Part shown: in pieces, positions 1 to 62,038 of the stretch | How the letters are laid out: each line of letters starts with the position of its first letter | How positions within the stretch are numbered: the first letter of the stretch is position 1 | Notes under the pieces: generated by a model | Told to the model about the DNA's origin: nothing | Databases searched by the model: none | Seen by the model: the letters and a program-made list of their open reading frames with translations, nothing else | Made by a program: the position numbers and the translations under genes | From: a virus | Taxonomy: Duplodnaviria > Caudoviricetes | Length of the DNA: 62,038 nucleotides | IMG/VR virus record: IMGVR_UViG_3300020207_000023 | Coordinates: 1 to 62,038 of that record | Direction: 5' to 3' (one strand)

Positions 1-105
1 TGGCTACATACTGTGCCAGTGTAAATGCGGTCGTACTCCCATCACCAGTGAACTGCTGGAATGTGATGTCGCCTACATTTGGGTCTATTCCTATATATGC
101 CATTA
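1..105. repeat. Exact 105-bp direct repeat of 61124-61228 (5' end of the MAYIGIDPNV tail gene plus TAATG junction)
   Basis: Base-by-base identity; copies diverge at 106 (g) vs 61229 (t). Confidence 0.95.
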
Positions 106-288
106 GTCGGCTTCCTGTATTGTTAATTCACCCGCCTCAACTTGGCGCATAATTTCTGCGTAGTGGCGGTTGGCTGGGTCAAGGGGGACTATAATGGGTT
201 GGTCGTCAATAGTTGCGACAAGGCTTAAAACCTCATTAGTGTCTGCATCGCGGGTGTATTTAGCCATAGTAATTGTCATTTCATCCAT
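103..288 (-). CDS. Small protein following tail fibre gene (possible fibre chaperone)
   Basis: 61 aa, VPLDPANRHYAEI motif; TAA overlaps next ATG. Confidence 0.6.
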   Translation of the reverse strand: MDEMTITMAKYTRDADTNEVLSLVATIDDQPIIVPLDPANRHYAEIMRQVEAGELTIQEAD

Positions 289-290
289 AA

Positions 291-1337
291 TTACAACTCC
301 GCATCCGCAGTAACCGACCCCTCTGGTCGGTCTATATAGATATACTCGTTCGTAGCAAAAAATCTTGAGTTAAACTTAAAACAGTCCTGTGTAGCCACAG
401 TTTGAAAGTCTCTTGTTACCCACGGAGTGCCTGATATATTAGTGCTGTAATTAACGAAAGTTATCGTAGGAACGGCTCTTTTTCTGACTTTATAATGCGG
501 GACACATTGCCTATTTTCATGCGACCACCCACCAAAAGTTCCCGCATGGCAACCGTCCATAGTGTATAAAAGCTCATAATACCTCTGACAGAGCGCAAGC
601 TCTTCACCAAAGCTACGGTGTTCAAACGGCGTGGCCTGAGAGCCGAGTTCAACTTGCCAGCCTGTTACAAAAAACTCGTTATCTGTACTCGACAAGAAAT
701 TAACTTGGTTAGAAGTTGCCACAACATTGCTTGAGTTCCATTGATTTGCGGTTCCTTGGTAAGTGCTTCCAATTGATAAAGTAATTTGATGAATTGACCC
801 AGTTCCATTAGTGGTCAACCAAGTGCCGCTTGTATCACCCGGAATCGTAAATGATACTCTTTCCCATACATCTGCGGAAGTTAAACTAAACTCTTTTATG
901 TATGCCCTGTCGACGTCATTGTTCCTGACAGAATAACAAAATGTACCTGTTAAATTAGACTTGGCGTAAAAAGATATTGTGATAGATTTTGCACCTGACG
1001 TGCCATATCCTAAAACAGCATGGTTGTACCCCTCTATCTTGTGAGAGAGTGTTAAATATTGACCAGCAGCAATAGTTCCATCAATAGTGGTACAATCAAA
1101 TTTCATGCTTTGGGTAAAACCCTCGCCACTTGGAACAGTGGTGTCTTGTGTAATAGTAGTAGCACCATCGTTACCATTAAAAATGAGCATCCTGTCTAAT
1201 GAGTAAGTACCATCAGCAGGGTTTGCAAATGACGTCCCCCGCTGTGCCACTTGCATCGCACCATTGATAATAAGGTTCCGCCGACCATGTACGGCGGTAT
1301 CAGCGAAACTGGCATTATTAACAGTGCTAATCGGCAT
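291..1337 (-). CDS. Tail fibre/receptor-binding protein with carbohydrate-binding-like domain
   Basis: RNLIINGAMQVAQRG and ATPFEHRSFGEELALCQRYY motifs typical of phage fibres. Confidence 0.7.
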   Translation of the reverse strand: MPISTVNNASFADTAVHGRRNLIINGAMQVAQRGTSFANPADGTYSLDRMLIFNGNDGATTITQDTTVPSGEGFTQSMKFDCTTIDGTIAAGQYLTLSHKIEGYNHAVLGYGTSGAKSITISFYAKSNLTGTFCYSVRNNDVDRAYIKEFSLTSADVWERVSFTIPGDTSGTWLTTNGTGSIHQITLSIGSTYQGTANQWNSSNVVATSNQVNFLSSTDNEFFVTGWQVELGSQATPFEHRSFGEELALCQRYYELLYTMDGCHAGTFGGWSHENRQCVPHYKVRKRAVPTITFVNYSTNISGTPWVTRDFQTVATQDCFKFNSRFFATNEYIYIDRPEGSVTADAEL

Positions 1338-1342
1338 CTAGA

Positions 1343-1615
1343 TTACTCCGACAAATCTGCTTCCGCTTCGGCTTGCGCTTCTGCCGCAGTCCTTACAACA
1401 CCCAACTCAAAAGCCTGTGCAATCTGGGCATCCTTGCCAGTTGCAATAGCAATTTCATTAGCGTTGCAATGGGCTACCAAAGTCGCCACGATTTCATCGC
1501 CAGCAATTCTGGCACGGTTTGTTACAGCATTATCAGCCCAGTCTTGAGGGCTGAGTGCCGCATATTCCATACACTTGAGTTCAGTGTCTGTTAATTCGAT
1601 TGTGATATTTGGCAT
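1343..1615 (-). CDS. Small hypothetical protein downstream of C1q-like fibre
   Basis: 90 aa ORF with AGGAG RBS. Confidence 0.6.
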   Translation of the reverse strand: MPNITIELTDTELKCMEYAALSPQDWADNAVTNRARIAGDEIVATLVAHCNANEIAIATGKDAQIAQAFELGVVRTAAEAQAEAEADLSE

Positions 1616-1630
1616 TTTATTTACTCCTGT

Positions 1631-2662
1631 TTAGCCTAAAAGCCATCCCATGAACGCACACCGACCTAAATCTAAGGTAAAACTTGTGTTATTATAATTA
1701 ATCACTTGCACATTAACCGTATCATTCGCGGCAAGTTGTAAAAACTGAAAACCAGTGGCGGTCATATACGCCAAACCATAACCAATAGTCATTTCGTTGT
1801 TTTGCCCTACGCCGTTTTTATATAAAGTCATAGCTGGACCTGTTCCAGTTCCTGTTTGAGTCATACGAGCAAAAAACGCGTATGAACCAGCAATCGGGGC
1901 GGTAAAAGTATATGTGGTAGTATTAAACCCAGTATTACGACTACCAAGCGATACTTGATTGGTGAGCTGAAGTGTTTGATAAGCCGAAGTGCCAGACCAA
2001 CTTTGATTGCCACTTCCCCACGCATAAAACGCTGGTTGATACGGCATCGTGATACGACCTGACCCGTCTACAGCCATTCGTGTAGTGCCGCCATCGGTTC
2101 TAAAAATTAAACCCCCGCCTAAACTATTACTGTCTGCGTCAATATAAATATTTCCAGTTGCACCCTCTTGGATAATCTGACCAACTTGACTTCCACTTTG
2201 AAAAAGCGCTATGCCACCATAGTTTGACGACTTATCGAGTGTCAGCCTGTGTGATGTGCTGGGGGATGTTGTGCCAATTCCAACACTATTGTTGGTGCTG
2301 TCAACGTAAAGAGTGTCGGTGTCAACGGTAAGGTCGCCACTAAATGTGCCTGTCGTAGCGGCAAGCGCGGCATTAGGGTCATGTTCCAGCCGTGTTGTGA
2401 CCTCTGCCAACCCACGATAAACCACATATACATTAGCTGTGCCAGCCGAAGGCGCGGCATCAAATGTTAGGGTTGTGCCAGTCGCGGTGTATGACTTACC
2501 AACTCCAGGTTCTTGCTGGATGTTATTAACAAACACCTCAAGGTCTTCGGCAACATTCACAGCACGGTTCAGCGTAAACGCTACCGTTGACCCATCGCCA
2601 TTGAAATACTGGCTGGTGGGGCTGGCTAACGTCTGTGATGGTTTATCGCCTATGTATGCCAT
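1631..2662 (-). CDS. Tail fibre protein with C1q-like C-terminal head
   Basis: MAYIG N-terminus, VGIGTTSP repeat unit, FTAPIAGSYAF C1q-like strand. Confidence 0.7.
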   Translation of the reverse strand: MAYIGDKPSQTLASPTSQYFNGDGSTVAFTLNRAVNVAEDLEVFVNNIQQEPGVGKSYTATGTTLTFDAAPSAGTANVYVVYRGLAEVTTRLEHDPNAALAATTGTFSGDLTVDTDTLYVDSTNNSVGIGTTSPSTSHRLTLDKSSNYGGIALFQSGSQVGQIIQEGATGNIYIDADSNSLGGGLIFRTDGGTTRMAVDGSGRITMPYQPAFYAWGSGNQSWSGTSAYQTLQLTNQVSLGSRNTGFNTTTYTFTAPIAGSYAFFARMTQTGTGTGPAMTLYKNGVGQNNEMTIGYGLAYMTATGFQFLQLAANDTVNVQVINYNNTSFTLDLGRCAFMGWLLG

Positions 2663-2670
2663 TTTTTGTC

Positions 2671-3702
2671 CTAAACCGTATATGTGCCAGTGCTTGTATA
2701 TTTAAGAATTTTGTAACTTCCTACCGTTGTAATGGTAGGGGAGCCTGTAGTTGTTCCTGTGTATTTAGATGTAGGAATTTTCAATATGATAACTCCATCG
2801 CCACCATCGCCACCACTATAGCTAGTAGGAGCGTTTGGCATAGAGCCACCACCGCCACCGCCACCAAGGCCATCTGTACCCGCATTGCCCGCGCCGCCAC
2901 TAGCCGCGCCAGCATTACCGCCACCGCCAGAACCACCTGTTCCGACTGTGCCGCCGTTATATGTTCCACCACCACCACCGCCAGCGTATGTTACAGCAGA
3001 GCCTGTGATTGAAGATGACTGTCCTGCGCCGCCATTACCGCCCGCAGAAGTTGTTGCGTTAGCGCCCACTGCTCCAGCGCCCCCGCCCCCACCGCCGGGA
3101 TAGTTGGGAGAAGCGTAGTTAGACGTACCGCCGTCATTACCCTGACCAGCCGTACCAGAACCAGCGGGAGTTCTTCCTCTAGCACTACCACCACCAGAGC
3201 CACCGTCTTGTGCCTCATTCCCATCAGAGCCAGTTGTGGCACCACCAGCACCACCACCGCCACCAGTGGCAGTAACGGTAACAACCCCACTTCCAGTAAT
3301 AGTGCTGTCGTTGCCGTTAGTTCCCCCGCCAGTGTTTCCTGTGCCGCCAGCACCACCAGTCCCCACAGTAAGGGTTATGACTTTACCAGCTGTTATAGCG
3401 ACAGTGTCCGTTACAAGGCCACCAGCACCGCCACCACCAGCACCGCCGCCTGACCCAGAACCTGAAGCTCCACCGCCACCGCCACCAGCGACCACTAGAT
3501 ATTCGATAGAAACGTCATTTGTCTGGTCGCCCACGGCAACCCAATCCGTTCCATCATATACCTCGACAACGCCCAAGGTAGTATTGTATCTCATCATTCC
3601 CGTAACTGGGGAAGACGGTCTTTGGGCGGTCGTCCCAACAGAAAGATTTAGTGAGCCTGTACCTAAATTAAGCTGGTTTGGGCCAACCTTACCTAGCGCC
3701 AT
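2671..3702 (-). CDS. Glycine-rich tail-associated protein
   Basis: GTTAQRP motif, EYLVVAGGGGG and many poly-Gly tracts. Confidence 0.7.
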   Translation of the reverse strand: MALGKVGPNQLNLGTGSLNLSVGTTAQRPSSPVTGMMRYNTTLGVVEVYDGTDWVAVGDQTNDVSIEYLVVAGGGGGGASGSGSGGGAGGGGAGGLVTDTVAITAGKVITLTVGTGGAGGTGNTGGGTNGNDSTITGSGVVTVTATGGGGGAGGATTGSDGNEAQDGGSGGGSARGRTPAGSGTAGQGNDGGTSNYASPNYPGGGGGGAGAVGANATTSAGGNGGAGQSSSITGSAVTYAGGGGGGTYNGGTVGTGGSGGGGNAGAASGGAGNAGTDGLGGGGGGGSMPNAPTSYSGGDGGDGVIILKIPTSKYTGTTTGSPTITTVGSYKILKYTSTGTYTV

Positions 3703-4031
3703 TAGCTAATCTCCAGAATAGACATAGTCACATCAGCCGCTGATGCCTGACTTGCTGTCACTTTCAAAACATCAGATGCGTTCATCACAATCTTCTGGTC
3801 ACCGCCACAGGCCACCAAACTTGAGCCGACTGGCACAATCGCGTCTTTCACGATATAGACATTGTCGCCATCGTTGTTTTCCAACTGCACATCTACCGTA
3901 ATGGATACCGTCAGAATGTTAGCCACGTTAAGGCCGATGATTGTTGTTTCTGTTGAAGCGGGGCAAGTATAGATGGTAGCCGGACTCGTTCCCACCGCAG
4001 TATCTGTAAGTGTCTTAAATGAGTTTGCCAT
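3702..4031 (-). CDS. Putative virion structural protein
   Basis: 109 aa beta-rich ORF in tail operon. Confidence 0.55.
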   Translation of the reverse strand: MANSFKTLTDTAVGTSPATIYTCPASTETTIIGLNVANILTVSITVDVQLENNDGDNVYIVKDAIVPVGSSLVACGGDQKIVMNASDVLKVTASQASAADVTMSILEIS

Positions 4032-4034
4032 CTG

Positions 4035-4622
4035 TTACCCCAATGCTATTGCAAACGCCAAAGCGTTTGGATCTTGTTCCGTAAACCCCTGTATATTATC
4101 ACTGGTATCATTGAAAATAATCTGCTCAGCTGGCAAGGTGCAAAATATTGTGCGTGTGCCAGCCGACCAATTAACAGGGGCTTCTGCAAAAGTAAGCACC
4201 GCATTATCTGCTAATGTGACGCTAGTGTCCAAAACAATAGCTGTTTGGCTAGTTACAGTAGCGACATTAACAATGCCAGTTATGCCTGTGCCTGTAACTC
4301 TGTGGCCGACCTGTATCGTGCCACTATTACCATCTACAGCTACATTTGTAGAAGAAGTAACCGCCCCATTTACAGAGGCGGTTGCTGTGCTGGTGTTGGT
4401 ACTTTGTATCGTTTTGGTTCGGGCTAGTGTAGTACCAGACAAAGTGTATGTCCCTAACCCTATTTCAAAATCAGCACCATCTGAGCAAGCGTAATAAGTA
4501 GTATTACCATCCCCGATCTCAGAGAACGCTTCAAAGCCACCCAACGCCCCTGCCAGAGTATAAGCCCCTGTGCCAGTGGTTGTCGTAGTTTCCTTTATGC
4601 GGTCTCTGAGAACTAAGGCCAT
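4035..4622 (-). CDS. Tail-associated protein with one copy of a 66-aa repeat module
   Basis: DRIKETTTTTGTG N-terminus common in phage tail modules. Confidence 0.6.
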   Translation of the reverse strand: MALVLRDRIKETTTTTGTGAYTLAGALGGFEAFSEIGDGNTTYYACSDGADFEIGLGTYTLSGTTLARTKTIQSTNTSTATASVNGAVTSSTNVAVDGNSGTIQVGHRVTGTGITGIVNVATVTSQTAIVLDTSVTLADNAVLTFAEAPVNWSAGTRTIFCTLPAEQIIFNDTSDNIQGFTEQDPNALAFAIALG

Positions 4623-5668
4623 TACTTCAACTCAATAGATAGATTACCAGCATTGATGCGGAAGATATCACCTACCGCAAGAGTTTTACTTGCATCTAAC
4701 GCACCTACAAACAAGATGTTACCATCAAATGTTAGAGCCGCGTTATCTGCTAGAGTTACTGCCGTATCTAGGACGATAGCAGTCTGGCTAGTCACGGTAG
4801 CTACCTTTACCTCACCAGTAATGCCAGTGCCTCTCACTCGCTGTCCTACGACGATTGTGCCAGCATTGTTATCTACTGTCACATTTGTAGAAGATGTAAC
4901 TGCACCATCTACAAGTGCAGATGCACGGTTTTTGTCAGCAATAAAGGCATGGGATACAGTGTAAGTAGCAATACCGCTAGAAGCCGCAAACTCAATATTG
5001 TTATCGTTTACGACCTGTTGCTGGTCTGAAATAACCGTATCTCCATTGCTATGCGTGGTTGCTGTAGTGCTTGATGTTCCGCGAGTACAGCCTGTTAGCG
5101 TATTCGTGCCATCAAAAGTCAGCGCAGTATCATCTGCAATAGTGATTGCAGTATCCAATACCAAAGCTGTCTGGCTAGTTACAGTTGCCACTTTTACTGT
5201 GCCACTGATACCTGTGCCTGTCACAATCATACCGACCGTAATAGTCCCGCTATTACCATCTACAGCAAGGCTAGTAGAAGAAGTAACTGCACCATTAGCA
5301 TCTGCGGTAGCCGTGCCATCCTTACCTGTGTAGGTAATCAACTCATCATTAACTTGGATTGTACCAGATGACGGAAAAGCTTCTGCATCAGCAAGGTAAA
5401 ATTCAGTTTGTGAGTTAGTATGGTTTCCAGCCAACGTGGTTACAGATTGCTTCCAACCAGAAGCACTAACCTGTTGCCGATCATAATTGGCATCTTCAGT
5501 TGTGATATTCACCTCAGAAAGCGAACCACTTTCTGCGTGTGTCACACCTGTTGCCAAACCAACATAAATACTATTCCCTAGAGTAGCAAACGACAGGGAA
5601 TCATTTTTGAACAAATAATCTAGAATATGTCGTTCTAGATAGGTTGTTGCCGCATTAGATGTAGCCAT
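4622..5668 (-). CDS. Tail-associated protein with two copies of the 66-aa module
   Basis: 348 aa; ends GDIFRINAGNLSIEL; coupled to neighbours. Confidence 0.6.
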   Translation of the reverse strand: MATSNAATTYLERHILDYLFKNDSLSFATLGNSIYVGLATGVTHAESGSLSEVNITTEDANYDRQQVSASGWKQSVTTLAGNHTNSQTEFYLADAEAFPSSGTIQVNDELITYTGKDGTATADANGAVTSSTSLAVDGNSGTITVGMIVTGTGISGTVKVATVTSQTALVLDTAITIADDTALTFDGTNTLTGCTRGTSSTTATTHSNGDTVISDQQQVVNDNNIEFAASSGIATYTVSHAFIADKNRASALVDGAVTSSTNVTVDNNAGTIVVGQRVRGTGITGEVKVATVTSQTAIVLDTAVTLADNAALTFDGNILFVGALDASKTLAVGDIFRINAGNLSIELK

Positions 5669-5679
5669 GTTTTTTACTC

Positions 5680-6537
5680 CTAACTTCTTGGCTTATCTGG
5701 TAAACCTCGACGATATGCGTCGCTATTTTCCCGAGCCTCTGCTAAATCTTTAAGGCGAGTCATTTCCTGTATAAAGCGTTGTTCATACAAGGCCATCATA
5801 TCTTGTTCGCCTTTCATGTAAGTATATGCTTCAACGAGAGAACCGTAAAGAAGAGCGTTCGGGGCATTTTCGCCGAGCCATGATGTAGCCGCATTAGAAA
5901 CGACAGCTACCACTACGCCAGTTGCACCACTCGTACCACCTGTAACCGTTTCCCCGACGGAAAATGCCCCAGATAGTGTTGTAGGCGTGTATTCAACTTG
6001 CGCCGCACCGACAACAGCCAGCGTTGCCGAAGCACCGCTAATATTGCCTGTGATAGATTCCCCGACCACAAATGTCCCTGTCAAATTATTTAGAGTAACT
6101 ACAACAGGGATGTTTGTTATGCTTTCGGGGCGATAATAGTAATGAAGCTCTACATTGTAAGCTATATCTGGTGTAGGCGATAAAATAAAATTATCTACAT
6201 CAAATATGCCGTAAAAACGCGGAGTTGCATTACCTGTCACCGTATTGTTGAACTCTTGCAAATAGTTTACATCTTTCAACAATAGGAACTCTTTATAATT
6301 TGGCGTCGTAATCTGCAAAGAAAACGGCGACATATAATCAGTTGGCACAGACAAATAAGGGTTGCCTATAGTAAGCTGGGAAGTAGCATTTTTGCGAAAC
6401 AGCTCAAGATCAACCAGCGTAAAAATACGGTCTTCTGCCCCGCGTACAAACAAAGGCATATTATTTACAAAAGAAGTTTCGTAATTTTCAGTAAAGTCCT
6501 GAACCGCTTGGCTGAGTTGGCTATACGAAAAAGTCAT
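5680..6537 (-). CDS. Putative head-tail adaptor/tail tubular protein
   Basis: PTPD..Y.VELHYYYRP and LLYGSLVEAY motifs; position after capsid genes. Confidence 0.55.
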   Translation of the reverse strand: MTFSYSQLSQAVQDFTENYETSFVNNMPLFVRGAEDRIFTLVDLELFRKNATSQLTIGNPYLSVPTDYMSPFSLQITTPNYKEFLLLKDVNYLQEFNNTVTGNATPRFYGIFDVDNFILSPTPDIAYNVELHYYYRPESITNIPVVVTLNNLTGTFVVGESITGNISGASATLAVVGAAQVEYTPTTLSGAFSVGETVTGGTSGATGVVVAVVSNAATSWLGENAPNALLYGSLVEAYTYMKGEQDMMALYEQRFIQEMTRLKDLAEARENSDAYRRGLPDKPRS

Positions 6538-6546
6538 TAGTCACCC

Positions 6547-7047
6547 CTATGGCGATAAAGTGACTGGACCAGCTGACGAGTTTTCGCCGCCACCTTTAAC
6601 ACTGCCGACTGTAGCTGTTCCGCTACTCGCCGTAAAAGTGTATGTATCAGTTCCAGTAACCGTAATAGTGTAGCCTGAAGCGTTTTCAAGCACCGCTTTA
6701 GAAAACCCATCAAACCCTTCCACATCTCTGAATCGAACAACATCACTTGTCGCTCTCCCATGACTCCGCTCGTTTACTGTGATTACATTACTACCAATTC
6801 CTCCAGATAGAAAGGGGTTGGGAGTTAAAAGTCTCGCAGTAGCGGGTTCTGTACGATCAATACGAGGCTGAAATAAAGCCTCTGGGTCAGCAGGGGGGAT
6901 GTTAGGTTCTAGCTGTGGGTGTTTATACTCAAAGCACTCTGGGCATACTTTCAGGCCATTCCACTCAGTCTGCAGACTGCGATAAGGGTATTGAAACCCA
7001 CATCTGTCGCATAGAGCATTAGCGTATGAACCTACTGCATATGCCAT
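6547..7047 (-). CDS. Hypothetical protein with N-terminal Zn finger
   Basis: CDRCG...CPEC. Confidence 0.6.
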   Translation of the reverse strand: MAYAVGSYANALCDRCGFQYPYRSLQTEWNGLKVCPECFEYKHPQLEPNIPPADPEALFQPRIDRTEPATARLLTPNPFLSGGIGSNVITVNERSHGRATSDVVRFRDVEGFDGFSKAVLENASGYTITVTGTDTYTFTASSGTATVGSVKGGGENSSAGPVTLSP

Positions 7048-7727
7048 TATCTAAACCCATAATAATCCCTGCGAGGTGTTAGCGACAGGTTTGCCCTGTC
7101 TACATCTTCATAAGCGGCACGAGCAAACTCTTCTTCATACGAAGCCTTCAAAAGCTGAGCTCTTTCAGGTGCTTTTTTAATAGACAGGTAGTAAGCCAGA
7201 CCCGCCGCCAAGCAAGGATAGAACCGGAACGGCACTTCCATTGTGTTTTCATAATCATCCGCATCTTCAATGCGGGTAAGCCTATCATAAACAAAAGTAT
7301 ATGCTTGGTCTGGGGTAGGCCAAACATTCAGCACAGGCGTAATAGAACGGTCTATATACCACTGCACAGGCCGTGCTTCATTTAATTTGTTAGGGATATT
7401 TAAGAATTCATCGCGGCTAACCCGCTCTACTTGTATATCAGATTGGGTGCTGAGGCCAGCATTACTCCGTAAAACCGCGCTGAGAGCGTCTACAGTGTCA
7501 TTAGGCAAATTATATTGGTTAGTACCCTGAACTAGACTTACCGTGCTCTGTTGGATCGTCCAGCGGTTCAAACCTCGGTTAGCCCAATCCGCAAACAAAA
7601 GGTTGAGGGAGCGTTTGGCTGTTTTCAGGTCGTAACCAGTCCGGACTTCCAAGCCACACCGCTCATAAGCCTCTTCAATGTAATCCGCTACATCTAGTTC
7701 AAAATTGGTACTGCCTGAAGTAGCCAT
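7047..7727 (-). CDS. Putative head-tail connector protein
   Basis: 226 aa; AKRSLNLLFADWANRG and WPTPD motifs. Confidence 0.55.
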   Translation of the reverse strand: MATSGSTNFELDVADYIEEAYERCGLEVRTGYDLKTAKRSLNLLFADWANRGLNRWTIQQSTVSLVQGTNQYNLPNDTVDALSAVLRSNAGLSTQSDIQVERVSRDEFLNIPNKLNEARPVQWYIDRSITPVLNVWPTPDQAYTFVYDRLTRIEDADDYENTMEVPFRFYPCLAAGLAYYLSIKKAPERAQLLKASYEEEFARAAYEDVDRANLSLTPRRDYYGFR

Positions 7728-7735
7728 GCTTTACC

Positions 7736-7927
7736 TCATGCTTTCTTTTTCTTCTTTTTCTTCGGAAACCCTGCCTTCATATTAGCATACGCCGCCTTAG
7801 AAATAGTTGATTTTTTCTTAGAACGAGAAATACCTAGCTTTTTTCGCCTGTTGATATTGGCATATAAACCGCGTTTTGCCATGCCTTTCTCCGTTTGTTT
7901 AGACTGCTGGCTTCTGCCAATAGTCAT
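7736..7927 (-). CDS. Small basic hypothetical protein (start uncertain)
   Basis: GLYANINRRKKLG, Lys-rich. Confidence 0.5.
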   Translation of the reverse strand: MTIGRSQQSKQTEKGMAKRGLYANINRRKKLGISRSKKKSTISKAAYANMKAGFPKKKKKKKA

Positions 7928-8148
7928 TATTTACCACCTAAACTCAATAACAACGCTACAAATGCGTCACTATTCATAAGACCTGCAAATATAATCCCGC
8001 CGACCAACATCCATTTAGCTTGGAATACCGCCTTTTTAACATCGGTCATATCCGCATGAAGTTCATCAACACGCTTTACAATATGCTTTTGTTGCGTTTT
8101 CCACTCCGTAAATTCAATTTCTAGCTCATGCACACTTTTATCGGCCAC
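7927..8148 (-). CDS. Coiled-coil protein with C-terminal TM helix
   Basis: Probable GTG start at 8148; hydrophobic C-terminus. Confidence 0.5.
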   Translation of the reverse strand: MADKSVHELEIEFTEWKTQQKHIVKRVDELHADMTDVKKAVFQAKWMLVGGIIFAGLMNSDAFVALLLSLGGK

Positions 8149-8161
8149 GAAATACACCCTT

Positions 8162-8446
8162 TCACCATGCCTTACAAGACCAGTAGCGAGCACTGAACTT
8201 GTCTTTGGCGGTAGCACAGTTGTGACGAGCTCTAAAAGACTTGCGGCGAGCTGGTTGGTCTTTTTTGATTGACATATTGGGGTCTCCAAATCTGACCAGT
8301 TTGATTTGGCTACCCTTTTTTGCAAGAACTGCTGATTTTTTTGGACCATTCGGGGTGCGTTTGGGTTTGTTGTAGCCACTGAAAGTTTCCCCCCGATACT
8401 GTAATTTTCCGCTAGGTGTCCGTTTTACATTTTTTGTTGTAGCCAC
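8162..8446 (-). CDS. Conserved small basic phage protein
   Basis: RFGDP..RKSFRARHNC..ARYWSC motif. Confidence 0.65.
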   Translation of the reverse strand: MATTKNVKRTPSGKLQYRGETFSGYNKPKRTPNGPKKSAVLAKKGSQIKLVRFGDPNMSIKKDQPARRKSFRARHNCATAKDKFSARYWSCKAW

Positions 8447-9243
8447 TACAAGTCACTCCCATTTTGAATGTAAATAAACTCCATCGACGCGGACACATTA
8501 AAGTCAACAGACCCTGAAGAAGAAAACGCCCTCATTTCCAAGTCTGTTTTTTCTGTAAACTTTAACGGGTAAGTATAAAACTGTTCGTGTGCGCCATCTG
8601 TCAGGGTAAATCTTTCTTTTATCTGGAAGACTTCTCCGTATGGCCTAGCAACAAGACTAGCATTTAAAAGAGCTTTGGTGGCAGTAGACGTGCCTGTGGA
8701 TAAAGCCATTTTTGTAAGAAACGCTGTATATCCTGCGGGAACTGTCCAAAGAGCCATCAATGTTTGGTTATCACCATCCCCATTTATGGTCAGGTAAATA
8801 TTAGCGGGAACTCCAGCGGTCACTGTGCCTGTTCCTGCGTAAATTGTGCCAGCGTTTGCGCCACCACTGCCAGCACTGCGAACAATGCCGCGATTTATAC
8901 GAAAATAAGATTGTGTGGTATTAACAGCCGTTTGTCCATTTAAGGTGACAACTTCGTTTATTTCGTTGTAATCGGCGTCTAGGCCAAAAACTTCTACTGT
9001 TCTTGCACCAGTTCCTGCGGCAGTATCATTAGCTGAACTGCTTGATATAGTCATTACTGTGGCTGATGCGGGATAAGCGTATAAACCGCCTTGTTCCCAA
9101 ATAGTTTCCTTAGTGGCTCCAACAACAGCGTTGTAACCAAACTTAAAAACAGTTTTATGGAAGGATATTTGCCCACGAGCAACTTGAAGCTCGAACGGTT
9201 CGGAAGTTCCTACACGTGAGATAGAGCTTACTTCACGAGCCAT
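8446..9243 (-). CDS. Putative virion structural protein
   Basis: 265 aa, KFGYN..ETIW and GTGARTV motifs. Confidence 0.55.
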   Translation of the reverse strand: MAREVSSISRVGTSEPFELQVARGQISFHKTVFKFGYNAVVGATKETIWEQGGLYAYPASATVMTISSSSANDTAAGTGARTVEVFGLDADYNEINEVVTLNGQTAVNTTQSYFRINRGIVRSAGSGGANAGTIYAGTGTVTAGVPANIYLTINGDGDNQTLMALWTVPAGYTAFLTKMALSTGTSTATKALLNASLVARPYGEVFQIKERFTLTDGAHEQFYTYPLKFTEKTDLEMRAFSSSGSVDFNVSASMEFIYIQNGSDL

Positions 9244-9254
9244 TCGAGTCTCCT

Positions 9255-9527
9255 TTAGTTATAGAACACTGTCAGCGCAGTTATGGCTGTAAAGGCAGAA
9301 ACATAAATATCTTCTACCCTTATGCCTTCCGCTGGTATGTTCACTGAGTGTGAATCAGATGCAAGAAAATCAAGATCAAGTACCGTCGCGCCACCATTAC
9401 CATCAGTAATGGTTAAACGCGGAGCTCCTGTTGTCGTGAGAACTTGTATCTGACGAATACGCGCAGGACCAACACTAGCCGAGCCAGTGGCTGTCAAGCG
9501 TTTTGCTTTTACATCAGATCCAGCCAT
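9255..9527 (-). CDS. Hypothetical structural protein
   Basis: 90 aa with GGAGG RBS. Confidence 0.55.
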   Translation of the reverse strand: MAGSDVKAKRLTATGSASVGPARIRQIQVLTTTGAPRLTITDGNGGATVLDLDFLASDSHSVNIPAEGIRVEDIYVSAFTAITALTVFYN

Positions 9528-9539
9528 AACAGCCTCCTA

Positions 9540-9770
9540 CTAAGCGGTAGCTGTCGCGCCAGTGTCTACACGGATCCAGTTAGAACCATCTGAAAACACA
9601 AGGTTTCCTGTACCCGCGCCAGCCCCTTCAGCAACCTTACGAGCATTTGATACATAATAAACGTACCCTTCGTTATCGGCTGAGGCAGTTGGTAGGTCTG
9701 CAAAAAGGATTGGGTTTAGCCAGAAAGCAGTGTTTGTCTTTACTGGACCTGAAAAAGTTGTACGAGCCAT
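9540..9770 (-). CDS. Small capsid-associated protein
   Basis: MARTTFSGPV start; first gene after capsid terminator. Confidence 0.55.
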   Translation of the reverse strand: MARTTFSGPVKTNTAFWLNPILFADLPTASADNEGYVYYVSNARKVAEGAGAGTGNLVFSDGSNWIRVDTGATATA

Positions 9771-9837
9771 TTGGATCTCCTGTCGTGGCTAGTGTCAGCC
9801 GCACCATGCGACTGTCAGGGATAACATTACTTTACTC

Positions 9838-9868
9838 AAAAAAGAAGGGAGGCACAAGCCTCCCTTCT
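9838..9868 (-). terminator. Intrinsic terminator after major capsid gene
   Basis: AGAAGGGAGGC-ACAA-GCCTCCCTTCT hairpin followed by U-tract on minus strand. Confidence 0.85.
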
Positions 9869-9888
9869 CTTTATTTGATGTTTGTGGG

Positions 9889-10797
9889 TTAAGCTCCAGG
9901 AGAACCAAACACACAACGAGGGTCTGAAACACCGAAGCTGTAACGCTCACGAGCTTTGTAGCGCACATTGCCTGTTTCAAAATCGCCTTCCATGCTGTTT
10001 TGGATTGGCGAACGAACAAAGTGCTTAAAGCCGTTTGGTGCATCCGTCTTAATGAAGAATGCGTCTGTGTCGGTCAGGAAGTGGTTAACCACATAACCGT
10101 CAGGAAGCATACCCATGTTACGGATAGCGTTGGTGTCGTTATCTGCAGTTCCAGGACGCAGATTAGTAGCCATCAAACGCTCAGCCACAAACTGGAGGTT
10201 GGTAGGAATGATCAACTTCATACCACGCAGAGCGATTTTAAGGCCGCGCTCGTCGATGAAGTTAGAGATGTCAATCAGTGACTGCTCAAGCGAAGTTTCG
10301 TTGAGATCAGCCGCAGTTGTCAGCTCATTCCGGAATGTACCACCACCTGTGGTTGGGTGATTTGTTGCACACAATTCTACACCGTCACCAATAGCGAAGT
10401 TAGAGTTAAAGGCGTTGTTAAGAACAGCCGCCGCTTTAACTTGCTTAGTATTCGCCATTGAACGAGCAAGCGCACGAGTGTAGCGTGAGCTGAGGCGGTC
10501 GTAGAGGTTATCCTCAACAGCTTCCTCAGTGATAGCAAACGCCAGTGCGATTGTTTCATGGGTGTAGCGAGATGTGAAGGCTTCGTTTGCGGTATCGTAT
10601 GATACTGCCGCACCTTCACCTTTAGTTGGAGCTTGACCGAAGCCAGCGAGCATTACCTCTTCTTCGAAAGCCCGATCAGAATTTTCGGTTTCGTAGATTT
10701 CGGCGTGTTCGTTGTCGTAACGATCGTATTCCATGCCAAACAGAGCGTTAAGTCCAGGCTCAAGCTCTTTCAGCAGTTGACTTCTAGAAATAGCCAT
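9889..10797 (-). CDS. Major capsid protein
   Basis: MAISRSQLLKELEPGLNALFG start, YKARERYSFG end; after scaffold, before strong terminator. Confidence 0.85.
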   Translation of the reverse strand: MAISRSQLLKELEPGLNALFGMEYDRYDNEHAEIYETENSDRAFEEEVMLAGFGQAPTKGEGAAVSYDTANEAFTSRYTHETIALAFAITEEAVEDNLYDRLSSRYTRALARSMANTKQVKAAAVLNNAFNSNFAIGDGVELCATNHPTTGGGTFRNELTTAADLNETSLEQSLIDISNFIDERGLKIALRGMKLIIPTNLQFVAERLMATNLRPGTADNDTNAIRNMGMLPDGYVVNHFLTDTDAFFIKTDAPNGFKHFVRSPIQNSMEGDFETGNVRYKARERYSFGVSDPRCVFGSPGA

Positions 10798-10809
10798 CAG
10801 AGAGCCTCC

Positions 10810-11412
10810 TTAAATACCTGTGCTGGTGTTGTAGAAGTGGTTGTTCAACTTCACAATCGCCAACCGACCAGCTACAGTCGCATCGTCGTTTGAAGGAGAA
10901 TCTTCATAACCGACAATACGCATATTGAGAGTAGCTGTTGTAGCCGCAGTAGAAACAGCCAGTTCTGCGCTGGAAATACCAGAAGTCGCGTCACCAGAAG
11001 TTGCTGTTGCGAAGTTAGCGTTTGCGTTAACAGCCGCCTGAGTTGCCGCCGCATCACAATTGATCAAGAAAAGCTGATCAGGATGTGCCGCAATGGTACA
11101 AGTTGCTTCAGTACCGCTCTTTACAGAGGCAGTTCCAGGCCACTTGTTAGTGAAGGTAGGAGTTCCATCAAGAGCGATGTACTCACAACCCATAAATGCA
11201 CCGAGCAATGCTACAGTACCACCGTTAGCCGCACCTACAATATCCACAAGACCATTGGCAAGGGGAATAACTGGGCTACCCTGATAAATCACAGAGGAAG
11301 TTCCAGCTGTTCCCGCAGTCTGGATTTTGAAGGTCATCATACCGTTGGTATTTGCACCAGCTCCGAGCATCTTATACGGACGAAGTCCGAAAGCCGCATC
11401 GATATTAGCCAT
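10810..11412 (-). CDS. Putative capsid decoration/minor head protein
   Basis: 200 aa directly upstream of capsid gene. Confidence 0.5.
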   Translation of the reverse strand: MANIDAAFGLRPYKMLGAGANTNGMMTFKIQTAGTAGTSSVIYQGSPVIPLANGLVDIVGAANGGTVALLGAFMGCEYIALDGTPTFTNKWPGTASVKSGTEATCTIAAHPDQLFLINCDAAATQAAVNANANFATATSGDATSGISSAELAVSTAATTATLNMRIVGYEDSPSNDDATVAGRLAIVKLNNHFYNTSTGI

Positions 11413-11426
11413 GCTTTAGATTCCTT

Positions 11427-11885
11427 CTAGTTATCGGAGCCACCTTTAGCCCCGAAAGTTACACGGGATTGCCTATCTGGTTTAAGGATAGGCATTGAAC
11501 TATGCTCTTCCCGCATTAAGTCATTGTCGACCGCTTGCATTTGATCCGCGGTTTTACCACGGAAATAAGCATCACGCTCTTCTTTTGACTCGATTGGGAA
11601 ACGAGCTAAGAGTAGACCGCCAACTCCAATAACCCCCGCGTGTTTACCGTCTTGGATGGTAGGGGATTCAAAGTCAGGGAACTCATCTGCGCGAACAAGA
11701 TCAAAGCCTTCGCGTAGGCGAGCCGAAAGGTTCTTTTTATCGTCCTGACCCATGACTGATTCACGGATCCAACGATGAATGTATCCTTCCGGAGCTGGGG
11801 GTGCATCCAGTGTGGATGGAGGTTGCCAAGGTTTGCGGCGTGAGTCTTTCTCACGAGTTTGTGCTGTGCGTGGGGTACGATCCAT
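11427..11885 (-). CDS. Conserved head-module protein
   Basis: WQPPSTLDAPPAPEGYIHRWIR motif. Confidence 0.6.
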   Translation of the reverse strand: MDRTPRTAQTREKDSRRKPWQPPSTLDAPPAPEGYIHRWIRESVMGQDDKKNLSARLREGFDLVRADEFPDFESPTIQDGKHAGVIGVGGLLLARFPIESKEERDAYFRGKTADQMQAVDNDLMREEHSSMPILKPDRQSRVTFGAKGGSDN

Positions 11886-11896
11886 GATCTATTCCT

Positions 11897-12787
11897 TCAC
11901 GAATTAAGGCGAGCAAGTTGCTTCGCGTATTGTTCATAACTTACACCAAGTTTATCAGCTATGGCAACCTGTGAAGGACTTAGCTTGATTTTTTTGCTAG
12001 AAACCTTCCCAGCCGACCGTGACGCTGGTGCTACTGGTGATCGTGCATTAGACGGCTGTGATGCCCTGTTTTCCTCAAATTTATGGGGAAACTCTTCGCG
12101 CATACGCCGATCTAATTCCTGATAGTACTCATCACTTGTAGGGTCAAAATATTCTGACTCTACCAAGCGTTTATGAATACTAAATGCTGTAAGTGTCATT
12201 GGCTCATCTTGACCAAACCACTCATTTTTACGAGCCCAAGCCTGTGCTTTAGGGTCAGGCTGTGCGGGTTGTTGCTGTGCCTGTTGCTCTGGTTTTGCTT
12301 CAGCTGGCTTAGTTTTACGTTCTTCATACTCAGCTTTTGCAACAGTAAGCCGCTCTGACTCAATAGCCAGTTTAGCCAACTGTTTCTGAGCCTCAATTTG
12401 TGCATCAACATCGCCCATGTTGATAGCATTAGTAAGTTTGGTTTTAAGAATCTCTTCTTGGGTAGAAACACGCTGGTCATACTCAGTTAGGTAAGACTCA
12501 TCAATTTTACTTGACCGTGTTTTTAAATCTTCCATCTGTTGCTGAACTGATTTAGCATAATCAGTAGCCGCTTTTTCACGGCGTTCAGCTTCACGCATTT
12601 TATAGGTTAGCTTTTCAATGCGTTTTTTGACCTTGTCACTATAGCCCTCAAGGTCATCTTCGGAAGCTTCATCACCACTATCGGGGGCGGCTTCCGCTTT
12701 TGCTTCTACCTTTTCATCGGCTTCCGCAGAATCCTCAAGTTCTACCTCTACGGTATCCTCAAGTTCTTCCTTTACATCTTCTTGCAT
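11897..12787 (-). CDS. Putative capsid scaffolding protein
   Basis: Acidic coiled coil, C-terminal KLGVSYEQYAK helix, position. Confidence 0.65.
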   Translation of the reverse strand: MQEDVKEELEDTVEVELEDSAEADEKVEAKAEAAPDSGDEASEDDLEGYSDKVKKRIEKLTYKMREAERREKAATDYAKSVQQQMEDLKTRSSKIDESYLTEYDQRVSTQEEILKTKLTNAINMGDVDAQIEAQKQLAKLAIESERLTVAKAEYEERKTKPAEAKPEQQAQQQPAQPDPKAQAWARKNEWFGQDEPMTLTAFSIHKRLVESEYFDPTSDEYYQELDRRMREEFPHKFEENRASQPSNARSPVAPASRSAGKVSSKKIKLSPSQVAIADKLGVSYEQYAKQLARLNS

Positions 12788-12799
12788 AACTTACTCCTG

Positions 12800-13225
12800 T
12801 TATGTATGCAGAATATCTTCTGGGTTGTTGATCTTGGCTAAGATCTCGTCGTCATTAAGCAAGCGGACTTCGCCGCCATCGATCTTAAAACGACTTCCGG
12901 CATATCTGCCGAATATCACCCAATCACCTTCCGCACACCACGCACCAGTTTCCCCGAATTTATCAGGGTCTTTATACGCCAACGGACCAACTTTCATCAC
13001 ATAACCACATACTGTAGCTAGTGCTTCACGTTCAACCGCTTGGTCTGGGAGGTAAACACCGCCTTCGGTCTTTTTCTTACCCTTAAAGGGCAAAATAAGA
13101 ATACGCCAGCCAGTAGGCTGAGGCATTTTTTCCATGGCAGGGGTTGTTGGGGAGTTTTCTTCTTGTTTCTTTTTAGCTTCTTGAGCTTTTGCAATGTACT
13201 CAGGTACATAGAGGGTGCTAGTCAT
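12800..13225 (-). CDS. groES: GroES-like co-chaperonin
   Basis: PTGWRILI..KTEGGVYLP..GDWVIFGRYAG..LLNDDEILA Cpn10 signature. Confidence 0.85.
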   Translation of the reverse strand: MTSTLYVPEYIAKAQEAKKKQEENSPTTPAMEKMPQPTGWRILILPFKGKKKTEGGVYLPDQAVEREALATVCGYVMKVGPLAYKDPDKFGETGAWCAEGDWVIFGRYAGSRFKIDGGEVRLLNDDEILAKINNPEDILHT

Positions 13226-13409
13226 GATCCACCTTTTTTAGCAGGGCTAAAAGCTCCTGTTCAATGTTAGCAAGCTCTGCAAGACGCGCTCGCAGTTCCT
13301 TGAATGCGGAAAAATCCTCAATTTGGCCTTCAATTATTTGTTGTCCAATGAGCTCTTTCCGTTCCCTAATTATATTAAGGAGTTTTTCATGAATGTAAAG
13401 GTCTGACAT
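13218..13409 (-). CDS. Hypothetical protein
   Basis: 63 aa helical ORF overlapping groES start. Confidence 0.55.
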   Translation of the reverse strand: MSDLYIHEKLLNIIRERKELIGQQIIEGQIEDFSAFKELRARLAELANIEQELLALLKKVDHD

Positions 13410-13410
13410 T

Positions 13411-13806
13411 CTATTTTGTGACCTTTTTCACTTTTTCGAATGTGCGGAGGCCACCCAAGCCAAGCATACCCATCAAAACAGTCATAAGAGAGCTCATATC
13501 AAACTCAGGTAAAGCGGGTATTTCCACTCCTGCCCATGATACACCAAACAAAATCAATGGATTTAGCACAAAATGGTAGGCTAACGCGATACCGCACGTC
13601 CAACCAATGAAAGGACGCCACCCCGCCACAAACAAACTGCGGTGCTGTGCTTCCATTTTGTTGACTTCAACCTGTGCCATCGCCGCTTCATGTGCGGCTT
13701 TTTCTGCCATAGTCGCAATTTCATGCGCCATAGCGTTTTTGGCATCTTTGTCTTCAATAAATTTATCCAGTATACCTGTAACTGGACCGATTAGTGCTTG
13801 TAACAT
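13411..13806 (-). CDS. Holin (3TM, GTA-holin-like)
   Basis: GWRPFIGW and GMLGLGGLRTFEK motifs. Confidence 0.8.
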   Translation of the reverse strand: MLQALIGPVTGILDKFIEDKDAKNAMAHEIATMAEKAAHEAAMAQVEVNKMEAQHRSLFVAGWRPFIGWTCGIALAYHFVLNPLILFGVSWAGVEIPALPEFDMSSLMTVLMGMLGLGGLRTFEKVKKVTK

Positions 13807-13818
13807 ACCCTACTCCGT

Positions 13819-14034
13819 TTAATACACTTCCACTTTGTTACTGTCTATCCTTACTGGTTTGCAATATGCGGTAGCCCTATGCTCTGCAGGAACGCCACTG
13901 ATACTTCCATAATTACCGTATCGTTTTACTACCCTAGCCGCAAAGTAATTACAGTCATCAATAGACCGAAAATACATATCTTGGCTCTGCACCTTTCCAC
14001 CTAATAGCACAACCAGTAAAAACGCATGGATCAT
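13819..14034 (-). CDS. Small protein with hydrophobic N-terminus
   Basis: 71 aa, two Cys. Confidence 0.5.
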   Translation of the reverse strand: MIHAFLLVVLLGGKVQSQDMYFRSIDDCNYFAARVVKRYGNYGSISGVPAEHRATAYCKPVRIDSNKVEVY

Positions 14035-14264
14035 TTTTTATCAACAGGTTTGACCTCTACTGATTTATGCTCATGACCCATCCATATGCCAAAAACGCCC
14101 GTCATAACGCCCATGACAACAGAAACAAAAGCAGATTGCGGCGCACTAGGGTCTTCTAATGACATAAACCACTCAGCGCACCGCCACGACATAGCCGTAC
14201 TAACCAGCATCATAAAACGAGGCAGGATCTTCCACCGCAGAAATTGTTCTACGGTTACAGGCAT
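14031..14264 (-). CDS. Small two-TM membrane protein
   Basis: WKILPR..WFM..QSAFVSVVMG hydrophobic segments. Confidence 0.6.
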   Translation of the reverse strand: MPVTVEQFLRWKILPRFMMLVSTAMSWRCAEWFMSLEDPSAPQSAFVSVVMGVMTGVFGIWMGHEHKSVEVKPVDKK

Positions 14265-14548
14265 TAACGGACACCCTTAAACTTAGTGCCGCGCATCGCC
14301 TTACCGCCACCGCGACAAGAGCTTGACTTTTTGCCTTTTGCCATGCCACCTTTTTTGTAGCCTTTGCGAACCATACCGCCGCCCATATACTTTTTACGAG
14401 CCATGCCACCTTTTGATTTTTTATCAGGCTTCACACCATACTCCTGGAACAACTCAGCATCGATCTCAATAATCTTATCCATGTCGTCGTTTTCTACAGC
14501 ATTGCGCCGCAGTTCCATTAACTCTTCCATTCTCATATCATCAGCCAT
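14264..14548 (-). CDS. Protein with basic KGGM repeats
   Basis: Acidic N-half, Lys/Gly-rich C-half. Confidence 0.55.
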   Translation of the reverse strand: MADDMRMEELMELRRNAVENDDMDKIIEIDAELFQEYGVKPDKKSKGGMARKKYMGGGMVRKGYKKGGMAKGKKSSSCRGGGKAMRGTKFKGVR

Positions 14549-14558
14549 GCTAGTCTCC

Positions 14559-15275
14559 TTAAGGCTTCTGTTTATTCGTTAAAGATTCCTGTGCAACACT
14601 TCTAATATACCCTGTCACTTCATCTGGTGACATACTGGTGTATTTAGAAGCGATTGTATTTAATTCTTCATCTGTTTTAGGTTTATTTTCTGGTTTGTTT
14701 TCGGGTGGTTTATCCAAACCCCAACCCAATTTACCAGCAATTTGGTTGCCGATTGAAATAGCACTGGCAAGTCCTTTATCTATGCCCATCGCGCTAGGGA
14801 CAACTGATAAAATACCCAAAGGCGTTGTTTCTCCAGGAATCATACGCTTAAGAAGATTTTGTTGGAGAGTATGATATGGACTAAAGTTCGCATAGTTTTG
14901 AAGCATCGTGTTGGCAAAAGACATAGGCGAGGTATACGCAATATTGCCAAAAGGGTCTAAATACTGACCTGTAGGGGTAAATTTCTGCACAAATTGTTGA
15001 ACTTCGGGGTTGTTATAATAATCATTACCACCAATGCCATCAATTAAATTGTTTTGAATCATCCCAGCGGCGAGCATATTTTGGAAAGTGCTACCACCGA
15101 TATTGATGCCCCGAGCTTTTGCCCGAGCCATTTGGTCTTGCACATAACCTAATACTTTGTCGTCAGAAGACCTGCCACCTGTTTGTTCTTGGTTGCCGCC
15201 AGTGTAGCCTGTGTCTGATGCTGTGGTATTAGCACCAAAATCCTTATCACCTACTTCAGCACCAATATCAGCCAC
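14559..15275 (-). CDS. Hypothetical protein
   Basis: 238 aa ORF after portal. Confidence 0.55.
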   Translation of the reverse strand: MADIGAEVGDKDFGANTTASDTGYTGGNQEQTGGRSSDDKVLGYVQDQMARAKARGINIGGSTFQNMLAAGMIQNNLIDGIGGNDYYNNPEVQQFVQKFTPTGQYLDPFGNIAYTSPMSFANTMLQNYANFSPYHTLQQNLLKRMIPGETTPLGILSVVPSAMGIDKGLASAISIGNQIAGKLGWGLDKPPENKPENKPKTDEELNTIASKYTSMSPDEVTGYIRSVAQESLTNKQKP

Positions 15276-15277
15276 TA

Positions 15278-17674
15278 CTAGCCTCCTCTATTCATACTGC
15301 GTTGCATAGCAATTTGCGCTCGCATAGCGGCAATATCCTCAGTGCTTTCAATACGCTCACGGGCAATAGCCGCCTGTTCATTGGCTTTTTGCCTATTAAA
15401 CTCAAGCTCCATTTGGTCTTGCTGTGCCTGTTGCATTTGCTCTTGCTGGCGCAACTGAAGTTCCTGTTGCTTGAGGTCAACCAATGGGTCTTGCTGACCA
15501 CCGCCCAATACCTGTTGCTCTTGCTGGAGGTATTCAGTAATCAACTGCGTTTCAATTTGCGCTACCATTGCTTCGTGCATTTCTGGCGGCTGTTGTTGGG
15601 CGTTTGGATCCTGCATCATTTGCTGGTCATGCACCATTTTAGCCTTCATACCGATATGCTCAAAAATATGCGTTTGCAAAAGCTGAAGCGCGGCGGGGTT
15701 TCCACGCACTACCATACTTGACATATACGCTAAATGCGCTTGGATATGGGCATCATGGTCTTGCTGTGGGAAGGCTTGTATTTGTTGCCGCCCAGACAAA
15801 GCAAGTTGCAAAATGCCGTTTTCCTGTGCCGGACCCATCGGAGTAGGCTGTTGTGGTGGCGGCAAGATTTGCTCAATATTGTCTACGCCAAGCGCGGTAT
15901 ACACACGGCGGTAAGCCTCATACTGGTTATGAAGCTGAGGCTGTGCCATCGCTAGTTTCAACTGCTCCTGCGCCAGACTTACCCGCTGTGACATACTAAA
16001 GATGTTAGGGTTGGCTACTGGAACAATATCAATACGACCATCAAAGTCAGACTGTTTCAAACCCTGCTGGTTATTAGTAACATTGTAAGGGTAATCACCA
16101 CCCTCAAGCGAAATAATTTCCGCAAGCAGTTTGAACTCTTGCTTCATTGCGTTATACAGCCGCTTATGCACCGCTGACATAATACGGCTACCGCGTTCCA
16201 TAAGGGCGACTGTTGTGCCTACAGGCATTTCCGTATTTTGGATATTACCTGTGCCAATATCTGTAGTGCCTACAAATTTCTGCGCCGCATTAACTACAAA
16301 ACCGAGGAGTTGGAACAGAGTCGCGCTAGGCTCTTTGTAGGGCAAAGGCAAGAGCGAGCCGCGTAGCTCTGTCCCAACCACATCGACGTCGCGCCACTCT
16401 CCAGGCTGAAGGGGCTGGTCGTCATCTCGTATCCGTAGCCCTCTAGCCTTAAATCCAGCTGGCATATTGGCTAATGTGCCAGCATCTACCAGTTGGCGTA
16501 GGTTAGCGGTAGCTGTACGGGACAAATTACCAAGCAAATGGATCAAACCATTACCGTAAAACCCTAATCCTGGAGTGAACATATAATGGACAAAATACTG
16601 CTTTTTGCGCTTATTTGGGTCATCTTCCGCGTAGTTGCGGTAAATTGACAGCACTTCGCCAGAATCTGCGGAAACCGTTACAATATACGGCAATTTTACC
16701 CCTGTAGCCTCGCCAGACTCGTCTTGGTCGGGGAAATCTTCTAAATCTAGGTAACAATGGCACTCATACAGGGTGATTTCTTCATTATCCCCTGCCCTCT
16801 CCATACCAGAAAGCTGTTCTTTAGTATCATCCAGCTCACTATAATCACCCTCCCCTGCTTCTACATCAATATCACGGTAAAAACCGCTAATTTGGAGCTT
16901 GCGTAGCTCATTTGGGGACATTTTTATGATGTGTGTAACACGCTCAGAACTCGCTAAATCCGTAGCATTATACGGAACCAGCATATCTTCAGCCATTACA
17001 AACTTACTAACCTGACGCCCGAGCTGTGGGTCTTTATACACTTTCTTAAATGCGCTACCGCAAAGCCCCAAATAGTAAAGCATTTGGTCAAATTCAGCAT
17101 CGTATTCATCCATTACATGAACAATCTGGTAATTCATGTAATCTTTAATGCGGTCTGCCTGTTTTTCTAGGTCAGGGCTAGTATCGCCCAGCACTTGTGT
17201 CCGCACTGGACCACTCGGCGGCAATAATTCTTTATAGGCTTGGCTTTGGAATTGGCTAACGGCCTCGTTCAGCATTGGGTGGATAACGCCAGTAGCCCCT
17301 GCAAAGGGTTCGGTGCGGTTATCGTATTTAAGCCCTAAAAGGTCGAGTCCTTTAGTGTAAGTACTGATCCACTCTTTGCGCGACGAATTATCCTCATCTA
17401 CTTTTTCTAGCACCATACTAGATATAGCGACTAATTCATCATCATTTACACTCTCAGCAAGGTTACTGCCAAAGCCCATATCTTCAACAGAAGCAGTTTC
17501 AGGCTCCGCAAATTCTACTGAGCCATCTTCCATACGCGACATTTCCATACCATCGAAACTTGGTTCGGGGGCAGGGGCAGGAATATCCACCTCTAAATCA
17601 TCATCAGGCAAAGTTTGCCCAACCAATGTGAATTCACGTTCAATATTATTATAGGCACTAGGTTTTCTAGCCAT
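15278..17674 (-). CDS. Portal protein
   Basis: 798 aa after TerL; GSAFKKVY, GFYGNGL motifs, Gln-rich coiled-coil tail. Confidence 0.85.
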   Translation of the reverse strand: MARKPSAYNNIEREFTLVGQTLPDDDLEVDIPAPAPEPSFDGMEMSRMEDGSVEFAEPETASVEDMGFGSNLAESVNDDELVAISSMVLEKVDEDNSSRKEWISTYTKGLDLLGLKYDNRTEPFAGATGVIHPMLNEAVSQFQSQAYKELLPPSGPVRTQVLGDTSPDLEKQADRIKDYMNYQIVHVMDEYDAEFDQMLYYLGLCGSAFKKVYKDPQLGRQVSKFVMAEDMLVPYNATDLASSERVTHIIKMSPNELRKLQISGFYRDIDVEAGEGDYSELDDTKEQLSGMERAGDNEEITLYECHCYLDLEDFPDQDESGEATGVKLPYIVTVSADSGEVLSIYRNYAEDDPNKRKKQYFVHYMFTPGLGFYGNGLIHLLGNLSRTATANLRQLVDAGTLANMPAGFKARGLRIRDDDQPLQPGEWRDVDVVGTELRGSLLPLPYKEPSATLFQLLGFVVNAAQKFVGTTDIGTGNIQNTEMPVGTTVALMERGSRIMSAVHKRLYNAMKQEFKLLAEIISLEGGDYPYNVTNNQQGLKQSDFDGRIDIVPVANPNIFSMSQRVSLAQEQLKLAMAQPQLHNQYEAYRRVYTALGVDNIEQILPPPQQPTPMGPAQENGILQLALSGRQQIQAFPQQDHDAHIQAHLAYMSSMVVRGNPAALQLLQTHIFEHIGMKAKMVHDQQMMQDPNAQQQPPEMHEAMVAQIETQLITEYLQQEQQVLGGGQQDPLVDLKQQELQLRQQEQMQQAQQDQMELEFNRQKANEQAAIARERIESTEDIAAMRAQIAMQRSMNRGG

Positions 17675-17763
17675 TCGCTTTCCCCCCTTGAATTACGCGG
17701 AAAATGGGCTTGGGGGCAAGGCTCTGCTGAGCTAACTGCACAGCCTTTTTCAAATCATCTAAT

Positions 17764-19236
17764 TTATCCGTAATAGATTTGTTTTCTTGGTGGACCTTCA
17801 ACATAATCGTCATAATCCTCTGGGTGCTGTATAAACCCGCCTTCGCGAAACCGTCGGAGAGCCTGTGTTACCGTGTCAACGAAATCATCATTTTCGCCAG
17901 CCGGAAACGCCGCACACTCCTCTATGACTTCTTCCGCCCATCGTGTATCTGGAGCCCATACTAACCCAGATTCAAGGAGAGGCGCAATGGAGTTTACTCT
18001 TGTGTATTTATCATTCCCTCTGGACGGGCTATAATTCTGCACCGGAATACCCATACTGCGTAACTCTTGCGTCAACGGCATACCACTCGCCTTGGCCTCA
18101 ATCAACACACATTCCGGATCCCAATAATTATATTCCTCCATTGCAATACGCCGCAACTCAGGGAAATCCCATCGGCCACGCCGCGCATCACACAGAATAA
18201 TGTTTGGTGGTTCTCCCTCCTTAGGATAAAACACACCCCATGTGGTTATAGCACTAAAATCAGCATTCGTCTGTTTACTAAACGCCGTATCATAAGACTG
18301 CATCACATAACTCAGCGGCGGGATATCTTCCTTTTCCCACTTCTGCCACCAATCACGCTTCAATATAGCACTCGTCTCAGAAGTAGGATTCTGTTGCCAC
18401 TGCGCTTCCCACTTGCCAACAGACAAAGAAGCCTTAACCTTTAACAACTCATCCTTTTTCCAAAACTCCGGCCACAAAACCTTATCATCATCCAATAACG
18501 CCGGAAACTCAACCACCTCCCACTGGTCTGCCAATACATCGCGAGCCTGTTGCTTCAACAACTTACCCGTCAAATCTATCTCGGACCATCGCGTCATCAC
18601 AATTACAATCGCTCCTCCAGGTTGCAAACGCTGGCGTGGACCAGAAGTATACCACTCATACGCATTCTCCAATGCCGCAGGGGATAACGCATCCTGCTCC
18701 GAGTGCGGATCATCAATAATCATCAAATCCGCACCACGACCAGTAATCGCTCCTCCAACACCAGCCGCAAAATATTCGCCACCAGCATGGGTCTCCCATC
18801 TACCCGCCGCACTACTATCCTGCCGCAACTTTACATCCGGAAAGACCAGAGAGTATTCGTTACTGTTCATAAGGTTACGCACCTTACGTCCAAACCTCAC
18901 CGCCAATTCACCTGTATGCGTCGCCTGAATAATCTTTAACTTAGGGTTCAATCCCATCAACCAACTCGGCAACAAATAACTGGCAAACTCCGACTTCGTA
19001 TGTCGCGGTGGCATATTCACTATCAACCGCTTAATACTGCCATCCGCCAATCCATTAAACTTCTGCGCCATCACCTTATGGTGATTCCCCTCAATAAACT
19101 CAGGCCATACCGTTTTGGTATAAGCCATAAAATCCTTCCTCGCGCGATCACTCGAAGCATACTGTCCACTCTTTTCAAGCAAACGAGCATACTGCTTCAA
19201 CACATCTTCAGGAATAGTCAATGGAGCGTCTGGCAT
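17764..19236 (-). CDS. terL: Terminase large subunit
   Basis: NMPPRHTKS Walker A, IIDDP Walker B, SYDTA and NDDFVD nuclease motifs. Confidence 0.95.
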   Translation of the reverse strand: MPDAPLTIPEDVLKQYARLLEKSGQYASSDRARKDFMAYTKTVWPEFIEGNHHKVMAQKFNGLADGSIKRLIVNMPPRHTKSEFASYLLPSWLMGLNPKLKIIQATHTGELAVRFGRKVRNLMNSNEYSLVFPDVKLRQDSSAAGRWETHAGGEYFAAGVGGAITGRGADLMIIDDPHSEQDALSPAALENAYEWYTSGPRQRLQPGGAIVIVMTRWSEIDLTGKLLKQQARDVLADQWEVVEFPALLDDDKVLWPEFWKKDELLKVKASLSVGKWEAQWQQNPTSETSAILKRDWWQKWEKEDIPPLSYVMQSYDTAFSKQTNADFSAITTWGVFYPKEGEPPNIILCDARRGRWDFPELRRIAMEEYNYWDPECVLIEAKASGMPLTQELRSMGIPVQNYSPSRGNDKYTRVNSIAPLLESGLVWAPDTRWAEEVIEECAAFPAGENDDFVDTVTQALRRFREGGFIQHPEDYDDYVEGPPRKQIYYG

Positions 19237-19448
19237 GGGTCATGTCCTACAGCCAACATCAAACAAGCAATCAAACTACATAAATCGCTCTCTTCCAAAT
19301 ATATGTAATGCGTATGCCCATCCTCATAAAACAAGGTCAAAGCTATATCGCCATCTTCACTGGTCGTAACGCCCACATATTCTGGATCTCTGTTCATGAA
19401 TTCAAAATAGTATAAAAATTTCTGAGGGGCAATGAACCTATAACTCAT
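19218..19448 (-). CDS. Small hypothetical protein overlapping terL start (start uncertain)
   Basis: ORF track only. Confidence 0.35.
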   Translation of the reverse strand: MSYRFIAPQKFLYYFEFMNRDPEYVGVTTSEDGDIALTLFYEDGHTHYIYLEESDLCSLIACLMLAVGHDPCQTLH

Positions 19449-19454
19449 ATTTCA

Positions 19455-19654
19455 AAAAAGGGGGGTGGGGGTACGCGAATAATTATCTCGGTACTAACGA
19501 TGTCGAAAGAACCGTGTATACGCCTACGCATATACACCACTCGTCTGTCAAAGGGGGGTTGGGGGTGTGGCATTTTTGCCACATAGCCTAAAACGCCGCT
19601 GGGGACCCATAGGCGGCGGTTGTGCGGCTGGCGGTAGGTAACACCGCCAGCCGC
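19455..19654. other. Non-coding hairpin and G-tract cluster, candidate genome terminus/packaging signal
   Basis: Two G-run blocks and four inverted repeats. Confidence 0.45.
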
Positions 19655-20337
19655 TAGGGGTTAGCCCATAAGCACTAGGTTGCCATAGGCTGTGCCGTAT
19701 GTGTTAGCGGTTTGTGCGCTGTAGTTAAAGCCGCCATTAAGCACAGCCGCCACAGCATTTTGGTTGGTTGCCGTGCCAGCCGCCGCATTAACATTGGCAA
19801 ACACACTAGCCGCCCAATGTTGGTGCGCCGCCTGTATTGCCGCCAATGGCACAGGCTTGCCAATGCTGGTTGGCAATTTTGTGCTAATGGCTGGCACGTT
19901 GTAAACGGTAACACCGTTGGCGGTTGTGGTTGGCACACCGTTAACGCACGCCCATAAAATAAGGCCGCGTGCGCTAATGTTGCCAGCCTTGTTTGGTTGC
20001 ATGGTGCGCCACATTGCGCCGCCGCCAAACAAAGTGCCGTTGGCAAGTGCGGCTGGCGTTAATTGCAAGCCCACATTGCCTAAACCGTTGGCCTTAATAA
20101 AGGCCGCCATTGCCGCAACGCTAACCGCGTTTTTAGCACCGTTTGCACCGTTAAAAGCCTGTGCCGCTTGTGTTGTTTTGTTAACCATTGTTAACCCCTT
20201 TTTAGTTAATGTGCGGTAGCACCATTGCCCCGCCCCTATTTTATGCCACAGGTTTAATATGTTTGTAAACCCCTTTTTTACAGTATTGCCAAAATAATTA
20301 TTAGCAACGCCGCCACACTACCAAAAACCAGCGCAAT
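19605..20337. other. 733-bp segment with no GA or TC dinucleotide
   Basis: Line-by-line reading; bounded by GA at 19604-19605 and TC at 20337-20338. Confidence 0.93.
19661..20188 (-). CDS. Asp/Glu-free protein, paralog of 20823-21272
   Basis: 175 aa with no D or E; AAGGGG RBS; motifs collinear with paralog. Confidence 0.85.
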   Translation of the reverse strand: MVNKTTQAAQAFNGANGAKNAVSVAAMAAFIKANGLGNVGLQLTPAALANGTLFGGGAMWRTMQPNKAGNISARGLILWACVNGVPTTTANGVTVYNVPAISTKLPTSIGKPVPLAAIQAAHQHWAASVFANVNAAAGTATNQNAVAAVLNGGFNYSAQTANTYGTAYGNLVLMG

Positions 20338-20340
20338 CAT
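20278..20340 (-). CDS. 20-aa hydrophobic micropeptide MIALVFGSVAALLIIILAIL
   Basis: Hand translation; ATGA overlap with upstream stop. Confidence 0.4.
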   Translation of the reverse strand: MIALVFGSVAALLIIILAIL

Positions 20341-20510
20341 TTGTGCCGCCATGCGCCAATATAGCCGACCATAAAACTGGACAGGCCAATAATAAATAGC
20401 AATGCGCTAATGTAATGGTGGAGGGTTGGGATATTAAATGTGTCCACACTGGTAAACATTAAAAAGATACCAGCCAACATTAAATAACCATAGGTAACGA
20501 TAATAAGCAT
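20337..20510 (-). CDS. 57-aa two-TM membrane protein (absent from ORF track)
   Basis: Hand translation MLIIVTYGYLMLAGIFLMF...IGAWRHK; GGGAG RBS. Confidence 0.6.
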   Translation of the reverse strand: MLIIVTYGYLMLAGIFLMFTSVDTFNIPTLHHYISALLFIIGLSSFMVGYIGAWRHK

Positions 20511-20776
20511 AGCAAACTCCCTTGTTTGTGGTTAGGGGTTTACATTGCCAGCCGCCGCCGCGTCTTGCCAGTGCAAAATTGTCACTGTGATAACATGGGA
20601 AGTCGCGTGATTTCACAAGAGTTCATGACGGTCTTTCGTATTCATATGAGTGTATACGAAAGAGAGATCGTCCAATATCCAAAGGGGACTTATCCATCTA
20701 TCTATCTTATATGCTCATGTATACCGATAAGAGATTCATCTTCGTCACTCTTTGTCAATCAATCAATCCATCAAAT

Positions 20777-20804
20777 AAAAAAAGGGCGACCCGAAGGTCG
20801 CCCT
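20777..20804 (-). terminator. Intrinsic terminator with UUCG loop
   Basis: AGGGCGACC-TTCG-GGTCGCCCT then U-tract on minus strand. Confidence 0.9.
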
Positions 20805-20822
20805 CGTTGGAGGTGGAGTGGC

Positions 20823-21272
20823 TTATGCCGGAATGACATAAAGCTCCACGAAGTTTTTGCCCCATGTCGCTTTCGCGCTGGCTGACTGTCCGCCGTTAAG
20901 AGCGTCAAGCAAAGCATGGAAGCGACGCGCCTTAATTGAGCGGTGAGCCATGTCGACATCCTGCAGGGTGACCGTTTCCTTACCGGAGTTGATCAACTGC
21001 CAGACTACCTTGCCACGCAGGACAGACTTAGGTGAACCGTCTGCGTCATACAAGGTCCGCTTGCTTTCAAAGGGGAATGGCTGTTCCGCCTTTGGGTCAA
21101 CGTCGGCTACAATGCGGACGCCTACATTATTAGGATTCCCGCCAGCGTGTTCCTGGACAAACTTAAAAATGTCCTCGGCCGTAACGCCTTCGCGCTTGCG
21201 CTCATCAGGCAGTTCATTGATGCCTGCAAAAGTGATTTCCTGAGCGACTTTTTTAGTGACTGCTTTAGCCAT
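20823..21272 (-). CDS. Hypothetical protein, normally encoded paralog of 19661-20188
   Basis: Start MAKAVTKK behind TAGAAAGGA; own terminator. Confidence 0.8.
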   Translation of the reverse strand: MAKAVTKKVAQEITFAGINELPDERKREGVTAEDIFKFVQEHAGGNPNNVGVRIVADVDPKAEQPFPFESKRTLYDADGSPKSVLRGKVVWQLINSGKETVTLQDVDMAHRSIKARRFHALLDALNGGQSASAKATWGKNFVELYVIPA

Positions 21273-21305
21273 GATAAGTTCCTTTCTACGAACTTGCGAG
21301 TCCAG

Positions 21306-21360
21306 CACCATTGCTGGCTACCCTTATAGAGTAGCAAATTGACCTTCCTATGTAAACCCC
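21306..21360 (-). promoter_or_regulatory. Putative promoter TTTACA-N17-TACTCT, similar to 20218-20273
   Basis: GGGGTTTACA...AGGG...GCAATGGTGCT shared by both paralog leaders. Confidence 0.55.
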
Positions 21361-21475
21361 TAAATTGTCATAATGATAAAGAAAGATGTCGGCGGGTAGA
21401 ACGGCAGAAGTCCATGGACCTCTCACGACTTCACATGATTTCAGCCGCGATGGACGACGAACGAGGAGCCACTGA

Positions 21476-21901
21476 TCACTCTTCGTCGCTCTTCATCAAT
21501 CTATCGAGGACCTCTGCCCATCCATCTTTGTCCCTCGGCCACTCCATCCTGTAATCGTATGTTGGATCATTATCAATCAATCTCTTTGCAAGGTAGCGTC
21601 CATCCATAAACAATAGGCTCTGGGACGAAGGATGATGAACCAAGTTCCAAACGCATCCACCAACATCAGTTCTTGAGGTCTGCCATGCTATTTGATGAGG
21701 ACGCCACTTAGGGAACTTCTTGTCGGACTTTGTCGTAAGAACCTTTAACTCTACCCAGAAGTCCTTGCCATTCGCGCAACCGTTGACGTCAGGGACGCCT
21801 GGACTCGCCCATGACTCCATCCTTACCCAATGGACGTTTAGGTGGCGTGTTCCGTCCCGTAGGGCTTTCCATAATTTAGACTCAGGTTTCGGTGTTGGCA
21901 C
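21476..21901 (-). CDS. PD-(D/E)XK nuclease (VRR-NUC/Holliday junction resolvase-like)
   Basis: PGVPDV...WVELK...PHQIAW. Confidence 0.75.
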   Translation of the reverse strand: MPTPKPESKLWKALRDGTRHLNVHWVRMESWASPGVPDVNGCANGKDFWVELKVLTTKSDKKFPKWRPHQIAWQTSRTDVGGCVWNLVHHPSSQSLLFMDGRYLAKRLIDNDPTYDYRMEWPRDKDGWAEVLDRLMKSDEE

Positions 21902-22442
21902 TTGGATGAACTTCTATTTCTTGGAAGTTCGCATCTATGGTGGGCTGGGTCGCTTCTACAAGTTGGGGGAACTCTTGCTGTATGCGCCTGATCTCTGCCA
22001 TAACCTCATTGCGATCCATCTGGTCTATCTTGCCCATGAGGATTTCCTTGCGGTCAATGTAAAGTCCTGCGGCTTGGCCTCGTGACTTTTCAGCAGTGAC
22101 AGCGGCGGCGTAGTTCCCATTCTGCAACGCTTGGTCTCTTATCTCTGCCAGCTTCTTTACATGGCTTTCAAAGGTGACTTCAAACTTGTGTTGCAGTTCA
22201 TTCTTGATATCGCGTATGCGTTCCAAAACTTGGGGGTAGTCCCGTCCGTTCAACATACGGCTTGCGATGGCGTGTGCATTGGACTCTGCGTAGCCAGCGC
22301 GAAGTGCGGCCTCAGTTTGCGTAACTTCCTCTGTTGCGTAAATCATTGCAAACTTTTCTTGCTTGGGTGTCAGCCCTACTTCCACCCGAGGGTTAGCAAC
22401 AACGTCCAGAGTATTCTTGTGTGTAACTTTCGCTTTCGGCAT
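21882..22442 (-). CDS. terS: Terminase small subunit
   Basis: LTPKQEKFA..TEAALRAGY HTH; RGQAAGLY. Confidence 0.85.
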   Translation of the reverse strand: MPKAKVTHKNTLDVVANPRVEVGLTPKQEKFAMIYATEEVTQTEAALRAGYAESNAHAIASRMLNGRDYPQVLERIRDIKNELQHKFEVTFESHVKKLAEIRDQALQNGNYAAAVTAEKSRGQAAGLYIDRKEILMGKIDQMDRNEVMAEIRRIQQEFPQLVEATQPTIDANFQEIEVHPSANTET

Positions 22443-22516
22443 AACAACAGTCTACTTTCCTATAATAGTAACCGCAATAGAAATCGACTCTTTTCTAAAA
22501 GTGTAATCTCCAAGCT

Positions 22517-22659
22517 CGCGTAGGGGCTCAAAGTTTTAATCATAATATCACATTACTCACATTAAAGCATTGTTTTTGTTAGATAGCCAGATATCGTATA
22601 TTGTAATATCCGATCGATCACATCACTCGTGATTTCATTTTACCTACTATATATAAAAG
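22517..22659 (-). promoter_or_regulatory. AT-rich element homologous (inverted) to 42407-42526
   Basis: 16-bp perfect inverted match plus equally spaced GATAT motifs. Confidence 0.6.
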
Positions 22660-22783
22660 TGTCCCAATATCACCAGAGAGCCATGATCGGTTGACCATGA
22701 CCCCCTGCCTTTTGTGAATGGTTATTGGTTTTAGAGTGGTGATAGAAGAAGCACGGCTAGTGCGATTAGAGCCATTTCCATGA

Positions 22784-23185
22784 TTACCACCAGCAAGTGT
22801 AGATGACTTTTTGCCCTTTTTCCAGAGCGAGTGTAGCGGCACTACAGAACTCTGTGTCTTGTTCTAGGTAGCGATTGGCTTGCTCCTCTTGAAATTCGTG
22901 GCCGTAGAAGAACCCACCGTGACATTCGTGTTCGGCGAAGTTGTTTTGCACGGCTTCCCATAGGGCTTTGATGTCGTCAAGGTCGAGCTCTAGGTTAGAG
23001 CAGTTGAGTTCTATGGCAGATTCGCCAGTTTTTTGCTCCCAGAGTTTTTCCATAAACTCTTGAAGGCGACTGTGTTTGCGCCAGTAGAAATCGCGGTCGC
23101 TGTTAATGCTGACCCAAGTGTTGCCTTTGTCATCTTGTTCAGATGTTTCAGTGGCGTTGATATAAGCGTTTTGATCAAGTCCCAT
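22784..23185 (-). CDS. Conserved phage early protein
   Basis: MGLDQ...YWRKH motif; GGAGG RBS. Confidence 0.7.
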   Translation of the reverse strand: MGLDQNAYINATETSEQDDKGNTWVSINSDRDFYWRKHSRLQEFMEKLWEQKTGESAIELNCSNLELDLDDIKALWEAVQNNFAEHECHGGFFYGHEFQEEQANRYLEQDTEFCSAATLALEKGQKVIYTCWW

Positions 23186-23196
23186 TGTTACCTCCG

Positions 23197-23343
23197 TTAG
23201 TTAGATGGGTTAATTTCAACAAGTTCGGCTTCGCCGTATTCCACGCACTCGTTACAAGCGGTGGCTTCGTCGCCGTGTAGGTCAACGAGCAGTTCGCACT
23301 CCTCGCAACCGTCAACAGGTTTTGCGTAATAAGTCTTGGACAT
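23197..23343 (-). CDS. 48-aa CxxC...CxxC protein
   Basis: Start MSKTYY behind AACGGAGGTAACA. Confidence 0.6.
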   Translation of the reverse strand: MSKTYYAKPVDGCEECELLVDLHGDEATACNECVEYGEAELVEINPSN

Positions 23344-23378
23344 TGTTACCTCCGTTGGTTGACTCCGTAGGCTACTGC

Positions 23379-23874
23379 CTACCCTTATATAATAAGGTGT
23401 GAGGGGGCAGGAAGTAGCCTTTTTTGTTCGTCTTGATAACATTGTTGTCAGTCCAAAATGAGCAGGATGACGAGTAGACCTATCACACCTAGAATGGAAA
23501 GTAGAATCATGACTGAAACATCTGAACAAGTTGCTCCGCTATTTCACCGATGTAACTAAGGATTGCCCTTTGGTGAGAGGGATGTTCAGCATGGATAATC
23601 TTGCGGCAAAAGTCAAAACCATCACTATCATATGCACCATGCACCATCAGGTAATGCGATATAGTGCCTACCTCTTGTGGTATTTGTATTTCACTGACGA
23701 CAATGTATTCGTCGTCCCACACATCAACTGATGCAACATTTTCGGTCAGCACAGGGTCGTGCATAAAACGGCCTTCCATGACGGATTGCACTTGTTGTAA
23801 GAAATCTGTAGCCATTGCTACCTCCGTTAGTTGATGTAGCCACCATTGGCTACCCTTATATAATAAGGTGTGAG
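23379..23874 (-). repeat. 25-bp direct repeat CTACCCTTATATAATAAGGTGTGAG (23379-23403, 23850-23874), probable early promoter
   Basis: Identical copies, each upstream of a gene. Confidence 0.75.
23507..23815 (-). CDS. Hypothetical early protein
   Basis: 102 aa with GGAGG RBS. Confidence 0.65.
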   Translation of the reverse strand: MATDFLQQVQSVMEGRFMHDPVLTENVASVDVWDDEYIVVSEIQIPQEVGTISHYLMVHGAYDSDGFDFCRKIIHAEHPSHQRAILSYIGEIAEQLVQMFQS

Positions 23875-23907
23875 AGTTTGGGAAGTTGGTCTTTTACTTC
23901 CCGACGA

Positions 23908-23938
23908 CAAAAAAGACGGCCACCGAAGTGACCGCCTT
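23908..23938 (-). terminator. Intrinsic terminator
   Basis: GGCGGTCAC-TTCG-GTGGCCGTC followed by TTTTTT. Confidence 0.75.
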
Positions 23939-24014
23939 CTAAGGGAGGAGGAAAAATGAGTAAGTAGTCTTCTTACACTGTTATCGTTACCCATCTTATC
24001 CAATCCTGCAAGCC

Positions 24015-24242
24015 TCAATTTGGGAGACCGAGATTAGTGGTTGTTTCCAATACCTTATCGGTGAGCCGCCGTGCTCGCTCAGCCGTGACATCATCAATCC
24101 ATGATTCAATGTCATCAGGCTCCATCCCAAGATGTGCTAATTTCGTTGCACAGAGGCGAGCATCAATCTCGCCTTCTATGAACTGGAATTGCACTTCTTC
24201 TTGCTGATCCATCAGCCATGCTTTCACTTTACCCATAATCAA
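24015..24242 (-). CDS. Hypothetical protein
   Basis: MGKVKAWLMD motif common in marine phages. Confidence 0.6.
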   Translation of the reverse strand: MIMGKVKAWLMDQQEEVQFQFIEGEIDARLCATKLAHLGMEPDDIESWIDDVTAERARRLTDKVLETTTNLGLPN

Positions 24243-24526
24243 TCTCCTAATCCGTAAAGTAAATTGTGTAGGTCTGCTGGTTTACTTTTATCCAGCTTCA
24301 ACCTGTAGCCATCCCAGTCGTAATAACCGTGGATGGTGGGCATTTTGCGAAACGACCCTTTGATCACCACCACTTCTTTGATTTGTGTTTCATCGTGATG
24401 CTCAAATAATTTTGCATCAAATGCTTTACGCAGATACCGAGCAATGTCGGAGATCCGTGGGTATATGGGCGTCAGCCATTGACCGTGACTGCCGTGCATA
24501 TAGATTTGTGCGCTGTATCGTGCCAT
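24239..24526 (-). CDS. Hypothetical protein
   Basis: Start MARYSAQ behind AGGAG. Confidence 0.6.
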   Translation of the reverse strand: MARYSAQIYMHGSHGQWLTPIYPRISDIARYLRKAFDAKLFEHHDETQIKEVVVIKGSFRKMPTIHGYYDWDGYRLKLDKSKPADLHNLLYGLGD

Positions 24527-24527
24527 A

Positions 24528-24905
24528 TCAATACTCCTGCGGTAGTAACATCGTGCCATCAATGAGGTAGAACTTCCACTCCCCATCAAACGCATCGGTG
24601 TAGTTAATGTCGCGTTTCCAGAAAACATTACCGTCACCATCATCGGCAGTAATAAGTGCCTTACCGTCTTCAACAATAAGTTTAACAACGACGAACTCTT
24701 CATTGAGATCATTGATCGATGTTGCAACAATATCTAAAAACCAGTAGGCTCCACCGCCGCAGTTATCAGCAAAGAACTGCACACCGTTCGTATATACCAT
24801 CTGCTTGGTAAGGGGAAGGTCATAACGGCGCAGATAATCGGTGCCGCTGAAATGAGCGAGTTGTGTTGCAAACTCGGCTGGTGAAAGTGTTGTTTCAGTA
24901 TTCAT
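24528..24905 (-). CDS. DUF6876-like protein
   Basis: FSGT..YTNGV.FFA...AYWFLD..YTD..MLLPQEY. Confidence 0.7.
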   Translation of the reverse strand: MNTETTLSPAEFATQLAHFSGTDYLRRYDLPLTKQMVYTNGVQFFADNCGGGAYWFLDIVATSINDLNEEFVVVKLIVEDGKALITADDGDGNVFWKRDINYTDAFDGEWKFYLIDGTMLLPQEY

Positions 24906-24914
24906 TGTTACCTC

Positions 24915-25112
24915 CTATTGGAAAAGCAAGTTGTAATCATGGGCGTAAATGAAATCCTCAAAACTGTCAGCAGTTTTGAGTTGCCATATTTTCCATTCAC
25001 ACCGGAATATTTCAGCGGCATCATCATACAAGGTGAATTCCCACCCTGCTTCATGTGCCATTACAGTGACTGTGTCGCCACTGTCTGTTAATGAATAACC
25101 ACCGATAACCAT
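24915..25112 (-). CDS. Hypothetical protein
   Basis: 65 aa with AGGAG RBS. Confidence 0.6.
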   Translation of the reverse strand: MVIGGYSLTDSGDTVTVMAHEAGWEFTLYDDAAEIFRCEWKIWQLKTADSFEDFIYAHDYNLLFQ

Positions 25113-25195
25113 GTTAGACTCCTTTCTGCGAGTTAAGGTTATAGTTTAATATTAAAGTGTGAGTGCTTGAAAGCAAACACTAAATGCTCAAAGAT

Positions 25196-25365
25196 AAAAA
25201 AGGGTGTTCCGTGGATTTGTAGGCAATGATTTAAGGCAGACCCTACTTATGCTCACCGCATCCTGCTTTACAAACATGAACGAGGGACAGGATGGTTAGA
25301 GATCCACGGCCTTGTGTTCCGCGTCGTGCAACGCTAGGACGAGGTCGAACCCTATGCACCCCGCC
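25196..25365 (-). ncRNA. Candidate structured RNA
   Basis: Nested complementary segments closing onto a U-tract. Confidence 0.4.
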
Positions 25366-25392
25366 CAGAAAGGTTAATTGTCTGCGCCCCTC

Positions 25393-25626
25393 TTACCTGA
25401 CTAACTCAAACACTTCGGCATGGTCTAATTCAGGCCATGACCGAATGGTGAGTTTATTACGATCAATAATCCATACCGCACCTTTTTCTTTATGGAAAGA
25501 GATTCGAGCATGGAGGTTATCACTAATGCCAAACGCTTCGCATTCTACGAGCGTTGGGCTCATCCAGTCATAACAAACTATCTGCTCCAGAAGGTCTGGA
25601 GTGCGTTCCAAATCTTGTTTATCCAT
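25393..25626 (-). CDS. Hypothetical protein
   Basis: 77 aa, GAGGAGG RBS. Confidence 0.55.
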   Translation of the reverse strand: MDKQDLERTPDLLEQIVCYDWMSPTLVECEAFGISDNLHARISFHKEKGAVWIIDRNKLTIRSWPELDHAEVFELVR

Positions 25627-25902
25627 TTATTCCTCCTCGGGGTCGCTGTCATAATATGCAGACCGATCAGGGACACCCCAGTCTTTACGGTCTTCTTCGT
25701 TTTCGTATCCATAACGATACTCCTCAATTTGTGCTGGTGTCATAGAGCTTTGTTCAATCCGCTCACTGCCGTAGGTTCTACCCACATAGTAATGAGGTTC
25801 AAAACGTCGGCCGTAATAAGCATCAGCACTGCCACGATCCTGTGGGCTACCATGACGCGGTAGCCCATCAGTTACAATATTAGGCTTGGAGAGACTGGTC
25901 AT
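25627..25902 (-). CDS. Conserved small phage protein
   Basis: HGSPQDRGSADAYYGR..PHYY motif. Confidence 0.7.
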   Translation of the reverse strand: MTSLSKPNIVTDGLPRHGSPQDRGSADAYYGRRFEPHYYVGRTYGSERIEQSSMTPAQIEEYRYGYENEEDRKDWGVPDRSAYYDSDPEEE

Positions 25903-26107
25903 TGGTCACCCCGCCGTTTTCCATTATGTGTTCTTCAACGAACAGCATGGCTTCCCGATGCACATCAGGATACCGTGCTTTTACATAAGTGTGGAACAAG
26001 GATACCTCAGCATACATACGAGCTAATGTATAAATGTCCCGCGCTACAGACTCAACATCAGCACCAACTTTGCTGAAGTGATCCATGGTTTGTGGTTCAT
26101 CAATCAT
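25880..26107 (-). CDS. Hypothetical protein
   Basis: TAGAAAGGAG leader. Confidence 0.6.
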   Translation of the reverse strand: MIDEPQTMDHFSKVGADVESVARDIYTLARMYAEVSLFHTYVKARYPDVHREAMLFVEEHIMENGGVTNDQSLQA

Positions 26108-26154
26108 GGCAAGCTCCTTTCTACAAACTAAATGCCATAGTTAATAATAGCGGT

Positions 26155-26469
26155 TTACACCTCTTTGGCAAGTCTTTTTGCTTCACGCTTGGCAATAGCC
26201 AAGACGCGTTGCCGACTGATGTTATAACGCTCACCAATGCTCTGAAGCGTTTCCTTGAGGTTATACCGCCTATGCCATATATCATGATTCCGTTCGGCTT
26301 GTTTGGGCGAACCAGAGGGGTTGCCCACCCTACCGTCAGGAATATCCAGTTTATATCGCATAGACCATGCGCGAGCGGTCTGGTATGAATAGCCTAACCG
26401 CTCGGCAAAGTCTTTCCAGCTGGTGGATTGTGCCGCCGCTTCGCGGATCCACTGTTCTTTATTTTCCAT
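26155..26469 (-). CDS. HTH DNA-binding protein
   Basis: TLQSIGERYNISRQRVLAI helix-turn-helix. Confidence 0.7.
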   Translation of the reverse strand: MENKEQWIREAAAQSTSWKDFAERLGYSYQTARAWSMRYKLDIPDGRVGNPSGSPKQAERNHDIWHRRYNLKETLQSIGERYNISRQRVLAIAKREAKRLAKEV

Positions 26470-26746
26470 CCTGTGCCTCCCAATACTCATCCGATCTATC
26501 GTAAGGATGCTTGGGGGTGCTGGAATCACCAGAGCGCATCTTAGTGACGGTGCGCTCCTTAACAGGTTTTTCATGGAAGGACTGCACATAATTGAACAGC
26601 CCCTCCAGTTCTTCAAAGACCATCGGTTTGGAGAGCATTGGTCCGTGGAGCACCCATATTGTATCGGTTTCCGTTAGCGACAATGCTCCCCCGCAGTCCG
26701 AGGTATTAGCCTTGTAGATTTCCCACTCAGGCTTCATGAGAACCAC
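26459..26746 (-). CDS. Hypothetical protein
   Basis: ORF overlapping both neighbours. Confidence 0.5.
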   Translation of the reverse strand: MVLMKPEWEIYKANTSDCGGALSLTETDTIWVLHGPMLSKPMVFEELEGLFNYVQSFHEKPVKERTVTKMRSGDSSTPKHPYDRSDEYWEAQDGK

Positions 26747-27021
26747 CGTTTAATGCGCTCCCATAAACTCAAGCTGGCTTCATGTTTCTGCGCTTTGTTG
26801 TTGAACATATCAACAGACATGGTAATTGGACCACTGTCAACCACAGATTTATCTGGGGGGAATGGTAAGTATTCCTCTTTAAAGGAATACAGGATATAAC
26901 TCAGTTGGTTTTGGCTGAGTTTGAACTTTTTCTTAAGTTCTTTGTGGGTCAGCTTTTGTTCCTTCCGTGCGGTTAGCACATCAAGAATAAACTGATCGGT
27001 GTATTTTTGCTTACGAGCCAT
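26734..27021 (-). CDS. Putative HTH protein
   Basis: THKELKKKFKLSQNQLSYIL; AGGAG RBS. Confidence 0.55.
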   Translation of the reverse strand: MARKQKYTDQFILDVLTARKEQKLTHKELKKKFKLSQNQLSYILYSFKEEYLPFPPDKSVVDSGPITMSVDMFNNKAQKHEASLSLWERIKRWFS

Positions 27022-27463
27022 TGTTTTCTCTCCTTGCTCTAAGAATGCGCTCAGCGCGGTCAATACCCTGAGGGGTAATCTGGTAGTAGAACGGTGACAC
27101 ATTGCCAATCCTTACAAGGTCGCCGCGTGTAGCGAGCGAATACAGGATTTTAGATGGGTCATCTACAGGTTGGTCTTGGAAATCCTTACCGCACATACTC
27201 GCCCTGCTCAGGTAGAAAGCCACCAGTATATCGGCTGAAGCTCCTGTAGTGATAATCCTACTGAAAGCTCTTTTAGGTTTCATTTTAATCGGCGTCACCT
27301 CAGGGCTAGGAAGTGCTAATGGAAGGGTTTTTTCCTTGCCAATGTTTTTGAGGAGCCATTTGATTTGCATCGCAATACTACGGCACTCTTCCTCAGCCAT
27401 TTGAGACAGAATGTTGTAGGTTTGGATGTCAATCGCTACAGATTTGTGAGTATTTGTGTCCAT
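27011..27463 (-). CDS. Ribbon-helix-helix plus winged-helix DNA-binding protein
   Basis: HKSVAI..TY..L...A....RSIAMQI; YQITPQG. Confidence 0.6.
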   Translation of the reverse strand: MDTNTHKSVAIDIQTYNILSQMAEEECRSIAMQIKWLLKNIGKEKTLPLALPSPEVTPIKMKPKRAFSRIITTGASADILVAFYLSRASMCGKDFQDQPVDDPSKILYSLATRGDLVRIGNVSPFYYQITPQGIDRAERILRARRENNGS

Positions 27464-27472
27464 TTCTTTCTC

Positions 27473-27946
27473 CTATGCACACAGGTCTGCTACAAATTCA
27501 GGGATAGGCCGACACTCCCAGTCAAAGAGGTGTTGCTTTTCCCCACGGTAATAGTCACGGTATGCTGTGACTACATCATGATGGTGATACTCTACAGGCA
27601 TAGCCTGAGGGAACTTGGTAAAGCCTCGGGCTGTAAGGGCTGGTGGAGCACACCGTAAACTAAAGAAAATAGATTCGGAGCCGTGCGGTTTGCCACGGCG
27701 ATAGCGGAACTCTTTGAATAACTCAAAGCCTAAGTTCCATGTCATATTGTAGTTTTCTACAGTCTGCGCCGCCCATATCGTGCATGGGTGGTGCTGATGG
27801 TTGGGCATATACGGACCGTCGTTGCCGTTTAGCCAGTGAGCAGTAGATAGTATCTGCGTGGTCTCAAGCGGCATCTTGGTAATGTGGTTTTTGCAGTGCA
27901 TTTGAGCACACTGCTCAAGATCCATGGAAAGCCAGAAAATGTTCAT
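27473..27946 (-). CDS. Pyrimidine-dimer DNA glycosylase (DenV-like) family protein
   Basis: MNIFWL...H..KMPLETTQILSTAH, HPCTIW, PQAMP, AYRDYY. Confidence 0.75.
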   Translation of the reverse strand: MNIFWLSMDLEQCAQMHCKNHITKMPLETTQILSTAHWLNGNDGPYMPNHQHHPCTIWAAQTVENYNMTWNLGFELFKEFRYRRGKPHGSESIFFSLRCAPPALTARGFTKFPQAMPVEYHHHDVVTAYRDYYRGEKQHLFDWECRPIPEFVADLCA

Positions 27947-28194
27947 GGTAGGCGGTGCTCGGCAATAGGTAGGCTGACAGGCAATGCACGATTAGGTGGA
28001 TGGCACACAGCATAGACAAGCACCCTACGGTTAGGCGACTCATGGCGTATTTGCCTGTAAGTATCGGCACATAAATCAAGGTCGTCAAAGGGTATAGTCT
28101 TGTATTTGGCACAACCGAGGAACTCGGTAATGGTATAAGACTTGGCATAGAGAAACATTTCTGCTTCGTAATCTTCCCAACTATAATGTGACAT
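27943..28194 (-). CDS. Hypothetical protein
   Basis: TAGAAAGGA leader. Confidence 0.6.
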   Translation of the reverse strand: MSHYSWEDYEAEMFLYAKSYTITEFLGCAKYKTIPFDDLDLCADTYRQIRHESPNRRVLVYAVCHPPNRALPVSLPIAEHRLP

Positions 28195-28275
28195 AGGTTA
28201 TCCTTTCTACAATTAACCTATGTAAACTATAGTATGTAAGTTAACAGAATGTTAGCCCCTAATTTATCTTTTTAA

Positions 28276-28803
28276 TCACACACTAAGGTTGTGGTGGACT
28301 AGCACTTCGTTTACAGGTGCGAAGTCAGGTAAGTCTGAGAACTTTTTGTAAAGATAATTGATGCCAGTGTGCATTATCACTTTCATCTGCTCGCTTCCTG
28401 CAGAATGGCGATGGGAATAGAGCACGAGTTCAAGCATATCTGCCATCTTAAGTCTGCTTTTTTCTTCTGGCGTTAGGACAAAAGTCAATCCAAGGTCGTC
28501 CATCACTTTCTTTTCAGCCTTTTCAAAGGCTTGCAGGACTTCGGGGAACGACCATTTCGCCGTTGCTGGGATATCACCCAACACCATTTCAGGCACATCG
28601 TGATACAACGCCGCCATGATTAACTGTTTGCTACTATCAGGCCATAACTGGTCAATCAATATACTGACTGCGTATGAATGTGCTCCCACTGTTTGCCTCT
28701 CTGCTTGCATTGGAACAGTATGGTAGCGCAGTAGGAACTGTGCATCCCACGCTGTCATCAATGTTTTAATGTTGGTTGTTGTCTTGCATTTTCGTCCCGC
28801 CAT
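28276..28803 (-). CDS. HD-domain deoxynucleotide phosphohydrolase (YfbR-like)
   Basis: RYH..TVGAHS..ALYHDVPE..GDIP..ADMLE. Confidence 0.85.
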   Translation of the reverse strand: MAGRKCKTTTNIKTLMTAWDAQFLLRYHTVPMQAERQTVGAHSYAVSILIDQLWPDSSKQLIMAALYHDVPEMVLGDIPATAKWSFPEVLQAFEKAEKKVMDDLGLTFVLTPEEKSRLKMADMLELVLYSHRHSAGSEQMKVIMHTGINYLYKKFSDLPDFAPVNEVLVHHNLSV

Positions 28804-30685
28804 CTTTTATTCCTCTTGCCCATGGTTTGTCGCTAAATGTCTTTTTAGCTTCACCCCAGCTCGGACCGAACTCAGCATCCACAACGCTGGGGATTTGCAT
28901 ATTGACACAGGTTTCCATTATTTCTTGTATTTTTGCACCAGTATCAGGGTCAGCAACGGATATGTCAAGTTCATCATGAACCTGAATCATAGGCGTAATA
29001 CCCTCTTCATACAGGGCAACCATCGCCGCTTTAGTTTGGTCAGCGGCACTGCCTTGTATCAATCTATTTAAGGCTTTGTATGTGAATGCTCTTTTGATTG
29101 CCGGACCATGCTCGGCGTAAGCATCTTGATAAGACATGGGTTTGTATGTCCCATACGCATTTGGCTCCCATTTATCAAAACGACACTTGCGTCCTAACAG
29201 GGTGCGTATCAATCCTTTGTTAGATGCACGGTGGATTACATAATCAGCTAACTGTTGCACGAATGGCACTTTTCCATGATACTCGGCAAATAATTCTTTA
29301 GCGTCATCAAACTCCAAACCCAACTGCTCAGCCAGTTTATTCTTACCCATCCCGTAGAATAGGCCGAGGTTAATGTCTTTTGCTTGCTTGCGCGGCACTC
29401 CCACAATATTTGCCGCCATCTGGTGGAAATCGGTATTAGCATCAATGTTATACTGGTCGGCAAACTCTTGTGCGCCTTGCAGTTTCAGTAGGCTGGCATA
29501 ATGAACAACGAGGCGTGGTTCTTGGCTACTGTAATCAAAAGCCCCCCACAATTCACCTTCATCGGGTAGAAACAAGCCACGAATCATCGGACCAATCTCA
29601 GCGTTCCGTGCTGGCACTTGTTGTAGATTAGGATTGCTGTAACTGAAGCGGCCTGTAACTGTGCCGCCATCATCACTTCTCAAACTGTGTGCTTCAGCAT
29701 GGATGCGACCGTTATGTTGGTGCTTCAGTATAGTGTCTATAAAGGTAGTTCGGGCTTTATTCAGCTCTCGAGCTCGAACCACAGCCTTTGGCAAGTCATG
29801 GGCATGGTTGGCTAGAAAGTTTTTAGTGAAGCTAGGCTGTCCTGATTTGGGCGTTTTAGGGTATTTCAGCCCATTAGCGTCGAAGGCTTTAGCAATACTC
29901 GCCGCCGCCCATATATCAATATCTTGCCCACCCGCATCAGCTAGAACCTTTTGTTCTTCGCGTTCCAGATACTCTTTTAACTGCTCTGCTTTTTCAAGGT
30001 CTACCCGCACACCCTTCTTACGCATGGCAAAGACGACCTTTAACACTTTAAGTTCTAAATCAAAAATATCAGCAATATCTTCTTTTAGTATAAGCCCTTT
30101 GAAATGTTGCCACAGTTTCAGCGTAAGTGCGGCATCCTGTTCTGCGTATTGCCCGACAAAGTGGGCTGGCAGTTTCCACATTTCACTCTTAGCATTTACA
30201 CCAAATGAGTTAGCGGCTTCATACAGGTCTTTTTCGCTTTTGCGTTCGTTCAGGTAATCCCTACCAAGTGCGTTCAATGCGTAACTAAACCTGTTTTCAT
30301 CAAGCAGGGCGGCTACGATCATTGTATCAATCACACGGCCTTTAACCTCAATCCCTTCTGCCCACAGCCAGCCGAGGTCATACATAGCATTGTGCATAAT
30401 GTAATCGCGCTCAACAGAAACAATGTTGGAGAGCCATCGCAGAGTTTGCTTTGCATCAAAGTTACCGCCGTTTTCATGACGGATAGGGAAATACCAAGCC
30501 TTGCCCTCTACCGCTACAGCAATCCCAATGACATAGCCATCTTTACGAGGCCAGCCACTACCCATCGTAGTTAGGTTAGGGTCGCGTGTTTCAAGGTCAA
30601 TCGCTATTTCTCTAGCGTCCGACAGGTCGGGGTAGCCATCAGGCATAACCCACTCAGTCGGAGGTGTGAACAAGGGGAACTGCAT
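28766..30685 (-). CDS. polA: Family A DNA polymerase with 3'-5' exonuclease
   Basis: IDLET, HNAMYD, TGRFS..PNLQQVP, DYSSQEPR, KDINLGLFYG, QVHDEL. Confidence 0.95.
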   Translation of the reverse strand: MQFPLFTPPTEWVMPDGYPDLSDAREIAIDLETRDPNLTTMGSGWPRKDGYVIGIAVAVEGKAWYFPIRHENGGNFDAKQTLRWLSNIVSVERDYIMHNAMYDLGWLWAEGIEVKGRVIDTMIVAALLDENRFSYALNALGRDYLNERKSEKDLYEAANSFGVNAKSEMWKLPAHFVGQYAEQDAALTLKLWQHFKGLILKEDIADIFDLELKVLKVVFAMRKKGVRVDLEKAEQLKEYLEREEQKVLADAGGQDIDIWAAASIAKAFDANGLKYPKTPKSGQPSFTKNFLANHAHDLPKAVVRARELNKARTTFIDTILKHQHNGRIHAEAHSLRSDDGGTVTGRFSYSNPNLQQVPARNAEIGPMIRGLFLPDEGELWGAFDYSSQEPRLVVHYASLLKLQGAQEFADQYNIDANTDFHQMAANIVGVPRKQAKDINLGLFYGMGKNKLAEQLGLEFDDAKELFAEYHGKVPFVQQLADYVIHRASNKGLIRTLLGRKCRFDKWEPNAYGTYKPMSYQDAYAEHGPAIKRAFTYKALNRLIQGSAADQTKAAMVALYEEGITPMIQVHDELDISVADPDTGAKIQEIMETCVNMQIPSVVDAEFGPSWGEAKKTFSDKPWARGIKDGGTKMQDNNQH

Positions 30686-30839
30686 CCGCTTTTACTTTCA
30701 TAGGTTGGTTACATGAACAATGAGGCCATTTGTTTTTGAGGTTGCGAAAGGTGAGGTGTTTAACCTCACCCTTGCACTCACACTCAGCAACTACAGGCTC
30801 ATCCAACTTCGAGTTCGAGTTGTCGGTCATCTTTGTCAC
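30654..30839 (-). CDS. Small Cys-containing protein
   Basis: CEC...CSC, overlaps neighbours. Confidence 0.45.
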   Translation of the reverse strand: MTKMTDNSNSKLDEPVVAECECKGEVKHLTFRNLKNKWPHCSCNQPMKVKADAVPLVHTSD

Positions 30840-31245
30840 CGAATCGCATCCTTAATTCAGCCTCAACAAGAAACAAATAACGCCGTAGGTCGCGTATATC
30901 ATCTAAAACGCCTTCCTCGCGTCTGTCTTCCTCTGCTGTTTGGAACACATCATAATTCCAGTCAGCCACTTGCTTTTCAAGCCTGTCCCATTTGCGAGCC
31001 AGCATCATAAAAGCACCAACGCCTCCGCGCTGTTTCCAACTGTTGCCATAGGATTGCTCAGATATATGCAACCCTTCAACATCCTCCATAGCCAGACCCA
31101 GCACCTTATTGATAATGGCACTGTAATCATCGGCATCTATTTCACCGTTCCTAACCAATTTAAGATACTCCTCTTCCTCTAACTCACGCATACGCCGTGT
31201 CATATAAGCCTCGTGACTTTCGTGTTTTACAAAGTTTCCATCCAT
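30799..31245 (-). CDS. Nucleotide-modification-associated (Nmad1/MazG-like) protein
   Basis: SYGNSW..ARKWDRL..LDDIRDLRRY. Confidence 0.65.
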   Translation of the reverse strand: MDGNFVKHESHEAYMTRRMRELEEEEYLKLVRNGEIDADDYSAIINKVLGLAMEDVEGLHISEQSYGNSWKQRGGVGAFMMLARKWDRLEKQVADWNYDVFQTAEEDRREEGVLDDIRDLRRYLFLVEAELRMRFGDKDDRQLELEVG

Positions 31246-32243
31246 TTGTCTTTTCTCCGTTCTAGCCATTCGTAACACGCCAAATGCCAATCATCTGGCT
31301 TTATGTCTTTAGAATGTTCCATGGCTTGGAAAATTTCTTTTGCTTTCCATGCCACCCACATTCTGTGCATAGGCTGTGCCACTTCGCTAAAAACAGAGTT
31401 AACATATGCTCTAGGTTTCTCGGGGTCTTCCATAAACCACTCAAGCTCTTCATCAAAGGTAAGTATGTCGTCAACCAATGGAGAAGGTTTAATCATGCGT
31501 GTAGCATATGAATCATAGTCAGGGGTCATTCCATCAAGCCCCTCCAACACTTCCACATAGGCGTGGAGGTTGTTGCTGAACTGTGTATAGATCCCCACCT
31601 GTGCGCCAATCCGTGCCGCAATGTATTCCTGCAGAATGGACATATGGACAGCGTTAGCTCCCAGCGCACCCCAGATCATATCATTACTGCGGTTGCATAC
31701 CGTCATGTCCAGCTTATTATCGCGAACGCTGAAATATATATGCGTATTACAGGGGTGATCTTTGCATTCATTATCCTTGCGTAAATCACCTTCAGGATCC
31801 CACATAGCTAAAACAGTTCGTCTATCGTTTTCATAGGTCATAAGTCTATGAACAGCTATGTCTAATTGGTCTTTATAGAAATAGTTACGCCATCTATAAC
31901 CATATGCACCTTGGAGGGTCTTACCATTATCACTATAAGTACCCATCCGTTTATTATAACGCTGGATCCACTCAAGGTCTTCACGACCCGCTAACATCCA
32001 GAGGCTTTCCATAAAATGGAATACAGGGTTAGCGTCGCGTTGCGGATAGAACAATACCCGCTCGCAGGGGTTATTGTAAGTAATCGCACAAGGCTCACGG
32101 AACTCAAGTGCTTTACCGTTTCGGGTGTCTACTTCAACACCGCTAGTTTCAAGTGCTTGCTTCACCAGCCATAACGCATCACTGACATTAACAGCGGTGA
32201 ATGTGTGCATACCCCTCATTGGGGCTTTGCCAAATAGTGCCAT
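31227..32243 (-). CDS. Thymidylate synthase homolog, probable dUMP hydroxymethyltransferase
   Basis: Catalytic PC (HPCN), RSND, dUMP-type Asn (GANAVH), NLHAY; clustered with 5-hmdU kinase. Confidence 0.8.
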   Translation of the reverse strand: MALFGKAPMRGMHTFTAVNVSDALWLVKQALETSGVEVDTRNGKALEFREPCAITYNNPCERVLFYPQRDANPVFHFMESLWMLAGREDLEWIQRYNKRMGTYSDNGKTLQGAYGYRWRNYFYKDQLDIAVHRLMTYENDRRTVLAMWDPEGDLRKDNECKDHPCNTHIYFSVRDNKLDMTVCNRSNDMIWGALGANAVHMSILQEYIAARIGAQVGIYTQFSNNLHAYVEVLEGLDGMTPDYDSYATRMIKPSPLVDDILTFDEELEWFMEDPEKPRAYVNSVFSEVAQPMHRMWVAWKAKEIFQAMEHSKDIKPDDWHLACYEWLERRKDKWMETL

Positions 32244-32344
32244 AATGAACCACCTTTCTATGGGGCTATAAAGCCGCTCGAGCGGCTGAGGTTAGTTTGC
32301 CCTACCCAACTACCAAAAGCAACCTTCTGGCGGCTGTATGGGGC

Positions 32345-33346
32345 TTAAATAAAGTCAAAATGCTTCTTGACACGCTTAGTGTATGTCCCTCCATTTAATG
32401 CTTCTTTAATTGCAGTTTCCGTTTCCTCTGTAGGCTCGGGTAACGTCTTGCGTCCCATGCGGTCAGGTAACAATCCATTACGAAGAGTGGTGTTGTCACA
32501 ACCGTTACAAGGACCGAAATCGCGTTGCCCATGATACAGTTTTGTTCTCGCCGCATGGAAAGCCTCCCCCTGCCAAATATCATCAATATGTGTGTCCATT
32601 ATATTGCCGCACTTATACCATCCTACCCAATCATTACAGCAGACTGCGACATTGCCATCCCATCGTATTGACATTTCGCGGAAAGGTTTAGCACAGCGTT
32701 TGCCATCTTGGTCATGGTTCAATGGAAAAGCATTTCCAGCATGGTTGCTAACTTGGGCATGAGTTCCACTTGTAGCCAATGTGAGATCCATGCCAACAAC
32801 GATATCATGCTCTGTAACTTTTCTTCTACGGTGGGGGTTTGCGGCGCGGTCGGCGGGGTATTCAAAAACGGGATGTGGACCATTGTAACGCTCCTTGATT
32901 TTATCTACGATTTTAATACGGTCGTAGTTATCAAGGAATAGAACATTTAGCCCTGCATCCATAAGTTTGTTGACCGTTTCCTCTGTGTCTTTCAACAACC
33001 CACCACCATTGCTAGTCATCATAAGCGGTGTTCTGGGTAACTCTTTACGGAACAGACCCACCATTTCAATAAAGAAAGGGTGCATAGTAGGCTCGCCGTG
33101 CATAGCAAACTCAATGCGTGGATTCCACCCTGCCCTTTTAATTTCCTGACAAATTCGGGTAGCCGTTTGAATATGCAGATTTTTGTAAGGGGCAGATGCT
33201 TTACCATGCAGATTACTCGGACCATCAGCCTCGTTTTCACGGATAGACTGTATGCCGCAAAATGAGCAAGCAAGGTTGCACCCTTCCACAAACTCTACCT
33301 GAATAGAGTTTGGTGGGTCTTGATAAAAGTTAGATTGCTCCACCAT
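32345..33346 (-). CDS. Radical SAM enzyme with SPASM/twitch domain
   Basis: CNLACSFC, HGEP, C..PF...DGNVAVCC...GNI...CNGC. Confidence 0.9.
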   Translation of the reverse strand: MVEQSNFYQDPPNSIQVEFVEGCNLACSFCGIQSIRENEADGPSNLHGKASAPYKNLHIQTATRICQEIKRAGWNPRIEFAMHGEPTMHPFFIEMVGLFRKELPRTPLMMTSNGGGLLKDTEETVNKLMDAGLNVLFLDNYDRIKIVDKIKERYNGPHPVFEYPADRAANPHRRRKVTEHDIVVGMDLTLATSGTHAQVSNHAGNAFPLNHDQDGKRCAKPFREMSIRWDGNVAVCCNDWVGWYKCGNIMDTHIDDIWQGEAFHAARTKLYHGQRDFGPCNGCDNTTLRNGLLPDRMGRKTLPEPTEETETAIKEALNGGTYTKRVKKHFDFI

Positions 33347-34115
33347 CTTTAGCGGCCTTTCTCCATTGAACACGGACATCCCACCGCGTTTTCATACCTT
33401 CCCAACCTGTTTTAGTTTCCTTTTGTAATGCTTTCACATACAACGGAAAGGCTTGTTCCAAAGCGCGGCTGGCGCGTTCTTGCAGTTCAGCATTGCGATA
33501 TGTGCTACAGCCTCCAGCCGCACCAGAAGCACCACGCTGATCCCATGTCCAATCTACAATAACCGCATTGCCGTGTCCCTTTTGGAATAGGCTGAGGGTT
33601 ACATAGTAGTCCTCCATTAACTCCATAGCATCATAGCGTATGCCTAATTGTTGGAGGATATGGGGGCGTATGGCATGGACAGCGTTTTGCCGCATCCCAT
33701 ACTTTACCCGATCTGGGTAATGTTTGTCATTCATCTGGCGTGGGCTGAGGCCAACATGGGTGAAGTTATTTAACAGCCACTCCATGCGCTCCCACAGTTC
33801 GTGCATCTCACCCTGCTCAGTTTTTCTTAGGTTAGGTGCGTCATCATGTGCGCGGCGACCAAATATAAGATCGTCATCCAAAATAATAATTTTATCATAC
33901 TCCTGCTCCACTGCGTGATCTACAATAAATTGCCGGACATTGTTTATGCCCTTGATATCACCACGGTTCAGGCAGTAACGACCATTGTTAATATGTGCTT
34001 GCACTTCTTCTTGTGGGCAAACCAGAACCGCACTTTCTCTTGCTTCCGGACCAATACTTTCCCAAGTAGTTTGCTTGTTGATCCTACCCCTTGTAGGAAT
34101 AAAAATAGGTATCAT
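33330..34115 (-). CDS. GT-A glycosyltransferase, TAGT/JGT/GREB1-like DNA-base type
   Basis: IFIPTRGR, ILDDDL, MEDY, GGCS motifs. Confidence 0.75.
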   Translation of the reverse strand: MIPIFIPTRGRINKQTTWESIGPEARESAVLVCPQEEVQAHINNGRYCLNRGDIKGINNVRQFIVDHAVEQEYDKIIILDDDLIFGRRAHDDAPNLRKTEQGEMHELWERMEWLLNNFTHVGLSPRQMNDKHYPDRVKYGMRQNAVHAIRPHILQQLGIRYDAMELMEDYYVTLSLFQKGHGNAVIVDWTWDQRGASGAAGGCSTYRNAELQERASRALEQAFPLYVKALQKETKTGWEGMKTRWDVRVQWRKAAKDGGAI

Positions 34116-34432
34116 AACTCATCCTCATCAAACCTTATTGAACCAGAGGCCATTGCTTCTTCTAACTCTTCATCGGTTAGGTTGTCAATGTCTGCTTCAG
34201 TATATTTAAAAACCTTTTGTGGCTTCGTCCTCGGCCGTAACCGTTTCTTTTTGTTTGGCTTTGGTTGCTCGGGTTTCGGTTTCGGCACGGTGGGCTTGGA
34301 GGTCTCTAATACTTCCAATGTCCGATAGATGTGCTTGCATTTCTGACATACTCGCTTCCTCCGGACTGATTTGTCTGCTGTAAGTCTGCTGTCTGCGACG
34401 GTTGATTTGCCACTGCATTTTGGACACAACAT
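34112..34432 (-). CDS. NrdR-like Zn-ribbon protein without ATP cone
   Basis: CPKC..STVADSR..VRRKRVCQKC...RTLE. Confidence 0.7.
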   Translation of the reverse strand: MLCPKCSGKSTVADSRLTADKSVRRKRVCQKCKHIYRTLEVLETSKPTVPKPKPEQPKPNKKKRLRPRTKPQKVFKYTEADIDNLTDEELEEAMASGSIRFDEDEL

Positions 34433-34434
34433 TT

Positions 34435-35340
34435 CTACACCACCCCACCATTAGGAGCCTCCAACCACATTCCAACATTAGCCTGATACTTACTGCGTGG
34501 CTTGCCTTGTCCAAGGCGCACACGCTCATACTTATCCCACTCGCACAGGCTATGCTCAATAGTTCGCATATCTACTGCATCAAGGGGAACATGAGATTGA
34601 ATGTAGTTTGGTGCTTGAGCCAGTAACTCTTGCATTTCGGTATTGGCTTGGGTCTGGTTCATAGACTTAGTCAACACCCTATCGTGGATACGGTTCAGTC
34701 CTCGCTTTGCTCCCGGACCTGCGTTTGCCCAACTAAAACGGTCTTGTGCCTTGTCCAATACAGGTGTGTAGTTGAGGTCGGTAACCACTTCGTATGACAT
34801 AAAGCCTCCCCCTCCCCATCCCCGATAGGAAGCCATCGCTTTGTGGGTCGCCTCCAACGATTGCGTTTCCTCAGCGACCCCCGATAAATGCACCCTGTCT
34901 TTCCAAATAGGTTTGAGGAAGTGGTCAACAACGACCTCCGACTTACGAGCTTTGAGACCTTGATTAGTGATTATATAAGCTCCAGTGAATGTCCGCAAAC
35001 CAGAGGACAACCTAGCCTCAATAAGTTCTTTGGTATGGTCGGGATTCCATCCTTTATCTTCGTCAACCCACCCATGCTCTTCGGCAAACTCGCTTGTGCC
35101 AATCATGCGGAACAAACAACAATTAAAAACGATTTCACTGTGCGGACGGTTAGCATTTGGGTTAGTCCAGTTTTGGCGCATCCAAACAGTAACACGGTCA
35201 TTTTCACGGAAGGGGTTGGTGAACTTGTAATCCTGCAAAATGTGGTCGTCAGTCCAAGGGGGATTGACCCCCTTGGCTCGCTTTTGGTAAATAGCGTGAC
35301 GCTCATTTATCCAGTAAAAGAACCTTTCTATGTTCTCCAT
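34435..35340 (-). CDS. 5-hmdU DNA kinase (aGPT-Pplase1 family)
   Basis: ERHAI..PPWTDDHILQDYKFTN..RENDR, FTGAY, GPGAKRGL, EHSLCEWDKY. Confidence 0.85.
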   Translation of the reverse strand: MENIERFFYWINERHAIYQKRAKGVNPPWTDDHILQDYKFTNPFRENDRVTVWMRQNWTNPNANRPHSEIVFNCCLFRMIGTSEFAEEHGWVDEDKGWNPDHTKELIEARLSSGLRTFTGAYIITNQGLKARKSEVVVDHFLKPIWKDRVHLSGVAEETQSLEATHKAMASYRGWGGGGFMSYEVVTDLNYTPVLDKAQDRFSWANAGPGAKRGLNRIHDRVLTKSMNQTQANTEMQELLAQAPNYIQSHVPLDAVDMRTIEHSLCEWDKYERVRLGQGKPRSKYQANVGMWLEAPNGGVV

Positions 35341-35344
35341 AGGC

Positions 35345-35950
35345 TTAGTTCCCTAGCTTAATGACGCCTTTAGCCAACGCCAATTTAATATCAACACTGT
35401 TGCCTCCAGGAGTCAACGCTTTCATAGCGGACAAGGCATCAGCAACGGTAGCAGACTTTGCAAGGGCTTCAAAATTATGCCAGCGATTGCTACCTTCACG
35501 GTATGGGTTAGAACCTGTAACAACAATCGTTGCCTGTGGGTCATACTTAGCCCGAGCATTGCGCTCTGGCTTGGGTGTATCTACAGCAACGGTTGGCGTA
35601 GGCATAGGAGCCGACGGAGTATTCACCTGCATTTTAGTCTCCTTTTCAACAGGTTTATATTTTTTCGCGCGAGCCGCTACAATCGTGTGAAACTCTTTGT
35701 AAACGCCCTGCGAATTGAAATAGCCAGTAGTCTCACGCTGGATATTACTGGCTTCCAAAACACTGAGTAACTCTTGCTCAGTGAATGTGTTTTGTAATTG
35801 TTCCACATTTGAAAACACAATGCTATACTCATTGAGTTCTTTACAATTACGAAGTTCTCGCAATGAGGGAAACACAAAATAGGAATATGGCTCGTTCCTG
35901 TTGGATTCATTGTGGTTTTCCAATACTGCATAAGTCTTGATTGCCGCCAT
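35345..35950 (-). CDS. Hypothetical two-domain protein
   Basis: 201 aa with Pro/Thr linker; TAGAAAGGAG leader. Confidence 0.65.
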   Translation of the reverse strand: MAAIKTYAVLENHNESNRNEPYSYFVFPSLRELRNCKELNEYSIVFSNVEQLQNTFTEQELLSVLEASNIQRETTGYFNSQGVYKEFHTIVAARAKKYKPVEKETKMQVNTPSAPMPTPTVAVDTPKPERNARAKYDPQATIVVTGSNPYREGSNRWHNFEALAKSATVADALSAMKALTPGGNSVDIKLALAKGVIKLGN

Positions 35951-36096
35951 GTCAAAGCTCCTTTCTATAAGCCTTATACTGTTATTCTACTATATGTAGG
36001 GAATCAAGCAAGCCCTAAATACTCCAATGCCCCACTAAAAGTTCTCTTCTAGCAGGGCATTGGGCGAGAGGTGAGCTTCTGCCCACCCCCACATTC

Positions 36097-37128
36097 TTAG
36101 GCGGCTTTGGCGTATTCAAGAGCCTTTGCCATAGCCTTCCGCTTGACTTGGGCATTATTGCCAAACCATGCGGAGTTAAGGGCGTGGTCACGAGTCTTGG
36201 CTCGCTTTTGGTGATCCATAACATAAGTCACACCGTTTAGCGCACCCCACCAAGTCCCCTTGGCTGAAGACATATCGTGTCCTGGAGAAGTTTCAATAGC
36301 TTCCAGTATAGACTGGGAAGTTTTGGTAAACTCCTCATGAAGCGGTGGTAAGTCGGCCTCGTTAGACTTAGCGCGTTCAATAAGCAGTTTGGGCTGGAAC
36401 AACTCAGCAATGAAGTTATCCACCTGTTCCTTAGTAGCTCGTTGCTTGGCAAGGAACTCGGACTGCTGTTGGAACTGTGTCATTTGCTCACCACTAATAC
36501 CAAGTGCTGTTTCAGCGGCTTGCATAATTTCCTCGTCAAACATTTGCAAATGCAACACGCGGAACTTACCAGTCATACCCTCTTGGCTGAGCGCAAGGGT
36601 AATCGTATTGTTACACACCACACGGATGGGGGTGAACATAACAGTCATAGCAGTGCCAACCTTGTGACTGTTAGCCATGAGCAAGTAACCCTCGATCTCA
36701 TCGCCACCCGCTAACTTGAAGCCTTTCTTGATTTTAGCCAAGCCCCAAATGCGCTCGCCATCACTTAGGCTACCCGCCGTGTCCATTTCCATATGCCCTG
36801 CTTCAGTAAACTTTTTGAAGAATGACATTGTTTCGTGGTTCTGGAATGGAACAAACCCTTCACCGCAGTGCGATAGCACACGGTTATCGGTATCACGCAC
36901 CACTACATAATGGTCGTTAGCCCGAAGCATTTCGGCTTCACCGCGTGGGTCATTGAGGTTCCAAGTGTTAGGCTTGTCAGCGTAATAGACAGGCCGCTTG
37001 CTAACTGTCCAGTCAAGGCCAGCCGCTTTAAGCATTTCCTCAGGAGTAAGGTTATGCTCAACTTTTTCACCAAGCCCATGCCAAGGAACTTGTCCTGCAT
37101 AAGCCATTGTTTCTACCATATGTGCCAT
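36097..37128 (-). CDS. DUF932/DUF945 family phage protein
   Basis: PWHGLG..AGLDW, TPIRVVCNNT, GTWWGALNGVT. Confidence 0.85.
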   Translation of the reverse strand: MAHMVETMAYAGQVPWHGLGEKVEHNLTPEEMLKAAGLDWTVSKRPVYYADKPNTWNLNDPRGEAEMLRANDHYVVVRDTDNRVLSHCGEGFVPFQNHETMSFFKKFTEAGHMEMDTAGSLSDGERIWGLAKIKKGFKLAGGDEIEGYLLMANSHKVGTAMTVMFTPIRVVCNNTITLALSQEGMTGKFRVLHLQMFDEEIMQAAETALGISGEQMTQFQQQSEFLAKQRATKEQVDNFIAELFQPKLLIERAKSNEADLPPLHEEFTKTSQSILEAIETSPGHDMSSAKGTWWGALNGVTYVMDHQKRAKTRDHALNSAWFGNNAQVKRKAMAKALEYAKAA

Positions 37129-37149
37129 GATTGTTTCCTTTCTACAAAA

Positions 37150-37416
37150 CTAGGCGTCGTAACCAGCTTCCACAGTTGGAAGCACATCAAAGTCGGCAAG
37201 CGAAATGTCAAGCCAACAGGTTTCCCCCATTGCATTAAACGCAATCTGACAACGCATCTCAACATCGTTGTGCAACATTGTGTGGATAATGGGGTATTTG
37301 AAAGTATCGTCAAGTGCATCAAGAAACTTACGCTTCAGAGTGCGGTTTGCCTTACGGCGAATAGCACGGTCGTTAAGGGTAACGAAGTGCTCTTTGGTTA
37401 GGTATGGAACATCCAT
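37150..37416 (-). CDS. Hypothetical protein
   Basis: 88 aa behind TTTACA-type promoter motif. Confidence 0.55.
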   Translation of the reverse strand: MDVPYLTKEHFVTLNDRAIRRKANRTLKRKFLDALDDTFKYPIIHTMLHNDVEMRCQIAFNAMGETCWLDISLADFDVLPTVEAGYDA

Positions 37417-37515
37417 GTAATTAGCCCCTTCTATGGCTGGTTGGTTTATGCTTATATTAAATAAGTGTAGCAGTTGGATGTAAACCGCTAATAGGTCAAC
37501 CTGACAATTTAATAC

Positions 37516-39033
37516 TCACGCAGGAATTTGATAACCACGGCTGAACATGGGATGCACCAAATGTAAATGTTGTAGAGCGCGAGTAAGACCCACATAAAAC
37601 ACGCGAGCTTCATCAAAATGTTCGTTTTCAAACTTACGCCACATAGAATAGGAACGACGCATAGTGTCAGTGAGAACCATAACATTATCTGCTTGAGCTC
37701 CCTTTGCTGAGTGAATCGTTGAGATTCGGATGCGAGGCTCTTGTGTTAAGGATTCACCTTTGCGTAGACAGGCTTTAATGTAACGCTTATCTTTATCCGA
37801 TATTTTGCCCAACCCTTCATCCCAAGGGAGGCTGTGTAGTAATCCGTGGAAGTCCAGCAGATCTTGTAATCCATAACGCTGGTCTGGCTGTCCTTTACTA
37901 AAGGTTTTGTGTCCATACTCAACCTGTGTGCCTAACAACATCTGGCTATAAACAGTTCGCACCTGTTCAGCCGTTAGCATACCACCATCGCGTAGGTTTT
38001 CCCAAAGCCTAACTGATTCAAGAACTTTACCATCAATTGATTTACTGCCATTGTAGATATATAAATGTCCACGGCGGCGCACTTCTTCCTCAATCTGCTT
38101 TGCACCTCGTGTAGTGCGGCTGAGTAACAGCCAGTCACCTTCGGACATATTAACTTCTTCGGAGTGACGATGCCAATGGACAAACCCATCCTCATCCCGT
38201 GGGTTGAATTGTTTGGGTCTGCGATCAACGACGCGCTGAATTACTTTTTGGCTAAGTGCATGATGCAGGGCGGGTATCCTGTAACTTTGGTTCAGCACAG
38301 TGACACTGCCTTCAAGTCCTATGAAGTAGTCTACATCTGCACCCGCATAACGGAATATGGCTTGGTCGTCATCGCCAGCTACAAACATCTCTTTGCAGTT
38401 GGCTTGTAATAGATGTACCATTTTCCACTGCAATGGTGACAGGTCTTGCGCCTCATCAATGAACACCACCTCCAGTTTCGGTGCTAACTGACGGTAACAA
38501 AACTGCTCTAGCATATCTGTGTAGTCGAACAGTTGGTATCTATCCTTCCATGCCTTTAACCCCCTGTCTACGTAATCAACCCTAGCCCAGTCGGTTTTAA
38601 GCGGCACTGTAGAGGCATTGTAAACGCCACGCAGAGGCTGTTGCTGTATGCGAGCTATGTTAATCAGCTCAAGGAATTTATCGCCGTATCCAAAATCTTT
38701 ATACGGACCTTGGTCGGTGAGTCCTGAATTAAAGAAACCACCGATTTTTAACCAATCACCAATTTCAGTAAACTTATCCGATGTGAGAATTTGGTTATGG
38801 TTAATGCCCATCTGCATAAAGGCAAGGCTGTGAAGGGTGCGGAAGAAAGGTAAGTCGCGCCTGTGCAGTTTAAACTTTTCACAAGCACGGTCTATAGCTT
38901 CACTAGCGGCACGGCGAGTAAAGCCAAAGTAACCTATACGATCTGGTGCGACACCTTTGCTAAGATACTCTTCGACCTTGTTTAGGAGGTAGGTTGTTTT
39001 CCCTGTTCCTGGAGGTCCGAGTATAATATTCAT
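37516..39033 (-). CDS. UvrD/Rep-like SF1 helicase
   Basis: GPPGTGKT, IDEAQD, GDDDQAI, TIHSAKG, YVGLTRA. Confidence 0.92.
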   Translation of the reverse strand: MNIILGPPGTGKTTYLLNKVEEYLSKGVAPDRIGYFGFTRRAASEAIDRACEKFKLHRRDLPFFRTLHSLAFMQMGINHNQILTSDKFTEIGDWLKIGGFFNSGLTDQGPYKDFGYGDKFLELINIARIQQQPLRGVYNASTVPLKTDWARVDYVDRGLKAWKDRYQLFDYTDMLEQFCYRQLAPKLEVVFIDEAQDLSPLQWKMVHLLQANCKEMFVAGDDDQAIFRYAGADVDYFIGLEGSVTVLNQSYRIPALHHALSQKVIQRVVDRRPKQFNPRDEDGFVHWHRHSEEVNMSEGDWLLLSRTTRGAKQIEEEVRRRGHLYIYNGSKSIDGKVLESVRLWENLRDGGMLTAEQVRTVYSQMLLGTQVEYGHKTFSKGQPDQRYGLQDLLDFHGLLHSLPWDEGLGKISDKDKRYIKACLRKGESLTQEPRIRISTIHSAKGAQADNVMVLTDTMRRSYSMWRKFENEHFDEARVFYVGLTRALQHLHLVHPMFSRGYQIPA

Positions 39034-40547
39034 TAGATGATGTCTTCGTGTGTAGGCAACTCTGGCAGTGTCAATGGTTCGTCATTAGATGCAAAAAACT
39101 CTTGTGGTAATGACCACACATGAATCCCTTTGCCCTTTACACGCCAAAACATTTTTTCTGCTTCCATTCCCTGTAGCCGTAAGGTTATCTTGTTTGAAGT
39201 GTAGTGGTTGAAGTCGTTAACGGTCAGATGCTTTTTAATATCCTTGACTTGGAAGAATACTTTGCCCTCATCCCATACGGCTACGCCCTGCAATATGTCT
39301 TCACGGTCTGTACCTTTTGCTCTATCGGTGCAGAACTGCGACAACAAGTCTTCAAACTCGCCTTTAATTGTAGCATCAGGTGGCACTTCGACAATGGTTA
39401 AATTATCAAGCAGTAATTGTATCCGTGTTTGCCATGCTCTTTGGCTTACTGCGATAGGCAATTTATTGATTTGCGCTACACAATCTTTTTGGAATCGTGT
39501 CTGGCTAATCAACCCGTCTGTGCTTAATTCAACACGCTGACCATCTACATCTAGTATCCAAATAGGTGGATCGCCATCAATCTTTGTAAGGCTAGACATC
39601 TGGTTTTGCACACCAGCCGGACCAACGCCAAACTTGCGAGTAACGCATATATCCTTATTACAAAAAGGTTTGATAGGTTGATCGTCACATTTGTAATAAT
39701 AATCCTTGCGTTGTAACTGTTTGATAACCGCGCCAACCTCAGTATGACTAAGCGGCGGGTGCAAATACTCGACATTGTAACGCTGTATCAAGGCTTCCCA
39801 ATTATCAGGGTCAAACATTCGGGCATACACACCCAAGTTAAAGAGAGCATTGTTTCGTGAGCCTTCGCCAAAGCCCTGTTGACAAAGCTCATTCAAACAT
39901 GGTGGACCATCTTTTAACTTAGGTTCTGGCTCGGATATACGGTAAGCCGTAAAGTCTTCAGGCTTTATCAAGTAGCGTGTGGCTTTAGTCACAAACTCTT
40001 CAGGTGTCATAAGTTCACCCTTAAAGTCGTATACCGACCGCGTACTGAGGTCGCCCTTAAAGTAAGGCATATTCAAACCATTACCTGTATCACCACGGTC
40101 TACAAGAATGGTTGATTGTTTAGGAAATATCTCACCTTCGGCGTGGCCTAATGAAGCCGCCAGCTCGGTAAGTTTGGATTGCACAAACTCAGCTTTGAGT
40201 GCATCCGTGAAGAAGAAATAAATATGTGCGCCGCCAGATTTACTACGGCCTACCCATCCAACGATCTTAGCATCTTTGAGTTTTTTGACGAGTGCCTTAT
40301 GGTCTACATCGTATGTATCAATATCAATCGCACCCCACTTACAAAGGTTATCATCCCGGATAGGGATAATGCCTAGCCCTTGCTTACCATCTAGGTGCTG
40401 TTGCCAAAGTTCTTCAGTTGGTGGCTGTTTTATGATTTTGTAAACGCCAAGCCGCTTGCCATCACTGCGCTGTTCGTCAGGATTAAACACGCCATGCGCT
40501 CGTTTGTTACCATCAAATAGCTTTAGAAATTTCTCTGCTAAAGACAT
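39033..40547 (-). CDS. AEP-like primase with PriCT-type domain
   Basis: IDID, SKSGGAH, PPCL, EGSRNNALF. Confidence 0.75.
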   Translation of the reverse strand: MSLAEKFLKLFDGNKRAHGVFNPDEQRSDGKRLGVYKIIKQPPTEELWQQHLDGKQGLGIIPIRDDNLCKWGAIDIDTYDVDHKALVKKLKDAKIVGWVGRSKSGGAHIYFFFTDALKAEFVQSKLTELAASLGHAEGEIFPKQSTILVDRGDTGNGLNMPYFKGDLSTRSVYDFKGELMTPEEFVTKATRYLIKPEDFTAYRISEPEPKLKDGPPCLNELCQQGFGEGSRNNALFNLGVYARMFDPDNWEALIQRYNVEYLHPPLSHTEVGAVIKQLQRKDYYYKCDDQPIKPFCNKDICVTRKFGVGPAGVQNQMSSLTKIDGDPPIWILDVDGQRVELSTDGLISQTRFQKDCVAQINKLPIAVSQRAWQTRIQLLLDNLTIVEVPPDATIKGEFEDLLSQFCTDRAKGTDREDILQGVAVWDEGKVFFQVKDIKKHLTVNDFNHYTSNKITLRLQGMEAEKMFWRVKGKGIHVWSLPQEFFASNDEPLTLPELPTHEDII

Positions 40548-40664
40548 ATCTTACTCCAGTATAAAAGGGTGGGGACAGGGCATAGCAACTATAGATGATT
40601 TACCTTCCACGTCACTAGCCCCGCCCCCGAGCAACCGTAGGGCGATCAACCCCCACAGTTGAAC

Positions 40665-41474
40665 TTAGAACGGCACATCGTCATCATCTTGCTGTGACTG
40701 TTGTGCAGGGGCTTGAGTTTGCTCTGGGGCTTGCTCTTTAACCTCTACCTCACCAGACTTAACAGACTTAGCGAACGCGACTGCCATTTCAAACACGGCT
40801 TTATCACCAGCATTAGAAAGGTCAATCGGACCGACTTTGTTAATGTCCCAGCCAAACCAATTACCTTTATCATTGCTTTCAGCAACGGTAGACAGTTGGT
40901 ATTTGTGTGACATCATTGGCAAAGTGTACGGACCGTTTTTGCCTTCTGCTGTAAGTGACTGCATTTGTGTAACCCACTTGCGAGCTTTCTTCAGCTGTGT
41001 GCTAGACATAGTAATCAAGCAACGCTGTGGACCATCTTCATCAAGCAGGATTACAAAGAACTGAGCGGTGTTGGTCAGGATATTGCCGTTAGGCAGGATA
41101 TCTTCACCGCGCTCATTTTTAGTGGTAGTGTTAACGATAGCATCGTCAGGCTGGTAAGAACCATAATATCCACCGCCCTTTTCACGCGGAGCCCACTCAA
41201 CATAACGGCGATTGTAATAGCACGGCACAACCGCGATACCCTTTTCACCATCGTATGCTTTATTGGCTACAGTATTAAAGATCATGCCAGCTTCAGCACC
41301 CTCAACATACGCACCATCACGCTTATTAACCTGTGGGCTAAGTTGTGCAAGGATACGCAGAAAGGGGATAGCCATATCCTCTGAACTGGTTTCCTCAAAA
41401 CCCAGACCACCAAGGTCTTCGAACTGTGCTACTGCAAGAGCAGTGGCTTCCTTTTTTGCTACTTCAGTTGCCAT
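40665..41474 (-). CDS. Putative single-stranded DNA-binding protein
   Basis: IPFLRILAQLSPQV motif; acidic DDDDVPF tail. Confidence 0.65.
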   Translation of the reverse strand: MATEVAKKEATALAVAQFEDLGGLGFEETSSEDMAIPFLRILAQLSPQVNKRDGAYVEGAEAGMIFNTVANKAYDGEKGIAVVPCYYNRRYVEWAPREKGGGYYGSYQPDDAIVNTTTKNERGEDILPNGNILTNTAQFFVILLDEDGPQRCLITMSSTQLKKARKWVTQMQSLTAEGKNGPYTLPMMSHKYQLSTVAESNDKGNWFGWDINKVGPIDLSNAGDKAVFEMAVAFAKSVKSGEVEVKEQAPEQTQAPAQQSQQDDDDVPF

Positions 41475-41476
41475 AT

Positions 41477-42022
41477 TTACCTCCTAGTAATCTTGGCTCT
41501 TTGCCCCACGAATATACCCAACAGGTCATACGGCAAATTTTCACCTTTTTCTACCTGTTCCTTTACAAAAGACTTGAGTGTCATGGGTTCAACCCAAGTT
41601 TTTGTTTGAGTTGCCATACCGCGCTGTTCCAGCTCGGCAAGCAAATCTTTTGCGAGGTTATCCTCACCACGACCAAAAGCCGCAGTAACATGATTCTTAA
41701 TTAGCGAACCATGCCCCGCTTCAGTAAGCCAACTAAAGGCTTCCTCAGCACGGTCTTTAGCAATGCTGGCACTGTAATAAGGTGCGACCTTAATTTCACT
41801 GCCATCATCCATTTTTAGCTCAGACATACCATGCTCATCCATTGCCGCTGGGAGTAAATCCTCAGCAATTTTGCGATGGTCGCGCTTGGCGTCTTTGAGC
41901 TCTTGCTCAAGATCAGCGATCCGTTGTTCCAACATAACTTGTTGTTTACATAGGTTACTTATAGTGCTGATACCTGATTGATTAATGCTGGTTAGGTCTC
42001 CAGCCACACTTTCAAAGTCCAT
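41477..42022 (-). CDS. Conserved replication-module protein
   Basis: AFSWL..GHGSLIKN, VEPMTLKSFVKE. Confidence 0.7.
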   Translation of the reverse strand: MDFESVAGDLTSINQSGISTISNLCKQQVMLEQRIADLEQELKDAKRDHRKIAEDLLPAAMDEHGMSELKMDDGSEIKVAPYYSASIAKDRAEEAFSWLTEAGHGSLIKNHVTAAFGRGEDNLAKDLLAELEQRGMATQTKTWVEPMTLKSFVKEQVEKGENLPYDLLGIFVGQRAKITRR

Positions 42023-42345
42023 TAGGCAGACTCCTTCCTATGGTATAGATCTACTACCAACGGATAGTAACGTTCCTCTAGCCTGTCCCACTTTAATGCT
42101 TTGAACTTACCACTGTTTCTACGCGCCGCTTCAGCACAGGCAATGCCTATACATAAAGGGTCGCCTGAGAGCAGTAGGTAGTCGTCATCATTAAAGTGAC
42201 GCAAGCCACGATGAATGCGCCTAACTGTTGGCTGAGTGCTAAAAGAAACCTGTTCCTTGGCCGGAACAAGTATTTGCAGGTCACCGAAGGCAACTGCATC
42301 TGTGATATCTCTACCACGCACTTCTTGTGTAATGTAGACTGTCAC
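42022..42345 (-). CDS. Hypothetical protein
   Basis: DYLLLSGDP motif; first gene of leftward operon. Confidence 0.65.
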   Translation of the reverse strand: MTVYITQEVRGRDITDAVAFGDLQILVPAKEQVSFSTQPTVRRIHRGLRHFNDDDYLLLSGDPLCIGIACAEAARRNSGKFKALKWDRLEERYYPLVVDLYHRKESA

Positions 42346-42607
42346 GGCTTTCTACTCCGCTTTGCTTTCTACGCTGGGCGGGATTGCCCAACACAATTAC
42401 CATACGCTTTTATATATAGTAGTAAAATAAAAAAGTTATCATACTGGTCTATCCGATATTTTAATATCTGATATCTGATATCTGGGAATTGTTAATTTAC
42501 AAACGCTTACTTTGACTGGTCGCGCGGATAAAAACAAGACGCAAAAAGTGTAGTCAAGATTTTGGTTTGGGTGCTATTATACAAAGTACCCATTAGAAAG
42601 CGGTGTT
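42346..42607. promoter_or_regulatory. Divergent control region, candidate replication origin
   Basis: AT-rich; ATATCTG x3 at 42464-42484; TGCTATTAT extended -10 at 42572-42580. Confidence 0.55.
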
Positions 42608-44044
42608 ATGCGTTATAAATTTAAGTTTCAACCCTACCAGCATCAGCTGGAAGCACTGAAAAAGTCTTGGAACAAAACCGAGTTTGCCTATTTCATGGAT
42701 ATGGGAACAGGCAAATCTAAAGTGCTTATTGATAATATGTGCGTCCTGTATGACCGTGGCGAAATTACCGCCGCGCTTATTGTCGCACCCAAAGGTGTGT
42801 ATAGAAACTGGGAGCAAGGCGAACTGCCCACGCACATTCCTGACCATGTTATGTATGACACGGTGCTGTGGAATCCTAGCCAAACAAAAACACAGCTTGA
42901 AAAGCAAAAGACATTGTTTTTCCCAGATGATAACCTCAAGATTTTTGTTATGAATGTTGAGGCGTTCAGCACTAAAAAGGGCTGTGAAATAGCCGAGCGG
43001 TTTTTGCAAGCGCACAGCGCACTCATGGCTGTAGATGAAAGCACTACCATAAAAAGCAAGGATGCCAAGCGCACCAAGAACATTGTGAAAATTGGTAAGT
43101 CGGCCAGATACAGGCGTATCCTAACAGGCTCGCCAGTAACCAAAAGCCCTATGGATTTATACACACAATGTGAGTTCCTTGATTCGTGGTTGCTAGGCCA
43201 TAGTAGCTACTTTAGCTTCCAATACGAGTACGCTGTCGTGCAACGCCGTAGTATGGGAGCGCACAGTTTCAATCAGGTTGTGGGCTACCGTAACCTTGAT
43301 AAACTCAACGGCATACTGGAAAACTTCAGCTTCCGTGTTAAGAAAGAAGACTGTTTAGATTTGCCTGATAAAGTGTATATCAAGCGAGCAGTCGAGCTTA
43401 CAGATGAGCAGAAATCAGTTTACAGTAGCCTCAAAACATTTGCCCTAGCCATGCTGGAAGAAGGCTCGGTAACTACCGATACAATACTGACACAGCTATT
43501 ACGGCTACAACAGGTTTGTTCAGGCCATGTAAAATTAGATGATGGCGAAATGAAAACCTTTAACTCAGCCAAACTGCCCGAACTTATGTCTGTCCTTGAA
43601 GAAGTTGATGGCAAGGTTATCATATGGGCTAACTTCACACACGACATTAAGAACATCGAGCAAGCTATTGCAAAAGCATACGGCGAGCAAAGTGTAGCTA
43701 CATACTATGGGGAAACCGAGAGTGATGAGCGACAGGCCATTGTCAACCGTTTCCAAGACCCCAACGACCCACTTATGTATTTCGTAGGGCAACCACGGAC
43801 AGGTGGTTATGGCTTAACACTGACAGAAGCTAAGACTGTGGTGTATTACAGCAATAACTTTGACCTTGAAATACGGTTACAAAGTGAGGATAGAGCGCAC
43901 CGTATCGGGCAAACTAGCAAAGTAACATACATTGATATTGTAGCGGAAGACACAGTCGACGAGCGTATCTTGAAAGCCCTGCGGAACAAAATCAATATAG
44001 CAAGTCAAGTCCTTGCAGAAGACTTCAGGGACTGGATTGTTTAA
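42608..44044 (+). CDS. SNF2-family helicase
   Basis: MDMGTGKS, VDES, LTGSP, GYGLTL, QSEDRAHRIGQ. Confidence 0.92.
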   Translation: MRYKFKFQPYQHQLEALKKSWNKTEFAYFMDMGTGKSKVLIDNMCVLYDRGEITAALIVAPKGVYRNWEQGELPTHIPDHVMYDTVLWNPSQTKTQLEKQKTLFFPDDNLKIFVMNVEAFSTKKGCEIAERFLQAHSALMAVDESTTIKSKDAKRTKNIVKIGKSARYRRILTGSPVTKSPMDLYTQCEFLDSWLLGHSSYFSFQYEYAVVQRRSMGAHSFNQVVGYRNLDKLNGILENFSFRVKKEDCLDLPDKVYIKRAVELTDEQKSVYSSLKTFALAMLEEGSVTTDTILTQLLRLQQVCSGHVKLDDGEMKTFNSAKLPELMSVLEEVDGKVIIWANFTHDIKNIEQAIAKAYGEQSVATYYGETESDERQAIVNRFQDPNDPLMYFVGQPRTGGYGLTLTEAKTVVYYSNNFDLEIRLQSEDRAHRIGQTSKVTYIDIVAEDTVDERILKALRNKINIASQVLAEDFRDWIV

Positions 44045-44517
44045 ATCCTGCCCTTTTGCCTCATTAGCCATATAAACCATATGAAAAGGCCTATCGTTAA
44101 TACACCAAGCAGTATGATAGCGCATATCTCTAAAAACTTTTGTCGACGTTCTCTTTGACGATAAATGGTTTCCTGACGCTCTTTACGCACACGAGCTTCT
44201 GTTTTGATAAGGTCATCCCAAGCCTGTTGACCCATAGTGTATTGGATAAACGTGCGTAGCTCTTCCCTCTGTTGCTGAGCTTTGCGTTTAGCCGCAAAGA
44301 TTTCCATAGCTTCTTGCTCAACCGTTTTACTGGCTACGAGCTTTTTGAATATTGGAGGGTTTTTAGCCTCTTTTTCAGCTTGGTCAAGATCCGATAAAGC
44401 ACCCATCCAGCGACTTACATCACCAATCATGGATTCAATATCGCGGCCTACTGATATCCCTTTCTTGATAACAGCAAAAGCTGATGAGGCAGTGGCTAGT
44501 GCTGTTACAGGATCCAT
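44041..44517 (-). CDS. Coiled-coil protein with C-terminal TM helix
   Basis: MDPVTALA start, hydrophobic C-terminus; follows lysozyme. Confidence 0.65.
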   Translation of the reverse strand: MDPVTALATASSAFAVIKKGISVGRDIESMIGDVSRWMGALSDLDQAEKEAKNPPIFKKLVASKTVEQEAMEIFAAKRKAQQQREELRTFIQYTMGQQAWDDLIKTEARVRKERQETIYRQRERRQKFLEICAIILLGVLTIGLFIWFIWLMRQKGRI

Positions 44518-44966
44518 TAGGTTTCCCCAATAGCTCGCATACGATTTACCAACCGTTGTGCTCTATTAGTGACTTGCTGATACCAACGGGAATCAACCAT
44601 CTCATCAGCCGCTTTATTCCAATCACGAGCATCTACTCCTGCTTTCATACCTTTGAACTGACTAAGGCGGGGGTAGCCCATATTGAACATCATATTTGCA
44701 ATGATCAATCGCGCTTCTTCCGGAAGCTCTTCATAATCTTCGTAGAGTTTATCGCATTCAGATAATACAATATCGATATCTTTATTAAATGCTTGTACCA
44801 CTCTATCTTCGCTGACAGGCGTCCCGACTGGTGCTCCATGCTCCGGATCATCATCCCTAACAAGGTGGCCGATACCAAAAGTAGGATAACCCAAATGATC
44901 CAAGTATATCTCATACTTGCACCCTTCGTCTTCTTCTATTTCTTTTCTGAGTTGCTCTAGGTTCAT
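44517..44966 (-). CDS. Endolysin, T4-like GH24 lysozyme
   Basis: DEG....YLDHLGYPTFGIGHL, NMMFNMG, DSRWYQQV..RA. Confidence 0.9.
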   Translation of the reverse strand: MNLEQLRKEIEEDEGCKYEIYLDHLGYPTFGIGHLVRDDDPEHGAPVGTPVSEDRVVQAFNKDIDIVLSECDKLYEDYEELPEEARLIIANMMFNMGYPRLSQFKGMKAGVDARDWNKAADEMVDSRWYQQVTNRAQRLVNRMRAIGET

Positions 44967-47900
44967 GTTAAACCCATAATCCCTTGTTTGCGGTTTGCTA
45001 TAGCCCCACCTAACTCATCGCGTGGGAATAGAGAGGCATAGTCCGTAGTTGATTGTGCTGGCGCAGGAGGCGCACTAGCTAATGGCGTGTTACCTATATT
45101 CAGGCTAGGAACAGGCATAGGCGGTTGTGCTGGCGCAGGAGGCGCACTAGCTACATCTGTGGTGGGTTCTGTAGCTACAGCTGATACGTCACCCATAGAT
45201 GGAGCCATACGAGTCCGCAAGGTTTCTTCCTCCAGGGACTCACTTTGGTCTACAAAGCCCCTGCGGATATCATCAAGGATAATACCGTAAACTGAGTCTT
45301 TACCAATTTTGAAAGACTTACTACTATGGACATCTTTCATTTGTTTAACAGAAATAGGTGAAGCTAGAAACTTAGCCATCAGGTTTGCTTGGAGCACCTG
45401 TTTCAATGCGGCTATTTCTAAACCTTGCAACTGAGCAACAACAGAAGCTGATTGCAAACTTGAACCCAAATCATCAAGTTGATTAGAATACATTACATAA
45501 GTGCGGATATCAGCCAGCTCTTTCATATACTCTGGGTGCGCCGCGTTTTTGAACAAAGGCTCTAGCCTCGCATACTGACCTTCAAATTTCATAAGGCTTT
45601 GTATTTCTCTTGCCAGTATCGTTGGGTTGATAGTTTCCGCACCCAGATCAGTGCTAAACACGGTTGCTTTTTTGAGAATATCGTCAAACACAGAAGCTCG
45701 CATATTCAATGCGGCATTGCCCATGAAACCACCGTTTGCTTGTATGAACTTTGCCGCTTCAGCATCTGTCATATTAGACAACAGCGTTTTAGTTCTTGCA
45801 CCGTTGGACATATCCCGCGCAAGCGCAGAAACAACAGCATCTGAATTTAGCCATGCAGAGCGTTGTGCAATATCTTCTATTATAGCTCTATCAGCCGCAT
45901 TCGGCACAAGTTTTAGGAACAACTCAGGGTCGTTTTCTTTAATAGTACGGATACGCTGTGCAATCAAATCAGGTTTAGAAGCGAGGTCTTGCACAAAACC
46001 GTTTTGCACATCGCGTAAAAGCTGTTGCGCGGCATCCCGCCCTGCTGGTGTTTTGGAAGAGCTAATCAACCAGTTGGTCATTACATTCCAATCGGAAGAG
46101 TTAAACTCGCCAGACCAGAATTTTTTACCAAGTTCAGCAGGGTTTACCTGTGTGTTCCTTGCAAAAAAGGTATGGAGCTTACTGGCGTTCTTAACATCAG
46201 AAGCAAGTTTAGAGAGCTGTGTAGCTTCTTCCCATGCTTCCTTCCATCCAGCACCGCCGCCTTTGGGATTTTGCAAAACTTCATCTATAGACTTTAATAG
46301 CTTCACAGCATTTTGATTAGTTTGACCACCACCAAACGCAATATCAGCAACTTCGTTACGCATAGCTTGAAGTTGTTTGAGAGCATTGAAACTATAATCT
46401 TTGCCCTTATCACGAACTGAAAGTGTGGTAACTTCCTGATTCCAAACATTTTCAAACTTATCAGCGATGTTTAGTAGCCGTTGGTCTACTGATTCAATCG
46501 TTTCAGTTACTTCTTTAGCTGGTGTAGTGACAGTGCGGGTAATAGGTTTACCATCCGGACCAAGAACACCTGTTTCCACAACCTCTGTTTTAGCTTCGGT
46601 TGTACCAGCACGAGTTTGTGTGCCTACCCGAATATCTTGGGCTACCTCTTTGACAGGAGCTAAATCAAAAACAACATTTTCAGCTTCAGCAGTTTCAAAC
46701 GCACGAGTGTAGGCTTGATCAGTTACTTCCCGCAGACTTTTATCCAACTGGCCTGTAAGCATACGGATATCTTCTTGCGTTTTCTGTAGCGTTTTGGTGT
46801 CGACATTTGCACCTTCAGCACGGAGTTTATACAAGTCATCAAGCTCTGTGCTGAGCCTACGAGCAGACAAATCTAAATACTGGCGTAGTTCTGCCGCAGT
46901 AAACCCTTCAAAACCATCTGGTGATTTGGCCTTTTGGTCTAGCAACTGCCAGAGTTTTGCCTGTTGGTTATTGAACACTTGTTGCGGCGTTTTAGATAAC
47001 CCCGCTACCTGACCTTGAATCCTTTTAATAATAGGGCTATCAGTAAGCTGGGAAACCGTGAGTAGTGGTAAGCCTAACCGTTCTGCGGCTTCCTGACCTA
47101 CAATGGATTGTGGTGTGGTCTTACCAGCTAATAGGGCTGTCCTACCTGACTCACCAAAAATTGCTCGAACACGAGCCCCTACTCCAGGAGCAACTGCATT
47201 GATAGTAGCTTCCAAAGAACCGATAATAGCGGCATCTTTCAAAACAGAAGGGTCAGTCATAACATCATAAAATGAACGACCTGTTTCGTTTACTGCCCAT
47301 TGCTCAAGGATATTTGCCGCCGCCGCTGAACCACCAACAGCCGCCGAACCGAGTACGCTGGGCGGGAAAATAATCGCCGCTGTAAGAGCCGCTACATTTG
47401 TAGGCGTTACCACATTAGCTTCTACTTCAAGTAGGTCAGCTAAAAACTCTTTACCAGCTCCTGGAGCTTCTGGGTTAAAAGTAGGATCAGCACGGTATAG
47501 CGCACCATTTGGCACGACACTATACAGTTCTACCGTTTTGCCGCCGCCTACATCTATACGCAAGTAACGGCCTTCAGGGTAGTGCTTTTTGAAATACCCC
47601 CTGCGATCTTCAAACTTATTGCGGCGAGCTAAACCCTCACGCACACCTACTTTTATTGGACCGACAGTATCTGCACCTTGATAACCTTTACCGCCATACT
47701 GATCAATAATCAAGTTTTCAACACGGTTGCGCTCTAATGATTCAAGTTCAACATCGCTTTTGAAAGGTTGGTCAGTGAGCAGTTGCCCTTTGCCAATATC
47801 AGGTTCAACAGTAAGCGGCGTAAAATCATCAGGACGACCAGTACCCATATCCATAGCACCAGCCACATCTTCGGCAAACTGCGACTCTATAGCCGCACGG

Positions 47901-48106
47901 TTAACTACATCAATAGTTTCTTGGTCTACTTGACGAGTTGGAACATCTTCCAAACTGTAAGGTGTAATCCTAGCACCGCTTGGAGTAAAAAACACATCAG
48001 GTACTGCATCTACAACAAGCGCATCATCATCTAGTGTGAGAATACTTGGTTCGAGTTTATTGGGGCTACCATCTACGGTATCGACTACCAAATCATCTTC
48101 GGCCAT
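44963..48106 (-). CDS. Large internal virion/ejection protein
   Basis: 1047 aa helical protein at end of structural operon. Confidence 0.6.
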   Translation of the reverse strand: MAEDDLVVDTVDGSPNKLEPSILTLDDDALVVDAVPDVFFTPSGARITPYSLEDVPTRQVDQETIDVVNRAAIESQFAEDVAGAMDMGTGRPDDFTPLTVEPDIGKGQLLTDQPFKSDVELESLERNRVENLIIDQYGGKGYQGADTVGPIKVGVREGLARRNKFEDRRGYFKKHYPEGRYLRIDVGGGKTVELYSVVPNGALYRADPTFNPEAPGAGKEFLADLLEVEANVVTPTNVAALTAAIIFPPSVLGSAAVGGSAAAANILEQWAVNETGRSFYDVMTDPSVLKDAAIIGSLEATINAVAPGVGARVRAIFGESGRTALLAGKTTPQSIVGQEAAERLGLPLLTVSQLTDSPIIKRIQGQVAGLSKTPQQVFNNQQAKLWQLLDQKAKSPDGFEGFTAAELRQYLDLSARRLSTELDDLYKLRAEGANVDTKTLQKTQEDIRMLTGQLDKSLREVTDQAYTRAFETAEAENVVFDLAPVKEVAQDIRVGTQTRAGTTEAKTEVVETGVLGPDGKPITRTVTTPAKEVTETIESVDQRLLNIADKFENVWNQEVTTLSVRDKGKDYSFNALKQLQAMRNEVADIAFGGGQTNQNAVKLLKSIDEVLQNPKGGGAGWKEAWEEATQLSKLASDVKNASKLHTFFARNTQVNPAELGKKFWSGEFNSSDWNVMTNWLISSSKTPAGRDAAQQLLRDVQNGFVQDLASKPDLIAQRIRTIKENDPELFLKLVPNAADRAIIEDIAQRSAWLNSDAVVSALARDMSNGARTKTLLSNMTDAEAAKFIQANGGFMGNAALNMRASVFDDILKKATVFSTDLGAETINPTILAREIQSLMKFEGQYARLEPLFKNAAHPEYMKELADIRTYVMYSNQLDDLGSSLQSASVVAQLQGLEIAALKQVLQANLMAKFLASPISVKQMKDVHSSKSFKIGKDSVYGIILDDIRRGFVDQSESLEEETLRTRMAPSMGDVSAVATEPTTDVASAPPAPAQPPMPVPSLNIGNTPLASAPPAPAQSTTDYASLFPRDELGGAIANRKQGIMGLT

Positions 48107-50545
48107 TTACTGTCCCCCAACGAAAGTCATGCCTGAATAAGTATCCCACAGTTTTCTCAAACTATCTTCATTCGGCACATTTGTAATCACTCTGCCGTCA
48201 CGATCTCTTAGCACACCGAGTGAAACTAACTGCCCTGCGCTTGCTTTAAACTTATCAAAGCTGTCAAACTGCGAAGTGAATTTCGCCATTTTTGATTGAC
48301 GATCGGTAAGGTTGAAAGTATCTGTGCCACCTTCCGCATTAACCCTTTGAGCTCTAATATCGCCAGCCAGACTTGCGGAAGGCAGATTTGCAATTTCATC
48401 TGCATCCATGATTTTGTTTTCTGGTTTAGCTCTCCACTCCGCGCGAGCCTTGCTAAGAGCAAGGTATTTAGCCTCTGCATCGGCAATGCCAGCACCTTCT
48501 TTTTGCATCCAATTTGTAACGAAGGCTTGCTCGTTCCTAGCGCGGTTAGCGGCATTGGTGTAGATTTTAGAAAGCAGTTTAAGACCGTCAGGTGTGGTGT
48601 AAAGGCTCGGACCAGCACCTTGAACCATCTGCAATTCTTCTTGGTTGAGGTTTCCAGGAATAAACTGTGTCAGCCTCAATGCAAACTGGTTAGACGCAAA
48701 CTGAGCCGCTTCACCCGATACAGGGTCGCCACCCATAATCGTATTGTAAACATCGTTTGAAACACCTTCTTTAACAAAGGTATCAAGACCAGGAACAGCT
48801 TTGATAAACTTCTGCAAGCTCAAACGTGTTCCTGCGAGTGCGCCTGTTTCAAAGTTTTCAGAAGCCACTGCCGCTTGGTTTGCAAAGTTTTCAAGCTCTG
48901 TAGACAACCCAACATTTTTGTTAAGCTCAGTAATATCGTCGCCCAACATTTTTGCAAATACATCGTTAATAGATTTGCGTGGGTCGTAATTAGTTGTCAA
49001 GGTGTTTTTAGCCTTGAGGTAATTGTTTATGGCGTTTGCTCTAAACTCCATCTTAGCGGCTTCTGCCTGAGCAGGAGACTTACCAGCATCAATAGCGGCG
49101 GTGTAAGCAAGGTCAGCACCTTCTTCCATCATACGCTCGTATTCAGTTGTCACTGGCATAAGTTGTTTTGACAATATTTCAATTTTTTGAGCCGCCGCTT
49201 CAAATGCCGCACTATCTGTATCTGGATCCAGCGTATCAATATCATTTTGGGCAGATTCAAGCTCTTTAATATTGCGTATGAGATCAGTTGGCATTGGACC
49301 CATTTCCACGCCATCTGCTGTAATTTGCGTAGCTTCTTTGCCATCATACCTAAAGAACTGGCCTTGCGGGGTTTGGAATACTTTGTATGGGCGAACAACG
49401 CCATCAGGAGCTTTAAGCTCTATTTCGCCATTATCTTTATTGATGCTAAGGATATCGCCTGTATCCGTAACCTTTACATCAAAATTACCTTTAGCTTCTC
49501 CTACAAGATAGTAACCTTTGTTTTCTTTATTGATGTCTTCAGCGGCGGCGCGAGGGTTATACATCATCACCTGACCATTATCAAGCTTCTGTGTTTCCCA
49601 TTTAATAGAACCTTGTTTTATTGGAGTAGATTTACCTGTCCGCACATTTACTCCAATGACAGAACCATCATCCATTTTTTGGATACTAAGGTCTGGTATC
49701 TTTGCCGCTTCTACAGCAAAAGTTTTCAATAGCTCAGACTGAGCTTCAGTTCTAGCTGTTTTGCTTGCCGCCGCCGCATCAGCCGCTTTTAACTTAATGG
49801 CCTGTTCGGTCTGGCTTTTGGCTTTTGCCATTTCAAGGATAGGGTCACTAACCGCTTTAATTGTTTCTGGCTTTAGCACAGAACTAATCAGCTCACCTTT
49901 TGGTGCATTAGCTACTGCCGCCGCTAATTGCAGACCAGCAATGTATGGGTTGATTTCGTAGGCTTTGCCTGTATCGCCCATAATGCCTTGATATTGTTTC
50001 AAATAATCTTCGTAAGAAGTTGATTGCGGAACCAAATTCATCATAGTTTGATAGTTCCCCAGATTAAAACTTGCTGGAAGTGCGTCCGCATTAAAACCTT
50101 TTGGCAATACTGTTTCGCCTTCTGGGGGAGAACCAGCCTGACGCATTACAGGTTGTTCACCCATAGCCATACGAGCTATAGCTTCTTCTTGTCCAGGAGC
50201 TTGCATCATACCCATATTGATGCCGCCCTCTGGCGATTCCTGTTCAGCCATTTCCATAATAGTAAGGGTAGGCTGGATAAGCGTTAGCACAGACTCTGGA
50301 GTTTGGTTAGCATCCTTTTTACCAACCAACCCTGCTAGTTCGGCACGGCGTTCTTCAACAGTTGCTTCATCGCCGCGCAACGCATTCATTACGCCAGCAT
50401 AATCTTCTGCTGAATCAATATCCGCTTCCAAACTTTCTATGCTTTCAGCTACATCTGCAAGTCCAGAAGTAATACCAGACCCATCAGCTTGAGCTACAGG
50501 TTGCTGAGCCGCAAACATTTGCCGTTTTAGAACTTCATCCATCAT
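48107..50545 (-). CDS. Internal virion/ejection protein
   Basis: 812 aa, position in operon. Confidence 0.55.
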   Translation of the reverse strand: MMDEVLKRQMFAAQQPVAQADGSGITSGLADVAESIESLEADIDSAEDYAGVMNALRGDEATVEERRAELAGLVGKKDANQTPESVLTLIQPTLTIMEMAEQESPEGGINMGMMQAPGQEEAIARMAMGEQPVMRQAGSPPEGETVLPKGFNADALPASFNLGNYQTMMNLVPQSTSYEDYLKQYQGIMGDTGKAYEINPYIAGLQLAAAVANAPKGELISSVLKPETIKAVSDPILEMAKAKSQTEQAIKLKAADAAAASKTARTEAQSELLKTFAVEAAKIPDLSIQKMDDGSVIGVNVRTGKSTPIKQGSIKWETQKLDNGQVMMYNPRAAAEDINKENKGYYLVGEAKGNFDVKVTDTGDILSINKDNGEIELKAPDGVVRPYKVFQTPQGQFFRYDGKEATQITADGVEMGPMPTDLIRNIKELESAQNDIDTLDPDTDSAAFEAAAQKIEILSKQLMPVTTEYERMMEEGADLAYTAAIDAGKSPAQAEAAKMEFRANAINNYLKAKNTLTTNYDPRKSINDVFAKMLGDDITELNKNVGLSTELENFANQAAVASENFETGALAGTRLSLQKFIKAVPGLDTFVKEGVSNDVYNTIMGGDPVSGEAAQFASNQFALRLTQFIPGNLNQEELQMVQGAGPSLYTTPDGLKLLSKIYTNAANRARNEQAFVTNWMQKEGAGIADAEAKYLALSKARAEWRAKPENKIMDADEIANLPSASLAGDIRAQRVNAEGGTDTFNLTDRQSKMAKFTSQFDSFDKFKASAGQLVSLGVLRDRDGRVITNVPNEDSLRKLWDTYSGMTFVGGQ

Positions 50546-51411
50546 TAGCCAAACGCTTTCTGTGCCGCACCATACAGACTCAAGCCACCAATACCCGCAC
50601 CGAGCAACTGGTTAAGTAATCCAGGCTGAGGTGCGGCTTGGATGCTTGTTGTCATCTGCGATGACGGAGCACCTTTGTAAATATCTGATAGGAAGCCGAG
50701 TCGTTGGTATGGCTCGTAAATCTGTTGCATTTGTGTCTGGCGAGCCGCTTCGTCCTGTGCTTGTAGGATGTTGCGTTCCTGTTCGCCAAGCTGTGCCAAC
50801 TGTGCAATACCAGACTGACCTAAACGGCTTTGTAACTCGCCTAGACCTGCTTGTTGCATACCTAGCTGGCCTAACCCCTGACCAGCCGCTAATGACCGTT
50901 GCATCTCATTCTGAGCGGCTTGCTGGGCTTGCAAAAAGTTTTGCGCTTGAGCTTTAGCCATTGCATCAGCCATATTGCGGCCTACTTCAGCTTGTTGAAT
51001 AGCCGCACGGCCTCCACCAAATGCACCCGCACCGACAGCTTGCCCTGCTACCTGTTGAAACTGTGGGGCGTATGCCCTTTGGATTTCAGCTTGAACCGCC
51101 TGTTGGTAGGGGTTCATATACTGTTGCATCTGGGCGGCAGAAGGCGCACCTGTGCCAGCCAAATACTGACCACCCGCAATATTCATTGTAGCCTGACCAG
51201 ACTGCAAATATGGCAGATAGCTAGACAAACCTGATTGTGCCGCAGACAATGCCTGTTGCTGGGCAGAAGTCATACCTTGTGAGGTAATTCCTGGAAGACC
51301 ACCAGTCGGCGGTGCGCTAGTCAGCTGTTTTGCTTGCTCCATAAGCCCGAGCTTATAGGCTTCAATATCTGGACTTTCGCGTTGAATTACTTCTTGGGTT
51401 TCAGTAGCCAT
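50545..51411 (-). CDS. DNA transfer/pilot-like protein
   Basis: Gln/Ala/Gly-rich; YMNPYQQAV, GAFGGGR. Confidence 0.6.
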   Translation of the reverse strand: MATETQEVIQRESPDIEAYKLGLMEQAKQLTSAPPTGGLPGITSQGMTSAQQQALSAAQSGLSSYLPYLQSGQATMNIAGGQYLAGTGAPSAAQMQQYMNPYQQAVQAEIQRAYAPQFQQVAGQAVGAGAFGGGRAAIQQAEVGRNMADAMAKAQAQNFLQAQQAAQNEMQRSLAAGQGLGQLGMQQAGLGELQSRLGQSGIAQLAQLGEQERNILQAQDEAARQTQMQQIYEPYQRLGFLSDIYKGAPSSQMTTSIQAAPQPGLLNQLLGAGIGGLSLYGAAQKAFG

Positions 51412-52781
51412 TATGCTTTCCCTTCAAACTGACGCATCATGGCGTACATTCGTTTTGCGCCTTGTTGACGGTCTCCACCACCAGCACCACGGACAGCATT
51501 AGCAGTCATTACAAACTCACCATCGCTGAGCATTGCTGGTATTGAATCACTTGTGCCTGTTCCCGGACCACTGATCTCACCACCTCCAGCGGCGTAATAT
51601 GGGTTATTGCCATAAAACAGGTTCGGGTCAAAAGCATATTTGTATGTGCCTGATGCAATATCTTCGGCTAGGATTTTTGCACCAGTGCGATCATCATAAC
51701 CGTCACCATCCTCATCGACAGGCTTATCCATAAGCGCGGCGGCTCCAATACCAACACCCGCCAACGGACCATATTTAGCAAACATCCCAGGAGCTTCTGT
51801 ACTGACAGCACTTGCGGCATTTTGGGCTATTTTCATTAACTCTGCTTCAGTCGGGACAGGTTGGTTAAAGGTCGCCGCTAGTTCTTTAGCTTTGTTGACA
51901 GCATTTGCGGCGGCTTGATTAGCTTGGGTCGTTGCATCGATAGATGTTCTGCTTGGGCTTAAATATTTTTCTAAGAAAGACTCACCCGAAGTTTCTACTG
52001 AAGCTACACCTGTGTTCGGATCAATTACAAATTTTGAAGTATTTTCCGCAGGATTGTAAATGTACTCTTCAAAAAGGCTAGGGTTAGTAGCTGAATTTTG
52101 TAACGCCTGTTGTGTCGCTTGTTGACCTTGAGCGGTCAATTGCGCCATCTGTTGCTGACCAGCTTGGCTAAATGGATTTACAGGGGTAAGTGCGTCCTGC
52201 ACACCAAAGGTTCCGATACCGCCCTGTGGAGCGGCAACACTGCCTGTGAAGCTACCACCTGTTAGCATCCGTGTGCCGCCTGACAATACACCAGATATCA
52301 GAGCTTGCTTAAATGCGTCTTTTGTAGATGCCCCACCAATTTTTGCGCCTACAAAACTACCGAGGCCAGATGCCAAAAACGCTGGCATAGCTGGGAATAA
52401 GAAAGGTGCGGCAATAGGTAATACAATCGGCGCAACTTTTTTGACGAGCTTTTTAACGCTTTTGAACAGCTTTTTTAAGAAAAACTCAGGCTGACCAGTT
52501 ACAGGGTTGATACTGTTAAACTCACTACCAACAACATAACGCTCTGGCTCCAAGCCCATATCTTCCATTTGCTTGAAGAGCATTTTCTTCATGCGGGGGT
52601 TAGCTTCCAGCACTTCCAAAGGAATTACTGTTTCACCCTCAGCGGCATGAACAATATATGTATCACCTTCACGCCCAAAATCAGCCAACATCTCTGCGGC
52701 GCGGCGCATAGTTTCAACCCCGCCTGTTGGAACAAGCGGCGCATTTTGAACTTCATATGGTAGTGTAGCTATACCTTGCAT
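51411..52781 (-). CDS. Internal virion protein
   Basis: INPVTGQPEFF and GPGTGTSDSIPAMLSDGEFV motifs. Confidence 0.65.
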   Translation of the reverse strand: MQGIATLPYEVQNAPLVPTGGVETMRRAAEMLADFGREGDTYIVHAAEGETVIPLEVLEANPRMKKMLFKQMEDMGLEPERYVVGSEFNSINPVTGQPEFFLKKLFKSVKKLVKKVAPIVLPIAAPFLFPAMPAFLASGLGSFVGAKIGGASTKDAFKQALISGVLSGGTRMLTGGSFTGSVAAPQGGIGTFGVQDALTPVNPFSQAGQQQMAQLTAQGQQATQQALQNSATNPSLFEEYIYNPAENTSKFVIDPNTGVASVETSGESFLEKYLSPSRTSIDATTQANQAAANAVNKAKELAATFNQPVPTEAELMKIAQNAASAVSTEAPGMFAKYGPLAGVGIGAAALMDKPVDEDGDGYDDRTGAKILAEDIASGTYKYAFDPNLFYGNNPYYAAGGGEISGPGTGTSDSIPAMLSDGEFVMTANAVRGAGGGDRQQGAKRMYAMMRQFEGKA

Positions 52782-52839
52782 CGTAGATCCTTACTTACAA
52801 TGTGATGCAGGGTAGCAAATTCCTGTATATGCTGGAATC

Positions 52840-52868
52840 ATCATAACTCCAAATATGCCTTTCTGCAA
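52840..52868 (-). promoter_or_regulatory. Sigma70-like promoter TTGCAG-N17-TATGAT
   Basis: Hexamers and spacing in intergenic gap. Confidence 0.55.
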
Positions 52869-52869
52869 C

Positions 52870-53100
52870 CTATGGCGCGATTTTTACCGTGCCAGAATCA
52901 TTCCAAAGAGCACCTGTTTCCAAACCAGTGGCTGAAGTAGGTAACTCTGTCAACACTATAGTAGCCCCACGCAACCCTCCTGGATTGCGTTCTTGCTGAA
53001 TAAATAGCTCTAATGTACGAATTAAATCCTGCATATATTGTGGGCTATACTCAGCTGGAGCTTCTGGGAGTCTTGGTGGTGCTATTTGGTTACTAGACAT
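52870..53100 (-). CDS. Small tail-associated protein
   Basis: LPTSATGLETGALWNDSG. Confidence 0.6.
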   Translation of the reverse strand: MSSNQIAPPRLPEAPAEYSPQYMQDLIRTLELFIQQERNPGGLRGATIVLTELPTSATGLETGALWNDSGTVKIAP

Positions 53101-55202
53101 TACCGCCTCCCATCTGGGCGCACATCAACTCGTGGGCTACCTAATTTCCACTTAGTGCCTAGTGCGTTAGATTCTACCCGCAATGCAAAAGATCTACCTC
53201 TTGCTCGCAGATATAGTTGATTTGTATATTCTTCCACAGGGTTAATAGATGTTCTAATAGCCGCCTGTGATGCAGTATTATCAAAACTTTGTCCCGGAAA
53301 GTCCCGAGCTTTTACTGTAAAGGTCGCCTGTGGGCTAGACAAAGCAGTAGACCCATCAAATGTCATATCAGGTATAAGCCTACGCACATATGTAAAACTC
53401 TCACCATCTTGCATATCAATAGCCGCAGACTCAATAAATGAGTTCATAGCAGATCCATCAGCATCATAACCAAACTCATGGTTATACAAATAACCGCCTT
53501 CAGCCGCTATTGGAAAAGAGCGTGTGCCACGGTCTAACCATGCTGTTCTACGCAAAGTGCCAAAATACCAGAGCTTTTCTATGTAATTGTAAACCACATA
53601 GCGGTCGTTTTCACCATCGCCACCATTTTGTAGCGAGTTTGAATCTGAAGGGTAGAACCAAAATACTTCGCCATATTCTGAGTTAATACCAGCAAACACT
53701 TTATCAGCCTGACCAGTATTAAAATCTAAGAACACCTTATCTTTTACGGTGCATGGCAACTGCTGAGTTTGACCAGCATAAATATAGAAATTATCGATGC
53801 CCATCCAGAACACAAAGTCTTCTGTAGCAACCGCCGCATGAGGTCCGGCAATAGTGATGTTTGACGCAAGCTGTTGCAACCCAAAAGTAAACGGAGGTCC
53901 GATATAGCGCAAAGAGCTAAGTGAAGTATCTGTCCACACCAGCACCTCACGCTTTGTTTCAACGGCTTGCACAAAAGTAGAACCAGCACCTAACCGTAAA
54001 TCACCCGCCGTTGTATCTACTCGGGCTTCCCACTCTACTTCAGACTCTTGGTCTGAGAAACGAATGAGCAGAGGATCCTGCACCGTGCCGCCCTGTGGGT
54101 TACATCCAAATGCAATAACATGGCGGTCTTGGTCAGATACCAAAACTTGTTTAGCTACTATCGGTGTTTCATTAGCCCCTGCCAATGTACCAATTTCCAC
54201 TGCTCTTGAGCTTGTTCCAGTATTCTTAACCCAATAATAGATTGCACCATCACGAGGGTTGATCAACAGGTTTTCGCCAAAGTTATCATGTGACCACAAC
54301 CGTATTTCAGTAGTTGTGGTAGAAGGTGAAGGCATCCCCCAACCATGTGTAGCATCATCTATAGTGTCACCGTTTGCATGAGTAGTAGCAGTAGTGCTGA
54401 TAGTGCCACGAATACAGCCAGTAAAATCGTTACCGCTGATACCAGTGTATTGGATAATTTCAGCATTAATCTTTATATACCCACTACTAGGAAAGCCTGT
54501 GGTGCTAGTCGCTGTAATTGTTGTGGCTGTAGCACTCAGGCCAGCACCCATATTAACAGTCGTTGTGGCGGCTGTGGTAGTTGTGCCACCGAATACCCCT
54601 GCACCCCAGCCTGTGCCGCCTACAGCCGTATTCAGGCCAACATTTATTTGGTATGCCCCAACCACCGCCGCGCCACCATTGCCTGTGTCAGAGGCGTTAG
54701 CGGTTGCGCTTACAGTTATTTGATACTGGCTACCACTGATAATGCTTGTGACTTGATGTTGAGCATTAAGAATTGCCGCCGTAATATTACCGCCTAGTGT
54801 GACTGCCCCACTAAAAGTGACGAAATCATCTTGACCTGCTCCGTGGTTTACATCAGTAACAGTAATAATGTTTGAACCGTTCGTAGCGGCAAAAGTCACC
54901 GCACCAGCCGCCGTTGTAGAGCTGAGCGGCGTAATATCGTTAAATGTTTCACCTTCCTCAATATAATATTTGAGGTGTGTGCCTACACCTAAATAATTAG
55001 AACCATCTAAGCCAATCCAGTTATGCAACGCCCTTGCCGCGCCGAGGTAGGTATTAGAACTATACTTTTCCCACCCACCAATTTTTTCAGGGTAGCCAAA
55101 CCTAAAACGGATTTTGTCACAATCACGCCAGCCGCCCTCATTAGAGTAAGATGTAATCTCTCTATTGATTCCAGGCTTGAATTGTAACTTCGTTAGTGGC
55201 AT
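53100..55202 (-). CDS. Tail nozzle/packaged-DNA stabilisation-like protein
   Basis: 700 aa beta-rich; RFRFGYPEKIGGW, IRFSDQE, ends RPDGRR. Confidence 0.65.
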   Translation of the reverse strand: MPLTKLQFKPGINREITSYSNEGGWRDCDKIRFRFGYPEKIGGWEKYSSNTYLGAARALHNWIGLDGSNYLGVGTHLKYYIEEGETFNDITPLSSTTAAGAVTFAATNGSNIITVTDVNHGAGQDDFVTFSGAVTLGGNITAAILNAQHQVTSIISGSQYQITVSATANASDTGNGGAAVVGAYQINVGLNTAVGGTGWGAGVFGGTTTTAATTTVNMGAGLSATATTITATSTTGFPSSGYIKINAEIIQYTGISGNDFTGCIRGTISTTATTHANGDTIDDATHGWGMPSPSTTTTEIRLWSHDNFGENLLINPRDGAIYYWVKNTGTSSRAVEIGTLAGANETPIVAKQVLVSDQDRHVIAFGCNPQGGTVQDPLLIRFSDQESEVEWEARVDTTAGDLRLGAGSTFVQAVETKREVLVWTDTSLSSLRYIGPPFTFGLQQLASNITIAGPHAAVATEDFVFWMGIDNFYIYAGQTQQLPCTVKDKVFLDFNTGQADKVFAGINSEYGEVFWFYPSDSNSLQNGGDGENDRYVVYNYIEKLWYFGTLRRTAWLDRGTRSFPIAAEGGYLYNHEFGYDADGSAMNSFIESAAIDMQDGESFTYVRRLIPDMTFDGSTALSSPQATFTVKARDFPGQSFDNTASQAAIRTSINPVEEYTNQLYLRARGRSFALRVESNALGTKWKLGSPRVDVRPDGRR

Positions 55203-56254
55203 TAGGCTAATGTTCCTGTAAATCCAGAAGTATCAAAAGAACCAGTAGACCGCGCACCTGTGTAGTCCTGAATTACAGAACCACGCTGGCTGTTGCTTGT
55301 AGTCAAAGTTGTTTGCGTATGCCCATATTGGATATAACGGTTGTTTTGCACTTCCATAGAGGTGCTTTTGTTATTTGAAGCAAACCAAATATAACGAACA
55401 CCGCTAATAGTTTTTGCCCCTGCCGCGATATTACGAGTATCACGACCGCCACTATTATAGTTTATAGAAAATTGTTGATTTGATGTAATGGTGTCATCAA
55501 AAGAACCATCAGCTTTCGTTGGCAATACAGTATTCATACTGTAATTTCCTGCACCATAGTTTCCATAATCTAGTTCGTTATATGTCCAATATGCTGTAAA
55601 ATTATTGCCCGACCGCACCAGTTTCCAATTAAAACCCCCACCGTAATCGCTGTGATAAATATCAGGACCAGACGCGCCACCAAAACCGCCAATCAAATTG
55701 ATACGCACAGTGCCGCCACTGCTTTGCAAAGCAGATACAAAATCGGTGCGGCTTGACCCACTAAATGTGCCATTTCCAATAACAACAACAGTAGAAGATG
55801 AAGAGTTACGCGCTCCATAGCCACCAGAGCCTGTAACAGTTCCTAGGATGTTTAAGCGTAGTGTGCCATTAGCCCCAGAAGGGAAAGTAATCCCATCAAG
55901 GTTAACAGCAGAGTTACTAATAGTGACCCCATAATTTATGATAATATCTTTGTTATAATCACCTGTGTAATCATTACCAAAAATGGTTTGAGCATTTTGG
56001 TTCTGTGCAGAAGCATTAAACACATAGGTAAAATATTTAGAAGTGCTTCTAAAATCCTGAACGGATATAGCCCCCGAAGAAGGTATCCCAGCAGAGTAAT
56101 CCTGAGCTAGGTTGTTAGCCGCTTTTTGTCTTATAGGGGTATTCCCACCCGCCGGACCTTTATAAAGGTCGCCAAGCGAGATACTGCCTGTGCCGCCTAC
56201 AAACTCTGTTCTTAGATCAGCAAAAGAAACTGCCCCAAATGAAGGTATAGCCAT
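55202..56254 (-). CDS. Tail fibre distal/adhesin-like protein
   Basis: IPSSGAISVQDFR N-terminal module, Gly-rich C-domain. Confidence 0.55.
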   Translation of the reverse strand: MAIPSFGAVSFADLRTEFVGGTGSISLGDLYKGPAGGNTPIRQKAANNLAQDYSAGIPSSGAISVQDFRSTSKYFTYVFNASAQNQNAQTIFGNDYTGDYNKDIIINYGVTISNSAVNLDGITFPSGANGTLRLNILGTVTGSGGYGARNSSSSTVVVIGNGTFSGSSRTDFVSALQSSGGTVRINLIGGFGGASGPDIYHSDYGGGFNWKLVRSGNNFTAYWTYNELDYGNYGAGNYSMNTVLPTKADGSFDDTITSNQQFSINYNSGGRDTRNIAAGAKTISGVRYIWFASNNKSTSMEVQNNRYIQYGHTQTTLTTSNSQRGSVIQDYTGARSTGSFDTSGFTGTLA

Positions 56255-56973
56255 TAAACGGATCCATATGCTGTCACATTACCTACAACAGTCAGATTGC
56301 CTGAGCTGTCTAGTTTCATTTTATTTGCGCCACCATAAGCGAACATAATATTGTTCGACCCATCCTGCGTAATTGTCCAACCACCTGTTTTAAGGGTGAC
56401 TGTAATTGTCCCACTTCCAGGAGGAGAAACACCCCCTGTAGCGGTAATTGTTCCGGTACAGGTAATAGCACCTGTGATATTTACATCACCTGTGCCAATA
56501 ATATCAAAGTTATTAAGGTCAAGGTTGCCGCCAAGTTGGGGGCTAGTATCATCTACAACATCATTTGGCAACTCATAAACTTGAGCACCCGCCCCAGCAC
56601 CATCAGCATAAATCCACTGCGATACCCCCGCAGGAATACTGGCATTACCGCCAGAACCTTGCGTAAATACGACTGTTTGACTTGTGGTATTGTTTACCAG
56701 ATAACATTTAGCGGCGTTATTAGGATCAATAGTAATGGTATTTGTGCCAGTTGGCGAACCAGCAATAACCAATACTTTGTAGCCACCATCAGACAAAGCA
56801 CCGTCAGATGTTGTCAATGTATGCGTTGTGCCACCAATCGTAATCGTGCCAACACCATTAACAGCGCGGTCAATAATATCAAAATTCAGGTTTGTAGTTG
56901 CTCCCCACGCACCCGATTGTTCACCAGTTCCAGGTTTTTCTAAACCAGTGTTATTGGTATATGTGCTTGCCAT
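56254..56973 (-). CDS. Tail fibre proximal protein
   Basis: GEQSGAWG, DTSPQLGGNLD, GNVTAYGS motifs. Confidence 0.65.
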   Translation of the reverse strand: MASTYTNNTGLEKPGTGEQSGAWGATTNLNFDIIDRAVNGVGTITIGGTTHTLTTSDGALSDGGYKVLVIAGSPTGTNTITIDPNNAAKCYLVNNTTSQTVVFTQGSGGNASIPAGVSQWIYADGAGAGAQVYELPNDVVDDTSPQLGGNLDLNNFDIIGTGDVNITGAITCTGTITATGGVSPPGSGTITVTLKTGGWTITQDGSNNIMFAYGGANKMKLDSSGNLTVVGNVTAYGSV

Positions 56974-57000
56974 CTAAAACCACCATATTTATCTAAACCA

Positions 57001-57029
57001 ACTATAAGCTCAATAGGCTTTTTCGTAAA
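57001..57029 (-). promoter_or_regulatory. Sigma70-like promoter TTTACG-N17-TATAGT
   Basis: Hexamers and spacing in intergenic gap. Confidence 0.6.
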
Positions 57030-57030
57030 G

Positions 57031-57807
57031 TCAAACTGTTTTCTTTGTCCATACTCCAGGATTCGTAGCCGCAATTTTAACCCAATTTGAACTTGTAGGA
57101 ACAATTTGTATCCAACTTTCTGGCGGCACAGAAGCATCAATAGGCTCCCAGAACAACCTATTTGTGATGATTATATCAAATTGGGCATTAGAGTGTGCTT
57201 CAGCATTATAGATAAGAATACCACCAAAGGGGTATGTACGGAACAGTGCTTCTAATTCAGCTGTGCCTTGCTGTATGACACCCCCTGTATTGATCATTTC
57301 AAAATTGCCGATAATATCAGCAAAACCGCTATATGTCATATTAGCATTAGCAGATTGCTCAAAATTCATATCTATAATGCTAACACCACCAGCGATATAA
57401 TCGCCATCTGCGCTTTGCGTAAACTCAGCGGTTTGCTCATAAACACCACTGGCGATATAGATCCCTGGAGTGCTTTGTGCAAAATTGAAGTTATTTTCAA
57501 TAAGGGCTGGCCTAACACGATTACCTTCGGTTGATTGTATCAACTCTGCGGTTATGCCATTTACACCAGAAGCAACTAATAAACCGTCTGATGTTTGTGT
57601 GAAATTGAGCGAACCTTCCAACGCACCAACAAGAATACCAACTGCGATATTAGCTTTACTTGCTGTGCCTATCATTTCTGATAAGCCGTAAGCTACGAGG
57701 TTGCCGTTTTGTGAACCAGTGAAATTAAAGTCTAACGATTCAGACCCGAACTGCAAAATGCCGTGCGAGGATAAAGAAGTTTCTGATATCGCAAACTCAC
57801 CTAGCAT
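57031..57807 (-). CDS. Tail-associated protein with degenerate repeats
   Basis: Repeated NFxQS units, Trp-spaced C-terminus. Confidence 0.55.
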   Translation of the reverse strand: MLGEFAISETSLSSHGILQFGSESLDFNFTGSQNGNLVAYGLSEMIGTASKANIAVGILVGALEGSLNFTQTSDGLLVASGVNGITAELIQSTEGNRVRPALIENNFNFAQSTPGIYIASGVYEQTAEFTQSADGDYIAGGVSIIDMNFEQSANANMTYSGFADIIGNFEMINTGGVIQQGTAELEALFRTYPFGGILIYNAEAHSNAQFDIIITNRLFWEPIDASVPPESWIQIVPTSSNWVKIAATNPGVWTKKTV

Positions 57808-58343
57808 TAGCCTGCAATTTCCATGAGTGTAATGGTAGACGTTGAACCTTTGTCGTCATTGATAGCCCACCTATTGACATAACCCGCCCCACCCGACTCC
57901 TTGACCTGAACCTTATAGGTTGTGGCGGATGTCGTTGACGGGCTGTCGAGGTGTGAAATCGAAATGGTGTCTGTTACTCTGTCACCGCCAGGACTGATGT
58001 TGACACCCCCAGAGGTGAAAAATGCTTCATAGGTCGCCGCAGAACCACTACCTGTGTTTTTGCAAATCACGGTGGTTCCTCTAAGTAAGCGAAACCAGTG
58101 TATGTAACCGCTGGTGTCTGCAGATGCTACTATGCCAACCATGACCAAAATTTTGCTATTGGTTGATAAGGGTGTGATTGTAGCAGAAAGTCCGGTAACA
58201 TCTGCAAACGATGTTCCGGGGTTTTCAAAGGTATCTGTCATCGTGCTGGATTTTACTTGGAGTATGCTTCCAGACGGCATCTTAGAAGTGGGTAGCGCAG
58301 TGTTAGTACCCAACAAGGTTGCAAGATTACGGGCGTTACTCAT
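57807..58343 (-). CDS. Short tail fibre-tip paralog
   Basis: GSILQV, ITPLSTNSKILV, DSPSTTSATTY, LMEIAG. Confidence 0.65.
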   Translation of the reverse strand: MSNARNLATLLGTNTALPTSKMPSGSILQVKSSTMTDTFENPGTSFADVTGLSATITPLSTNSKILVMVGIVASADTSGYIHWFRLLRGTTVICKNTGSGSAATYEAFFTSGGVNISPGGDRVTDTISISHLDSPSTTSATTYKVQVKESGGAGYVNRWAINDDKGSTSTITLMEIAG

Positions 58344-58352
58344 AGCTTACTC

Positions 58353-58739
58353 CTAGTCTGGCTTTGTAGGCCACACTACATCGTCAAGGGAAGTGTAGCT
58401 GTCGGTAATATCCCGCAATGCTTGGCGGTAAGCATGGCGAGCCTCGTTGGAATTCACATCCTGCAATGCCCACCAATCAGTCTCAGCCAACCTACGGTCA
58501 CGCTCAGCACGGAGGGCTTTCATAGGCTCCGCCGCATTAAGCTCTTTTAATTTATTGTTTACTTGCGTCCATGTTACGCCCCAATCAGCACTGTTAGCAG
58601 ATTCAATGGCAGAGCCATTCTCATCCGCGCCAGTTACCTTGCGAAACATTTCCTTAAACTCTGCCGCGCTTGTCGGCTCACCACGCAACACCCATTCGGT
58701 GATGCCGAGTTCGGTAAGTGCTTCTGCTATACTTGCCAT
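58353..58739 (-). CDS. Tail fibre assembly chaperone
   Basis: LRAERDRRLAETDW..YRQALRDI..WPTKP. Confidence 0.8.
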   Translation of the reverse strand: MASIAEALTELGITEWVLRGEPTSAAEFKEMFRKVTGADENGSAIESANSADWGVTWTQVNNKLKELNAAEPMKALRAERDRRLAETDWWALQDVNSNEARHAYRQALRDITDSYTSLDDVVWPTKPD

Positions 58740-58767
58740 TTTGTTTTACTCCTATTAAACAAAGCCG

Positions 58768-59457
58768 CTATGTTTTCACGCCAAATACAGTGACATTTCC
58801 ATCAACAGGAGCAAATGTAGCGGATGCGGTAATATCGGTTCCATTGGCGGCACCAACAACCACTCCCATTCTTATGTCTGTTGCGGATGCGGCGTCACCA
58901 ACATCCTCGCTAGAGCCTGAGTCCTCGAACCACTTATTAGCTTCAGAATCTTGCTGATACATAATACATCTACTTTTTATAGCCGTGGGAATAGAGCTAG
59001 AAAATGGATTCATAATAATACACTCTCCACTAAAATACTCATTTGCAACACTACCAAGAGAGGCGTGGATTTGATGCACACCTTGTGAGCTAAAATACCA
59101 GTGTTTGCCATCACCCGATGAACTATTTAGCTGAGAATATTGCATAGCACCTCTTACGGCAGTGCTTGTTGATATAAGAGTTCCTCCGTTACCAAAACGA
59201 ATATAAAGATAAGCTCCAGTGGTTCCGGGACGGTTTACTCTATAAAAAACTTGGTAATAATCATAATTAGCAGAAAAACACCCATTTATATGAAGTGCAT
59301 CAATAGCGGCGGTAGTGGCTGACACAGAGCCAACATGGGTCATGCCAACATTGATTGGCGGATTGTTGAAACTAACATTACCAGTCGCGTCAATCGTCAT
59401 CGCGGTGTTGCTGTTCGTTGGGTCTTGGATTGTGGAGACTTTTAATATGCTCGTCAT
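58768..59457 (-). CDS. Short tail fibre-like protein
   Basis: MTSILKVSTI start. Confidence 0.6.
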   Translation of the reverse strand: MTSILKVSTIQDPTNSNTAMTIDATGNVSFNNPPINVGMTHVGSVSATTAAIDALHINGCFSANYDYYQVFYRVNRPGTTGAYLYIRFGNGGTLISTSTAVRGAMQYSQLNSSSGDGKHWYFSSQGVHQIHASLGSVANEYFSGECIIMNPFSSSIPTAIKSRCIMYQQDSEANKWFEDSGSSEDVGDAASATDIRMGVVVGAANGTDITASATFAPVDGNVTVFGVKT

Positions 59458-59948
59458 TGTGCAATCCCCAATACTGTAATAGTCCAACCTTTGTGGTCAT
59501 AGTAAATCGAATTTGCATAGGTAGATGTGCCATCAGCTTTTCTAAAATAGACCTTATAGGTATGGTCACCTGTTCCCAAATTAGAATCTATGCCCTGCAA
59601 ACACACTTGGTCATAAACTTCGGTGCCGCCTGCAACAACCCCAAGCTGAGACCGTATAAGTTCTGAAGTAGACGGAGCCGACCTTTCCAACTTCCAGTCT
59701 ACGAAGGCATGGGTGTTTTTATTCACCCGAAACGAGCCACTAGCCACAACAATAATTTTACTCAATTTTGCTACAGTCGCGGCGGGAACAGTGATTTCAG
59801 AGCCGTTTACGATAAACGCGGTTGAAGTGCTTGTAAGTGAATTATCGGCTCCAAGTTTGTTTCCATCGGCATATATAACATGACCCGGAATCTGCACACC
59901 GTTGCCGCTAGTCTTCTCGTTAATGGTATCGACATAGAGCGTACTCAT
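59454..59948 (-). CDS. Short tail fibre-tip paralog
   Basis: MSTLYVDTINEKTSGNGVQIPGHV start. Confidence 0.6.
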   Translation of the reverse strand: MSTLYVDTINEKTSGNGVQIPGHVIYADGNKLGADNSLTSTSTAFIVNGSEITVPAATVAKLSKIIVVASGSFRVNKNTHAFVDWKLERSAPSTSELIRSQLGVVAGGTEVYDQVCLQGIDSNLGTGDHTYKVYFRKADGTSTYANSIYYDHKGWTITVLGIAQ

Positions 59949-60490
59949 TGTGCGATCTCCATTGCATACATCCAAGATTGAAGACCACCAACATTTATAA
60001 TGGCTGAACTCGTTCCACTATAGACAATCCATTGCAAACTATAAGTTCTTGCGTTTGTTGAACCAGCACTTAAATCTGCTGTATGTCCTAGTTGATGGTA
60101 AGTATCACTATTTCCATGATATGTTTCATAAGAGGGGTTTGCAGATCCCCAAACAACAGTGCTACCTTCTAAAAGTCTAGTAGAAATTCCGTGAGTTGCT
60201 ACATGATAAACATTAACTTGCCATATCACATGAATTTTAGATGTGGAATATTTAGGTGTCATAGTTAGTGTGGGGGTGGCTAGAGCAACCCAAGAAGTTG
60301 ATCCAGTTGTATATTGAGTGTTAGAATAACTTATAGGTGTTACTTGAACCACACTCCCCGCTGGCATCGTTGCGCCATTTGGTATGGTGACACTGTTGGG
60401 GAAAGTTACCAGCCCACTGCTACTATTGATATCAATAGCCGAGGTTCCCGCCGCATTGTTTATCTGATCTACATTTAATATCGAAGCCAT
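59945..60490 (-). CDS. Short tail fibre-tip paralog
   Basis: MASILNVDQI, TPKYSTSKI, MEIAQ. Confidence 0.65.
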   Translation of the reverse strand: MASILNVDQINNAAGTSAIDINSSSGLVTFPNSVTIPNGATMPAGSVVQVTPISYSNTQYTTGSTSWVALATPTLTMTPKYSTSKIHVIWQVNVYHVATHGISTRLLEGSTVVWGSANPSYETYHGNSDTYHQLGHTADLSAGSTNARTYSLQWIVYSGTSSAIINVGGLQSWMYAMEIAQ

Positions 60491-60497
60491 TTATGCC

Positions 60498-61226
60498 TCA
60501 CAGTATTGTTAAGTTGCCATCGACCGTAATAGTCACCGACGAATCTATCGTCAACGGACCAATAGCCAAAGCATTTTTAGTTGACCCTATAGTCGTATTC
60601 TGCGTAACCGATTGGTTATTCGTACGGAATACAGCCGTATCAACCGTTGTATTTGTCGTTTGAAACTGCGGTGCTGTAATTTCACCACTGAAAGTTCCAC
60701 CCGATGCCTTACTTACTGTATCAGTAACTGTGAAAGCGCGAAAGGCTCTAATCACTAATTCATCACTTGCCGACGCACCACTAGCCAGCGTAATCGTATC
60801 ACCATTACTAGGGGTATAATCAGTGCTATCTAAATGCACACCATTCAAATACACATCTACATCATTGCCGCTAAACGCTAATATCGCGCCATTATAATCA
60901 GCACCAGTAAAAACTGTCTGGCTGGCAGTCGCTACATACTTAAATAACTGCATAGCGTATGACAGGGGCTGGTCTACAGCGCGACCAAAGTAACGGACAG
61001 TAATTACATCGCCGTTAGCGGGCGCGGCAGAAAAAGTAAGTGTATTGCCATAAGCTGTATAAGCGGCACTAGATCCAGGCTCTTGCACTACATTACCAAT
61101 AGTGACAATGATAGCCTCACCACTGGCTACATACTGTGCCAGTGTAAATGCGGTCGTACTCCCATCACCAGTGAACTGCTGGAATGTGATGTCGCCTACA
61201 TTTGGGTCTATTCCTATATATGCCAT
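60498..61226 (-). CDS. Tail fibre base/adaptor protein
   Basis: MAYIG start, FTGDGSTTAFTL, VYLNGV motifs. Confidence 0.65.
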   Translation of the reverse strand: MAYIGIDPNVGDITFQQFTGDGSTTAFTLAQYVASGEAIIVTIGNVVQEPGSSAAYTAYGNTLTFSAAPANGDVITVRYFGRAVDQPLSYAMQLFKYVATASQTVFTGADYNGAILAFSGNDVDVYLNGVHLDSTDYTPSNGDTITLASGASASDELVIRAFRAFTVTDTVSKASGGTFSGEITAPQFQTTNTTVDTAVFRTNNQSVTQNTTIGSTKNALAIGPLTIDSSVTITVDGNLTIL

Positions 61227-61228
61227 TA
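61124..61228. repeat. Second copy of the 105-bp repeat at 1-105
   Basis: Exact identity. Confidence 0.95.
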
Positions 61229-61615
61229 TGGTTTCTCCGGCCACACAACATCGTCTAATGATGCGTAGTTCTGTGGCACATCTCGTAATGCTTGGCGATA
61301 ATCAAGTTGAGCTTGCGTAGCGGTTCTGTCCGGAGCAACCATCCAGTCCGAGGCCGCCAATCGTCTATCACGCTCTTCCCGCAAAAACCGCAAAGGCTTT
61401 TCCGTAACAAGCGCGTCCATCTTTGCGGAAATCTCACCCCAAGTGACACCAAAATCTGCGGGGTCGGTACTTTCAGTAGCAATACCGTTTTCATCTGCGC
61501 CAGTGAGTTTTACAAAAGACGCATTAAATTCCGCTTCAGTTGTAGGTTCGCCTTCTAATTTATAATTCTCAACACCCAAAGCAATTAGCGCATCGGAAAC
61601 AAATACATTACTCAT
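61226..61615 (-). CDS. Tail fibre assembly chaperone, paralog of 58353-58739
   Basis: LREERDRRLAASDW..YRQALRDV..WPEKP. Confidence 0.8.
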   Translation of the reverse strand: MSNVFVSDALIALGVENYKLEGEPTTEAEFNASFVKLTGADENGIATESTDPADFGVTWGEISAKMDALVTEKPLRFLREERDRRLAASDWMVAPDRTATQAQLDYRQALRDVPQNYASLDDVVWPEKP

Positions 61616-62037
61616 TGGCGTATCTCCGTTGCGACAATATGAAGAGGTGCTGTCCAACCCCAGTTACTATTGTTACCGTTTGAGTGGCAGAACAATGTGT
61701 TGTTTGTACCTTCACTGCTGTAATAAAAGCCATAGGTGACGGAACTCGTAGTGCTGGGTTCATCGACGCCAATAAGTGTGTATTGATTCATATCATTCAC
61801 ATCATAGCCGTTGTTGCTTCTAGCAAAAGCAGACTGCATTAAGTTACGAGTACCTAAAGCACCACCTGTTGTGGAAAAGTCATAATATGTGCCACTAACC
61901 AACCGGAAAGGCTTAAATCCGAACAAAATGTTTGCCGCTCCCGTTGGGTTGAGCGGAATGGCGTAAGTTACAACAATTTTACTGTTAGAAAACTTAGGCG
62001 TAAAGGTTAGACGAAAGTTGTTATGAACCTCAGTCCA
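61612..62037 (-). CDS. 5'-truncated tail fibre-tip paralog
   Basis: Frame open to window edge; FTPKFSNSKIV, DEPSTTSSVTY, EIRQ. Confidence 0.65.
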   Translation of the reverse strand, partial: WTEVHNNFRLTFTPKFSNSKIVVTYAIPLNPTGAANILFGFKPFRLVSGTYYDFSTTGGALGTRNLMQSAFARSNNGYDVNDMNQYTLIGVDEPSTTSSVTYGFYYSSEGTNNTLFCHSNGNNSNWGWTAPLHIVATEIRQ

Positions 62038-62038
62038 A

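Follow-up and report, generated by a model that had tools for sequence, protein, structure and literature searches.

The window analysed here is a complete viral record of 62,038 bp (100% complete according to CheckV). Its terminase is 58-63% identical to those of HTVC023P, HTVC027P and 023Pt_psg01, and the record is a complete 62-kb phage related to the Pelagibacter phages HTVC023P and HTVC027P. A sequence-only reading had described in it an unusual thymidine hypermodification cluster, in which a synthase with a dUMP-type Asn, a 5-hmdU kinase, a base-J-type glycosyltransferase and a SPASM radical SAM enzyme stand together. This observation is confirmed in part. The ORFs lie at the positions given there, all on the minus strand (see table), and the synthase homolog, the TAGT-family glycosyltransferase and the radical SAM enzyme (rSAM) hold; the kinase label does not. 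Profile searches recovered PF00303, PF20691 and PF04055/PF13186, but the kinase family PF18748 is absent.

Features of the cluster and its flanks, with supporting matches
Feature	Position	Strand	Length	Support
HD-domain YfbR-like 5'-deoxynucleotidase	28276..28803	-	175 aa	PF12917 1.2e-8, PF13023, PF01966; phrog_6047 1.8e-37
Family A DNA polymerase (PolA) with 3'-5' exonuclease	28766..30685	-	639 aa	PF00476 2.9e-59, PF01612 9.6e-10
Small ORF between synthase homolog and PolA	30799..31245	-	about 148 aa	in-frame ATG at 31245; TTG at 31290 is the start in the ORF list
Thymidylate synthase (TS)-superfamily enzyme	31227..32243	-	338 aa	PF00303 1.4e-19; phrog_5131 1.8e-105
Twitch-domain radical SAM enzyme	32345..33346	-		PF04055 5.6e-9, PF13186 6.4e-13 (SPASM-type C-terminal domain)
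TAGT-family GT-A glycosyltransferase	33330..34115	-	261 aa	PF20691 9.5e-14; phrog_842 4.6e-44
NrdR-type zinc-ribbon protein with Lys/Pro/Glu-rich tail	34112..34432	-	106 aa	PF22811 5.1e-11
Stand-alone HMUDK_hel / aGPT-Pplase clade 1 protein	34435..35340	-	301 aa	PF18723 1.7e-51, residues 4-277
Conserved protein, first gene of the block	35345..35950	-	201 aa	in 18/23 close relatives, 45-94% identity

The order of TS homolog, rSAM and TAGT is unchanged in all 23 close relatives (L002-L024), and because of this the cluster is no chance grouping. The PF18723 gene is present in 21 of the 23, the two misses being loci that end at a contig end, and the zinc-ribbon protein in 19 (42-98% identity). The gene set is conserved in a widespread group of ocean phages. 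PolA, 39% identical to the M6 polymerase, presumably incorporates 5-hmdUTP, and the HD nucleotidase, 36% identical to M6 gp59, presumably removes the canonical nucleotides that compete with it. The zinc-ribbon protein also matches TIGR00244 (1.4e-9, N-terminal part only). For the small ORF no family was found above threshold in Pfam and PHROG, and for the 201-aa protein none matched in Pfam, PHROG, NCBIfam or PADLOC. The C-terminal half of the latter shows a weak likeness to PhiJL001 gp18 (E 0.015), which likewise lies directly upstream of the PF18723 gene of that phage. The 201-aa protein is not Nmad5.

The synthase homolog and the PF18723 protein

The TS homolog retains the catalytic Cys, and the Asn of its G-A-N motif aligns with the pyrimidine-specifying Asn of TS, as the earlier reading had it. 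The CMP hydroxymethylase MilA, its best PDB sequence match (8.7e-19), carries Asp at this position. The TS homolog is 43-46% identical to those of M6, PaMx11 and PhiJL001, and its closest cultured relatives, in the same range of identity, belong to PaMx11-, Ab18- and M6-like phages. According to the accessible part of Lee 2018, such relatives are dUMP hydroxymethyltransferases that co-occur with genes of 5-hmdU hypermodification. Judging from sequence, the enzyme is most likely a dUMP-specific hydroxymethylase; its relatives alone are what suggests hydroxymethylation rather than methylation.

The 301-aa protein had been taken for a 5-hmdU kinase, an assignment that we reject; the earlier reading treated aGPT-Pplase1 and the kinase as one. 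It matches only PF18723 (HMUDK_hel), which is the helical domain alone. No Walker A (P-loop) motif was found in it, the only credible one residing in the UvrD helicase. The kinase tested in phage M6 is gp54 (PF18748); the PF18723 protein of that phage is a different one, gp55, to which the 301-aa protein is 36% identical. In the complete 62,038-bp record, PF18748 (the 5-hmdU DNA kinase family) has no match at all, and neither has PF18724 (ADDT, that is aGPT-Pplase2); both families were recovered in M6 by the same searches, as was PF18723 in this record. In tblastn with M6 proteins, the best E values were 2.0 (gp54), 0.11 (gp51), 0.21 (gp52) and 0.38 (gp53). The reported lack of aGPT-Pplase2 is thus borne out for the whole record. 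That of a PLP enzyme is confirmed as well, with no such family found by Pfam in the 50 ORFs scanned and a best tblastn E of 0.21 for the M6 PLP enzyme.

The supposed kinase is instead helical and HhH-glycosylase-like, and it is a paralog of the amino-acid:DNA transferase, the very enzyme reported missing. Among 48,161 chains, its AF2 model (pLDDT 91.4) is best matched by PaMx11 gp46, a 5-PmdU glycinyltransferase, with Z 10.3, which by the warning of the tool falls in a range where helical proteins can match spuriously. Ranks 2-23 are occupied by two queuine-salvage DUF2419 entries and by DNA glycosylases and endonuclease III-type enzymes. Its E-x3-C motif (in 19 sequences, C266 never varies and E262 is kept in at least 90%) has the spacing of the catalytic Glu243/Cys247 of gp46. 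Profile comparisons are weak: hhalign of the family against a single ADDT sequence gave E 0.021 and 2% probability, and the ADDT profile against the C-terminal part of the PhiJL001 PF18723 protein gave 7.8e-4, below the cut-off. By analogy the 301-aa protein is a putative DNA base-flipping, transferase-like paralog with the spacing of a metal-binding Glu and a nucleophilic Cys. Because it accompanies the TS homolog regardless of which tailoring enzymes are present, its step on 5-substituted uracil in DNA is probably general and not sugar-specific.

The glycosyltransferase and its radical SAM partner

The glycosyltransferase noticed earlier is a DNA-type one of the TAGT family (52.2 bits against a PF20691 cut-off of 27.5). 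Invariant in 15 sequences are its DxD (D81, D82), E168-D169, G201-G202, R11, R61 and R207. The stop codon of the zinc-ribbon gene overlaps the TAGT start (ATGA), and the TAGT stop overlaps the start of the rSAM gene. The rSAM probably starts at the ATG at 33346 (333 aa), which has GGAG upstream of it. The longest ORF begins at 33379 (344 aa), but its model has pLDDT below 50 for residues 1-14, and the consensus of the family starts at M12.

The SPASM-type domain of the rSAM was correctly recognized. Its CX3CX2C motif (C34, C38, C41) and C229, C247, C248, C291 and C294 are invariant in 49 sequences. A profile of the 49 homologs finds BtrN in the PDB with 1.4e-28 over both core and Twitch domain, the second match being 5e-8 and confined to the core. 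Foldseek with the AF2 model (pLDDT 93.3) also places BtrN first (E 8.8e-16, TM 0.76-0.82 on target), then CteB (8e-8); the Twitch dehydrogenase SpeY is among the matches. After BtrN, the nearest structural neighbours include anSME and other SPASM/Twitch dehydrogenases. By profile and predicted fold, the rSAM is of the BtrN-like, Twitch-domain sugar/cyclitol dehydrogenase type. It shares with BtrN and SpeY the CX3CX2C core and a single Twitch domain for an auxiliary cluster, whose Cys ligands align, in a full-length match of profile and fold. The substrates of BtrN and SpeY are sugar-like molecules, in which these enzymes attack a secondary alcohol of the ring. Identity to BtrN is nevertheless only 17-18%, and the phage enzyme is about 90 residues longer, with extra sequence inserted around 150-228 and added at the C terminus. 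An additional Cys, either C247 or C248, is invariant in the phage family and could indicate a different reaction, e.g. epimerisation. BtrN serves aminoglycoside biosynthesis as the butirosin 2-deoxy-scyllo-inosamine dehydrogenase, whereas the phage rSAM stands in a DNA context.

TAGT and rSAM are tightly linked. Among 44 distinct rSAM sequences, 37 lie within 300 bp of a TAGT ORF and one is fused to it (38/44). The loci behind these counts were collected for their likeness to the rSAM or a TAGT-rSAM fusion; they are thus no unbiased sample, and many of them end at contig ends. The fusion (L087, one contig) joins both in a single frame of 579 aa, and a second fusion record (P0130) contains TAGT, Radical_SAM and SPASM domains. 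The pair occurs in unrelated phages, including one locus of 76% GC; no cultured isolate is among the phages found with the rSAM. In L027 and L028 it adjoins a Tet_JBP dioxygenase, which replaces the TS homolog (L029 was not scanned). Because of this neighbourhood, a DNA-borne hydroxymethylpyrimidine is the best reading of the substrate of the pair, as far as gene context can suggest.

A possible pathway and its alternatives

What is directly established here is to which families the proteins belong, that the kinase is absent, that TAGT is linked and can be fused to the rSAM, and how far the genes are conserved. On this basis we propose that HTVC023P-type marine podophages carry a cassette for thymidine hypermodification that needs no kinase, in which 5-hmdU is glycosylated and its sugar then radical-tailored; as a whole, we hold this reading with evenly balanced confidence. 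As family and relatives suggest, the TS homolog would convert dUMP to 5-hydroxymethyl-dUMP, the HD nucleotidase would deplete competing thymidine nucleotides and the phage PolA would build 5-hmdU into DNA. TAGT would then transfer a sugar from a host nucleotide-sugar to the 5-hydroxymethyl group in DNA, giving directly a base-J-like O-glycoside with no phosphorylated intermediate. Finally, as its homologs BtrN and SpeY suggest, the rSAM, which is translationally coupled to TAGT, may take a hydrogen atom from the sugar on the DNA. The most likely outcome would be a ketone in place of one secondary alcohol, through a two-electron oxidation via the auxiliary cluster; epimerisation or another radical rearrangement would be less likely.

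The sequence-only reading had considered a sugar or phospho-sugar on 5-hmdU, altered by radical chemistry. The sugar remains the best reading; the close linkage of TAGT and rSAM, a natural fusion of the two and the likeness of the rSAM to BtrN strengthen it. With no encoded 5-hmdU DNA kinase, the phospho-sugar option and a 5-PmdU intermediate lose their encoded basis. The interpretation is thus partly supported: a dUMP-type TS, a DNA-type glycosyltransferase and an rSAM occur with neither transferase nor PLP enzyme, but the kinase falls away. Two points are uneasy to accommodate. A ketone would be an unusual end product, since no aminotransferase or other keto-sugar-using enzyme is encoded. 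Further, the E-x3-C motif retained in the Pplase1 paralog despite the missing kinase fits the cassette model poorly. On this model, the gene set most likely puts hydroxymethyluracil in place of thymine, adds a sugar and then reworks that sugar by radical chemistry; the product would be a so far undescribed DNA base.

In a different view, the sugar would not be the end product but would serve for activation or as a leaving group. Phosphorylation of the 5-hydroxymethyl would then be replaced by glycosylation, be it with radical oxidation or not; the Pplase1 Cys would attack C6 and expel the sugar, and another nucleophile or hydride would add, leaving a non-sugar base, or thymine at some sites. 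The Glu/Cys spacing shared with PaMx11 gp46, the rank of gp46 as best structural match and the lack of a kinase for the usual phosphate leaving group speak in favour, and the route from 5-hmdU to thymidine in such phages is called unknown in the accessible text of Lee 2018. We nevertheless find this quite unlikely. An O-glycoside is a poor leaving group, and group transfer in vitro did not need M6 gp55 (Lee 2021). Moreover, the TAGT-rSAM and PF18723-TS modules are separable, because each occurs without the other: the former lacks a PF18723 gene in the fetched stretches of L027 and L073, and the latter accompanies a kinase-based cassette in M6 and often has no glycosyltransferase, as far as the available portion of Wittmers 2022 (PMC9599517) reports. 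Unlikely too, though not far-fetched, is rSAM action on the base, turning the primary alcohol of 5-hmdU into 5-formyl-dU in an anSME-like manner, or on the nucleotide-sugar donor before transfer. The structural proximity of anSME and other SPASM/Twitch dehydrogenases agrees with it, and the TAGT-rSAM fusion is equally compatible with donor preparation. However, oxidation of the hydroxymethyl would destroy the acceptor of the co-translated transferase, and the ring secondary alcohols on which the closest solved relatives act (by PDB titles, in part by general background) point to the sugar.

A cytosine pathway, with the TS homolog as dCMP hydroxymethylase and TAGT glycosylating 5-hmC as in T-even phages, would accord with MilA as best PDB match and with characterised TAGT members, which in the sources as available work on hmC-derived bases. 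We consider it very unlikely given the Asn at the specificity position, the nearest phage relatives, which are dUMP-type enzymes of T-hypermodifying phages, and the PF18723 partner, reported in the accessible literature for thymidine pathways only; also, no dCTPase or dCMP deaminase family occurs among the 50 ORFs scanned. It is highly improbable that TAGT and rSAM have nothing to do with DNA and serve as auxiliary metabolic genes, e.g. for a host surface glycan or small molecule, their proximity to replication genes being gene order only. BtrN itself yields an antibiotic precursor, and of the metagenomic contigs that carry such transferases, about 65% have no base-modification gene nearby in the part of Pyle et al. 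available (bioRxiv 2023.12.21.572611). But the pair is tied to two generators of hydroxymethylpyrimidines (TS homologs and Tet_JBP) in unrelated phages, the 76% GC locus included, and it lies inside a replication/nucleotide block with overlapping start and stop codons.

Relation to known systems

With M6 and PaMx11 (Lee 2018, 2021; Wen 2024) the cassette shares the TS homolog, HD nucleotidase, PolA and PF18723 protein in a similar neighbourhood. M6 has in addition a P-loop kinase (gp54, PF18748), a glycine:DNA transferase (gp51, PF18724), a PLP decarboxylase, Nmad5 and an unrelated rSAM, a 480-aa isomerase. All of these are absent here, and TAGT and the BtrN-like rSAM stand in for them. The nearest cultured analogue is PhiJL001, a phage of Alphaproteobacteria (AY576273, gp19-gp25), with PF18723 (gp19), TAGT (gp22), TS homolog (gp24) and HD protein (gp25) in one block and likewise no PF18748 kinase in the genome. 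It differs in possessing Nmad5 (gp23), in lacking the radical SAM partner and in a TAGT only 28% identical. In the literature as accessible to the search, no report on its DNA chemistry was found.

The cluster is less unusual than first thought. TS, aGPT-Pplase1, 5'-deoxynucleotidase and this type of glycosyltransferase were already noted together in HTVC023P-type pelagiphages, the same lineage as this record, as "DNA hypermodification partner AMGs", in the available text of Wittmers et al. 2022 (PMC9599517). PPlase1 is treated there as in M6, with no remark on the missing kinase in that text. "Radical SAM", "SPASM" and "iron-sulfur" do not occur in its main text; we found no published mention of the rSAM partner. 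TAGT also includes the T6 enzyme that extends glucosyl-hmC, according to the available part of PMC13390438, which likewise speaks for a DNA-borne hydroxymethylpyrimidine as substrate of the TAGT-rSAM pair.

The predicted first product resembles base J of kinetoplastids (JBP hydroxylase and JGT glucosyltransferase), an O-glycosylated 5-hydroxymethyluracil in DNA. Here, however, 5-hmU would be formed before replication by the TS homolog and not by a dioxygenase, and the base J pathway has no radical SAM step. The glycosyltransferase was assigned to TAGT (PF20691), and the base-J-type label given to it in the sequence-only reading is a putative one. Phage TET/5mYOX systems that hypermodify 5hmC/5hmU with sugars (Burke 2021; Pyle 2023/2024; PNAS 2026 on T-dioxygenases) also employ, in the sections available, post-replicative GT-A action on 5-hydroxymethylpyrimidine in DNA, and the Tet_JBP-associated pairs of L027 and L028 add to the likeness. 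According to the accessible part of bioRxiv 2023.12.21.572611, it is common for transferases to lie near ThyS homologs. The tailoring enzymes named in the available sections of the TET/5mYOX papers are epimerases, second transferases, APH kinases and methyltransferases, with no radical SAM partner among them. Because our rSAM gives a weak PADLOC match to pVip (2.5e-5, core only), published "pVip" annotations near such transferases might represent this rSAM family.

The phage and its gene block

The 62,038-bp record, rated 100% complete by CheckV, represents a marine podophage of HTVC023P type. This follows from its large terminase, which shares 63% identity with the terminases of Pelagibacter phage HTVC027P and phage 023Pt_psg01 and 58% with the HTVC023P enzyme, and from the podophage fibre, SU10-type adaptor and capsid proteins encoded in the left arm. 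Nearly all genes of the window are carried by the minus strand and its GC content is even (0.43-0.52). Within this range, the highest value (0.522) falls in the interval 2,001-4,000.

The sequence-only reading had recognized here a cluster for thymidine hypermodification, composed of a hmdU kinase, a base-J-type glycosyltransferase and a SPASM radical SAM enzyme. The cluster is real and has been partly anticipated in print, but one of its key labels, the kinase, has to be corrected. From the gene of the 201-aa protein through the radical SAM gene, successive stops and starts abut or overlap. In the region 30500-37400, promoter-like sites (11, compared with 10.7 in shuffles) and terminator-like sites (8, compared with 6.6) are no commoner than in shuffled sequence, and our claim about operon boundaries is therefore limited to the overlapping stops and starts.

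Genes of the block in transcription order, followed by genes elsewhere in the window
Feature	Coordinates	Strand	Position or remark
Protein of 201 aa, no family	35950-35345	-	first in block
PF18723 protein, 301 aa	35340-34435	-	second
NrdR-type zinc ribbon, 106 aa	34432-34112	-	third
TAGT	34115-33330	-	fourth
Radical SAM protein	33379 or 33346 to 32345	-	fifth
TS homolog	32243-31227	-	sixth; 100-bp gap after radical SAM gene
Small unassigned ORF	between TS homolog and PolA	-	no family
PolA	30685-28766	-	after small ORF
HD 5'-deoxynucleotidase	28803-28276	-	last of block
DUF932 / TIGR03299 "phage/plasmid-like protein", 343 aa	36097-37128	-	directly upstream of cassette
UvrD-type helicase; archaeo-eukaryotic primase with PriCT-1	37516-40547	-	replication module
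Pam3 gp34-, gp33- and gp32-like families	40665-42345	-	three consecutive genes
SNF2-family helicase	42608-44044	+	also replication module, on opposite strand
C-terminal C1q-domain protein; glycine-rich-domain protein	1631-3702	-	two adjacent 343-aa genes, probably fibres

None of Pfam, PHROGs, NCBIfam and PADLOC offers a family for the first protein of the block. Its comparison with M6 Nmad5 by hhalign was negative (E 0.33) and its best score in the ESM Atlas, 0.79, is at chance level. There is a weak resemblance between its C-terminal half (35354-35611, minus strand) and gp18 of phage PhiJL001 (32% over 87 aa, E 0.015); each of the two genes lies immediately upstream of the PF18723 gene of its own phage. 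The DUF932 gene (family match at 7.4e-72) is the best conserved of the neighbourhood, being 85-100% identical in those 19 of the 23 close-relative loci which reach it. The SNF2-family helicase gene is among the few on the plus strand. The three Pam3-like families were matched at 1.6e-72, 3.1e-34 and 1.1e-23, and Pam3, a Pseudanabaena phage, encodes a TS homolog related to the present one (44% identity).

The PF18723 protein and the search for a kinase

The 301-aa protein had been taken for a 5-hmdU DNA kinase. It is spanned by PF18723, a family named "5-hmdU DNA kinase, helical domain" (residues 4-277, profile positions 4-277 of 281; 1.7e-51, 175.7 bits against a cut-off of 25), and no other family matches it. 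No Walker A motif was found by a regular-expression scan of 34435-35340 in all six frames. The same expression has three matches elsewhere in the window, the sole credible one being in the UvrD helicase (37516-39033). A search of the entire record at E<=1 for the kinase family proper, PF18748 (HMUDK_HMUD1), yielded nothing, while the M6 kinase gp54, used as positive control, was retrieved at 1.1e-19; tblastn of gp54 against the window gave a best E of 2.0. In M6 itself, lysates containing gp54 and gp51 alone sufficed for formation of N-alpha-glycinylthymidine and the PF18723 protein gp55, a neighbour of gp54, was dispensable, as described by Lee 2021.

The proposed lack of an amino acid:DNA transferase (aGPT-Pplase2) and of a PLP enzyme has withstood the analysis. 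PF18724 (ADDT) is likewise missing from the record at E<=1 (M6 control gp51, 2.3e-48), and the six-frame search did detect PF18723 in the window. When the M6 proteins gp54, gp51 (transferase), gp52 (PLP enzyme), gp53 (radical SAM isomerase) and gp56 (Nmad5) were compared with the window by tblastn, the best E was 0.11. A Pfam scan of 50 window ORFs revealed no other kinase, aminotransferase, PLP enzyme or dioxygenase; PF12851 and PF18757 are absent from the window as well. These 50 were drawn from a total of 131 ORFs with lengths of 90 aa or more (six frames, most of them overlapping or antisense); the minus-strand ORFs outside the scan include the largest structural ones (15278-17674, 44963-48106, 48107-50545 and 53100-55202).

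If the PF18723 protein is not a kinase, what could it be? The aGPT-Pplase and TAGT families were reportedly defined by Iyer et al. in NAR in 2013, and we suggest that the protein is a transferase-like paralog, corresponding to the old aGPT-Pplase clade 1 (hereafter Pplase1), with a retained catalytic dyad. Across 19 aligned homologs, the most divergent at 31% identity, C266 and E267 never vary, and conservation of E262 is 90% or higher. Alignment with M6 gp51 by hhalign is weak overall (E 0.021) and places the E262-C266 stretch on E-T-V-L-C of gp51. In the glycinyltransferase PaMx11 gp46, Glu243 and Thr244 are described as metal ligands and Cys247 as the nucleophile which attacks C6 (PMC11472151); the E-x3-C spacing of Glu243/Cys247 is the same as that of E262/C266. 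To us the motif indicates that Pplase1 probably works like an ADDT, not that it belongs to that family.

The AlphaFold2 model of Pplase1 is all helical (pLDDT 91.4). In an exhaustive VIA-align comparison with 48,161 chains its best match is PaMx11 gp46, with Z of 10.3 (rmsd 4.3, 224 aligned residues), a range below about 13 where matches of helical proteins can be unspecific; the evidence from the fold is for this reason graded as suggestive only. Ranks 2-23 are occupied by two queuine-salvage DUF2419 entries and by DNA glycosylases and endonuclease III-type enzymes. Foldseek found no match for the model (best E 0.6), and a sequence comparison with PDB gave nothing at E<=10. The ADDT profile matches the C-terminal part of the PF18723 protein of PhiJL001 at a sub-threshold 7.8e-4. 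A search for longer, fused forms of Pplase1 found none, a negative of little weight. Complex prediction for TAGT and Pplase1 returned a score of 0.00, which bears neither way on binding. Because Pplase1 is a transferase-like paralog and not a kinase, the cluster holds a relative of the enzyme reported missing, and the enzyme reported present is absent. The label HMUDK_hel is thus an annotation trap: what it suggests to be a kinase is actually a stand-alone transferase-like protein.

Glycosyltransferase, radical SAM enzyme and TS homolog

The remaining enzymes of the earlier description stand, with a qualification for two of them. The glycosyltransferase is placed in TAGT, the TET-associated glycosyltransferases of GT-A type, and its base-J-type label is only putative. 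It matches PF20691 with 52.2 bits, above the curated cut-off of 27.5 (residues 2-202, profile positions 1-205 of 205), and phrog_842 at 4.6e-44. The aspartates D81 and D82 of its DxD metal and nucleotide-sugar motif (L-D-D-D-L) do not vary among 15 sequences, even where identity is as low as 20%. No relative in PDB was found by sequence at E<=1.

The TS homolog matches PF00303 with 70.7 bits against 24.3. Its catalytic cysteine is kept (P-C-N aligned with P-C-H of TS), and its Asn aligns with the pyrimidine-specifying Asn of TS and with Asp of the CMP hydroxymethylase MilA. At this position, Asn specifies uracil and Asp cytosine, and the modified base is predicted to be uracil-derived. The nearest cultured relatives (43-46% identity) are the homologs of PaMx11-, Ab18- and M6-like phages and of PhiJL001; those of the first three groups are described as dUMP hydroxymethyltransferases by Lee 2018. 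It is only on the strength of this similarity to enzymes whose phages carry bases derived from 5-hmdU that the homolog is predicted to hydroxymethylate, by hydrating and not reducing the methylene intermediate.

The radical SAM enzyme carries a CX3CX2C motif (C34, C38, C41) that is invariant in 49 homologs of 30-52% identity. Here the qualification concerns the SPASM label. Pfam SPASM does match, with 49.2 bits against 21.5, yet only five C-terminal cysteines are conserved in the 49 homologs (C229, C247, C248, C291 and C294), and SPASM domains are defined by seven conserved cysteines and two auxiliary clusters. The profile of the 49 homologs aligns C229, C248, C291 and C294 with cysteines of the C-terminal domain of BtrN. 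Against PDB, it matches BtrN at 1.4e-28 across core and auxiliary-cluster domain alike; the next match, at 5e-8, and all later ones comprise the core only. The AlphaFold2 model (pLDDT 93.3) also finds BtrN first with Foldseek (E 8.8e-16, TM 0.76-0.82 normalised to BtrN), followed by CteB and anSME at about 1e-7 (best 8e-8) and by "Twitch radical SAM dehydrogenase SpeY" at 5.5e-6. By full-length sequence and predicted fold, then, the enzyme is closest to the one-cluster Twitch enzyme BtrN. BtrN oxidizes a ring secondary alcohol of 2-deoxy-scyllo-inosamine, the compound named as ligand in its PDB title.

The ATG at 33346 is the likely start of the radical SAM protein, since the family consensus begins there, a GGAG precedes it, and residues 1-14 of the longer form have pLDDT below 50. 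In a protein set clustered at 90%, the family counts 1,236 homologs at E<=1e-3; at E<=1e-30 there are 145 representatives. One homolog, P0145 (623 aa), is interrupted by an intein with a HNH endonuclease domain, which separates its radical SAM core from its SPASM/Twitch domain (Intein_splicing 1.3e-12, HNH_3 9.8e-5).

Linkage in relatives and a possible pathway

Using the radical SAM protein alone as a query, 23 loci of 80-98% identity were obtained. In all 23, TAGT overlaps the radical SAM start and the TS homolog follows downstream; the PF18723 gene is present in 21, the two exceptions being loci cut by a contig end, and the zinc ribbon in 19. A wider set, extended by more distant queries, comprises 84 loci with 44 distinct radical SAM sequences. 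A separate TAGT ORF lies within 300 bp of 37 of these 44 and at 484-1,973 bp from another three; it is fused to the radical SAM domain in one (locus L087, a single 579-aa frame corresponding to protein P0129) and was not detected nearby in three (L042, L043 and L080). Of the 44, 39 have TS in their locus and 35 have PF18723. Gene order is variable, locus L030 having the radical SAM gene before TAGT. None of the 84 loci has a blastp match (E<=1e-4) to the M6 kinase, transferase, PLP enzyme, radical SAM isomerase or Nmad5. As similarity to the TAGT-radical SAM pair was the basis for retrieving the loci, they do not form an unbiased sample.

In two loci, genes of Tet_JBP dioxygenases abut the pair in place of the TS homolog (L027:2661-5262, with 76% GC, and L028:7-2472), from which it follows that the pair is not confined to marine TS-type phages; L029 shows the same TAGT-radical SAM arrangement as L028. 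Linkage to two unrelated generators of 5-hydroxymethylpyrimidine, TS and Tet_JBP, argues that the pair acts on that base in DNA. L027, L028 and L029 were considered as fusions and rejected, because tblastn puts the two halves in different frames and the genes are merely abutting there. The sole fusion verified at the DNA level is that of L087; a second fusion record, P0130 (588 aa), has TAGT, Radical_SAM and SPASM domains. A viral contig of 97.7 kb (L073:6236-9014) encodes a class I SAM methyltransferase of 305 aa directly upstream of the pair. A more divergent TS homolog (401 aa, 29% identity) is encoded 3.3 kb downstream, and PF18723 is missing from the stretch; this locus may represent a further tailored variant.

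A pathway to which we would give about an even chance starts with 5-hmdU, entering DNA before or during replication. TAGT would glycosylate it directly, and the Twitch radical SAM enzyme, by analogy with BtrN, would then oxidize or otherwise tailor the DNA-linked sugar. Pplase1 would perform a separate, general step on 5-substituted uracil. The main weakness of this scheme is that it poorly accounts for retention of the Pplase1 catalytic motif in the absence of a kinase. The motif would have a direct role in another scheme, which we consider quite improbable: glycosylation and subsequent radical oxidation of the sugar would be a novel means of activating the 5-hydroxymethyl group of 5-hmdU in DNA, in place of the P-loop kinase, and Pplase1, through covalent Cys-C6 catalysis, would expel the oxidized sugar and install a different group or a hydride. 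If this were true, the Pplase1 family would be the long-sought activity by which these phages turn 5-hmdU into thymine or a new base.

Returning to direct glycosylation followed by tailoring, the cassette predicts a sugar route on 5-hmdU, and its product would be a new natural DNA base. All thymidine hypermodifications that we know of (M6, ViI, PaMx11, phiW-14, SP10 and SH-Ab 15599) proceed via kinase-made 5-phosphomethyl-dU and an amino-acid or amine transferase, whereas the cassette has neither enzyme. PhiJL001 possesses PF18723, TAGT, Nmad5, TS and HD genes, with neither a kinase nor a radical SAM gene. The findings point to a DNA modification that has yet to be described, in a lineage of abundant phages. 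Cassette-bearing phages belong to the HTVC023P-type lineage, which infects SAR11, and considering also the size of the radical SAM family, this chemistry may be common in the ocean. It could affect evasion of restriction, bias in sequencing and amplification of viromes, and the search for DNA-modifying enzyme tools.

In the literature covered, we met with no radical SAM enzyme whose substrate is a DNA-linked glycan, and with no account of a DNA glycosyltransferase having a radical SAM partner; the supplements of Wittmers 2022 and Pyle 2023 may list the present radical SAM enzyme among their annotations. The main text of Wittmers et al. (PMC9599517) does not mention a radical SAM enzyme; its supplements may include one. 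Term look-ups in PMC8989533, PMC5889632, PMC9599517, bioRxiv 2023.12.21.572611 and PMC13229309, and likewise in PMC13390438, PMC13458397, PMC11472151 and PMC11946847, returned no such partner. A 2026 PNAS paper links phage T-dioxygenases to glycosyltransferases. According to Pyle et al. (bioRxiv 2023.12.21.572611), GT-A enzymes in metaviromes are associated with ThyS about as often as with 5mYOX, and "pVip" annotations are mentioned near GT-A genes. In our window, PADLOC assigns "pVip" (viperin) to the radical SAM protein by weak matches covering the core only (2.5e-5 and 3.4e-4). Such core-only matches mean that automated pipelines may mislabel this family as antiviral viperin, and some of the "pVip" annotations of Pyle et al. 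may be BtrN-like radical SAM enzymes of the same family.
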